DNA from: Phoronis australis
Lineage: Eukaryota; Animalia; Phoronida
Length of the DNA stretch: 64,000 nt
Reading direction: 5' to 3'
Assembly (NCBI GenBank): GCA_002633005.1
Contig: NMRA01000214.1
Span: 518,414 to 582,413 of the forward strand
This document shows positions 1-64,000 of the stretch, piece after piece. The notes below the pieces were generated by a model. That model saw nothing but the letters and a program-made list of their open reading frames with translations, had not been told where the DNA came from and made no database searches. Within the stretch, counting starts at the first letter, position 1. The number at the start of each line of letters is the position of its first letter. The translations under genes were made by a program, and so were the position numbers.

Positions 1-1114
1 ACGCACTGCAACCCAACTGATAATGAATGGACTTTACTGGTGGACGAAAACTTGTACGTGTGCTTCCCAACAATACTGATCACTATGTACGGTATGGTGA
101 CGACAGGGCACTTTTAGTTGATAAACATTGTTTTATCTGCAATTCATTACCTGTTGACTTACTGTACATTTCCTTCTTCCCGGAAAAAAGGTCACTGGAA
201 GCCTAGCTTTTGACTCCCCAACAAAAATATCGAGAACATTTATCAGGCATTCTCAGTTCCGTGACTTCGATGGCTATATAGCACAAGTACGTCTCCACTT
301 CACTGACTTCATATCCAGCGGGTATTTCGACAGATTTGTTTAGATTTTAGATGCACCAAATGTATAGTACAATTCGATAAAAAGAACATTTCAAAAATGC
401 AATCGTAAACTTTTTGTTCCTCACGTTTTTGAAAACACGGAGTGACAGATATATAAACTAAACAAAGGTCTGTTGTAGTATGGCCACGATCTGTTAGGAA
501 ACATTCGATTTTCAAAAAGAAACCTGTGGAGTACGTCTTAATTTCTGAGCACGCGCATGTGTAGAGTACCTCGGGTTGCCAATAAAAGGAACCCGCGCTA
601 TCCTGGTACTTACATGCCTCTTGCAACCTAACACCGACCTTATACAATTGTTTAATCCAGACCAGATTCGGCGTCATTATACCATTTCTCGTCCTGTGCC
701 CGACAAATTACACCGAAGTGTGCTCCAAGTGTTGTTTTAGTTTAAAAACTGGAAGTATGCCGTCTCGAGTCTTATTCGATTACCTTCACAGTTTGTGCAC
801 GCTAATGAATGCTCGAATTTTATCCGTTCCAGAGCTCAAGTTGACCCATCGGGAAACCGTATCGTCTGCTACTGACACACAGACGACTACCGTCTGCTAC
901 AGACACACATCAGACGACCCGTTGTGCTTTACGTCAGTTGTCGGATACAGGTGTTCTTCGTGTTTGTTTAAGAATTTAATATTCTCAAAATACACAGTCT
1001 CCCTGCCAATTTATGAAGATCTAGGCATGTAATCACGACGATTAAACAGACAAGGGTTATCGTCAATAGAAGTGAAATTGCACAGTTTGTCTAATATTTT
1101 ACTTAATGTGAATC

Positions 1115-1243
1115 TTATGTCAGCGCTAAATGAATGAAACTGAATCTGTCCTGTCGGGCATAGGTATTTTCAAAATGTGCGTTTGGACCGCTGGTCTCAT
1201 ACAGGATAAAGGAATTGGTAATTGCAGCCTTTGTTGTCAAGCT
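1115..1243 (-). CDS. Secreted-protein gene putative exon 3 (terminal)
   Basis: Acceptor attttacag at 1244, in frame to TAA at 1115; ATTAAA on the minus strand at 975-980. Confidence 0.5.
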   Translation of the reverse strand, partial: SLTTKAAITNSFILYETSGPNAHFENTYARQDRFSFIHLALT

Positions 1244-3057
1244 CTGTAAAATGCTTGTAGTCATCCTCAGTCTACACCCTTGGTGCAAGACAACACACGC
1301 CAACTATCTTTAACTACTCCTACGAAGGACCAATATTAGTTGAACCTGGAACGTTTTAAGATTCCGAAACTAGTGTTGGGCCGCTCGGGTTAATAAAATC
1401 ATGTTTTTGGAATTACATTTTCGCGATGTGCGTGCCCTTTTTTGTTTTGCGATTTTTCAAAGATTCTTCTGTTGTACTCTGAGCTGTGCTGTTTCTTCAA
1501 TTTTGTTGTCCAGAATACTGCGACAGTCCCCTAGCAACTCATTCAAAATATTCTTTAACTTACCACACACTGGAAGGTGTAGATGAAAATATATCGCACA
1601 GCCATGACTCGCTTGGGGTCACAACAGCGCATTGAAGGGCAGTCGACGGCGGCGAAGTTCTCCTTCCAAACGCCCGTGTTCCAAATGCGACCATGGGTTC
1701 GGATGAAGCCGGCGTTGTAGGTGTCACAACAGTCTTTGTCCGCGTAACGCCTTGTTCGCTTGAAGTGTTCCTGGTGAGAAGTCGCAAGATGCATTGTTTA
1801 TTAAGTTTATTTGTCGTTTGATTGATGGTGTGAACAACCGAAAATTATCAAGTCGAGTTTTTGATGTTGCAAAGCGCTAGGTAAAGAAAACGGCCGGTAA
1901 GTTAACAAGCCAGTAGGAAACTAGTCTAAGGTATTTCGCATACGACTGATGGGATTTCAGTTAAAGTCCAAGTTTTTACCCGAGTTTTGATGACGCAAAC
2001 AACAAGTTGGAACAAGGTGTTCCAGAAGCAATATTCACACCCGGTTTTAAAAGTGAAGTGTAAAATAAACGACACGTTAGACTAACACGTTACGTCGTTC
2101 TTATCAATTCTCAAAATACATACATGAAATTGCGAACTATGTGTCTTTACATTACTTATACAATGACATAGCGATGTCACCCTGTCTGCTGAGTACGTCA
2201 CGTCCGGTCTTAGTTAAGACGGTCAGTGGCACTTTATTGTAAACGCGAAAGTGGGTTTTTCTAGAACAGCGGAAATGTTGCAACTGAGGTAAAGTTGATG
2301 ATTTTCATATTCAGAGTTAACGACCGCTACACCTGTACGATAATGAACTTTGTGCAAATAAAACTCCAGTAGTTACGACGATCTTACCAAGACCGGGTCT
2401 TACGACCTTTGCCGGGTAAAACGGGCCCCAGGGCTGGGCTAAAGGTGCAGTTTCGTAGAGGCATAAATAGAGTTCTTAAACTTTGCCAAACTTTAATTCG
2501 TCCGGTTCCGTTCGTTGCTACTGCATGTTTTTTAAGATTCTCAAAAGAAAGCTGCACTTGATCCGCGTTTTTAAAAGGCTTGATTTAGGTCACCTACAGT
2601 TATGAAACTGGTCTTAAATTGTTCCTTAGTCGAACTGAAAGTGATTTCACGTCTTCGAAAGCATTGGAATTTCGTTCTTTATTGAGACCATGCTCATCAA
2701 AGTTCAGCTTGGTCTGAAGAAACAACTTACTGTCAGTTCTGCCCGAGCCCCATCAGCAATCACTCTTAAACTGCTTAGGAAGACAAGACCAATTTTATTA
2801 CGGTAAGTGGCCTAAATCAAAACACGGGTTTATGTCGCTTTAATCTTTGTTGTTTGGACGTCATGGCTTGATACAGATTTTTTACACCTCCTTTTCGAAT
2901 TTGAGGGCACTCTGGTTAATAATCCTATGCCAAGATTCATTTTCTACCGTAAGTGACAAGTGAGTGTCCTGTTTTCACGTCCTACCTGAGGTTCGCTTGC
3001 GTACACCGTCAACAGTAGAGTTGTCCAAATGACAAACGCAAATTGCAGCAATTCCAT
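1115..3057 (-). CDS. Uncharacterised small secreted cysteine-containing precursor protein, 3 coding exons (3057-2986, 1770-1564, 1243-1115), ~135 aa
   Basis: Exon 1 starts in a Kozak context (atcATGG), encodes MELLQFAFVIWTTLLLTVYASEPQ (signal-peptide-like) and ends CAG|GTAGGA. Exon 2 has acceptor ttctcaccag|, encodes EHFKRTRRYADKDCCDTYNAGFIRTHGRIWNTGVWKENFAAVDCPSMRCCDPKRVMAVRYIFIYTFQCV and ends |GTAAGT. Exon 3 has acceptor attttacag| and encodes SLTTKAAITNSFILYETSGPNAHFENTYARQDRFSFIHLALT*. All junctions are phase 0 and open. Exon 3 is the least certain. Confidence 0.7.
1564..1770 (-). CDS. Secreted-protein gene exon 2 (furin-type site and Cys-rich core)
   Basis: 207 nt, phase 0-0, canonical AG and GTAAGT ends, GC-richer than its flanks. 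Confidence 0.75.
2578..2823. mobile_element. MITE family A (non-autonomous DNA transposon with long imperfect TIRs)
   Basis: The 5' end ttgatttaggtcacctacagttatgaaactggtctt is the inverted complement of the 3' end aagaccaattttattacggtaagtggcctaaatcaaaac. Related copies lie at ~3550-3815, 18670-19180, 24790-25040, 34950-35030 and 40440-40495. Confidence 0.65.
2986..3057 (-). CDS. Secreted-protein gene exon 1 (signal peptide)
   Basis: 72 nt from ATG at 3057; hydrophobic core FAFVIWTTLLLTVYA; donor GTAGGA at 2985. Confidence 0.72.
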
Positions 3058-3120
3058 GATGAGCAACTTGTTCGTCTATCAACTAGCCAGCTTCTAGGAT
3101 GTTCCAGTCTCCGAACGCCA

Positions 3121-3182
3121 AAGTGAAGGGCACCGGGCTTGCACGGGGTTTTCATACAGACAGGTGATTGACGTGTGGGCGG
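3121..3182 (-). promoter_or_regulatory. Putative core promoter of the secreted-protein gene
   Basis: Minus strand: TATA-like TATGAAAA (3156-3149) lies 32 nt upstream of the A of an Inr-like TCACTT (3126-3121). An E-box CAGGTG (3161-3166), CRE-like TGACGT (3169-3174) and GC box GGGCGG (3177-3182) cluster just upstream. Confidence 0.45.
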
Positions 3183-3549
3183 GCCTCGATGTCGCGTTCC
3201 TGCGTGGTGTGAAATTTGCTGCCACCACCGGTTTAAGTATCCATAGGCAACGTTAATTAAGTTAAGAAGTAAAATGTATTAAAACAAAAGCCGCCTGATT
3301 CCCATGGTCGGACTATCAAGGTATTCTTAGTGTACAAAAAAGTGATTTTCAGAGATGTTGCTCGTTTTACGATGAAGGGTTCATGTTACTAACCAAGAAT
3401 TGTTTACTCGACCTCTTGGTCACCAGGAGTCGCCTGTGTGTACCTAATGTTAGTTATGCAACAATGAATAACAAAAGTCACCAACACGGTGAAATGTAAA
3501 CAAAGATTTGTTGAAGCGGACGTAAATGCACATTCCGTCACAAAAAATC

Positions 3550-3815
3550 AAATTTTGATACTGTTATGACATTAGGTCTCAAATTGTTCCTTTGCCAAAG
3601 AAGGTATGATTTCTGGTGTTTGTAAAAACTGGTTGTCCGTTATTGCTTGAGACAAGACTCTGCAGCTTAATGAGTTGTTACGGCGTGTCAATTTATTCAC
3701 CGAGCATGGCCTCTATATGAACTGACAGGTCTTTGCAAGATCATGGTTCACTCCTCAATTTAGTAACGGATAAGTTGAAATGAATTTTATAGTGGTAAGT
3801 GGTCTAAATTAAAAA
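3550..3815. mobile_element. MITE family A copy (diverged)
   Basis: Shares gtctcaaattgttcctt...gagcatgg...gtggtaagtggtctaaattaaaa with 2578-2823. Confidence 0.55.
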
Positions 3816-4604
3816 TAAGTTTCTTCTGTGACAGCTATGTTGCCTTGGTGAAAAGCGGTATTAAGAGAACTGCATATAAGTGTATCTCCAGGCGTGAGTG
3901 ACTGTAGTCCCTACCATGAGCTCACTGTAAGGATGGGAGTCACACCTGTAAATTCTGGTAATTAATTGCCATCCGGATTCGGGCAGAGATTAAGGAAAAG
4001 AAAAAAATACGTGAGGAGTGGGGATGGGGAGGAGGGCAGCTGGGGGGTGATGACCAGAGGTGGCGTAGAACTGCCTGCGATCGGGGATGAAAACTGGCGG
4101 TGACGGCGCCCATTTGAGTTGTCGGATTCTCCAAAGTTTTCCCGTCATTGAAGATTCGACTTACTACTGAGTGGTTTCAGGTCATCCTCGGAACCCGCAG
4201 TTAATGCGTGTTATCTTGGATTTCCTTCCCTACTCCCCCGCTACCGCCACCCAAAAGTTGTTGCTCAGTATTTCATCCAAGTTTCTTGTTGGCTCATTTT
4301 AATTTAAAAAAGAAATGTCAACAGTGAAACCAGTTTCGCCAGATCATTATAATTGCTCTGCGCATGTCGTCAATTTTCGTCATCTGACCCGAATTGTAAA
4401 GGTCCTGCCTCTATGAACTTTTTGATCGCTGTATTGTTTCAGTTCATTACTTAACTTCCTGACGGCCAACACAGCATTTCCAGATCGAATTCAAAGCTGG
4501 AAGCGTCAACCCGCCGACACAGCGCATTCGATCTCAAGTGTCACTTTGGGCACCATCGCGCCACCTGTCATTCGGATTACCGTAACATCAAACTAGTGTC
4601 GAGA

Positions 4605-5490
4605 GTGCTTGAATTTAAGACCAGTCTACTGCCGGTATATATATTTTTTTTTGAAAATATTAATAGTTATTTCCTCCCCACTTAAGGCCAAACATCAAAA
4701 CTGTGAAACAGAGGAACTCCTACAAATTGGTGTCAAAATTTGTTTCTACCGTCCCTTTAAACACCACACGGATTGCAAAACATGTGATGCTAAATTAAAA
4801 GTTAAAATATCGTGAAAGTGGCCGTGATTTCCTTTTCGTCTCGTTTTCAACAGTGTGTATTATTTCCTGCCCGTGTTTTCTGAAGTCATTTTATTTAAAT
4901 CGTGGGTGTTGAATACGCACGCAATAGCAGTATTAAATGCGTGAGATGCTACTCCTGAGGCTATGATCGTTGAACATACTAGGCTAAATTATACCAGACC
5001 CGGTCAATGGCGCATGCAGTCAGTGTTTCTTAGAGTCAGTGCGAANGTGCTTGAATTTAAGACCAGTCTACTGCCGGTATATATATATATTTTTTTTGAA
5101 AATATTAATAGTTATTTCCTCCCCACTTAAGGCCAAACATAAAAACTGTGAAACAGAGGAACTCCTACAAATTGGTGTCAAAATTTGTTTCTACCGTCCC
5201 TTTAAACACCACACGGATTGCAAAACATGTGATGCTAAATTAAAAGTTAAGATATCGTGAAAGTGGCCGTGATTTCCTTTTCGTCTCGTTTTCAACAGTG
5301 TGTATTATTTCCTGCCCGTGTTTTCTGAAGTCATTTTATTTAAATCGTGGGTGTTGAATACGCACGCAATAGCAGTATTAAATGCGTGAGATGCTACTCC
5401 TGAGGCTATGATCGTTGAACATACTAGGCTAAATTATACCAGACCCGGTCAATGGCGCATGCAGTCAGTGTTTCTTAGAGTCAGTGCGAA
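4605..5490. repeat. ~440-bp near-identical tandem duplication across a single N (probable haplotype or contig-overlap artefact)
   Basis: 4605-5045 and 5047-5490 differ by only a few substitutions and a TA/poly-T length change; N at 5046. Confidence 0.85.
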
Positions 5491-5929
5491 CTAAATCTGA
5501 ATTTCAACATGGTGAGTGAGGAAGAAATTATTTGTATTACCCAAGCTATGTCGCCTCCGATGGTTAAGTCACCTAATCGTTTCGACCTGACAGTGATTCT
5601 TGCAAGTCGCCCTGAAATTTAGAAGCAATTTTGTATTGCTTACTCTTGCCTCCGTTGGTCATCACCCTCACCCTAAAAATTCCCCGTTGTCCTACAAACC
5701 ACGAATCGACGTCATCTCCCCCATTCACCAATTATATCCGGCAAATCCCTTCGCTGCCTAGCCTGCATTCAACCCGGCCTTCTCTCCATGCCTCTCCTCT
5801 TGCCATTGAAAACTGCATTTCCTCGATATTTACCTGTCAAAAATCAAAAAATAAACAAACCACCTATGCTCACGAAATCGGTATCCTAATACTGCTTACT
5901 ACGATAAGACTTGATTCTTGTTACCTTAG

Positions 5930-6315
5930 ATAAGCCCACCCGATGAAACGCCCATGAGCGTTTATTTGGTGTTACAACTTCTGGTGTCAAGTGTCAATGT
6001 GGTGGGGCGTTTATTCGGAAATTTGCTTTTAAAAGTCCACTCAGCGTCAACTTTTAGTCACAAATTCAGTTTTGTGGAGCATCTAAAAATATCATTTATG
6101 AAAAACGAAAGTGTTGGCGAACTATGCATTTGATTTTCAGTAAAAATGTCAAGCCCTATTAATCTAGGCCTACTTGTATTCAGTCCATGCTGGCATTTGC
6201 TTAGCCAGTATGACTTTCCGTTCACACGATCCCTTTTCCGAATAAACGCCCGGGCGTTTATTTGGTTTTACTAAAACGCCTGAAATTTTCCGAACACACG
6301 CTCATGGCCTTATAT
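5930..6315. mobile_element. Repeat family B (MITE-like, aataaacgccc/gggcgtttatt motifs)
   Basis: Internal palindromic aataaacgcccgggcgtttatt; an inverted copy lies at ~52145-52380 in a HAX1 intron. Confidence 0.6.
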
Positions 6316-9300
6316 ACCTAAATCCCGCTACCAACAATAACATCGAAACCATCGGCGACTCAAGAAACCGCTGTCCAAAACCAAAAATTCATGTTACGCA
6401 TTGCCTGTGATACTTGTCGGCTCATTCGGCTATAATTTAGTTAGATAATGGTGGCAATGCTTTAAATCCCAAAGCGCTTCGCTTACGATGAACTCAATAT
6501 GTTCATATCGATTCTAAAGTTAACCAGGAATGAGATAAAGATTCATCCACATAGGTATTCAATATTGCGAAAAGCTTTAAAATGTAAAAGTAAGGTCCTA
6601 GATAGCTTTAACGTATTTACTCATGAAAAATATCCACTCTATTAAATTCACCACACCAGTTAGCGAACGATCCCCACATTTGGCGAAGTGGTCAAAAAGG
6701 TTCGCTTCAGAGAAACGGAAAGTCCGAGAAAACGAGACTAAAGTCCACAGAAATTCGGTGCGAATGTACAATTCATAGGTCTGAACGTCGTACCCCGCCT
6801 ATTTAGTCCCCGTTTTTTTCAGTAAAAGGTCCACATACTGCAAAAATTCGAGCCCCCCTATATTTTAGGCTGGGTGCGCGCATGGTTAGTCACCCTTCTG
6901 TTCTGTAAGTTTCGCTTGTATGCTTCATTTTTTCTGTAACTCCGCGAGCTCCCTTCAAGGATCGACAGACGACCGAAAGACGCGAAACATTTTGTCCACT
7001 AGCCGATTTCTCCTTTTGTTCATCATCTAGTCCACGTTTTCCAGTCATTTTCGGCATTTAACAAAAACACATCAAAGAGACTATCCAGCGTAATCACATT
7101 AGCCTCATTATTAAAAATAAAGAAAACAATTGGTTGCTTTACAAAGACAATATCCTGTAATTTATTATCAATCATTCCTTTGGCACATTAGTTATACACA
7201 TAACTAGTATTACAACTACATTGAATATTGCCCCCACAGAGACTTAGCTGTAGAACAAATTCCTCCTAAAAAGCAGTAAGGACAAAAAGCCACACATAGT
7301 CTTGCGTAATAGTTAAGTATAACCTGGCCTCATCAAAGACTTATGCAGGTGCACAATACTAAACCGATATTTTGAAGTCAAAAGCAGAAAGAAATCTTCT
7401 GTCATTGTTGTAGACACCAGTCAACAGATGATGATGTTTGAATAGAGAGGTGCTTATTCTAAATTGCAATTCTTTGGATGTGGGCAATTTATAAACTGGG
7501 CTAGTATGTTTTACTCAAATTGTGTTTGAAATCAATAACTAAGCAGGAACATACACAGCAACAAACTCTAGAAGAGTTTCTGTGTGTGATTAATTATTTC
7601 CATATGCGCCATCAACAGACCTTGTTTTATGGCATTCAATCCGCCTGAATATCATTACTAGTTAGTAAATGAAATACAGAAAGATAGACTTTACAGAACT
7701 GTAGTCCTTTAAGGTAATGTAGGACCCTAGAAAAATTCCAAATTTGGAAACTTTGTAACGTAACATGTCAGAGATGGGTAATCAATTCTTACAAAAATTT
7801 AAGATACTATGCTTTATCCAATGTTCTCAAAAATGCTACTTGAAATTGTTTTTAAATGATCTCCTTTTTATGAGGGGCTATGAAAATTGGCCTGTTATTA
7901 TTTTCATGAAAACACCCAGAAAAGTGCATAAAACGAAAAGAAAATGATAATTTAGAAAAATGCAACAACATTTTCGAGATTTCATCTTGAACATTACATT
8001 TAACAAAATTTAGTGGTCCTCTTCTTGATACTGTGGTTTTGCTATCAATGTACCTTCCTTTTTGCTACGTTTTGCTAAAAAATACGTGGTCACATGAACC
8101 TATTAATGGCAGGTTAATAAAAAGACAAACATTAAATCCTATAGGTTTTCTACCGTCTGTAAAACATTTGGTTTTACTGGCTTAGATATTTGGCAGAATA
8201 CACATTCTTGTTGATAGGGTCGGACAAAACCTTATACTATCAACATTGAACACGTTGCTCCTTAGGGACTATACCTAACTTCGAAACTCAACCGGGCTGA
8301 CAGAAAATACTCAAATCAGTCTTCACTGGCACTTGTCCACCATTTGTTCAGATTTCAAAACTAAGATTATTTCAAACTGCAAAATTGCATCTTACATGTC
8401 ACCTATGAAACAAATTAGGCACTGCTACTAAGTTTGGAGGCTATAAGTTTGAATGACAAATCTCAGACATTTGTATACACGATCTTTTTTGAGATAAGTA
8501 AACCTGTCTGACAGTTTTTAAAATAAATAATAATATTCACAATGCGAATCAAATGCTTCTGTACGCCTAAACCTTACACAACAGAAAGCATTGGATGTTA
8601 AAATCAATTATGGGACAATTAGAATACACCAAACAATATAATATTAAATATTCAATATGTTATACATGTATATATCACAATATCTGCATCCTACCTCTAC
8701 CACTATAGGTCTCTGAATTACTATTTTTCCATATACAAATATAAGGCAAAAGCATTTGTTCAAATATGTTTATACTCACTACTGCGAGTTTCAAGCAAAA
8801 TAGAGCTACATGTCTACAAAGCCAAAGTAAAATTTTGCGGCAAAGTATTCTTTGAATAGCGCAGCACGACCATGATAAAATAAGACTTACGTAGTAAAAC
8901 CTAACATTGAATAAAACAGAGAGTTTAACCAACGAGTGCATAGGGGGTACTCTGGCTTAGAGTGGATACAACGATGCACCACTAAAAGGGTTGCGTTTTG
9001 TGGGAAAATGCATTTCTATCCAAATGACATTTTACTTGGGCATTCCGTTTGCCATAGAAATGCACACCAGGATGAAAATTCCCAGACTAACCAGTCTGTA
9101 CGGCTCTCTTGAAAACCCGAGTCAAGTATCCCACCTTGTCTTATACACTCTAATACCCAATAAATAACTATGTTTCAGTCTGTAAATTTTTCGCGGTTAC
9201 AGAAAAAAGCTTCAAAATTATGCTTTGTTGATTTCACATTTCTTAGTATTTTTTCGAAATAAACTACAATTTTCGTGGGATTTTATCTGGCTATCATTAC

Positions 9301-9822
9301 TAAATATCAGCCCATTTAGACCAGGATAAATGGGTGTATGGCCCAGTACTACAGACAGGATCACTTAACCACAACAACACTGCCACAAGGTACTGTCAAT
9401 TAACTGACAATGGACTAAATCACTTGATGTAATTTAATTACTCTACGAAATTTTATACCATGTTGGAAAGAAGCATGTGAAAATGGACCATGTCGCTGAG
9501 AGAGAAAGCCAGATTCAATAAGGGGAGATAATCACTTTAGGTGACCTATTTTCACCAAATTTTGACTTCGTAGTTGTGAGGTTTCAGTTGAATTGGGACA
9601 GCTTGTTACCATAAAAGTATACTATGTTTTTATATTACTTACGCTTTGTATGAAGCTGATTACATTTGCCTCCCATTGATACAACAGGCGCCATCTGCAC
9701 AACGCATACAACATCAGGCACATTTATAAAGGGAAACGCCAAGCTTCGATGTATGCATGCGACAAGATTATCGTTTACACGAGAACTAGGGGGAACTTCA
9801 GCCGATGACATGCAGACAAGTA

Positions 9823-9967
9823 TCAGTTCTTGTCAGCCAGCACTTCTCGGAGGTGTTTGTAGAAGTCGATGATGTTGGAGGGTAAAGCCAGCTCCACCAC
9901 TGTCCGGGGAAGCATACCGCCGAGTTCAGCGTTGGTCAAGTGAACGACTTTGGTCTTGTTGGGCTCT
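9823..9967 (-). CDS. STARD5: STARD5-like exon 6 (terminal coding exon)
   Basis: Acceptor ctccccttctag; EPNKTKVVHLTNAELGGMLPRTVV...DKN then TGA at 9825-9823. Confidence 0.92.
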
Positions 9968-12900
9968 CTAGAAGGGGAGGTAAGAAAGAGGGCGTGAGTG
10001 ATTGGTAGGCATGTCTACATGATCACTAACTAAGCAGGAATTTTTATGGATAATCGCATTAGGAACTCTGGCCATGTGGTGAACACATCCACTACCACAA
10101 GAAACTGTAGGAATACTGCATTTATCCACCTTCACTCTTATCAGGCTTCTATTGTGAGTCAGCATGCGTGAATAATTGGCTGATAAGCCACCTATGGAAC
10201 TACTTTTGGCTGAATGGATGACCAGGCCATAAAATGATAATTAGCCAAGACCAGTTACTAATGCAACAAAGAATAATGTCATAGCATCACCTAGCTTTGG
10301 TGGAAAGCTGTATAGTGTATTGGCTCTAATAAACGCTTTGAAAAATTCATTTCAAAGAGAGGGGACGATCATTGTAGCCTATGGCAGTTGAAACCCGGTT
10401 TCCCAAACGGGTAAAATCGGACGCTATTATTCATCAAATTTACGCTCTGTGACGTATTTGTAGCCTATAAAGTCTTTCTAAAAAATTGTGGTGCATTGCT
10501 ATCAACTACTGTTGTTAAATTACGATAATTTTTCAAAAAATTGTGCTCATCACAGGGCGAAAACTTACCGACTGATGCGTCGCTGAATCGCGATCGTGAA
10601 TAGGAAAACTTGGAACTCTTGAATAAAAATATAGTTTCGACTCAACAAATTACTTGAAATCTTCCTCATGTTTTACAATTTTTAAAGTTCATGTGGAGTC
10701 CAGATTAATTGCGATTAAGTCCAAATCTGTGCTACATCATACCCCACAACACGAGTAAAATCTCTGGATGAACACATGTGTTGTTGTCACGTGACGTTTG
10801 TTTTGAAGTTCGTCTGGGTATGAGAGTGAGTGAGCGTGCGTGTGCGGGTCATCGACGACAGACTTTTTTGTTACAAAAGGCGGAGAATTATGCAAGAAAA
10901 TGGCGTTTACTATATTGTTTTTCACTTAAACGGCTGCAACGTGCAAGGTGAGTGCTGGTTAACTCACAGATTTTGTGTGCACAGGTCGACAGTCGTTAGC
11001 TCTACCGTGGAGTATTATAGTCCAAGGCTCGATCTACATGTTGGGGACAAGGTGAACTACCCGGGCTGTGAAATTTCTGGGTCTAACGGAGACACTGACG
11101 CAGTGGTCAGCCAGCTCGCTGTATCAAGACTATAGTCAAAATCCAAATTCGTTTTATCGTATCCCTGTCAATAATATCGGCATGCTAAAGTTTCTTAATT
11201 TTGGTTCTTCAGGAACATAACAATCACGTGTTTTGTACATACGCGCACGCCGCAGATCACATCTCGGAAATTGCCGATTTGACGGATGACAATGAATGAG
11301 CACAATAAAATTAAACAACGTCGTTTTACAGCTTGTAAGATTCATAATAAACGTATTTTGAATATTGCAATGCATGTGTTCTAAAATCTAAATAACTTGG
11401 GTCCTATATTTTTGTATTCGTGCGCGCCGAATGAAAGTAATCGTGAGCCTCACGATTACTTTCATTCGAGTGTTGCTGTGTTGCAAAATCTCTTATCCTG
11501 GGCCGATTTGAAAAATTCAAAGTTGTACTCATATTTGTTTTTGCTCCTCTTCAAATATTACAGTAAAAACTACGTAAAACTCTCTCCATAAAAAGTACAG
11601 TCAGCTAGCTAGATTGTAATCAGCTGATCATATCCGCATGAACGAAGCCAATTATCCTCGATCGTGACTCGATGAATAGAGCAGCTTGGTGGCATCCCTT
11701 TGATCGTGAGCCGAGCGCAACTCAGCCAAGGTGGATAAATACGGTCTAGTTCAATTTTCCAAACCCCACCGTTTACCTTGACCATTGGGGTTAGGACCAA
11801 TCTTATTTAGTGGGATTGTTTATAGCATGGCTATTCAGAATGCATAGGGGGTAATAAAGCTACTATCTTCTCAGCCATTGACCATAAACTTTTTGTTAAG
11901 CTGTGTTTACTTACACAGGCAAACTGAGACAGTTGTATGACTAAGAGCAGGATTCACATAGAACTGTTCTCATGGACCTTGCATATCTAGTCAATTTTAA
12001 AAGACACATTGTATGTGAACGACACCCATGACAAGTGTAAGTCACCATGCTGACTAGTTACCCCTTCCATGCCCAAAATGCATGTTGAGATTTTCATGTG
12101 AAAGAGTTCTTTACTACGACTGAGACAAAACTGCAGAATAAAGCATTTTAGGTATAGCACACAAAAATCTCCGTTTAATCATTACATCTAATTATATCAT
12201 AAGATACAGACTAAATCAACCACTCACCCAGGCACGGAATAACAAACAATTCCACATGGGTAGTTTTTCCCTCTTACATACTCGGATACAGCTGGTACTG
12301 AGGGGTGATCAATACTTTTTGCTGAAAAATTAGGAAATAAAAACATAAAGGATCAAGTTGTGTGAAATCTGCAAATGGGACATGCTAACAGACAACTGGA
12401 GGGGCTCAGTACTGACACATTAGGCACCCAACTGTGAGGTCACAGGACAATATCTGGTCTTTTCTAACTTGTCCATGAAATCAATGCGTAGTCTTAAAAA
12501 GCTAGAACAAGGAGCAAGTCAAAAGGCATAAAATGGTCTGACGATATTAAAAGACAGTCACTACATTTTAATTGCCATGTGCATGCATATTGCTACAAAG
12601 CCTAGTAGACAGAAATTCAAAAGTCTGCACTTTACAAACAGAAGAGAAATGACTCGCACACGATGAGCATACGATATAGTTTTCAACTGAAAATAAACTC
12701 ATCAAACTCTAAATTTGACCAAATTTTGATGCGCAAAACTTGTGCTAAATATCCACAGTTCAATTCAGACTAGATCTTGACAAAGTCTCTCAAACTGTCG
12801 AAACTGTCATAACTTAGCAAGTCAAAAAAAGTAAAATAATGAAGTGCAATAACATCGCATTGAATTCTGACTAAATTTTCATAAATTTTACAATTTATTG

Positions 12901-15900
12901 CAACAACAAACTGCCAAATAATTCAGACAAGACGTTCGTCAAAGTTTGACAGAGTTCTGTCGAAGTCTGTCTAGTTTAATGTGAAAACTAATGCACTGTA
13001 ATAAGAAAAATTCTCCATACTACTCTATAACATTTTGAGATCATAAAAGCAAAAGCATCTTTGACCTCTGACCCGAACTGAAAATTCCGGTCAAGTTGAA
13101 ACGGAAAGCAATTTCTTTCTTTCAGGGACATTTGAGAGGTTGCACATTTTTGAGCGAATAGTTTGGATATCCCACTGCATAACAGTGGCAATTCAATGGC
13201 ATCAGGCAGTTGCAAGGAATTTAAATACAAAACCTAAGAAATATCCCAGGGCATTAAGTTGTTACACGGTTGAAGAATGCTTGCAGTTCCTATACTTGTT
13301 GACGTGTAGTAAATGTCTTCCAAAGCCACCTAAGATGTCGGCATGACATTCTTGTAAGATTTTGATCATCAAGGATTTTCAAAACACTGCTACAAAGTTT
13401 TATCGGGCCTAAATTGTCGCACTTAAAAATTTATTAAACAACACTGATCCTTGACAACGAAGGTAGCGCATTCCCTTAAACTGTAATTTTTGTATTACTG
13501 GTCGTAGATACATCTGTCACCCTTTCTTGTCTCTTGTCAATATTTGCCAAGTCAAAGAACAGTGACTGGCAACCAAATATCCTAGTATTTGAAGGTGATG
13601 GACTTAAGCTAACTTAATAGCTTTCCCAATTCCCATGTTGTTACTACAGAATTAAAGGACAATTTTTACTGACAAATTAAAAAGTACCATTTTCACCCGG
13701 TAAATCACTGGACAACAAAGTTTATTTCAACTTACCAATGGTTGCAATAAAGCCATCTCCTTTCACTCTATAACTCAAGTCCACAAAGTCCCGGCCAGAA
13801 ATGATGCCTTTGTGTGCACTATGAGTGCAGGTGCGGACTACAGATAGGTTCTGAAATTAACAGTGGACACGACATAAAATCGCAGATGGTTACTTGTATA
13901 TTATCTTTATATCTTGACGGGTGAGGGGGGTGTTCAAAAAATTATGAGTCGGAATCTAAAAAAGCTCTCATGCAGAAGTCAACTCTCCATGACAGAAGTT
14001 TGCCAGTGTTCCAGAAGCATCGGCCTTTTGTAGGTGTTAATGCCATAGGCATGACCCTTTTGTAGAGATTCTGAATTTCTAACTCTAGAAACCTCAAACA
14101 TAACACTGGTTTTCAAAAACGAGTTCATCTTTTACAAACAAAGTTTTAAAAAATAAAAATCATCAGAGACACTTCTGTAGATTGGCAGATGAAAAAAGAA
14201 CCTTTTGTTGAGTTCTCATGCCCAGAACTCCTCAGGTGAGATGTGTCTGCACTGTCATTTAAACTACAGCAAAATTGCACCTGGGAAGGGTTGTAATGAC
14301 TAAAGAAATTAGAAATTCCATGTGGGCTTTATCACAAAAATTAACTACAAATAACATCAAATTAAAAATAAGATGTGTATGAAATAAACGCACCAAATTC
14401 AGAAAAAAAAATAATGCAAAAATAAACAGTTTTCGTATTCAAAGGCTTTAAGTTGTGAATTCAGACACAGTCTTTGAAAAAAATGTAGAAAGATCTTTAA
14501 GGACCCGACGGAATTTGAGCATGAAGCATAATTGACACTTTCTTGGCTTTTATGAGAAAAAATGACAAAACAGAGCTTGTCCTAGACACTGTGTCCTCAA
14601 TAAACAAGATTGTAAAATAAGTAATATCCATAAAACAAGATTTATAGATCTTCCTGCGCGGATTTTAAGACTATGATAAAACAAAAATATTTGAGTTTAT
14701 CATATTTTAGCAACATAAAAAGTAAAAGGGCACAAGGCGTTCATGGTCCCTCTGGACCCTCCTCTGGGCCAGCACCAATTGAATATCTTGGATGGAGATT
14801 CCATCTCAAGTTTAATGTCTATTTTACAATCTGGTAAGTGCTGCGGCCTGTTGGAGGAATTTGCTTGACATGGGCTGCCATCTATTGTGCAAAGCCTGGT
14901 CTTAGCTACCTTGCACATCATGCAAGAACACAGGAAATGTAGCAGTATGGTTAAAACTTCAGACAAAGTTGATAGCTTACATTGCCACTGTTTCATTTTT
15001 CAACGTTTTAACAGGCTGCAGCTACTAGTGTTACCTTATATTGCAAGGTGATGGGTGTATCACGGCCATACACAATTTCATCACTCTAACATTTTCATTG
15101 AAGGAACTGTTTTTCATTTCACACGTGTTAAATTTCACAACATAATTATACTTTTCTGTCATCCTTTGTTCAAAAAACAAAGTTTTTTTATACTGTAATC
15201 AGAAATTCTTTAATAAATGCAGAAAAAAATTAAAAATCCAACAAATCGGGCAACTCCATCGAATCATTGATCTCAATCAACAGTTAAGAGTGGATGGGTA
15301 CTTACATCGCTAATTGTCTCCACATTTATAAGTGATTTGACAGCTTTGTCCCACTGACTTCTAGGCCCCGCAGGTACTGGGTCAGCGTATTCAAACACCT
15401 TCTCTGGGGCACCATCGACCATCCCCTCCGCTTTGTACCTGACCAAAATCAATCAGTCAACGAATCACTCAACCAACCAATCAAGCAACCAATAAAAACA
15501 ATCCTTGTGAGGAAATTTCAGTGGTATCTGATTTTAGTATGCACAAAAAGAATTGCCAAAAATGTCATTTTTTTCTAATTTTCGAAGGCTTGATTACTCA
15601 ATTGCGGCAAAAGGTGGAGATTTTACCGAAATGGCAACATTTTGATGAACCTTATTTTTGTTGAGAAATTTGAAAACGTTCACTCACCTAACAAATGATA
15701 CATGAACAGTTATCTTGATGTGAGATGTGATGAAAGACCGCTCACATACTAACAGACTTTCGATGTAGAACCCAAGCAAATGTCTTTTGGAAGCAACGAC
15801 AATGGCATGAATTATAAGTTGCATTTTCAAATTACACCCCACTCACCCTGATTACCTGAAGACAGTGCATTTTCAAATTACACCCCACTCACCCTGATCA

Positions 15901-18900
15901 CCTGAAGACAGTGCATTTAACCTTACTCTTTGTGTGTCCAATGCAATAAGCCTAACCTGGTGGAAATAATTACTGGCCCTCTACTTTATACCAAAGGGGC
16001 AGTTGAAATCCCCTTATCAATAGGGTAAGTTGTTGCCAGAATTCCTTTGATGTCCTAAGAGACCGCAGGGTAAAGCACCTCAGCTAGCCTAGTCTTGGTA
16101 TAGAAAGGTTTGTAAACACTATTCCAGCATGGCAATTTTAATGTACTCTGGGGTGCAACTCATCAGGAGTCACGGGGCCAGACATCCCACCAATAATTGT
16201 TGACTGCAGGCAAAACATTTGTGAAAATGGAAGGAAAACAGCAAAAGAATGTCCATGGACATCACAATGGATACACCCCATGAATATAGAGGGCACCACA
16301 TGTGGTAAATCACAGCCACACTTACTTGTAAGTTGTAAGCAAACACTAGTGTGAATTATCATAAAACATTCGGCCAGGTTATCTGATCTCCACATGTAAC
16401 CACACACGGTATTTTCAGGCAAACAATGAATGGCACAATTTTGTAATATTCATGAACATCAAAAGCAATGCCAAGCACGGTCATTTCTGACTTTGATAAC
16501 TTCTTAGTCTTCTATGTCAAACTCTTTTTTAGTAAACTTGCAAAATGTCATTAGTTACAAAGACCTGTAGAAAACAATTTTTTGCAACATTTACCTCATC
16601 ATTCATTCTGCAAATGAAGTTTGGGAAAAAAACAGAATCTAGAAAGTCACGAAGACATGGCACTAATTGACAACGTGTAAGTTACGCCCCGTCTTGTAAT
16701 TACACTAGGTTGTAAGATTTAATCCAAGACCTAAATGATGAACAGAAATTAACTTGCCCTTAGAAGTTAAAATGTCGCAACGCAACGTTGTTCACAGATA
16801 CGACCGCATTCGCTTCACAGTTCATGTTGTAGTGCACGTGACTTGCAATTGTATTTAGCCACAGCAATCCAAAAACTGCAGCTTTTAGGCAATATTAGAT
16901 TTTACTTCATGTTGACAGTACTCACATGTGTCCGTCAAAATCGTTTGAAGGTCTTGACCAAACCGTGACATCTTTCTGAAAATGGAATAATTGTATTCAG
17001 AGAATGATTAAAGAGACAAGCAGCTAAATTTTTATGGGATATGCCCCTGAAATGGATAATATGGTATGAATTTTGAACTTAAATGGTCAAAAGTTGTGGC
17101 TTATTTATTTACTGAACTCAGTGAACAATCAGAGTGGATTGGTATTCTGATATTGTATAAAAAGTCTCGACATTATGTAATTTTAGTAGACCAAACACGG
17201 AATATCAATTTAAAAGAAGACCCTCCAGCGCAGTAATTCAGTTGGTGAAAATAATACCCAAGATATCCCATAAAGTGCCCATGGGCATTTTTTGCATAAC
17301 AAAAAGCGACTGGTGATGTTAAGAAAAGTTTGATATTATTTAACACTCTTAACATTTGCAGTTAAAAGGATACCAGACCCAGTTTTGGCCCATGAACAGC
17401 TACTAAAAACGACGTTCCCATCCATTTCTCTGAAACAAAATAGTGTTCTGTAACCCTCGACTACCCTCAAAAGAGTGGAGCAAAATTTGTAAACTCTTTA
17501 CAGAGTCTCTCAACAGGCAAGGGTGACCTACGCTTTAGGGGAGTTACACAACAACAGTAGGGCAGACCATCCACCAAGAACCATAATGTCCAATTTGTGA
17601 CTCAGACAGTATGAATTTTACTTGATTTCTGCTTTAATCACCCATGTGGGACACCAGTGATGCATTAGCAGGTGGCAGAACCCAGGCCTTCATTGAAATG
17701 ACCAAAACCAGATTTAGTATCCCTAAAGCATAAACAGTAAAAGCTGTAATTTTAAAACAACCCCAAGACGTTCTTTCATTTTTGTCTAGTTCAGGTACCA
17801 AGGGTCTGGTAACCCTCGTCATGAGATTCTGAAATAAAAGTTACAGCTACCGGGTATGCGGTTTGCTTCATTTGGCTAGACAGATATCGTGAATTTTCTT
17901 CAGCTTGCGACCTCAGCAAGGCAAAAAGCCAATTGATTTTGTATTTCAAAGTGTTCCAAATACATTTCTTCATCAAGGACCGATACTAATAAGCAGAATA
18001 TGTAAGCATGGATATAACCAAAGGCAACTTGCTGTTTTGATGGCAAAGCAAAGCAATGGATTTTTGTCTTTGCGGTGTTAATTTGCATTGATTAACAATT
18101 TTCTATCTCATAAAACATATGTGTTCTGTCACGATCTTCTACACTCCAGGGACTGAAACCTGACATTAGTTAATTAGCAAATATAGAGTAACAGTGTATT
18201 GAAAGACAACATGTTCAATCAGATGGTATGAAAACTGGCTGCTCAGGAAACTGAAACACACCCCCCCCCCACCCCCCAGCTCCAAACACATTGTTCAGGA
18301 GGGGGGTGTGTCCCGATGATCCTATACCCTGGGCCTAACACATATTGCGGTGCCAAGTAAAACCGGGCTACAGAAACTCTGGAGAATAATTTGCTGTTGC
18401 TTTTGCGAGAATGGCATGAGGGAATACTGTCAAGAATGAGGATACAAAAGTTTCACAGAGCTAAGTATAGATACCAACCGCAGTTAGCTTTTGAAGTCAA
18501 AATGTTTCAACTACCTCAGAGGCCCAATAATTAGACAGTTAAACAAGATTCATTAGCTGATGGTTAAAACATTACAGGTAATTTGATTGCCAATGCGATG
18601 CCGACTAACAGCTGGTGACGGTTGTCGGTATATTTTTATTGTTAAAGTGCACCACAAAAATTAACTTATGATTCAGACCACTTATCTTTATGAAATCTGA
18701 GTCTCAAATTGTTCCTTATTCTTAATAGATGCAATTTCTGGGTCTGGAAAGACCTGACAAGCAGACTTTTAACGGCACGCCATTTCAATTTGCGAGCATG
18801 GTCTCAAGGAACACTGAGGGGACAGTGTGGCTCAGTGGTGGTTTGACCTCCGCACTCACGTTTGAGAGACCCCGGGTTCGAATCTTGGCTTTACTGGCTG

Positions 18901-21900
18901 ACAATTGAGCATTGCACAAAGGTGTCTCCTACTCCTCTGAGCTCGGTCTCAGTAGTGAATGTGTGCATGGGAGTGAATGTGTGCATGGGATTGAATGAGA
19001 ACCTGGATATAATGTGAGAGCGAGTTCTGGGGGCGTGCTCATATCTTTTTTTTAAAGGAACAAAGACCTGCCCATTATATCTTTTTTAAAGGAACAAAGA
19101 CCTGCCCATTCTTAGCAAGACCACAAATCACTTCTCAACTGAGTAAGGATTTTACAGTGGTAAGTGGTCAGAATAAAAAGCTAATTTCTTCAACGGAACA
19201 TAGAAACATGAATTTATAGCCAATATAATATTCATCTATGTTGCCTAGGGATGGTGCATGACTGGTGTTGCGGCTAAACCATGATATCCTTGCCTGTGAC
19301 TACTGAGGCTGTGGACTAGATACTCTCTGTGAGCTCAATTTGCAGAATGGAAAATCAGGCTTTTTACATTGCAGACAATAAGGAATATGGGCTTGCCAAA
19401 TTTACCTGGTGAGAAGTTATAAGTTCCAGCACAGCCACATTCCAATCAATTTTATAGGTATTGCTATTTCAAAGCTGTGGTCTCACTCAAAGATTCTTCA
19501 AAAACATAATTCGATCAGATGCCAAACCGTGGTATTTGTAAAAGATACTCTCAAACCCCAAGAAGCAACTAATTTTCACAAGAGTTGTAGATCTTCCACC
19601 ATGGTTGCGTGGTTGCATAATAGGACACAGTGTACATTGAAACCATTGAAGAACAGTGACCACATGATTACTGTGTTGCTTGTTCATGTATTTATAGCTG
19701 TGCCATCCCTGTCTAGACTCTTCTACTCCAACTAGAGTAAACAGCTGGAGGAGTCCAGGCACTAATTAAACAACTCATGCATAAATTAGATGCTAGGGTT
19801 TACACTGGGGACATATTTAAAAACTGTGGTGAATGTCGAAACTTAAAAACGGACATATTCATACAAAAGAGCAGGTGCAGCTATAAACCAGCCTTTTAGC
19901 TGTCACAAATTTTTTGATTAATAATGTTTGCCACAGTAATTGATCTTAAGTTTGTGTTTTTCAAATTAGGCATGATTTCTGGGCTAAGGTCTACAAGATG
20001 GTTTGTCACGGCGGTTCATTTCAGGTGTCGAGCACATCTCAAGAAATAACAAACTGCCAATTTTTTCCAGTTCCCACCTTGAAGGAAAAAGTTTAGATCA
20101 GTTTTGTATTTGTTGTCTGAATTAAAACCTACTGTAGAAGTTCTTTGATTAAGTGTGTGGGGGTTTAAGCTGGTTTTAATAACGGCAAAGGAAAGTGAGG
20201 TCTGTCAGGGCTAATATGCAATGATAATGTTACTGGAGATGATAATCATAAAAAGTCCAGTAGCCTAGAATTCACTTTAAACTTTTTACTTGGCAAAACA
20301 TCAACACCTGTGTTTGCCATGAACTTTTTCACAGATAGTTGTTGTTAAGTTGATCGCATATAACACCGTGACGAACTACAAGTTCATCATGGTATTACCG
20401 TCGGTAATACCCTCCCGAGGACGGCCAGCTGAGGACGGCCGCTAGATGAGACCCTGATTACCTATCATAGATGATACGCCAACCATTATGAAATTCAGTG
20501 CTACTTCACAGAGGTAAAAGCAACCATAAAAAGCAAATATTTGTCATGAAATGTTTTGAAAGGAGAAGCAGACTCATCATCAACCATTCTCCTGTTTTTG
20601 AATTGAGCACAGTAAAGTTCATTGTGGTAACTAACGTGGTACTGGTAAATCTTCAACAGTGTCATCGTGGTCACAGTTGTCATGAAAATGTAAATAAAAT
20701 GTTTGCACCGCTATGGAGGAAGGTTCTAGATTAAAACGTTATGTTTTGAATATACTTGCACTGATTACACTGCTGTTGAATTACAGCATGTGTCATACAT
20801 AGATAACCAAGAACAGTGCAGACAACTCAAAAACGATAACAGACCATATGTCAACTGCGGTTACATGCTCCAGGGGGAGACAATTAAGGACACAAAGAGG
20901 TTGACAATGNTTCACAAGCGAAGGAAAGTGAGGTCTGTCAGGGCAAATATGCATGACAATGATAATGTTACTGGAGATGATAATGATAAAAATTCCAGTA
21001 GCCTAGAATTCATTTTAAACTTTTTACTTGGCAAAACATCAACACCTGTGTTTGCTAAGAACTTTTTCACAGATAGTTGTTGTTGATCGCACATAACACT
21101 GTGATGAACAACAAGTTCATCATGGTATTACCGATCATAGATGATACGGCAACAATTATGAAATTCAGTGCTACTTCACAGAGCTAAAAGCAACCATAAA
21201 AAGCAAATATTTGTCATGAAATGTTTTGAAAGGAGAAGCAGACTCATCATCAACCATTCTCCTGTTTTTGAATTGAGCACAGTAAAGTTCATTGTGGTAA
21301 CTAACGTGGTACTGGTAAATCTTCAACAGTGTCATCGTGGTCACAGTTGTCATGAAAATGTAAATAAAATGTTTGCACCGCTATGGAGGAAGGTTCTAGA
21401 TTAAAACGTTATGTTTTGAATATACTTGCACTGATTACACTGCTGTTGAATTACAGCATGTGTCATACATAGATAACCAAGAACAGTGCAGACAACTCAA
21501 AAACGATAACAGACCATATGTCAACTGCGGTTACATGCTCCAGGGGGAGACAATTAAGGACACAAAGAGGTTGACAATGGGCTTGGATAACAACATACAG
21601 TGCTTGAACAAAGGAAGGAGTCTAACCTCCTGTCACAATCTATTCATGCTAATTATCCCTAGCATGCAGGGTGTGAAAACAATTCCATGGTGCACCACTA
21701 AATTCCAGGTAGGCAATCCTCTATTAACCACAGAGTCAGACCAGCAGACACTACTGTTGTTACATGGTAATTTTACCCCCACTTAGCACACTATGACCAA
21801 CAAGAGGGTAATTCTGTTTTCTTAAAATTTCCCCACAAAAGTAAATGTTGAGAACGATCACAAACGCGTTATGCAGACAGTGTAGATGCCACAAAACAAC

Positions 21901-24900
21901 ATATGTATACATAGGTATTAAGCAAATCAAAATTAGAAAACGATTGTTTTGGCAAATATTTTCTGCGTAACAAATGGATAATTATCATACAATGACTCCA
22001 GAACCATATCCTTAAAATCCAAATATGTCGTGCCAAAAATGTTCGATACATTGTGGCTCTAACTCCAGTGGCCGAGGACAAGTCCTGAGATGAGAAATCC
22101 TGTCCCCGGGAGTCAGGAGATTGGTCTTTGGAGTATGGAGCATTTGGGGACACGGATCTGGGAATTAGTATTGTCACGACGTGTCCCAGTGCTGGTCTGG
22201 GACTGGGGTAAGAATATCATAGGTAAAATTAAGAGGCGCACCCAATGAATCGTTTCTACAACCTGACATTACTCAGTTGTTTCACACACAATAACAACTA
22301 ACAGTTTTTCCATCTTTAAATGGGTGACAACACTCATAAAATGATAAATGTTTTACAAGATGTAGTTAGATTACAACTGCACAGTAGATGACGCACTCCG
22401 CCACTCAAATTTCACTGCATTCTTTGGGGGTATTAACATCACTCTGGTAAGGGATGGCACAAACAAGTCAAGTCCCTCCCATTGTGTTGTTCAGGCAGGT
22501 TCAACACAGTGATACAAAAAGGTTGGGACACGTTAGAAACAATGGTTGCAATTTGCCGTTTTTCTCTTCTCAGCATATACTATTTATCCGGTTTTGTAAG
22601 CAACAAGAAAGTTCAAATTTTGATGACGGATATAGTTTTTAGAGCTTGCAGTGTCTGAAATGGGCAGAGAAAGAATGTTGATGCAAACAGGCAGGTTATC
22701 AATGACACCTATCTCCGAACTGACTAATCCCCAAACAAAAGAATCCTGTCCTTTAACAGGCCAGGCTCTTGGTTAGTACCCTCCTAACTAGTAAAAAGAC
22801 TTCACAGTTGCCTAACAAGGGAAGGATTGCTGTTATTATATCAATTAAGGATGACTAGGTCCATAAATTTGATTAAGTAACTGCTCAATATTAGTCCAAC
22901 TGCAGTGCTCATAGGATACTATAGCGTCTCAGTTCATTAGATACTTTGGTAACACTACGCTAAAAGTTCTTCAGTTTGGGACACAGGTGAAATTTCATTT
23001 TGTCAAATTTCTCAACAAATATAATTTTCAGGAAATTTACTTTACTTTAAGCATGATTTTTTTTATTTTACATGCATTACCGAACAACATTTCGTGAAAT
23101 TTGTCTTCATTTTTTGGGTTGTAATCACATAAATGAGAAACTGGTTGCATGCCTAGTATATGCAGGCCACTCAGTAAGTGAAAACAAATAGTGTCATTAA
23201 ACGAGGGTTTGCCATTTACACATACAAGTTATGTTACACTATCGCAATTATGGAAACATGTCTTGGTTTACCTGCATTACACCCCACAATGCATTTCCCA
23301 ACCAGCAGGTATTGGGATTGCAAGCCTCCAGCCACACTGACTGGACTTTTAGTGACTGGCTTCTTTTGTTTGGGGTAATTTAGGGAACAGTGATGTGTGT
23401 CAGTGAGACTGCTTCATGTTGGTGGCAACATTCTTTTTCATACATTTTAGAAACTGCGCACTATAAAAACTAAATTCGTCATTGAAAATTGAACTCTTTC
23501 ATTGTTTGAACGGCAAAATTTGGTTAACTACAACAGAAGAAAAGAGACATAAAGCACATTGCAACTACTGTCAGTTAGTTTGTTGAGACCTCCCAACCTC
23601 TTGTGTAAACTGTCTTAGCAACATAAGGAAGCAACTTGACTTCTGTGCACCACACCTTATCAGAGGGATTTTAATACCCCCAAAGAATGCAGAGACATTT
23701 GAAGGGAAGAGGGTGGCACGCCCATTGTACCAGAGGAACAAGTAATGTGACTTAACAGTGTCTTTCTGGAGCACAATATCTGTAGCACACAACATTCTTA
23801 TTCATTGCCTACAGACATTTTCATAAAAATCACAAAAATTGTGACATTGATATGAGCTTGAGTCATGTGGGTAACAATACAATGTATGATAGATATTTGT
23901 TGATTCTTTGAAAGCAGAATAACACGAGAAAACTTAGCAAATTTTAGTTCAGATGGAACTTTTTAGTTTCCTCCAACTCCATAGAGTGAGCTTGTCTGCT
24001 GGCGCCATTTTTTTCAGTGTTGAATTGCTTCAGTTGCATCTTGGTTACGTCTCATTGAGAAATTGGCATGCAGGATTCCCATCATGTCATGGATTGTGTA
24101 GTACAGTGGGGGGTAATTGGAATGCAGGTGATAGTAACTCTCCACTAAAGAACTTGCAAACAAAGAGATTTCTGAAAGAGCCCCTGAATAGAGCACCAAT
24201 AGGAGCTGTTTTGGAAATAAGGTTTGAAAAAGCCACAACTGAGACTCTTTCGGGATTGTTTCTTATGTCCGGTGCCTGTGTACCATGGTGGAATTGATGT
24301 CAACATTTTAGTAATTTTTTATATATTAAATGATTGTGAACATATTTAGCTCCTGAACAAGAGCAGACTCCTGGCACAGTATCCAAAAACTGACGAAATT
24401 TCGAAGCAAAGGTGTTCCACTAATTTTCACATGATCAAGTGTTACATATATTGTGTTCGATTTTACTTTGGGTTCTCCCCATTGCTTCAACGAAACCAGA
24501 CGAATTTTGACAAAAATCACTCATCTTTTGTGAAACTATTGTAACACACCCAAAAATGAGAAAATAAAGACATGTAGTTTAATGGGGTCACTTTCTGAAC
24601 AGAAATACCAGGATATGACATATTTTTCCAAAAGTCAAACCAGGAGCAAATTCCATGACAACCCAATGACAGAGCCACAGTTGGCTTATAAAGATTGCGA
24701 TGACAAACATGGGTAAACCTCATCACAATGAAGACACTTTCTATAAAGTGGCTACATTGCCTGCATTCCAAAGACCATATAGAGAACTATTGATTTAAAC
24801 CAGTCTCAATTTGTTCCTTAATCAGAACAAAAGTGAGTTTTAAGTTTCCTAAATAACTGACAGTTTGTTATACCTTGAGACCATGCTCAGCACAAAAATG

Positions 24901-27900
24901 ACACGTCTTGACAAGCCAACTTGTAGAGCAAGGCACTGTCAGTTGGGTGTCTTCTGAAGCCATGAAATCACCTCAAATTTGATTAAGGAATAACTTGAGA
25001 TCAATGTTGTAACAATTAGTTGCCTACTAGATCAAATTTTGTTCTTTTGTGATAGAAGGCGAATTTACTATAACCCCTTTAACAACTGAATGGATGCCTG
25101 CTAGTTGTTGGAATATACAGATATTCAGAATTCCATGCGCATCATCACACAAAATCTATCCACATATACAACACACACAACGAAACATATACGGACACAT
25201 GCAGGAGCCACAATTCAGTGAAATTTTCAGTGGTCATTTTGAAAACTAATGATCAACAGCACTACGGTGTGCAGTACAAAACTAAGAGTGTAACAATTAC
25301 AAATGAATTTAAAATTCTGTGTCATCCAGCTTAAACAAAAGAGAACAAAAAGAGACAACCAAAGAAAGTCACCATGCTGAATGCATCGGCAGGGTTCACA
25401 ACATCAGTCAGTTACTCACCAAGTGCTCTATATCCTGGACAGGAAGGAAAATATTGGAATCAGCATTACAGTAATTATACATAATAGCAGATGAGAAGAA
25501 ATCAACACTAGGATCCATTATGCATAATGCATAAAACTTTTGATTCTTGTTTTCAAGGTATCAAACGACAGGACCCTCCCTCACCTACGGGAAAAGTACC
25601 ATTGCCTTCTGCAAGAGGAATTTCTTTAGATTAGAGGAAAATCAGCGTTCCCAAATTCGAGGGAGTGTGCGAGTTAAAAGTGATTTTAAACCTCGGGATT
25701 TTTTATCATAGGACAGCAATTTTTGTGGCTGAAGAAGGAAATTTCATGAGATTTACAAGGGAAATGAAGCTAATGTTCAGCTCCAGAATTGAGAAATCGA
25801 GGACCTCGTATGTCACAGAGTATATAAATGATGACAAATAGTTGTCAAGTCTCTAAATAAAGAACAACCATTTGTTATAATGCATACTCGCATGGAATTC
25901 CAACAGAATTTTCACTTCACTATTTGCCAAAGAAAGTTACAACAATACTTGCAAAAAGGACAAATTCGTAATTAAAGTCACAGAATACTTTTACTTACAT
26001 GTATTGTCATAGGAAATATCTTAACGTGACAATACAATCGAGATCAGCCTCAATATGGAATCAAACCTCCATCTCTTGCATCGCTGCCAAACACTCAGCT
26101 ACGTTGCAGTGTTTTTTATAAGCCTATTTAAATATCTTGTCGTTAGTAAGTGTCTAGCAGACAACAGGGAGAATTGGTAACTCGTAATAAAAATCACAAA
26201 AACATAACATAGTTTATTGTTTTATAGCTCTGGTCAAAGCCAGTAACTTCACATAGTAATACCGTATTCAACAATAATGCCAAAATTACATGTCCAGCTG
26301 TAAAAATGATCCCTTTAACAATCATTCACACAGCATGTACCAAAAAGTAAGCACTGTGATAGCTGATGGCTCAGATGAAAATAGGATTGAGTTTAACTTC
26401 AAACTATTGAAAAGTACACCCATCCTTTTCGTAGGTTGCTGCATAAAATTTTGAGAGCATCACGGACAACAAACAGCACTCGAGACAAAACATTATGACA
26501 GTCATTATTCATTTAAACGTGAGTTTTTCCTCACCAAAATGATTTATAGCAGCACTCTGAAGTATTAGTCACATGATAAAAACCTATAATAACGATGGTG
26601 CAGATCTCCCAGAACACTTAGGAGGTAAGTTGTGCTAAAAAAATCTCTAAAAGGTCAATTAGTCACGTTACGTACAAGTTCATAATTCATTTCCGTTCAC
26701 ATACCACAAATCATACTTATGGACGTGTCTGGCTATTGATTTTTGCAGTTTCTCATCAACTTTGGATTGTAAGTCAAACATGCAGGAGAAAGCCTCGTTA
26801 ATTAAGACAGAAAAAACTACCGCGATTACGAAAGGGTCTGGATAGAGATAATGCATGTTGGTGATCGCAACATGTCATGAGATACGTTGTTTAGTTTATG
26901 ACTAATTGTTGACTTTTGATTAGGTAGTGTTAGAAAGTGATGACTTCTATAGTGTAGGGGTTGGGCTGGCTACCCATTGATGTGTTAACAGTTTGCCCAA
27001 GTTCCTCAGGGTTTTTACCAATTGCTCTTCAATTTAGTAGTGCTACAAAATGAAATGACATATCCCATTTAAATGGTATCTATATTCAGTTCTATATGGG
27101 ATTGGGATAAATCTTTACAGAAAATGACTTACGACTTCTGTGTGCTTATCATGGAGTTGTTTTATTAAGTTCATACACCTCAATTGGTAATCTCATCATA
27201 ATTCACATTTTAAAATCTTAATACTTAATTTGTGAAGGGAAACACTAATTATAACAATTTTCTATGAACTGCTACCACGCTGATTTAGAAAGCACTAAAT
27301 ACAATTATTAGATCTAATGGAGGGTACCTTCTTTCTTGAATTTGGAAAGTGTTTGTGTGAAATGAAAATTTAATTATCAGAAAATAAAAAGATGAAATAT
27401 GTTAAAACACACTTTTGAAATGTCAATGTTACAGAATGTCATGAGACTCCCTTGGTAAAATATTTTCCACTGCACCTTGTGTTAAATGTTGCAGCAACTG
27501 TTCCATTACTAGCCACCATAGCTTTGTTTCCTACGGCAAGTTTCTTGCAAGAAAAGCGAGACTTCACACGACATCGTCATTTCTTAATTGCAGCCGGTTT
27601 GGTACACATTGTATCAGATGCGCGCAGGCCATTTAGGTGGGCCAGTGATGCTATATTAATGTATAGCTAAAACCGAACTGAGGATATAAAGACCTGGCTG
27701 TCTCCTCAAGAGAGACTTTGTCATGCACCACAACCAAAGCACTTGATCACTCTAGCATTACTCTCAGTGTCTTGCATCTACAGAACGTAATGCTAGATAA
27801 AATAAAATTAACCATTGTCTACAGATTACATCAAAAACAGACACGAGGTTTGAGCTCCCATAAAGATGTTGTTCTAAAATAGATTTTTGATAACTTACAT

Positions 27901-30900
27901 GTTTATATAGATATGTCAATCTCAATATGGCGTGGAATTAAAATGTCGCAAACACTATAAGTCTTGTCAGCACGCCATCTGTTGGCGGCACAACGCGTGA
28001 CTCACTAGTTCTGGAGACAACAAATATGTATTATTTAGCACATTATTGTTAGTAGGTACTAACCCCATTTTTCAAACGCTCGCTTGTGGGCAGAAGTGCA
28101 ATGGGTGCAAAAGACACATTTATCATCAACGCTGACTTCAACTTCCTTTGGACAATTCATACACAAGGTAAACAGAACGTATGCTTTGAATTCAGTGATC
28201 TAAGAATCAATGCATGAGTGTGTGTGTCCGTGTATAAAGTGTGCCTATTATTGCCCCAAGTCATGGTTACCCAACATTTTCCAGAGTAATTTTCTGCGAC
28301 AAGTGGTTGGGTTAGAGGGTACACGTGACCATTTTTATTACTCCAACATGAACTATGAAGTGCAAATATACCAGGGCAGCATTTTTTAGACCTAAGAACC
28401 TGGCGAAAATGCACAATTACACAAAATAACGTGAGATATCATCATATATTGCAAGCAAAGCACGTGACCACGGTAGCTTTTTTCGCGAGATTCCTACATG
28501 AACGTGATGCAGCTACAGTTATACAACTGAACAAAAATAAAATATTTGCATACTATGATAGACACTGTTCAGGGAGAGGATGCTTTCAAAGATGGATTAA
28601 ACTAAAGGTGCCGCCCTGATATTGGAAGCAGATTATGAGACTTGCCATTCAAAAGGGTGTTTTTTTCATAATCTGTTTTCGTATGAAAGGGATCTTTTCT
28701 TACACAATTCCCAACGAAAAGGTGCCTTGTATGAATAAAAAGCTCACTTTTATGAGGGTTCCAAATTCATCTCCAACTACAAAAATCTACAGATGAGTTT
28801 ATGTTTTTATACAGTTTCAAAATTTCCACAAGATGAAATCATTTTCGACAAGTGGACTGCTTTGGGCTTACTGGCTGAAAAAAAACATCCAAGAGTCCCT
28901 ACAAAAACGTCAAGTTTGAGGAAATAACCACTACATGAAGGTGGTGTTACTCAAACAAGATTTAAATAAAGGATGCCATTTCATGTACGCTCCCTACACA
29001 TGGGTCCATTTTGAGTCCACTCCGTAGTTTTCTATTTACATTCCTGTCAGAACAGATGGGTAAGTTTTTTAAAGTATCATTTTTGATTTTATTCTTAACT
29101 GTTGGGTGGGAACTCTAGATGAATGTCCGTCTTAGTTAATAACAGCATAAAACTCTTCTGGAGTTTCCTTTTCTGTTGACTCTATAGCCATGAGTAGGTA
29201 CAAGCCCTTACCCAAAATAATGTGTTTCTTTAAAAAATGTGTTTCATACACAGGCGCAGAGCAAGATGAAGGCTGACATTACCGTCGCCTTTTATGCAAC
29301 AGTGTTGTGACTTCTTCCAGCAGACCTATTGCAATGTATTTACATAGCCACACAGAGGTAGTGCAATATCTATCACTTTAGCCTGTATTGAAGGTTTTTC
29401 ACTTCACTGAGTCAGGCACAAGACCTACACTCTACAAGTGTGTCTTTGGGGACAGGTGTTGTAATGACCTGAGGAGATGTCAATAGACGCCTAAACATGG
29501 CTATTATTGAAGATGAGCCATGTGCACTGACCTGTTTAAATAGACCAATATATACATAGATGGACCTCCACTAATCCGATTTGGGCAAAAAATCTTATCT
29601 GTGTGGTCCAGTAACCTGTTTCATCATTTGCATTTTATACACCAGGTAACAAACATTATAAAAATCTTTAAAAACTGCGTCATTAAGCCAAGTATTTTTG
29701 AGCCCACAGGCATTGGAGGCAGATGGTTTGAACACATCAGTCGGTTGCACAGAATGACACTGTAAGAAGAATACCCCGTCTCTTTTTACAGAAAATCTCA
29801 AAATAATACCATGCAAGATTGTAGAGAATGGTTCCTAATCCCGAAATAAATAGACAAATAATTTGCATTCTTTCTAGAGAATGAAACCTATTTTGCAAAT
29901 TTCTGAGAGTGCGATGCGCACTAATTAACCAATTACAACGAACCAGTGTTTACTTAATCTTTAAAGCCCCTTTGGATACCTATTCAATAAAAAATTAATT
30001 TGCATAATATTATTCTGAGTCTGCAATGATGACCCTGTAGTCTGTTTTATGAAGCAACTTTATGAGTCATTGACAAGAGCTTATCCTGCTTTGTTGATTC
30101 ATGGCATCAGTGTTTATACTACAGATAGGATAAAAAGATGAATGAAATTATTTTCATCGATTTCTTCTAGTGTCTGCCATTCCAAGTTGAGCATATGCTG
30201 CAATGGCTATTATGTCTGATTCTGATCCAGGTTCACTGTTTAGTGCATGTGTGAAAAACAGTTAAATAATGTTAAGTAGTTTACCACCTGGTCGTGCCTT
30301 GTTCACCCTCTGATGGCAGTCATCAGTATTACAGCCAAGAGAATAGTTAAAAGTGTTTTTGGCATATTAACATATACTAAAAACAACTTTGCCATCCAGT
30401 TCTCTGAAACAAAATACTGTTCTGTAACCCTCGACAACCCTCAAAAGTTTAGAAGAATATTTGAAAACTCTTCAAAGTCTGCTAAACAGTCAAGCTACAC
30501 GTTTAGCAAATTACACAACTTTGGGCAAAGACCACCAGTGCTGTAATGGTAAAATTAGAGGTAAGTACACACCCAAAGCCCACTGTATCACATTGAGCAC
30601 TGAACGTAGCTTACAGTGTGTAGGCGCAACGTTCAAATGCCAAAAGGTGGTTGGCTGCGCCTACGTGCACCTACGCCCCACTACAGCACTGAAGACCACA
30701 GGATGAGTTATTTTTCAGCAAATCTCAAATGAAACTATATATTCCTACCAGAGGCGTGGCATGACATGGGGAACAAAATTGTGAATTCAGGGCTATCTAA
30801 TGATTTCCTGTTTTGAGATTTTTAAGGAGTAATGAATGACTTGATATTTCCACTAGGTGGTCCTAACAAAATTCCCTTTTAACATCGGAATAGACGGAGA

Positions 30901-33900
30901 GCAGGAAGTTCATGATCATGTGGGTGCCTGTGAGCTAACTGTCTTGCGTGACTAATATTTTAAGGGCAGGACCATTCTCTGACTAGTGCCACCTAGTGAA
31001 TTTTGAGCAAACCATTATACCGGGTTTCAGTCACAGAAGTTTTGTAGCATAGTGCCAGACAAAAAATTGTTTTTGAAATTTAAAGCGTTGGGTGATCGTA
31101 AACAGAATGACTTTTGCAAACGGGTAGACTTTGAAAACCTAGGAACTTGAACTTACATCCGGTTTTGTAATGTGCGAACTTAGAGTTTAAGAAAGGTAAA
31201 ATGTCTATTAGAAAAATGTTGAATTGTATCTTGGTACTCCTACAGAAGCTCCCCAGAAGCTCATGTGCAGGTCAACACCACAGCCAATCCCATCATGGGT
31301 AATTAATTCTCTACATGGTGGAGTGATGTTCCTGAGCTCAAGTGCACACAGTGTCTGTATTTGTTTAAGTAACTCTAGCAGGAACAAAAAACTAATTAGA
31401 TTAATATCTGTATCTGGTGAACCCAACCAAGGAATTAGTGGGTTACTTATCTGCCATAGACATCCATGTTGTCTATGGGTGGGATGCTCACAATTCTTTT
31501 TAGAAGGATTTCCGTTTATTTTCAGTTTGATTCCTGTCTGTCAAATTAATTTTTTCTCATAACACTAAGTAGTACACATGCCACTGGTACCAATTTTAAC
31601 AATTTTAGCACGAAAAAAAAAATTTTCAACAGTGCCATGAAAATGAGAGTGCCAACATTTTCCGGTGACAGTTACTGTACTCGTTGGCTGCAATGTTCCC
31701 TGCAGTAGAAAATTATTAAATATAATAAGATTCCAACTTAAGTTGATGAACGATCCTGAGTTGTTTATTTGTTCAGCAACTCTCCCAAATATACAAATAA
31801 GTCCGAAACTTTGCAAGACACCTAACAGTGAAAATTAGAAATAAGAATCGAAAAAGTCCTTGGTGATATTGGAATCAGTTGTCCCTGCATAGTGACTTGA
31901 ATGCAATTTAGTATTTTCCTCAAGAAGTTCCAGTGAGGCAATTGTGTCAGCTGATTTCAATACAGACATGTCAAAATACACAGGTTTGTCAGACCAACCT
32001 AGGGCATGTTGCTTGAAAAGTGACTCAAGACGAAAAAGTTTTCCCAAGTTATTCTGAGCGCTTGACAATCTAGAAAAAATTCATAGAAATTTGTCTCATT
32101 ACTAGAAGTAATGAGATTTAATTATTTTTCGGAAATAGTTGTGTCTTAAAGTGGAACTTACAGGCTAATTCCTTATCTCTGTGATTACTTGGCCAAATTA
32201 GTTAGAAAAACAACATGTAGCAACCACGTGAATATGAAGTAGGTTAAAAATTGCCAAATGTTTTTAAGAACGAGTTTTATTGCAAAGGTCACCCTACCGT
32301 ATTTGCAGAATTTTTTGCTTTCACATTTGTCAGTGAATGCAATGCCACATTGTTTAGCATAAATTATGTTAAAATAGCGTTGTGGGTTAGTTCCTGCTAT
32401 ACATTACCATAAGTTAGGAGCACGTTTCATGAAGCACACCCTGAATGTGAGGGACATCACAAAATGTCAACACAGTTCATAAATACATGATAAACTACAC
32501 GTGCTCTTATATGGGCGAATGTTAGGAACCGAGGTTATTGTGCCAATTTAAAATATTTTTGAGGTCCTATAGAGGTCGCTGAAGTCATTTCTTCAAACTA
32601 TTAATTTTGCGTACTTCTTAACAAGCGTTAGTCCCTAGCCAGGTTGGTTAATAGTACAGTATTATTATCAGAAGTTCTCATGCCACGTTTCAGCCAATCA
32701 GAAGATAGAACTATCTGTTGATATGTAATTATAAGCCTTATAATCAAACGACCACTAATACTTATTTTCTCTGATTTCTTGGTCTCACGCAGCACTAGAA
32801 TGTTTTTTACTTGCTCTGATAGGTTGCCATCATCTGCTTACTTTGTTTACATGATCAGGAGTTTATGGTTTCTGCAGAGTTTGATTGGTCAATTCAAGAA
32901 TCTATGGACCTGCCACACTTGTACACCTTGAATGACAAGTGGTATTACATGGTTAGTCAGTCATGAACACCTCATGACAAAGTCACTGCACTGAGTTTTA
33001 TCCAGAGAACAGAATTGTCAGTGATTGTGTAACAGTACTCAACTTTACAATAATCCAGGAAACAGCAATGTAAGTGTCATATTAAATATGAAAGAATAAG
33101 GTGATTGCTACTATTTCAACCTGAGTGAACCACTGCACTAAATGGAGAAATACCAGTTACAACAAAAATCATTGTAAATTCATGTTATCTAAATATTTAT
33201 TTTTAACAGAGAACTGAAGAATAGCTCTGTAAGCAATAAATATGTTCGAAATGCACTGAAAACACTTAGAGCCAATTGACATTTTATATAACCTAATGTA
33301 ACACCTTGTGTGTTTCACTGTCAAGTGACCTTGGTTTTCTCTTTCACTAAAGATAATGTTTTCCAGTGCAAATATTCAAGAGCCTCTTGAAATTGCAACG
33401 ATTTCCTCCAGTTCAAAAAACAACATTTTGGGAAAACACAAAACAGTATGTCAATTTCATTAATCAGTTTTGTTTGTGCATGTATTGTGCATGTTTTCAA
33501 TCTCCTCTGCCACGATGATTATTTTCGTGTAAACAAAGCTAATGATACAGTGCAAGCCAAAAGTATTCAGACAAAATGACCCAGTGTGATAATGACTGGA
33601 CAGAGCCCAGATTCATCATCACAGTAGTCTCCCTTGTGACTGACAACAAAGAGGCCAGTAACAGAAAAGTTGGTAGTGTAATTAGAATTTTGCTACCATG
33701 GTAATGTTTACTGTTAACAAATTCAAGTGTCATGACAAGCAAACAGTATAGGAGCAGTACTTTGTCTTGTGCTGTAGAAATTTTGTCGAATGATTTGGCC
33801 TAAGTTAAACAAAAATCAAAACGTTACCTTTGGTTGCAACAATGGCCGATGAAGCAAAAGATTGTAGCATGAATCGAGTTGACTCCTGTAATCTATTCAC

Positions 33901-36900
33901 AATATGTGCACAATCCATTCTGACTAGGTGGCCTCGTTTTTAATTCTAAGGCCATTGCACAGACTCTGGTTGCAGGAACTCGGTGAATGTCTCATTGACT
34001 GAGACTGTACATGAGGTGAAAGGAACTAATTTACATATGACGCCACACTTAGACACCTAAAAAGGAGAATCCATTGTGGATATTTAATTGGCGGTAGTAA
34101 ACAGCAGATATCTGTAAATTGGAAGCATGGAAGTTCACATGAAGGATCAGGGGATGATGGTTATATAATTTAGTTATGTTTTATAATAACAGTGAAGGTA
34201 GAAGGGCTTGAGATGGATATTACATGCCCACATTTTGAGAACCAGTTTGATACCCGTTATTCAGTGGAGAAAACTGGTTCTCAAAAAGTGGCGCGTAATA
34301 TCCGACTAATACCGGTAGATCTTACAGACTTCTTCAAAATTTTTTGAATACCGGATCCGGTCAAGCAAAACCAGGTGAGACAACATACTGGTTAATTCCA
34401 ACCCAAAATGCTCAATCTGTTAACTCAACATGTCCAAAATTCAAGAAAGTTAGCCACTGGTGTAGGCATGCCAAAACAATAACACCCAGCAGGCAATGTT
34501 GTTTTAACCAAGTCAGTTCACTTTGTAGGTGGATTATGTAACACCAATTGTGCAATGCCTAGACTCATCTCAGTCTTCTGTCTATAGCCATACAATACAA
34601 CCATTGTATTATTTTGCCCTGAATGACTCCTGTGCAATACCTCTTATGTATACATTAGCCCTAGGTGATCTGTGGCATACAACAGCAAGTGGTAGTTCAA
34701 GATTTGTCTCACCAGTAAATCACAACAACTACAAAAAGTGTTGGAGTTATTTTGGGCACCATTCATAACTCCTCTATTACCTGTGCTGAAATTTGTCACT
34801 GTTAAAAACAACTGACAAACAATCACATATTTTTCGAGCCTTTTCTACGCTCTCCTAAAAATACACTAAGTTAAACAAACACTGAGAAACACTACAGAAT
34901 AGGACCCCTTTAAAAGTGGCAAAAAACCCACCTTCCATCCAAGATGCGAACTTTTGACTTAGACAACTTACCTCTGTAAAATCGGTCTCAACTTGTTTCT
35001 CACTTGGATGAGAAGTGATTTCTTAATGGTATTGCGAAGAGCTGCCAGTTATGAGTTAGTTAGTAGAAAAGGCTCTTCACAAAAAAGTAGTAAAACATTT
35101 AGAAAAAGTTGGAAAAATAGGACAATTAAAGTGACCATTGCATATTTGTAAGTTGAATTTGTGAAACCGTAACGTGCACAAATTTCTACTGGATTACGCT
35201 CGCCCCCAACATTATAATCTGGAGAAATTACGATGCATAAAAAGAACTCACTGAATAGAAATTTGATTGCAGTATTCATAGAATAGAGAATACCTTTTAT
35301 ATACCAAAGTTTAGCCAAATGATTCTGTCAATCTCCATCTTCTACACTTCTTTTAGTGACTAAAGGATAAACATATGACCAGCTTGACACTCTTATGCCA
35401 TAGTACTTGTTTAACCTTTGTACCCGATACTCATGGCCACATGGTACCAGGCAGGTCAGGATAGCATCAAAATTATGTGTACAGCAGAAGAGGTATATCA
35501 TAACAATTGGCAGTCGGCCATAACATAATATCTTTTCTGGCACACATTTTGTGATATATGGATAGCCATCTGTACACACAGTCATATCTGTTCTCCATTT
35601 GACAGAACACTATGAAAACAATTTGTGAAAGCATCCTTGGTTGTCAGGCAGATGTGATTTGTTGCTTCTGCAAAATGCTGGAGGATGGTTAGACATTAAC
35701 AATCACTGGGGTGTTTGTGAACTCATATTACCCACCCAACCTTTTTCCCAACATTTTTCGAGATGGCCTGCTCAATATTTCCCAGTCCGAACAGGCCTAA
35801 AACTAGTTACTGTAGTAAGTTAAACTGACAAACACATGGGTCATATAGGCTAATTAACTAAAAATCAAAGGATACCATGAGGGTGCCCTGCCAAGTGCCG
35901 GAACTTTCTCTGCTTGAGGTCTTTTGGTTGTCCTTTATGTGTCCATACTCACTTTGGCAATAACTCAGTGTATCTTTTTGTGCAACTAGTGCCTCATCAA
36001 CTGACTGACTGGTACTTAAGTTGAATATAATGCGCCCGCATTTTGATAACCAGTTTCCTCCACTGAATAACAGGCATCAAACTGGTTCTCCAAATGTGGG
36101 CTTGTTTAATCCGACTATTGCCGAGTAAGCAACTGACAATCCTGCAATTGGTGACAATATTCAACATAATCCCACTTATTAACAGAAGTAAAAAAGGAGG
36201 ATGACTTTTCCATGACTTAGTTTCCTTACAGGAGGTTGATTTGCCTTTTCTGACAAAATACCCAATGGAGTGTCAAAATTTCCTACAAAAGAACACTACA
36301 AGTAATCAGTATTTCAATTACACAAATCTACATAAAGTTTTTTATATTTATATGATTTATTTCAAAATTTTTGTCACAACAGATGTACTCATTTTTGACA
36401 TGGATTTTCTACTAGTCCTGTCTGAAATTTAATGGGTTAAAAATTGAAAAGTCTAAGAATCCATAAAAAGGGCTAGGGTTTATGGGATTAACCCAACAAA
36501 AGGGTTGTGTTTCTGGAACAGAGCCCTAAGCAAGGGTGACGACTACTTTAGAATCTCTCTACAATAGGATTCCTATTTTCGAGTCCATTCCCGACACGGG
36601 CAGGTTCCTAATTTCCAGCTCCAACCTCTTGTCAAAATTATAGCTGAGTGAAGAGCCTGGGGAAAAATCCCTATATTGCACAGGTTTTTATAAATGCCAA
36701 GAAAAAAAATACTGCTTGTATTTAACTCAACAATGTAAGTGCTTCATGTACATATTTAAAAGTCTTGCCCTTCTTCTGTTCGCGTGCGCTAGTGTACATT
36801 GCTAGGATGAGAGTTGCACTACCACTAAGAGGTGAGGTAAATAACTGACACACCTGTGTTACCTTGCATAATCACAAAGAGGTGAGGTAAATAATTGACA

Positions 36901-39900
36901 AGCCTGTGTTATGTTGCACCATTTAAAGTTTTCTCCACATAGTAGCTAATTGTCACCACATCACCCCGTTCTACGGTGCAACTTGCGCTACGAAAACTGC
37001 CAATCAGGACACAAAGGTAAGGTACAACCGCGCTAAATTTTACCGTACACACCCCAGACAATTAAATCAGGGAAGTCAAATATCAGGGGATGGGCATTGA
37101 ACCAATCATGGGCGCTTAGACACGAGCTTTTCCCTAAATGTTCAAGTTACGTAAATGTATCAAACTTGCACACGAGAGTCAAACAAAACACCGCAAAAGA
37201 ACCATGGGTTTTTTCAAGGTCAGCCGACTCCGTTCATCACTCAAAGGTAAACGAGTTTCCAACGTTGCTGGAGATAGCATTCACAAAAGATGGTAGATAA
37301 CTACCAAAGATACTGATTCCTTCAAGGGAGTCTCCATCATATACTTTTGGGGATTGGCGTAAAGCCGAGCGGCATAGACGATTAAACACGAAAATTTGCA
37401 AATTGTGCACCCAGATAATAAGGTGAACATGGTTGGCTGAATGAGGTACATAGACACTAATGAATGCTTGTAAACACCAATACAAAGTCTAATTACTCTG
37501 GTATTTATTACCATTTCCTTTTTAGACAGCTGGTTGCTATGGAACCAAAGACTTAAGGCCACTACTAACATTATTGCTTATAAGTAACAGTTTCATAGTT
37601 CAACAGTTTTCTACAGATTAGCTTGTCTGAACTCCAGTTGTCTAAACCCAGCATTAAAATACATGCCAATTATATTGAGCCTGAAGATGCCTTCAGCTCC
37701 CCCACAGAGGGCAAGCCTAACATGATTATACAACAGATAAATATACCATCAGACAGTCTGATTAATGTGTACTACACCAAGGTATACCCAACTTCCTGCC
37801 AGACACAAAATCTGTTGCAATAATCACATACAGGCCAACTGCTTACAGCCTTTTCACACATACTCAATTTTGTTGATTGGAGAGAGCCCACAAACCCAAA
37901 CTCATGTCATTATCTCCAGATCACTAAAAGTGTTTAGTGGTGCAATAAAACTTCCCAGCATACTTATAGTGGATAGCAGCCTGTAAGAACAATCACCAGT
38001 TGCCAAATCCAGACCAGTAAATGTGTTGAACAACATATAAGAAACTTTTCAGGCATATTTTGTGGACAGGGCAACAGCTGAACCTGACAACTGTAAAACT
38101 GATATCAACATGTTCCTAATTGAATTCCAAACTGCTACAAAGAGACGGCAACAGGAACCATGTATTTGTTTGGAGTTATTACCTGGATCATTTATTTACC
38201 ATAGAGAAACTACCATTGTGGCTACATCAAATTTTGCCTTTGGTATTACCTACCAACAGTGATCTCAAAACTGTTCTTAGTCAAATTGGGGGAGATTTGT
38301 TGTTTGTGAAGGAACCACCAACTCCGCTCCATTATTGTTTGATATCAGCAGAACCCACTTCTCAAGTTACATATTAATTTCAAGAATACGACTACGCGAT
38401 TTAATAGAAAATTACCTTTATTATAAGCACAATATAAATAGGTAAATAAAACAACAAGAATGGATCAACTGAAATTTTCAGATGTAATAACGTCCTTTGT
38501 CAACAGAAACAGAAATAAAGTGTTCTGTCAATTGTCATGTAGTGTTTGATTTTACTTTATTTTCGTTTCTGTTGACAAAGGACGTAATTACATCCAAAAA
38601 TTTCAGTTGATCCATTCTTGTTGTTTTATTTACCTATTTATATTCTACATTTCGTGAAACAATAGTATCCTTGGGAGGATCTGGATCACCTTATTTAGTT
38701 TCAGATTTATTTTCTACGTTACAAGCACAAAAAATGGAAACATATGCATATTTTAACACAAAAAGTACACATGTATCTTTTCTATTCCTTTTATCTAATC
38801 AGTACTCTAGATTCTCTGGAGGGAGAAGAATCACAACGCAGGATGCCTCAGCAGCTGCGTAGGATGTATCTATTTTCTATAGGATGTTTCAAGGGTGAAG
38901 TTAACATTTCAAAAGTTGCCACGGAAACAGCACCATGATAATGTTATCAGGACCCAAAAAACAATATCTGATGCTGGGTCTCAGATAAGATGTCTAGACT
39001 TGAATTGTTCTTCAGCTTTGATTCCCGCTGTGTAGGAAGGCTGGTATCACTAGCAAACTTGACAAACTGGCTGAGATCTACAGCATTCAGGGTGGCTCAC
39101 CCAGAAGGGCTTTGCAGCCTAGTGCCACCAACTAGCTGGTCTCGGTCGGTCTCGAGTGGATAATTTGGGTTTGAGACAACTGAGCGAAGTGGGAAAAGTA
39201 ATGTTGATACTGAGTAAGAATGGTATGTGATTTTTAAAACAAATGGTAGTGTTTTTGGCAGCTGTGCCCGACCCCCATATATTCTGTAGGAGGGATTTTG
39301 AATGTAGTTCAACACCACCTACCATCCTCATTATTATGGAAGAGAACCCCACAAGTCCACTCAGAGATAAAAAACAATCCCCATGCAAGCATCTTGTAGT
39401 GATATGATGCTAGGAACCAGAACTGTCGAAGGATGACTTATGACAAAATTTTACACTTCTTTGCCAAATGTGCCCATATATACTAACAGACTCATCTCAA
39501 GAATGCTTCATTTACAAATGTAGTTTACTTTTGACTGGTTTAGAAACAAACACGGCCGTCAGCTAATCCTCTAAATCAGTTTTTGATGTATACGTGCAGT
39601 GCACTACATTCAATTCTCTATTAGGAATTGTACTTTATCTAACAGCAAATCTTGAAACGCATGTCATCAATAGCAAGAACATAGCCAATGTGAGATAAAA
39701 CCCGTATGCCTTCAAAGAATCTATAAATTACTCCTTATATCCGATTTCTTCACCAGGATTATTCACAAAAAATCCCAATAAGCTCTAGCGACGTCAAGAC
39801 TTCTTCCACGCCTTTTCCCCGCTGTCCACGCCAACCTGACATGTTTCTCACATTGTGTGTAGACTTCGGTGGCACTGATTACCCCAGATTTCTCACACAC

Positions 39901-42900
39901 ATCAATATCACCTCAAACAAGGTTCTCTATGGTTGTTCACAGTCAACTAACCCCGATAAAAATTAACCACAACTCCGCTACCTATCTACCGCCCACACTT
40001 TACTTTGCACCACTTGTATGCTGTGACTAGACAAAACTGTGTAATTACCAATCAATAATGGAAATGCAAGGTATAAATCCCAATTGTATTTGAGTGATTC
40101 AGCAAAGTGGAGTGTAATGCCCGTTCTATGGCAGGCTAACATTAGGGATACCTTTCCTAATTAACAGTTTCCTAAAATAACAAAAGTAGTAAACAGATAG
40201 TATGAATTACAAATTGATGTACAACTAAATGGCAAATACTTTATAATTTCCTACAGTAAACTTTCATTTGAATTGATTTTAAATGGATTTTCCCATGAAG
40301 ATAAAGAATTTAATTTTGCAACAGAAAAATTTGTTGAAGAGAGATTTATTGCATGACACTGACTCCATCAGAGGTACATCATGAAGACTGTCTAATTTTT
40401 AAGAGTGTCATGTAAACATGTGCTTTCTGTCAAAAATCAAGTTTTGATTTAGACCACTCACTGCTATGAAATTGGTCTCAAACTGTTCTTTTAGACAGTA
40501 CCGGTAACTGTAATTTACTGTCAATTTCTAATTAGGAGTATAACTAAAGGCCAGGGTGGGGATATGACCAAGCAGAGCTTTCCGACAGTGACAGCTGATC
40601 ACGTGACTTTCCCAGTCATACTGCTTTCGTTGTTGGTGAGCTTTCCAGGACATAACTGTAACTTTCCACAACTCGTTTTTCAAACAGTTACGTTGTAGTT
40701 GTACTTAAAATTCTTGCCAAACATGACGGGACAAACTCGCGATGTGACTAACAAAACGGTGGGTCGTCATGTACCTTTTTGAAACGTTCCATGTATTGTT
40801 TTTTCCCTTTTCTATGACTCTTCAATACAGAAAATTTTTTCTTGCAAATTTATGATGAGTGAAAACATTTTTATCAGCACAAAAGTATTCCTACTTCATT
40901 CATAGACGAAACATTGAACCAATAATATTTTTAATAGCATATTCAACCCATTTACCTTCCACCAGACAATACTATGAGCATTCATTATAATTTTAAAAGC
41001 TTCAGAAGAATTAAATACGAGTACATTTGACAAAAGGTTTTGTCATTTTGCCATCTCCACATCAGAGGCCATTTGCCCATAGATACAATAAAAAAACAAT
41101 TGCAGGCGGTCTGATACACGTTGTACCAGACGTGCGCAGGCCTCGCATGTGGGCCCATTGCACTGATCACCTGGAACTATTTTTATGCTTTATTAATATA
41201 CGGTTAAAAGTGAGCTGAGGAGCTAGAAACCTGGCTCAAGGGTTTAGCAGTGTGACCTGGTAGATACAACAAAAACAGGAGTATGCTGTGGTAAGAATAA
41301 TATCATAACTACGTCACTATTATGAAAGGTAATGTTATAACTACGTCACTATTATGAAAGGTAATGTTATAACTACGTCACTATTATGAAAGGTAATGTT
41401 ATAACTACGTCACTATTATGAAAGGTAATGTTATAACTACGTCACTATTATGAAAGGTAATGTTATAACTACGTCACTAAGGAAACAGGTTTTGCAACGG
41501 CAACAGTTAACGAGATTTGTGTCAGAAATGTGACAAGTGTGGGTTATACTGTAGACAGGAAAGAACAATCGCCCACGTGTGTTAAAATTAAGTAACAGAA
41601 TGCTCTGTTGTAAAAATATCAACTTTGTTCAGAGATGTATTTCAACGCACCCTTTTACCGTGAATGCAATCTCAGAAGTCAAACAGATTGAAAAATTACC
41701 TGTTTCAGCTTTAGTCATGGCTAATGAGAGATAGATCGGTGTTCCTGATGACAAGGAATTCTGCCTACACCGATCTGTATTCAAATTTATTGGCGAAGTA
41801 CACACAACCGCGACCGCGATATGGGCCATGCTGGAGATTTATGTCTGATGGCTTGGAATATCAGAGCAACATACTAGTCTGTCGTTAAGTTCACAAAAAT
41901 GCTTTTCTCCAAAATTCATTCACCAACTGAAAAGTATCTGTAAATCACTCCGCCTTGCAAGGCAAACTCAACTTTACATTTGACTTATACTCTGCCAGCC
42001 ACTGAGCCAATCAGTAAGTCAACTTGGATGTTTATAGCCAGCCCATGGTCACCATCACAGGTTCGTGTGTTACTGTTTTGAATTTTCGGTTCTGTTTTAA
42101 CATTCGCTGCTGGAAAAAGGCTAGAAATGTGACATAATGAGAGTCGTACAATAACACAACGCCACAAGTTTGCCAAAGCAACAGCCAGACGTCCTTGAAC
42201 TTGGAGACCTGAGCCGTGCCAAGTTCTCGATGGTCCTACAACTCCCTCGCTCTCTTCTCTTACCAATATTTTCCTGACTCATATTTTTCATATATGCAAT
42301 AGAAATATTCCTGTCTTAGTCCAGAACTTATTATTCCAACCACCAGAACATTTGCACATAATTAACCAGAATAAGCTATTGAGCTGACAAATATAAGAAC
42401 ACATTGTAAAGCCTTCCAAGTCATGACAAAATGACACCAGACCTAAATTGGCAATCAGTGATACAGTACCTGAGCACTGCTCACCAAGGGCGCAGGCTTC
42501 ATGGTTGAACGTTATCATTTTGCTCAAGAATAGACTGGGATGAACTTACATTTTGAATCATTGTGTGCCAATCGGCTGCTTGATTCTGCCCTAAGGCAAA
42601 AAAAGCCATTACCTCCATCTTGAACTTCAAACTGTTTTCATATTTTTTATGGTTTTCCTTCTCTTAACCCCATTTCAATGTATTTCTGTTGCTGCCTGTT
42701 CAGAAGTCTTCATATAACCGGTGGTAGTCTGAGATTCCCAGTCAAATACTAATTATCGTTGGTATGTGTAATATTTTACTACTCCAGCAACATTTTAAGG
42801 AATAATCACGTTTTGAATCTGAGAATCAAAGTCTGAAATCCAATACAAATGCAGCAATGAGTCAAGTTTAACCAGGAGAACATTGCCAAAAGATTTTAAT

Positions 42901-45900
42901 AGGTCATTTGGTACTACTAATGATAGTTTTGACCTGAAATTACCGGCTTTATAAGAAAATATGAGGAGCAAAAGCCATTGACGCAAGACACTGGCAGGTG
43001 TGATCATGCAGGGGCTTCTCAAGTCCCCCACCAACTCATTTGCTCCTATGGTCTTGAGGCAGGGTGTTCTAAATTTAAGAATGTTATATCTCCTTTTAGA
43101 CACCCTCAAAGGTCTCCTTTTAATAGGTAAGTACTTAGTACTTAGGATAAGGTAGGTATTATCCCTTCAACTATGTGGATAGCAAAATAGTTAGATCATC
43201 CCAACAATGTAAAGGCACATGCCTTGAAATGTTAAACCAGATTACAAGTAATAGTAAAGGACTAGTGAGGGAAATGGTGGTGGTCTTCAAGCTTAATGGC
43301 TTTGAAGCATGTTTGTAAGTGGCACATTTTAACAAAGAAAAAAGAAGTCAATATGATCACAGAGCTTACTGGTGAAAGAAGCAACTTAGAGAACTGATTT
43401 GGTTAAATTTTGGAATAAGATTAAGGTTACGTACTGCCTATGACAAAAACAATCAGAGATAAAATACCGTTTCCCCATAAAGACGGCTGAGGTGTGCATG
43501 CTTTCCGCACGTGGTTTTAATCTGCATCTAATAGAATGAAATCTCCATTTATTGCTGAAATTCATTAGGCAATGTGTATTTTCCACTAGAAATGCCAACA
43601 TTTTTATCCTGATCATAACATTTATACCAGACAAAAATGGACTTTTCAAACAGTAAAGCAATATCAAAATACATTACCATAATACTGTACTTGGCTAATC
43701 AGCAATGAAATAAATCTGCAAATTCCAAGACAAAATAGTTCATCAATCCATACTCAACAATAAACCCGTAACTTATCTCAATAAAAAAACTTCTATTTAG
43801 TCTATATACAAATATAAATTCAATCAAATCATATTCCTTATTAATTAATTTATAGGCTTAATAACAGCTAAGATGTCTTTATCTAGTAAATCAGACTCAA
43901 GGACTTTCCTCGTATTACAACAGGTTACTTTCAGCTGCCCAAGCATTATGACCAACAGAGGAATCCCAGGTGTTTCATTGGGACCCAATAGTAAGAGTAA
44001 AGGATAAGAATGCTGTTATGACATAGTAAATGGAATACCAAATAACCTTGTGAAGAACGTTGTTTTTGACACCAGAGTGTGAGCAGCTCAAGAACAGTTG
44101 AATGGAAACCTCGTTTATCTAAAGCTCTAAAATCAGCAATGTACCACACAACGTTTCACACAACCTAGTGAAATCTTTCACAATGGCAGCAAAAATGTTG
44201 ACAACAAAAGAACTGTGACTAAGCGATCATTTGAAATGGAACTTAACTTAAAACATTAAACAAGACAAGTCTAACACCCCACAGATAAATATCGGAAGTA
44301 TTTAAAACCCTTTTCAAGTATTCAGGAAGTTGTAACTAACAGATCTAGAGAAATTATGTTACCTATTGTAATCAAAACCTGTTCAGGTTTGTGACTCATG
44401 AGGTGAACCTGCGCTGTTACTGGGATCAAGAAGTTTTTCAATTCAGATACTTCCTTTCAGCTCTTGCCAACTCTGCATCATTTATAGGGGCCAGGACTTT
44501 TGTAACCCCCTCCCCTGTACGATTTTTGCTTGCTTTTTGTGACTTTAGTTCTGTTTGGCAACATGAAACTTTTGCCAGGTCACATGTGGTAGTTGTCAGT
44601 ACTGTACCCTAGAAGCATTGAGCCCTGTATGAGTATCCACAGCTATCCTGCTGTATATTCCAGGCATGTGTATGTATACACTGGCTGGGATATCATACTC
44701 CTGTAGTTGTGACTGGTATTTGGCACATGTGGCATGCATTACCACAGTGATTGCATTACACTTGGTCTCAGTAACTTCATCCAGAAGTGGGTTACCAGTT
44801 TTGCACTTAAAACAACAAATTATGGAAGTTGACACAGAATGATAAACTTTGCAACTACCTTTCCAGCGCTGCTTAAAAGAAATTATTCGTCCCATTTTTA
44901 ACTCATGTTGATCCTGTTTTACTTACTTAAGTTACATGTTCACCTGTGGTTACAATTCAATGGTCGTAAAAAGTCAAAACGGTGAATTACTCAGACACGG
45001 TGACAAGATGAGATATTTGAGGATCACTTGGAGACATAAACTGAAATGCAGCTTAATGCTGACAGCCATATATCACTATGCTGACATTCCATGTCAATGA
45101 AGATCTGACTGGTCTATACATGCCCAGGAGGGACCCACAATATCTCAACAATAATGATTTTGAGATAGGAAAATCGTGACTCTTTGAGACACTTGATTTT
45201 CAAGGAAACTATAGATTTCATACAGGCCCTTTATGACTTCAAAGTGCAAAATGTTGTTCACGCAAAATGACACAAGTCATGTTAAATGTCACGTTTAGTT
45301 ATAGCACTTCATATTGGGAAACACTATAGTAAGGTACTTATTTAGACTCAGTAACATGGCTTACACAGATAACATAGATACTATCTTCAAAGCCAGACAA
45401 GACAAACAATGATGGCAAACACTACAGTTGACAGCATGTAGTTCCAGCAACAATAGATTGTCTTCCAGATAATTGAAAAATCTTGACGAAAAGGATAAAA
45501 GTTGAGGATAATATGCATAATTTACAATTTTCTTTTCAATAAATGTCCTTGTATCAATCTAAAATGTTATTAAACACCCAGAACTTATTTTTAAAAACAA
45601 TGAAGCAGCTTAGGGACTTATAAATCGTTTTGTTTAATTGTTTGAATATGAGATAAAACTCGGGTGCACATAACTGAAGTTAGTAATTCAGATTTTCTTA
45701 AACTTTGCTCTGGTTCTTTCCACTACGAACAAAGGTCCATTTGGCACAAAAAGTCACTGTTAATCATAACTCATACTTCGCAGCCAGTCGAGGTCAACGA
45801 AGTACCGTATGATCAATTTCAACTTAGCAATGCTATTCTAAAATTTCGTACACACACAATGAAAGAATAGACACTTACGTCTGATTTCTTCACAAGTTTC

Positions 45901-45971
45901 CAAGATCCCTCATCACCGATGTAGTCGAATACCTTTTGTTTGAGTTCTTCGGCTTGTTCTGCGTAGCTCAT
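9823..45971 (-). CDS. STARD5: StAR-related lipid transfer (START) domain protein, STARD4/5/6 subfamily, most like STARD5; 6 coding exons, 209 aa
   Basis: Exons 45971-45879, 16975-16926, 15438-15306, 13850-13736, 12321-12228 and 9967-9823 (93/50/133/115/94/145 nt, all GT-AG) splice in frame to MSYAEQAEELKQKVFDYIGDEGSWKLVKKSD-KDVTVWSRPSNDFDGHM-YKAEGMVDGAPEKVFEYADPVPAGPRSQWDKAVKSLINVETISD-NLSVVRTCTHSAHKGIISGRDFVDLSYRVKGDGFIATI-AKSIDHPSVPAVSEYVRGKNYPCGIVCYSVPG-EPNKTKVVHLTNAELGGMLPRTVVELALPSNIIDFYKHLREVLADKN*. START motifs R.QWD, IS.RDFVD, VRG.NYPCG and L.G.LP are present, and intron positions match recalled vertebrate STARD5. Confidence 0.92.
12228..12321 (-). CDS. STARD5: STARD5-like exon 5
   Basis: 94 nt, contains YVRGKNYPCG; donor GTGAGT. 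Confidence 0.92.
12759..12986. mobile_element. Small TIR element (MITE-like) in STARD intron 4
   Basis: 5' cagactagatcttgacaaagtctctcaaact is imperfectly complementary to 3' agtttgacagagttctgtcgaagtctgtctagttt. Confidence 0.45.
13736..13850 (-). CDS. STARD5: STARD5-like exon 4
   Basis: 115 nt, contains IISGRDFVDL; donor GTAAGT. Confidence 0.92.
15306..15438 (-). CDS. STARD5: STARD5-like exon 3
   Basis: 133 nt, YKAEGMVDG...RSQWDKAV...ETISD; donor GTAAGT. Confidence 0.92.
15820..15917. repeat. 46-bp tandem repeat, ~2 copies
   Basis: tgcattttcaaattacaccccactcaccctgat(t/c)acctgaagacag occurs twice. Confidence 0.85.
16926..16975 (-). CDS. STARD5: STARD5-like exon 2
   Basis: 50 nt, KDVTVWSRPSNDFDGH(M); ttccattttcag acceptor, GTGAGT donor. 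Confidence 0.9.
17362..17727. mobile_element. Repeat family C, non-autonomous TTAA-flanked (Kolobok-like) element
   Basis: Begins TTAA-AAGGATACC and is colinear with 49173-49523 and a partial copy at ~30350-30545. Confidence 0.65.
18818..19040 (+). mobile_element. tRNA-derived SINE inserted into a MITE family A copy
   Basis: Pol III A box TGGCTCAGTGG (18828-18838) and B box GGTTCGAATC (18875-18884), followed by a non-tRNA body with gtgaatgtgtgcatggga repeats. It interrupts family A sequence (18670-18817 / ~19110-19180). Confidence 0.65.
20188..21579. repeat. ~0.7-kb tandem duplication across a single N (probable allelic assembly artefact)
   Basis: 20188-20909 and 20921-21579 are near identical, with N at 20910. 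This explains the duplicated short ORFs in the track. Confidence 0.85.
25420..25434 (-). CDS. Candidate 15-nt microexon (DIEHL) in STARD5-like intron 1
   Basis: Minus strand reads ttttccttcctgtccag|GATATAGAGCACTTG|gtgagt; symmetric phase 0, no stop in the STARD frame. Confidence 0.5.
30350..30545. mobile_element. Repeat family C partial copy
   Basis: Shares ccagttctctgaaacaaaatactgttctgtaaccctcgacaaccctcaaaag with the other two copies. Confidence 0.6.
34217..34303. repeat. Short palindromic (hairpin) repeat family D; inverted second copy at ~36026-36112
   Basis: cccacattttgagaaccagttt...aaactggttctcaaaaagtgg; the 36026-36112 copy carries the reverse-complement loop. Confidence 0.65.
38431..38644. 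repeat. Long foldback inverted repeat (91-bp arms, 32-nt spacer)
   Basis: 38431-38521 is nearly the exact reverse complement of 38554-38644. Confidence 0.9.
41305..41479. repeat. 32-bp minisatellite, ~5.5 perfect copies
   Basis: Unit ataactacgtcactattatgaaaggtaatgtt. Confidence 0.95.
45879..45971 (-). CDS. STARD5: STARD5-like exon 1
   Basis: ATG at 45971; MSYAEQAEELKQKVFDYIGDEGSWKLVKKSD; donor GTAAGT; phase 0. Confidence 0.88.
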
Positions 45972-46329
45972 CTTGATTACGTGTCTTATGTGAAACCTTG
46001 TCACGTTTCAAACGCCTGGAATGTCAACTCAAAGACTACCCGAATGTGCTGTCTGCTCCAACTAAAGTAGCCATCGACTTACGGCATTTTTAGAACGACA
46101 ATAAATGGTATCCGTAAAAATTATATTTTATGAATATTATTTACATAAACAAATTCACCATTTACTCCATCTCCAAATAAACCATTTTAGTTCAAACTAA
46201 ACGTGTGCTGCGAAATATTACTTTACGATTTTCCGGTTGTGCGACCTATTTACGATAGTCCAGAAGAGCTCGAGAAAAACATAAACCATACGGTTGTACG
46301 GTTTACATAACATTCACGTTTTGTGTGTC
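45972..46329. promoter_or_regulatory. Bidirectional promoter and 5' UTRs between STARD5-like (-) and HAX1 (+)
   Basis: Only 358 bp separate the divergent start codons. The segment is relatively CpG-containing and has an ETS-like TTCCGG at 46231-46236. Confidence 0.7.
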
Positions 46330-46364
46330 ATGGATGATTTGTTTAAGAATTTTTTCGGTAGAAG
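46330..46364 (+). CDS. HAX1: HAX1 exon 1
   Basis: gtcATGG start; MDDLFKNFFGR; donor AG|GTAAAT, phase 2. Confidence 0.85.
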
Positions 46365-49300
46365 GTAAATGCTTGTTTAGCTTAACGTCAACACATTATG
46401 TTAGAGCGATGTCTGGTCTGAGATTTATTTTCTGTAGTGAGTGCTGTAGTGTGAGTGTTTTTCGTTCTCGAATTCGTGACGACTGATGCAATCGCAAGAC
46501 ACAATCACATCAACAAATCGGGAATATGAGTAGAGCCTACATCGTAAACGATTTAGGTTTTGCTTGTCAAATAGTTATCACTAGTTGCAGGAGTCCTCAC
46601 TTGTTTATTGTTAAGCAAAACTGCAGAAGTATAAGTTGATGCTCCCAACGATCTAGGTAAAAAGACGTACAAACTACACTGTTTCTTGAGTAAGCTAATT
46701 TGATTATTGGGGGGTTGGCCGATAGCAAGCCCTAATTTAGAGAACCAGGCAATCACTGAATAATGGGCCCAATATTCCTTGATTGCCTGGTTCTTAAATT
46801 TTTCCCACTGTAATCCATCTAGTGTGAACGAAAGACGTAAATTAATAATCGAAAACTTCGGGGAAACTCACTGAAATGTTTCACTTGATGATGTATTGAT
46901 GTCTGGCTCCTAGTATTAAGAATTTATGACTCTGATTCTCAAGATTATTGCCTCATCGTTTGCCGATATTCTAAGACATCTCCAAGGCCGTGGACCATGA
47001 ATTGTATAATTTTTAATTTGTTTAAAAATCTGACTGTAGCGTCTATTGGAAGTCTGAGTCGACATTTTTTTGGCGTTGTAAATGCTAAAATTGCTGCTGT
47101 TGTCTGAGAATGATGTTACTATGGCTAAGTCCGGTCTGCATCCTACATACAGTCAAAAATAATTGCCAAAATTTCTCTTCATTAATTTTTCAGAGGCTTG
47201 ATATTGTTGTTAATGTGTACAATTCTTCAAAATATCCAGTGCTTGCTACTGTACAGAACATGGTGAAGCACTTATTTGGACAACATTAAATTATATAAAA
47301 GTGAGAAAACAAAATGTCGCTCTTGGTCAAATTGTGACTTTACTGTATTGCCAGTGAGTGGATTACGTGCCCCTCTAGGGTCCTTACTCACCCCTAGAGG
47401 AAGAGGTGCCGGTGTTTTCTGATGGGGGATTTTTTGCATCAGTGTCTGTTTTCTGGTTTCAAGCTTGTGGTCTCACTTGGACTAGCCTCTAGATGGTGAA
47501 CAGCTTTAAGTCCTCATTCCTATGTAGTCACCCTTGTGTTCTGTTCCTATAGAGAATGAAAATGCCCAGACTATATGGTTGACATCTTGCTAGCTGAGCT
47601 GAATTATAACCACCACAGTATACATCAACAGGTCAGGGAAATTTAAGGAAGACAAACGACATGATGACTTCATAAAAGACTTTGATGACCTTCGACCTGA
47701 TGGCGGCCCTTATCCTGACGAACACAACCATTTCCCCACTGAGGAGGAGTTCTTCCATGACTTTCGCATCCCTGAGCCACGTGACATGTTTCAGCACTTT
47801 GAAGAGATCCTGCGAAACTTTGGCATGGCAGAGTTTTCAGTCAAACACAGAGGTGAGTTTGTTGGGTGTAGACAAAAGGCATTAGTACTCGCGGCAAAAA
47901 CAAAATGTTTTCAACCTGTGAAACCAAGAAGGCTGTAGTGGGAGTTCTAAAACAGGGCAAGATACTTGCTCACAAAACTAGAGTGACAACATGCTTTACC
48001 TGTAATACATGTCGACTTGCAGTGAAAACTTGTGTGATTGTGCGTTTTTGTGAGTTTCTTGCATCTACGGAAGGCAGCCCAGAATAACTCATTCCTCGTT
48101 TGTGCTCTCACAGACAATTATGGAGTGGGAAAGTTTGATTTCCCAGTGCTGGGTGAGTGTGCTATTATACTAATACTTGCTGTACCAAGCAGCAGAGGCA
48201 CAGGCAAAAAACTGCTCAGAAATAAGAGTAATGTCATGATTTGCACTCATATTTTAGAATTTGGTGTCCCAATAAAATAGCGAGTTAAAAAAACGCCGAA
48301 TGTCCGGCGCCGTTATGAGTGACACGAGTGAGGCCAATTTTCTTCTCGTATTTTGCAATTTTCCACTTGTGTCGAGTCTTGCCATACCCTGCAATTTCTG
48401 TATGTCTGGGATTTATTAGCTGTTACTACATTATGGCTGGTAGAAAAATTCGGAAGTCTGCTGTTTTATGTGGGCAGTTCCATGCTAATAGGCCCATCAG
48501 AGAGGTAGAAAAATTCATTTTTCAAATTGTCAGGTACTCCCAAGTCATTTAACAAGGTAAGCACATGCACCACTGATATTTGCCCTTTTGGCCTTTGGTG
48601 TTGACATTTCAACTCAGAATATAATTATGCAAGTTTGCCAGCATGATGAATTACATAAACATTAAGTTATCTGATAGTGTATAGTAGATTTGCATGGCAA
48701 GATGCAGGGCAAGTGATTGACACGTGTGTTGCATTGTGGATAAATACTTTAGAATGAGGCTATTTGTCATTCAGGTTTTTGTCACATCCTATTTTGCTGT
48801 TTGCACAGCCTTCTCACTAGATGGCGCAACTGCAATGGATGCAGCGTGCCTTTCTTTGCTCTATTCGAGTTGTGTGCCCATGGGGATTGTACGCTTAGGT
48901 TGAGGCGTGTCCGGTAATCGCTGTTTATGTAGTTTGTGTTATTTTGTAAAGATGCTTATCAAACATGATGAATGACTCGGATGGCATTTCAAGTCAGCTC
49001 ATGATAATGCTGAAGGCAAGTGAAGTTAGTGAACTACTGTGTCTACTGACTGGATGATGACTGGGTTCCATTTCATTGTTTGTAAATGTTAAAATCAAAG
49101 ATTTTGTTGAAATTGGGTTCCATTGCTGTGAAGACATTTTATTCAGATTTGCGTTCTTCTCAATATGGTTTCTTAAAAGGATACCAAACTCGGTTTTGGC
49201 CAGTTAACAGATATTGAAAACGACTTTGCTGTTCAGTTCTCTGAAACAAAATAAGGCTCTGTAACCCGCGGCAACCCTCAAAAGTTGGTAGGAAAATTTG

Positions 49301-52300
49301 AAAACTTCTTTCAAAGTCCACTAAATGGGCAAGCGTGACCTACACTTTTAGTGAATTACAAAGCAACTGTAGGAAATGACCATCTACCGAGAACCATAAT
49401 GTCCAATCTGTGACATAAGTGCTTCCTGCCTTTAACTTGGAAGATTGACGCCAATGATGCATTAGCAGGTGACAGAACGAGGATTGGTAGAAATCATCAA
49501 AACAGGGTTAGGTGTCCTTTTAAGTTACGACGCTTCAAGTATATGATTTTTGTCTATGAAAATATTAACGTTGTATTTTAGATGAAAAGTAATTTTCATA
49601 ATTTCCGTGTGAAAAGTGTTCCCTTATGTTTTAAGTAAGTATAGCTGGAGCATGGACAAAAGACAGGTGCTGCCATCCCAAGGGGAGCCTAGGTGAACCT
49701 GCACAATTTGACATTTTAGGGTGAAATTATGTAAATTAGGGACAAAAAATTTCAATAAAAATAGCCTCTTTCGTATTTTTAAAGCCTTACTAAATGGCTG
49801 CACATGCTTAAATTTTGCCAAACATTGTTAAAAAGATAGAAAATCTTCATTAATATTTGATTTTGTTGAGAAATTTGGGAAATGAGTGTTTGCACAATAC
49901 TGATCTTAGCTGAGCGCCACCTTTTGACCAAAATCAAAATTTCCATGTTCTTGACTTGATTTTCTAGCACCCACACATGAGCTTATGCTGAGACTGGATC
50001 TGTGTCATTACCCAGATAGCTCACTTTTTAGTTGAGGCTGTAATATACGACAATTCCTGAAAGTGGTTATCAACCAAAATAAACCAGACCACTTTCAGCT
50101 ACCCTCTCCAGATAAAGCCTCGGCCAGGCAAATTGGCTTTTGGTAAAAATTAACCCATTACAGATAACCCTCGCTGTCAGTTTCTAGTAAGAGTCTGTTG
50201 GGTTGCTTGTATGTGGTAGCTGGTTTACTTACTGGTAGGACAACCGTACTCTCTTATTCTCATTGTCGTGTTGTGTTATGCTCTTAGTTACAAAATTGCT
50301 ACTGCAGAGTTTAACTTACTGAGACAAGGATATTCACAATACCGATATTTTTAGGAATGACAGTCAGTATGGAGATTCTGATATGGAAGGTTAGGCTTAT
50401 GCATTGTATGTCAGCAATAATGACGTGTTTTACATGTTGATGTGATGCCTACAAGAGTTTTATGATTGGTGAAATGTTGAAAATCTGTAGCTTGTTGAAA
50501 CTCAGTTCAGTCTTCTTTTTTCAGTATAAAATCTTATTTTTTGTGTTCTTATTTCTGTTAAACTTTATGTAAAATGTCAATTTTTAAATTGCTGTAGTTC
50601 AAGTGGGTATGTTAAGAATATATTTATTCACAATTTTCCCGATATTACATTTCCTCAGCTGTATCAGCTTTGTACGTATGGTAATTCTCTGGCTATTTAT
50701 CAATATGGCCGTCTAGTGAAATGTTAGTGTAGAATTGCCACACTCTTGTTCTTTATATGCTCAAAACTTCCTGTTGGACATACAGTATGTTAAAAGTTCT
50801 TTGAATTATAACACAACATGGCGGAGTTTTGACAAGAGTACACAAGATAATTTTACGTGATTATTTGAAAACTTTGTATAGTACAGCTGTCATTAACTAC
50901 CACAAGGTGAAATGTTGATTCTTTTTGACAATGCAGGAAGTGTTCGAAAAATCAACGAGTTAGAATTCTTGCGATTATTTTGTTTTTTGTTCAATTTTAT
51001 GGAAACTTCCATGTCCATTACTATGTTTCAATTTTCTGTCAATATTTTATGAATCTGACTTTGTGTGTTTTCAGATACCCCACCAGGCGGCATCCCAAGC
51101 ACACCGAGAGATAGTATGTTGAAAGAACCAGACTCGAATGGCCAGTCGTCTGAATTCGGCACCCAACCCTTCGACTCGCACCGTCTACCTTCAAGCAGGC
51201 CACATCATCACATGGAGCCAGGAGTAGAAGTCCCTTTCAGAATGCCATCTTGGGTAAAATTATAAAGCTAATAAACGTCAACCAGTGTGTAGGGAGCAGT
51301 GTTTTATCCATGAAATTTGAGTTAATGTCTTCTTGAGTTTACCACAGCTAAGTACTAATTGTGATTGAACACTGACCATCATATTTCTAAAATTTTAGTC
51401 ACTTTCAGAATAAATATATTTACACCAAAAAGAGACTACCATGTTCCTCCAGGTTAATGCCGGCCCACAAAATATTCTCATTTAAACACCCATGCTCAGC
51501 TCAACCCCCACCCCATTTTCAATTGCTCATCCCCTAATTTCTCAGTTTGCCAATTTAGTTACTCAGACACTCACGTGTACTGTCCTTTATGAGTTGTAAC
51601 CTGGAGATGTAATTATATATACCACAATGTCTTTCTGTAACACGTTCTTCAGATACTCTGAATTCTTATTTGATATTACTTCGCTTTACAGTTTGGTAGA
51701 TTTGATCAGCTACCAGGGCCCTCTCATCACAAACAAGACAATGGTGAGTATCCCTATTACACAAAGTGAGCAGCACTTCTGTAGCACGTTTCTGTCATTT
51801 GCGCATGCCAGTGTCAGTAGTTAAAAGTACTGGCTTCTCATATTTCCTTCAACCCTGTTTCACTTTCAGCTGAACTGCTTCAGTGTGAAGACACTATGCA
51901 ACTCTTGTGAAATCACCTACTTAAAAGTGTGTGCATTCAGGCGTTCACATGGTACCCTTATCTGGTGAATGTCCCTCCGTTGGTGAACTGCTCTCTATTC
52001 TTATTCAGTTCATATGCTGAAAAGAGGAACTTGTGTTCCTCATTATCACCTGGTGAACATACATGACCTGTCTTGTGAGCTCGTCATGCGCATCGCCGTG
52101 GTGACTATCTGTTCTAGCCAAAGACATTACGGGGATTTTCCATTGATAAGCCCATGGGCGTGTATTTGGAAAATGAAAGTTTTCAGGCATTTTAGTAGCA
52201 CCAAATAAACGCTGGGCGTTTGTTTGGAAAAGGGGGCGTATAAAGGGAAAATCATAGTTTTGCTAACTTTGACATTTTTTTTACTTAAACTGTGTTTTTA

Positions 52301-55300
52301 AATTTTATGTTTATAAGTGCATAGTTCGCCAACGTCTTGTTCGTTTTCATAAATGATAAATTCTCCACAAAACTGAATTCTAAGTTCATTACCAAAGAAT
52401 TTTCTTTGATAAATTTCTTCTACATCTAAAACTCAATGTTCATTAGTGTGAGTACTTCTTATTTACTAAGTCAAACACCCAGTATGCATGAGGATGATTT
52501 TCTCTACAGTTACAACCCATTACCTCCTGTTTTGTTTTCTTATTTGATAAATGTGGTGCTTTATATTAGTGCAGTATTGCTATATGGACATAAATGCCAT
52601 AATCCATTGTGATTAGCTTTCTCGATCCTCGAAGGGGTCAAATATGAGAATGATTGATGTTTCAGATTTGGACAAAGAAGTTCAGGATGGAAGTCTTGAT
52701 TCCATACTGTCGGACAAAGACGACAAGATTGAGCCTAGATCGTCTCCTCAGTCATTCTTTCGCAGCACCTCTGTAGTGACCGTTCGTGGACCAAACGGGG
52801 TAAGCAGTAGCCACTTCCTGCAATATTGCAGCGCCCTCTCTGATTCTGTGATGTTTACCCACAATGCTGTGCTTCTGTGGGGCACTAACCCCACAGCTGT
52901 ACACTGCTGTGATGCTAATCACTCTTTTACATTCAAATCAGTTTGCTATTTGTCACTGTGATATAAATAGTTTTACTGTTGCGTAGTGATTAGCGAGACA
53001 TAAAAAATTAAATGAGGCATGGTAAAACTTGAATCATTTGCTCGAAAGTGTGTTAACGACCATTCATTTTGAAATAAACTAGGTTAATCACACAAGGTTG
53101 TTTTCTACCTAGTATCCCAGCAGTGTTTTGCCCAGTATCATGCACGCTAATACACAGACCAGTTATCTCCCTTGTAGCTAGGCAATAGCCTTTGAAAAAA
53201 TAGAAAAATTAGCAGGTTGGCAATTATTTTGCTGTGAAATAGGTGAAGAATTTCCATATGTTTTATGAAAAATATGAAAAAATGAAATTCACTTGTCCAC
53301 CACTTTTTTCCTAACTTGGTGAGATTTTGCCACATCAGTGTGCATGCAATAATGGTACTGGGCTAACTGTTGGGAATTCATAACAAGGGACCCCTTTCTG
53401 GCAAATGATAATGGAGTCATCTGTCGCTGGTAAATGATAATGGAGTCATCTGTCGCTCTCTTTTTTTATGCGCCCACATATTTATATGTGGACGCATTAT
53501 GCCGTCATCTCTGTCCGTCCGTCCATCCGTACGGGCGGCATCCGTCCGGTGTCCGCTGCTGTATCTCCAAAACCCTTTGACATATGTTCATGAAGTTTGG
53601 CACATATGTTCCATTCATGAATGGGACGGCATGTGCGAACTTTTGGACAGATCGGACTACCGGTGTGCCCCCTAGTGGCAATTTTAGTTTTTTACGCTTA
53701 CCTTTGTATCTTCAAAAGTTTTGAACAGATTTTCATGAAATTTGGTATGTAGGCACTTATTAGTGAGATGACGCTATCCTCCCGTTTTCAGATGGATTCG
53801 ACATAGTTTGCACCACCTAGTGGCCATTTTTAGTGTTTTCGAGTGTGTTTTTGTGCGTCAACCCCTCTATCAACCAAACCGCTCAAAGGATGATTGTGAA
53901 AATTGGCATGTATATGCTTACTATGTAGAGGACGGTTGACGATGATTTTCCGACGATTTTGACTACTGTGGCGCCTCCTAGTGGCAGTTTTNNNNNNNNN
54001 NNNNNNNNNNNNNNNNNNNNNNNNNNNNNNNNNNNNNNNNNNNNNNNNNNNNNNNNNNNNNNNNNNNNNNNNNNNNNNNNNNNNNNNNNNNNNNNNNNNN
54101 NNNNNNNNNNNNNNNNNNNNNNNNNNNNNNNNNNNNNNNNNNNNNNNNNNNNNNNNNNNNNNNNNNNNNNNNNNNNNNNNNNNNNNNNNNNNNNNNNNNN
54201 NNNNNNNNNNNNNNNNNNNNNNNNNNNNNNNNNNNNNNNNNNNNNNNNNNNNNNNNNNNNNNNNNNNNNNNNNNNNNNNNNNNNNNNNNNNNNNNNNNNN
54301 NNNNNNNNNNNNNNNNNNNNNNNNNNNNNNNNNNNNNNNNNNNNNNNNNNNNNNNNNNNNNNNNNNNNNNNNNNNNNNNNNNNNNNNNNNNNNNNNNNNN
54401 NNNNNNNNNNNNNNNNNNNNNNNNNNNNNNNNNNNNNNNNNNNNNNNNNNNNNNNNNNNNNNNNNNNNNNNNNNNNNNNNNNNNNNNNNNNNNNNNNNNN
54501 NNNNNNNNNNNNNNNNNNNNNNNNNNNNNNNNNNNNNNNNNNNNNNNNNNNNNNNNNNNNNNNNNNNNNNNNNNNNNNNNNNNNNNNNNNNNNNNNNNNN
54601 NNNNNNNNNNNNNNNNNNNNNNNNNNNNNNNNNNNNNNNNNNNNNNNNNNNNNNNNNNNNNNNNNNNNNNNNNNNNNNNNNNNNNNNNNNNNNNNNNNNN
54701 NNNNNNNNNNNNNNNNNNNNNNNNNNNNNNNNNNNNNNNNNNNNNNNNNNNNNNNNNNNNNNNNNNNNNNNNNNNNNNNNNNNNNNNNNNNNNNNNNNNN
54801 NNNNNNNNNNNNNNNNNNNNNNNNNNNNNNNNNNNNNNNNNNNNNNNNNNNNNNNNNNNNNNTTTGGTTGTATACCTGTGCAAACTTAGACGATAACCTA
54901 TCATTTGGTTCTAGAAAGTTGAACACAAGCGCATCACACGAGACGGCCGCGGCAATGAGGAAGCCACAGTAACTCGGTCATACGGTGACCAGAGTCATAC
55001 GGTCACTACGACGACTGACCAGGAAGGGGTGAGGGAGAGAGTGGAGAGCTTCAACAATATGGACGAGAGTAAGTCAGGAAATGTAAATACTGGGTGGGCG
55101 GTTTTCTCACTCACGAACTGCATTTGTGTTCTAGTGAGGCTACATGTGTGTTCTAGTGAGGCTACATGTGTGTTCTAGTGAGGATACATGTGTGTTCTAG
55201 TGAGGATACATGTGTGTTCTAGTGAGGATACATGTGTGTTCTAGTGAGGATACATGTGTGTTCTATTGAGGGTACATGTGTGTTTGAGTGAGGATACATG

Positions 55301-55810
55301 TATGTTCTGGTGAGGATACATGCAAATGATCGTCAGCAATGACGGAGAAATAGTGTTCCTTTATCCATGACCAACATTTATCCAGCATGTTACTCCAGGA
55401 CGTTTCATTGGCAGGTGGAGCCACCTTCTTTACTTTGAACTTTTGACAAAAAATCTGACTAGGGAACAGTTTCAGAACAGTTTAAGGTTTGATAATTTGC
55501 ATTCATTTGATGTAATATTAGATTTTAGATGAAAAAGAGATTTAATGTTTTTGTGTTGCCATGAATGTTTTTGGCCGGCTACGTGTGTGCGTCACATACT
55601 TTCTTCAATACCAAATGCATTTTTCTATACTGTTTTGTAGAAGATCTGGATTCCTTTGAAAAGCGATGGAGTACCTCTGAACAAAGCCCAAAGTCAAGAG
55701 AAGACAGCATGTTTAAACTGCCAACAGTTCAGTACCATGACAACCAAAAAGGTTTCTTCAAGAAACTTTTTGAGTACACATTTCCAGGTTTCGCAAAACC
55801 TGATAAATGA
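46330..55810 (+). CDS. HAX1: HCLS1-associated protein X-1 (HAX1) homolog, 8 coding exons, ~327 aa (314 aa if the 39-nt exon is skipped)
   Basis: Exons 46330-46364, 47632-47852, 48114-48152, 51075-51253, 51692-51743, 52666-52799, 54915-55068 and 55641-55810 splice in frame. HAX1-like motifs: N-terminal MDDLFKNFFG, acidic region, PRDSMLKEPDS (vertebrate LRDSMLKYPDS), DLD..V...LD.IL, SFFRSTSVVTVRGPNG and KVEHKRITRDGRGNEEATVTR. AATAAA at 56136-56141. Confidence 0.9.
46734..46800. repeat. 67-bp near-perfect palindrome in HAX1 intron 1
   Basis: aatttagagaaccaggcaatcactgaataatggg|cccaatattccttgattgcctggttcttaaatt. Confidence 0.8.
47632..47852 (+). CDS. HAX1: HAX1 exon 2 (acidic region)
   Basis: SGKFKEDKRHDDFIKDFDDLRPDGGPYPDEHNHFPTEEEFFHDFRIPEPRDMFQHFEEILRNFGMAEFSVKHR; donor GTGAGT. 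The 5' boundary is uncertain because the acceptor is weak. Confidence 0.8.
48114..48152 (+). CDS. HAX1: HAX1 small symmetric exon (39 nt)
   Basis: ctcattcctcgtttgtgctctcacag|ACAATTATGGAGTGGGAAAGTTTGATTTCCCAGTGCTGG|gtgagt; phase 1-1; (D)NYGVGKFDFPVL. Confidence 0.72.
49173..49523. mobile_element. Repeat family C, full copy with TTAA target-site duplication
   Basis: TTAA-AAGGATACC...GGTGTCCTT-TTAA termini with short TIRs; similar to 17362-17727 along its length. Confidence 0.7.
51075..51253 (+). CDS. HAX1: HAX1 exon (PRDSMLKEPDS)
   Basis: Acceptor gtgttttcag; carries the conserved RDSMLK motif; donor TGG|GTAAAA. Confidence 0.9.
51692..51743 (+). CDS. HAX1: HAX1 52-nt exon
   Basis: FGRFDQLPGPSHHKQDN; cttcgctttacag acceptor, GTGAGT donor; phases 0 to 1 fit both neighbours. 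Confidence 0.85.
52145..52380. mobile_element. Repeat family B inverted copy
   Basis: Reverse-complement similarity to ~6060-6315, e.g. catagttcgccaac...ctccacaaaactgaatt. Confidence 0.6.
52666..52799 (+). CDS. HAX1: HAX1 exon (DLDKEV...RGPNG)
   Basis: tttcag acceptor, GTAAGC donor; conserved SFF.S.SV..V..P.G motif. Confidence 0.9.
53461..53991 (+). mobile_element. DINE-1/Helentron-like non-autonomous element running into an assembly gap
   Basis: Poly-T start, short inverted repeat atgcgcccacata/tatgtggacgcat, (TCCG)n microsatellite, then ~130-170-bp internal repeats with gaa(a/g)tttgg and cc(c/a/t)cctagtggc. Confidence 0.6.
53992..54861. other. Assembly gap (N run)
   Basis: Run of N. Confidence 1.
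54915..55068 (+). CDS. HAX1: HAX1 exon (KVEHKRITRDGRG...)
   Basis: ggttctag acceptor, GTAAGT donor; matches the HAX1 VE..R...D..G..E.TVTR motif. Confidence 0.9.
55125..55322. repeat. 22-bp minisatellite, ~9 copies, in the last HAX1 intron
   Basis: Unit tgtgttctagtgagg(a/c)tacatg. Confidence 0.93.
55641..55810 (+). CDS. HAX1: HAX1 terminal coding exon
   Basis: tgttttgtag acceptor (NAGNAG tagAAG); DLDSFEKRW...GFFKKLFEYTFPGFAKPDK*. Confidence 0.85.
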
Positions 55811-58800
55811 ATTACATCACAAATGAAATTCTATAATTTTAATTGTCCAATTCTGTCTATTGCTAGCATAACTTGTGCTATGTAGTTGTCCTACAGTAAC
55901 ATTCTCTAAAGATTGCATGATTTGTAACAAAGTTGAAAAATGCAAAATGACACTTCTGGCAGTTGTTTTTGTGCAATATAAATGGAGAATAGCCATAGTA
56001 AAATAATTACTACTATGATAACTGTGCATTCATTGTGCAAATTTCATGAAGCTGTAGGATGTTTTTTTTGTTATTAACAATGCAACTCATCGTGTGCGAA
56101 ATGTCAAATCTTCTCTTTTCTAGTGGTGATATGAAAATAAAGTGTTACGAGTGATTGTTTTGTTGGTATACCTTGGTGCAGTTTGGAAACAGATTTCCTT
56201 ACACCACAAATATTATGAAGGTACCTATGTTATGCCGGCCCATATTTTTAAGCTCCCCATGCAGTGCCACTGTTGAAAGCGTTTGTTTCTACTCGTTTTG
56301 GGTAGGAACCCTTTGTTTTGTTATTTTTTACTGGAGAAGCAATGACGATCCAGAAAGTCATGAGAGTCGCGACATCCACAATTTTTGGAAAGTTAGTGAA
56401 AGTGTAAATGTTAAGTGTGCATGATGGAATTGTCATTAGTGTTTCTGAGTCTTTAATGATCCATGATGACCTATTGGCTGTAATTCCAGCTTGTGAAATT
56501 CTGAATGTTTAATTTGTACATGGTTGCCTTGGCCAATAGATGGCGTGTTGCACACCCAGCAGTTGAGGAACATAAGCAAACGTTTTAGGTTGTAAGTCAC
56601 CAGGCCTTGTTCAATTTTCAAAATTCAAAAACCACGTTTGCTTTTCACCAACTATTCGAACATGCTATGTACAAACTTTCAAAGCGAAATTTTTAAGACA
56701 CTATTGTCGCCCCCACTGTGATCAGAATGCCCAGGTCTCGTTATCTAGAGAAGGATAAAATCAACAGCGTGAGGCGATTTAATTATTCATAACAGCATGG
56801 TGTTTGTGATTTAAAGCTGCAGAATCGGTGATGCGCAAACTGGTCGAGTTGCCGTTGCTCGACCGACGGGTTAGGGTGTCCACGTATAGGATTTTTTATG
56901 CCGGCTGAGCGGCAACAACTGTTTTACGCAAATCTCGTATGCGCGTGCGCCTAATATGCGCATACAGGGTAATTATCCTCTGGTTAGCTGTGCTGTGCTG
57001 CGTATTTACGGTTAACACGATTCGGGCTTTTGCGGACTCATGCCGTGACTGACATATCTCTAGGAAACGAGCATGTCTTCAACGCAACCTCATACCACTT
57101 AGTGGTCAGAGACGCAAATAGTGTGTTCGTTGTTCAATTTTCCACTATCAGTTCTGTTAATAGTTCTTTGAGCCTTGTTGAAAATCCTTTGGTATCTCAG
57201 TGCGCTGGTGGTGTCAATTAAAACACGAATACTTTTGTTTTCCTGAGCGCATCACTTCTACGGCTTGGAAAACAAAAAAGGATTGCTGGAATATGAAAAA
57301 CACCGTTAGTCCCGAATAAAATCACTTCCCAGTGCTCTGTGGGACGTGCCGCACCCAGCTTGAATGTCTCATCTTCTTGTGCTCGTTCTCACGGGATAGT
57401 TGAGTTTTCCATTTTGAACAGAAATTAGTTCGCGTAAGCAAAAAATGTTCCGTAATTGACACATTCTTAAAATTCGACAAGTAAGAATTACCATCGCAAA
57501 GCAGTGGCGGATTTAAGGGTGGGGGGAGGGGGGTAAGGGGACCATGGCCCCCCTAAAATTCTCCCAGATTCCATTTGGCAGTAGGGGTTGCGAATGTCTG
57601 ACGGGCAATATCCTGGCTAAATTACGAGAGACGCGCACAAAAGCAGCTCGGTAATTGAGTTTGCGCACTCGGTTGACTGGCTGGCAATAAAATTAAATAG
57701 TATAAGCTACCTGTTTCACCAAAGGGATACAACTCTGAAATCAAAGATTATTTTTGACCTGTTTTTTGATTTCATATACTAACATCATGCAAACCATAGG
57801 TATATATGTATATCGCACACCCGTGACTTGTTGGATTTTGGACGTTGCCTAAGCGCACTCATGACTAAAAGTTGCGCCGCAACACGGATTGTCTTTTTAT
57901 ACTGGGTTCACGTGAGTGGCGAAAATACTAGCAGTTTCACTGGCTAAACACTAGCGAAAACCCTAGCGTTTTAGACAGATAGGCGAGCTGTCCGCCAAGT
58001 TGTAATTTTCTCAGAAGTTAGATCAGTGGTTTCCTCACCACCCGAGTCGCTTAGCCAATGAACACGGGGTCACATCTTGTCATAAATTGATTGACGTGAC
58101 GAGAGACCAAAGGCAACTTACATGTACCTCTGCGCATGCGGGTCCTTTGACAGTACTAAGCGGTCTGGCTACAAAAGTTCCTACTTGCGAAAACGCCAGC
58201 AGTTTTAGGGTAACTCAAACCTCCAGCAAAGCGCAAACAAAAGTGACCCTGAAATCGTTCACATTACTGGCGTTTTTGCTGCTAGCGAAGATGAGTGCTA
58301 CCAAAACGCTAGCGTAATTTAGATAGGTTTAGCCTGGGAGTAATATACATATTGGTCCTAGGTTTAGCGTAAACCAAATACGCCCCGTCCACATACTGAG
58401 CTAGGCGCAGGTCAACAATCGCTGAGGGTGCAATGTACCATGGGTAATAAGGTGCCCGTAACATGCTGTAAAATGTATAACGAGAGTAATGCGTAGGCTG
58501 GCCAATGTGTTTGGGGAAGGTGAAATTTCGCGACTACCTGAGAAGAGTTCAAGTGATGGGTCTGAAAATTTCAAATCTGGATTGTCATAGCAGGATGAGG
58601 CAACAACGGAATACGGTTGGAAAATAAGAACCATTCTACACAGGTACCGTTATCGAAAATATCCATTGACCTTCCTGGAAAAAACAGAATCCTCCTTGAA
58701 GAAGTACAAACATTGTTAGTGACCTCATTTATCTCGCAGCATGAATTTTGAAACTGTAAAAATAGATTTCCACTTACTCCAAACTTAATATTCCAAATTT

Positions 58801-59524
58801 AATTTCCTTGTTTTTGTGCACAAGTTTTCGTTTGTGGTTGTTCTGTTGTGATTAGGTTTTTGAATTTTTTAATTCTCATTTTGGAGATTCGATTTTGGGG
58901 GCATATGTATCTGTATTATTTTATTGAATTAAATCCATGATTAACTATGAAATCCCGGTTTCAAAACATGATAACGATATAGAATTCCGGTTAGAATGCA
59001 GTAATGGAATTTCATGCGAGCACTGGGGCAATGGTGAGTTGTTTAATTTTTGCCATTTGCTAAATTTTCGTTTTCATTGCCTGTGCTCAACGACACCATT
59101 TTTAAGTCTGCCAAGGTGATGATTTGGCCCACTCGAGACTTATTCCTAAGTTTGAGTGACATCCCCAAGGGGGGGGGGGTCTACTTTTTGCAACGAACAC
59201 TTGGGCTCGCCCCCTCTAGTTACGTAGGTAAGTCACTGAGCCAACGGACCAAATCACCATAAAATGTTATCCTAAGGCTGGTTCTTTGCAGTGTGCGGCG
59301 AGGAAATTACACTTCCCAATGTGCGCACCCAGCCCAAAGTATTGGGGGGCTCGAATTTTTCAGTATGCGGACCTTTTACTGACAAAAACCAACGAGGACT
59401 AAAAAAAAACGGGCCACTAGGTTCAGGCCTACAGCGAATTGTGCATCCACGCCCAGAATTCCTGTGGACTTTTGTCTCGTTTACTCGGGTTTTGTGTTTC
59501 GGTGAGGAGGACCTTTTTGCCCAA

Positions 59525-60427
59525 NNNNNNNNNNNNNNNNNNNNNNNNNNNNNNNNNNNNNNNNNNNNNNNNNNNNNNNNNNNNNNNNNNNNNNNNNNNN
59601 NNNNNNNNNNNNNNNNNNNNNNNNNNNNNNNNNNNNNNNNNNNNNNNNNNNNNNNNNNNNNNNNNNNNNNNNNNNNNNNNNNNNNNNNNNNNNNNNNNNN
59701 NNNNNNNNNNNNNNNNNNNNNNNNNNNNNNNNNNNNNNNNNNNNNNNNNNNNNNNNNNNNNNNNNNNNNNNNNNNNNNNNNNNNNNNNNNNNNNNNNNNN
59801 NNNNNNNNNNNNNNNNNNNNNNNNNNNNNNNNNNNNNNNNNNNNNNNNNNNNNNNNNNNNNNNNNNNNNNNNNNNNNNNNNNNNNNNNNNNNNNNNNNNN
59901 NNNNNNNNNNNNNNNNNNNNNNNNNNNNNNNNNNNNNNNNNNNNNNNNNNNNNNNNNNNNNNNNNNNNNNNNNNNNNNNNNNNNNNNNNNNNNNNNNNNN
60001 NNNNNNNNNNNNNNNNNNNNNNNNNNNNNNNNNNNNNNNNNNNNNNNNNNNNNNNNNNNNNNNNNNNNNNNNNNNNNNNNNNNNNNNNNNNNNNNNNNNN
60101 NNNNNNNNNNNNNNNNNNNNNNNNNNNNNNNNNNNNNNNNNNNNNNNNNNNNNNNNNNNNNNNNNNNNNNNNNNNNNNNNNNNNNNNNNNNNNNNNNNNN
60201 NNNNNNNNNNNNNNNNNNNNNNNNNNNNNNNNNNNNNNNNNNNNNNNNNNNNNNNNNNNNNNNNNNNNNNNNNNNNNNNNNNNNNNNNNNNNNNNNNNNN
60301 NNNNNNNNNNNNNNNNNNNNNNNNNNNNNNNNNNNNNNNNNNNNNNNNNNNNNNNNNNNNNNNNNNNNNNNNNNNNNNNNNNNNNNNNNNNNNNNNNNNN
60401 NNNNNNNNNNNNNNNNNNNNNNNNNNN
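59525..60427. other. Assembly gap (N run)
   Basis: Run of N. Confidence 1.
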
Positions 60428-61730
60428 ATAGTTCTGTTCTGGCTGACAAGGTGTTAACAGAGAATGAAGAGAAACTGAAAAGAAAAAGTAAGACAGCAAA
60501 GATAAGTGGTGTTAAGTACAACAAGAGCAAAAAGTCAAATAAAGAGGTCACAAACAGAAATAAGTAAGGTATATCTGGAATAAAACAATCCAGGGCTCAG
60601 TCGTGATTTATTTTCCAGAACTGAAATTCTAAATCAATTTTAATCGATTTAAAAATCGATATCATACTAGTAAAGCAGTTTGTGGTTGAAGTAGAATTGC
60701 TGTATACCACTTTCCACTATTTTCTTGGCCTTTTTCTGTGTGGTTTGCTGTTCTTTCAAAAGGCGGCAGCATATGACGACCATAGGTATCGTTATAAAAT
60801 GGCTGCCGAAAAGCAATGCACAGTTGAACAACTCGGCATAAGTAAAAGAAAACGTTTGAATCAACGAATACTATATATTTGTGAGAGTTAAATCAAATCC
60901 TATTCAGATCATAACTTTGAAGTGGAATGATTGGGTGAGTACGACAACAAGCCGGTTTTATGCTTAGGCGGACGACCATTGGGTTCCCGAGTATACTCAC
61001 CAGTTAAAACACAGCTATTCAAGCTTCAGTAAAACCCAATCCAGGTGCCCATCCCTGACATCCTGATTGCTTGCTGAAAGACTGCCAGCAGGATTCCCGC
61101 CAGCAGTTTAAGTAAAACAAGCATCCGGGGAACCATAAAACTGACAAATCACAAGACACCACAGAAAGATAAAGGACGAATGATGTTGACGATTACAACA
61201 AGAGTATCAGGGTTCGACGCAAGACTCCCCGACATGTCATGGAATTTGCTAGGCAATGACCATCGCCTCTGTTGGCCCGATGCACTCGGCTCAGAATCGC
61301 GCTCCCTGTGTTCTGGATCCACCCCCAAAGCTGGCACCCTCTCCTTCCACCACTTGAAAGTCTTATATAGGCCTACATCTCAAGGTTTCGTGGGTCCTCG
61401 ATAGGTCTCACTCTGCTAACCAGTCAGCTATCTGTAATATGAAGACTAGTGTCAAAAACCAGTATTTGTTAGTCGTAATCACGAAACCTCGAAATTTCAC
61501 ACTGACACTGTCCGAGTAGTTTTACTCACGACCTCGTTGTGAAGCTTTTGCCAACTTGTAGAAGTAACAACCGGTAGGTTGCGTGCAAAATTTTGGAAGT
61601 TGGTCGCCACAAACCGTGCCCGATTTCAAGTGACCACTTTACTCAAGTCTTGAGATGATGGCTTTGCCAAGAAATTTTTTTCTCAGAAAATTGGTTCGCT
61701 GTTGCTTAAATGCTAAAAACTTATACGACC

Positions 61731-61876
61731 CATGGGCGGCGCAGCACTGAAAAAAGTGGGGGGGGGGTTGAATCCCCCCAGCCCCCCTGTGGTGCACTAT
61801 CTATAGACCATGGCCAATGCAGTACTAAAAAAGTGGGGGCTGTAGCTCCCCAGCCCCGTATGGTGCACCGCCCACG
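61731..61876. mobile_element. Short G/C-tract TIR element (MITE-like)
   Basis: Termini catgggcggcgca...tgcaccgcccacg with an internal duplicated gcag(c/t)act(g/a)aaaaa..gtggggg...cccagcccc motif. Confidence 0.45.
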
Positions 61877-62522
61877 TGACCGGTTAAGTAGTAACTGAAA
61901 TTTGGAAAAAATGAATTGAACCAGAGGATACGCTGTATTTCATGGCGCTGAAAATCAATTCCGCAACTTCTTACTGCAGAAGAACCGTAGAACAGCAATT
62001 CGGCAGTAGCAGTGACTTACTTAGTTTGCTCGTGGAGGAGTAGTTTTTACTGACTTTACCACTTTGCCAGTGGCATTGATGCTGCAGTACCATATTGGAA
62101 TCAGCGTCGTATTGGAATATTGTAATACAGTCCAGTCAAGACAATGAATTACTGTGTATTAGTTGGTGCATATCTTGTATATCTTCGTAATTGAGATGGC
62201 TCTAAAATCTCATCAGTTTTGAACAAAGCAATCTCTAAATTTACTTCATTTTACAAGAGCTTGTAACCTTGTTGTGAACGCCCATCTTTTTCAAAATTTG
62301 TCTATAGGTTAGCTGCGGTACAGGTCTCGAACACGGTAGCATTATACTCATGCTGAATACATATCTTTCATGGAAAGTTGAAGAAATGAAATTTCTGTTG
62401 TCCGCCATAGTGTGACGTCCATACTGAACAACTAAGAACCTTATTTTCCTAGCAGGGTGATCGTCAGCACAACTTGGCGTTTTGGATAGATTTCCTCGTA
62501 TAAAGTGCGAAAAGACGTTGGA

Positions 62523-62588
62523 ATGTCCTCGAATGATCAAGACATAGTCTTGGCCGTCGCTGACTATGAAGCTACTCACAATGAGCAG
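62523..62588 (+). CDS. PRMT2: First coding exon of an SH3-domain protein, most like protein arginine N-methyltransferase 2; the gene probably continues beyond the window
   Basis: MSSNDQDIVLAVADYEATHNEQ|GTAAGC. VLAVADYEATHNEQ resembles the recalled PRMT2 SH3 start FVAIADYAATDETQ-LSF, and the exon ends in phase 0 at the same Q. An upstream acceptor ttattttcctagcag ends at ~62456. Only 22 codons are visible. Confidence 0.55.
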
Positions 62589-64000
62589 GTAAGCAGTGTT
62601 ATTGTCACTTTTCAACTCTCATATTCAGGAACAGGGGGTGCATTTAAAGGGTGAAATCTGGTTAAACTATATCGTGAATGTCTCCAAGAGATGTCGCCAA
62701 TTTTTTGAAGTGTAGCTCATGGTCTTTCTAGTTTTCACTCACTCTACAGAGTGCGCCGCTGGACGTTTCCAAGACCTGTTACTGTTAGCACACATTGTTT
62801 TCCTGTGAATACAGGTCTAGCCCTTGCTTTTCATGGGATTAGCGGTCAATCTCCATTTACTCTGCACAAAAAATAGATAATATTATATATTATTTCTGAT
62901 AGTTGGGGTGTGCAAAATAAACTGGATACCTTTGTAGTCCAAACTTGCAAAATTGAGGAACCAAATCCTGGCACCTGGTTACTGCTTTCTTTAGATGGGC
63001 GTGTCCAAGCCTTGTTTCTGTATATTGATTTTACAGCTTAGCAAATACCAATCTGAAACACACATGCTGCATACTGCCTCTCCAAATTCTGTCATATGCT
63101 GGAATGCATCCTCGTAGATAATTTCGACCACTAATCTAGAATCATCATACCGGGTAGCTGAAGTTGATCAGTCTTCGGTCATCACTTGGAGTGCCATCTG
63201 TTGTCTTGGTTAATGAAATGAAGGAACGGGAACAGGTTCAGATATTACACGTTTTACACACTGGCCAACCTTGTCCACATATAGAATACAGCAAAGTACA
63301 CTGGTTATTCTTTACTTATTTTTTAAAAATGGAATTGAATATATTTTCCTGATAGTCGTGGCATGCAGAGATATTCCTGGACTGTGCGTTTGCACCATAA
63401 GCCCATCAAAAAATAAAAAAGTGCAGTGCAGTAGTGTGTCCTCCTTGCACATCTTTGAAAATGCAACACTATTCCAAAAATGCTAGATTCTAGTCCACTT
63501 TCTGCCAGTCAGGTAAAACATGACTCTTTATTTTGATTGTCCTTGCGGTTATGGTTTCATGTGTTACCACTGTAATTACACTAAGTCTGCTGGGCACCAC
63601 TTTTTGAAAAAAGGCTCTTTTTAAAATTGTCAGGTGCTCCCAAAGGGAACAGGTTCAAACCTGCTCAGGAACATACCTTTGTGTGCCAAATAGAGGAAAT
63701 ATACAGACTTAATAGTTGACAGTTGTGAAAAATTAACGGAATAACGAGGCATCGCCAACTCCCCCTATTTGAATTTAATGAAGCGCAGCCAACGGGTTGG
63801 CAACATGACCCAATTAACAGTAAAGTGACTTGATGCTGTTCCAATACAATAAGAGTACTTGACTTCTCTTTTGAACTTAACTGTTAAGTGTGTTGACACT
63901 TATCCAGATCACCCTGTTCACCTCATGTTTACAGTAACACGAGATATCTTGTATGAATGGATGAATGAAGTGGTGATTATACTATGATCAGACCTTCTTA

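Follow-up and report, generated by a model that had tools for sequence, protein, structure and literature searches.

Gene structure and transcription

The window analysed is a 64-kb stretch of Phoronis australis DNA, which carries on its minus strand a spliced gene for a small cysteine-rich protein, with a START-domain gene (recognised through Pfam) as its upstream neighbour. The DNA of the window is about 38% G+C, rich in introns and without long open reading frames. Four runs were aligned over positions 400-3800: three raw-read RNA runs (X1, X2 and X3) and one contig set (X4). The locus has the following features.

3121..3184, minus strand: core-promoter-like motifs, recognised by sequence (GC box at 3184, CRE-like motif at 3175, E-box at 3166, TATA-like TATGAAA at 3156, Inr-like TCACTT at 3126)
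3058..3107, minus strand: transcribed 5' untranslated region (depth in X3 is 27 for bin 3022-3135 and drops to 0 past it)
2986..3057, minus strand: coding part of exon 1, 24 codons with the ATG at 3057; predicted signal peptide and start of the pro-piece
1771..2985, minus strand: intron 1, 1215 bases, phase 0, GT..AG; 33 spliced X3 reads
1564..1770, minus strand: exon 2, 69 codons, phase 0; end of the pro-piece, then the furin-type site and the mature chain's first six cysteines
1747..1761, minus strand: KRTRR, predicted from sequence to be a furin/convertase site (RTRR at 1758-1747)
1..1563, minus strand: intron 2, likely to run past the left end of the window, with the true exon 3 outside
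1115..1243, minus strand: exon 3 as proposed earlier, rejected here as intronic

The first-pass annotation of this DNA had proposed that a spliced gene here encodes a small cysteine-rich protein, probably secreted and probably cut by furin; that core idea stands, whereas its third exon and product length do not. The ATG at 3057, the hydrophobic exon 1 and the phase-0 exon 2 with KRTRR, CC-x28-C-x4-CC-x17-C and DPKR are all present in the sequence, and the putative promoter motifs sit where they had been placed, with TATGAAA at 3156 and TCACTT at 3126 being 30 bases apart. The ends of nine RNA molecules fall at 3107, which is 19 bases downstream from where the Inr-like motif begins, and no upstream ATG occurs in 3058-3125. 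Hydropathy means over nine residues are 1.1-2.3 across the first 14 such windows of exon 1, and on this sole measure a signal peptide is predicted, likely cut after Ala20. The sequence R-X-[K/R]-R is the established furin/convertase consensus; on the spliced exons, 12 residues extend from the predicted signal cut to the furin-type site, beyond which Tyr (1746) is the predicted start of a mature chain that would open Tyr-Ala-Asp. The six Cys codons of exon 2 are at 1731, 1728, 1641, 1626, 1623 and 1569. The window contains 124 open YAG..GTR segments of 150-260 bases; at least six cysteines and R-x-[KR]-R occur together in just the two that belong to exon 2, under criteria picked after exon 2 was seen.

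The locus is transcribed, and both splice sites of exon 2 are in use. Intron 1 (2985..1771) is spliced out in 33 X3 reads with 23 start places and GT..AG ends on the minus strand, confirming the predicted joint of 2986 to 1770; no such junction is listed in X1, X2 or X4. Sense-strand depth in X3 is 27 in the exon 1 bin and 25-32 across exon 2. At the other end of exon 2, 32 X3 reads leave the genomic sequence at the donor after 1564, all agreeing on the continuation letters. As a check by eye on the direction of such loose ends, those at the 2600 repeat were examined; their letters match that repeat's second copy. Short dispersed repeats lie inside intron 1 near 2600-2631 and 2783-2823. Even with three mismatches allowed, a 19-letter piece of the continuation past 1564 is nowhere matched in the window, so exon 3 most likely lies to the left of base 1.

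Translated by hand in frame, the 30-letter read consensus past 1564 gives L-R-K-R-V-I-Q-P-C-V. These read-derived codons supply a seventh cysteine and extend the visible mature pattern to CC-x28-C-x4-CC-x17-C-x9-C. The mature chain has at least seven cysteines, and its C-terminal end lies past the visible reads. The earlier model of three exons within the window, encoding a 135-aa, six-cysteine protein, is therefore refuted by the reads as the main form and has next to no probability left: its acceptor at 1243 does carry an AG, and the frame from there is open as far as a stop at 1115, but sense-strand depth over 1243-1115 is 0 in the covering bins of all four runs, none of which lists a 1564/1243 joint, and the 32 reads that use this donor continue into other sequence. 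The pyrimidine tract of the 1243 acceptor is the weakest of six scored (0.45, versus 0.55-0.95), and positions 1115-1243 have no Pfam match.

Reading frame and expression

All four variants listed in exon 2 are third-position synonymous changes in the frame of the cysteines, an outcome with a chance of 0.002, or of 0.021 when matched by base-change class. In the second open frame of the exon all four would change residues, and that frame is rejected on this ground. The variants fix the reading frame and point to purifying selection, at a small number of sites (four). Because they occur at approximately 35-58% of reads while the loose ends at 1564 agree fully, both alleles appear to use the read-supported exon 3. 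If the transcript were spliced but non-coding or non-functional, with its open frame due to chance, the lack of a homologue in the searches described below would be accounted for; this is very improbable, given that the four variants are synonymous, that the frame is open across two splice junctions, and that a signal-like start and a furin-type site follow in the right order. The locus is very probably a real gene for a secreted cysteine-rich peptide.

Expression is restricted to one of the three RNA runs, because X1 and X2 splice the START gene and yet have no listed junction of the peptide gene. Junction reads of the START gene, summed over four junctions, number 31 in X1, 54 in X2 and 186 in X3; scaled accordingly, 5.5 intron 1 reads would be expected in X1 and 9.6 in X2, where none are listed (Poisson P for zero reads, 0.004 and 0.00007, respectively, the two alignments compared having used likeness cut-offs of 90 and 95). 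The depth of the peptide gene, about 30 in 1.6 billion bases, represents a moderate level.

Searches for relatives

No relative of exon 2 was found in the searches made, in keeping with the first-pass view that the protein could not be placed in a family. Exon 2, which is only part of the candidate domain, matched none of the Pfam families at E values up to 10, and no relative was found among PDB sequences or in a word-indexed protein set (longer and near lengths), nor in the ESM Atlas with either the whole exon or its mature part. A set of 1.84 billion representative proteins yielded one match, at E 0.0007, which was rejected: its frame of 299 aa is repetitive, matches in four stretches and shows neither signal nor furin layout. 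A metagenome scan yielded five loci from 101 candidates, all rejected as seeded chance matches: three were short frames of 41-58 residues, one was a GC-rich frame matching the basic stretch only, and one was a long frame resembling a DNA methyltransferase by eye. An exon of another, neighbouring gene of the window was searched as a control and proved equally devoid of relatives. Since the control was also blank, and since Phoronida have no RefSeq-annotated genome according to the pertinent part of PMC13121700, the blank searches are weak evidence of novelty, and the description of the gene as lineage-specific is not borne out.

Within the window, tblastn found no paralogue; the best other match (9925-9854) was rejected as a START exon read off-frame. 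The proposed internal echo (DCCDT/RCCDP) is within chance, its score being reached in 442 of 5000 shuffles and in 773 of 5000 with the CC pairs kept, and an internal duplication is rejected accordingly. Two AlphaFold2 single-sequence models, of pLDDT 49 and 47, conflict in secondary structure and are uninformative, and a wide fold search with the first model gave a best Z of 3.2, to unrelated chains. A text search with peptide words of the chain found no paper; bioRxiv supplements, figures and subscription papers, which are outside its scope, may hold the gene. Chain-specific words are absent from the supplement of PMC8557429, where there were unrelated short matches only, and from three supplement files of PMC13121700.

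Similarity to prokineticin/astakine-type peptides

Known scaffolds were compared by cysteine spacing, by eye, with the sequences and tables printed in papers; for prokineticins, the comparison set came from part 24 of 387 of the PMC8557429 supplement, which prints 17 prokineticin-related precursors. The prokineticin/astakine core, missed by the first-pass annotation, is the closest spacing match in the present analysis. Among these precursors, nine residues separate the two cysteines after the CC in 17 of 17, C-x4-CC is found in 15 of 16, Asp or Glu stands before the first cysteine of that motif in 15 of 16, and the loop after the CC spans 8-21 residues (PMC8557429, same part). The present chain fits all four traits, with x9, x4, Asp and a loop of 17, and one Phoronopsis precursor in the set has exactly C-x4-CC-x17-C-x9-C. 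At the residue level, Y-T-x-Q-C-x-L is common to one Terebratalia precursor and the present chain, and Q-P-C to two nemertean precursors and the present chain (PMC8557429, same part). The prokineticin/astakine-related precursors, which come from phoronids, brachiopods and nemerteans, have a signal peptide, and the hydropathy of the N-terminus suggests one in the present chain.

The differences are concentrated ahead of the core. A cysteine six places before it (C-x5-C) is present in all 13 precursors in which that part is visible, whereas the present chain has Asn; conversely, the N-terminal CC arm of this chain, an extra 30 residues, is found in none of the 17 (PMC8557429, same part). The furin-type site ahead of the arm also distinguishes the chain from prokineticin/astakine-related precursors. 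The prokineticin/colipase fold has ten conserved cysteines, including a downstream C-x-C, as described in sections of PMC8877203 and PMC8398477; the last four family cysteines fall beyond the visible part of the present chain, and the core match would cover the first half. Vertebrate AVIT prokineticins start AVITG (PMC8877203, in part), whereas the mature chain here would start Tyr-Ala-Asp. Astakine-type peptides are without AVITGA, and the relevant sections of PMC8398477 and PMC8557429 give no PKR-type receptor for protostomes. In invertebrates, astakine-type peptides promote blood-cell formation, as stated in a section of PMC8398477, and they are the closest functional model.

When seven cysteines were placed at random in 71 residues (a position-only null), prokineticin-type spacing arose in 0.03-0.05% of placements and TGF-beta-type spacing in 0.004-0.1%, both patterns having been chosen from among several families after the sequence was seen. 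As the two are about equally rare, spacing alone cannot choose the scaffold. The prokineticin-type core is ranked first because it needs one moved cysteine, whereas a growth-factor knot needs the loss of ring motif, heel and prodomain. The gene is assigned to no family, because defining features fail for each. Of the scaffolds compared, a novel form of the prokineticin/astakine type is the likeliest for this chain. The joint proposal of scaffold and role, that it signals locally and has a prokineticin/astakine-type (colipase-fold) core extended by an N-terminal arm, is tentative and falls somewhat short of an even chance.

Alternative interpretations

The main functional rival, with a lower probability, is that the chain is a secreted defence effector, antimicrobial or deterrent, whose scaffold is peculiar to it, in which case its family-like spacings would be due to chance. 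Expression in one of three runs and the lack of any relative found agree with this, and the mature part encoded by exon 2 has eight Lys/Arg, six Asp/Glu and 43% hydrophobic residues, to which the ten read-derived residues add three basic ones. Defence peptides often vary in protein sequence, against which all four variants here are synonymous; furthermore, no paralogue is present in the window and the net charge is modest. Big defensins and other antimicrobial peptides of invertebrates are laid out with a signal peptide, short pro-piece and furin-type site, and the part of PMC7203481 concerned reports big defensins, with signal peptide, prodomain and dibasic furin-like site, from phoronids. 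However, the big-defensin layout is otherwise not that of the present chain: big defensins have a cysteine-free hydrophobic N-terminal domain followed by a six-cysteine C-terminal beta-defensin domain (PMC7203481, same part), whereas this chain has CC at mature positions 6-7 and cysteines throughout.

A miniature TGF-beta-type cystine-knot ligand without a heel between knot cysteines 3 and 4 is an unlikely product of the gene, slightly more so than a defence effector; as a monomer on the type II receptor it would block signalling rather than set it off. The first-pass annotation had noted that a CC just after the furin site loosely recalls TGF-beta-type ligands. The RxRR-CC arrangement and the length of loop 1 uphold the likeness, and the missing ring motif, heel and prodomain do not. 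The mature chain would begin five residues before the CC, directly past the RxRR site. Both fingers of the chain may bear some residue-level likeness to TGF-beta/GDNF. TGF-beta ligands, bursicon alpha and GPA2 have in common with the present chain an RxRR before the cysteine domain, a CC-x28-C start, and a second CC followed by 27 residues to a cysteine; unlike in TGF-beta-type ligands and bursicon alpha/GPA2, an extra cysteine is situated inside the second finger here. In the table of PMC3224965, loop 1 is 27 residues in TGF-beta, 26 in GDF8 and 28 in BMP7, compared with CC-x28-C here. Loop 3 is 30-31 residues in those three ligands and 22-32 over the whole table, a range that takes in the 27 residues separating the second CC from the seventh cysteine here. 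In the part of PMC8557429 on bursicon, the corresponding place in bursicon alpha of phoronids has CC-x-P-K and a length of 28 residues.

The same table weighs against a knot in two respects. All ten tabulated proteins have a five-residue, Gly-centred ring, versus a C-x4-C without Gly here (the absence of C-x-G-x-C had been noticed correctly), and loop 2, the heel, would be 0 residues versus at least 18 in all ten tabulated eight-ring proteins and 25-31 in TGF-beta-type ligands (PMC3224965). An engineered heel-less TGF-beta2 folds, is monomeric and inhibits, but the engineered TGF-beta monomer retains a flexible loop, according to part of bioRxiv 10.64898/2026.03.23.713733. The long prodomain is missing, with only 12 residues in its place, and two cysteines would have no family partners; Pfam gives no match. 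The earlier argument from an absent terminal CxC falls, with the true C-terminus beyond the visible reads: the last visible residues, Cys-Val, could open such a motif, and a heel-less ligand requires a Cys codon right after them. By analogy with engineered mmTGF-beta, a natural heel-less, prodomain-less monomer, in which two directly joined fingers block BMP/TGF-beta signalling at type II receptors, would be more doubtful still.

There is a similarly small probability of an unrelated orphan secreted protein, either structural (cross-linking cuticle, tube or mucus) or the start of a longer multidomain protein. The visible chain is a start only, its odd cysteine count so far allows chain-to-chain links, and the searches were blank. 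Structural secretions are usually very highly expressed, whereas expression here is only moderate, and a 12-residue pro-piece with a furin-type site at its end is more usual in activated ligands or effectors.

Several other cysteine-rich peptides resemble the chain in part. The knottin order C-C-CC-C-C fits it. A first loop of 28 residues is far longer than usual for knottins. Knottins (ICK) pair C1-C4, C2-C5 and C3-C6, with C3-C6 passing through the ring, according to parts of PMC3224965 and PMC6891507. The last domain of phoronid prohormone-3, which is knottin-like (C-C-CC-C-C), has in common with the present chain the order D-C..CC..C..C and an ending like I-x-x-C-[IV], but is spaced C-x5-C-x6-CC-x13-C-x8-C, versus x28, x4, x17 and x9 here, and prohormone-3 possesses further upstream cysteine domains (PMC8557429, in the part concerned). 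Phoronid PTTH/trunk likewise has a cleavage site before the cysteine domain and C-x4-C, but PTTH starts with C-x-C, separates knot cysteines 3 and 4 by six residues, and shows no sequence likeness by eye in the PTTH/trunk sequences of PMC8557429.

Proposed mechanism and significance

On the preferred prokineticin/astakine-type scaffold, the first 20 or so residues would send the chain into the endoplasmic reticulum, and furin or a related convertase would remove the 12-residue pro-piece ending in RTRR. Under the convertase rule, KR followed by Val is not cut, and the internal KR pairs, each followed by Val, are likely left intact. In the folded peptide, D-C-x4-CC-x17-C-x9-C may form the first half of a colipase-type domain. 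Of the two cysteines in the N-terminal CC, one may stand in for the missing first cysteine of the family by way of the 28-residue loop, and the other may pair with a cysteine beyond the visible part or link two chains. The C-x-C and the final cysteines would be encoded by the remainder of exon 3. The peptide would then signal to neighbouring cells, and its receptor, as supposed for astakines too, would not be vertebrate PKR1/2.

The gene is a real, previously unplaced gene for a cysteine-rich peptide that is predicted to be secreted, and its exon structure is corrected here. If it belongs to neither the prokineticin nor the growth-factor scaffold, it is one more unplaced cysteine-rich secreted peptide of marine invertebrates, of modest general interest. 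If the growth-factor knot is completed, it would be a natural minimal TGF-beta-type antagonist, surprising to specialists. The protostome prokineticin/astakine peptides are without a known vertebrate-type receptor in the sections of PMC8557429 and PMC8398477 that deal with them; if the present chain is indeed built on their scaffold, it would provide a new ligand for finding the receptor, and its convertase-released N-terminal arm would suggest that the peptide is switched on by cleavage.

Neighbouring genes and other transcribed sequences

The upstream neighbour of the gene for the predicted secreted cysteine-rich peptide encodes a START domain, and exon-like open frames lie elsewhere in the window.

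Candidate genes and coding frames
6960-17150, minus strand: START-domain gene (splice joints in RNA read runs X1-X3 and a match to PF01852)
31568-32080, minus strand: two neighbouring exon-like open frames, 81 and 89 codons long
47603-47854 and 54915-55070, plus strand: exon-like open frames of one further gene

Spliced reads of X1-X3 define the joints 9967/12228, 12321/13736, 13850/15306 and 15436/16924 of the START-domain gene, the last coding exon of which matches PF01852 in a Pfam search (E 0.0037), and unbroken reads point to a 3' UTR some 2.9 kb long, reaching down to about 6960. Within an intron of this gene, 9883-11830 is covered on both strands by reads of X1-X3 with numerous fixed differences, and is likely to belong to an expressed repeat family.

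The two plus-strand frames look HAX1-like, and the search for relatives found none; the frame at 54915-55070 weakly matched Mlf1IP in Pfam, below the cut-off (E 0.0008). The minus-strand frames resemble exons of a membrane receptor gene, and their Pfam search gave no convincing match.

Repeats and assembly

Near-identical (98-99%) tandem duplicates of 450 bases at 4595-5490 and 20457-21579, adjoined by single Ns at 5046 and 20910, are likely assembly artefacts where contigs were joined. Long inverted repeats of 85-88% identity at 38431-38644 (214 bases) and 46734-46800 (67 bases) are probably MITE-type elements.

Opposite-strand reads at the peptide gene

Plus-strand reads of X3, opposite in orientation to the peptide gene, occur at 742-1197 and 1426-2109, within introns 2 and 1 and across exon 2, at depths of up to 11 over 856-969 and of 1-6 at the remaining positions. 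These reads may represent an antisense transcript at the peptide gene.
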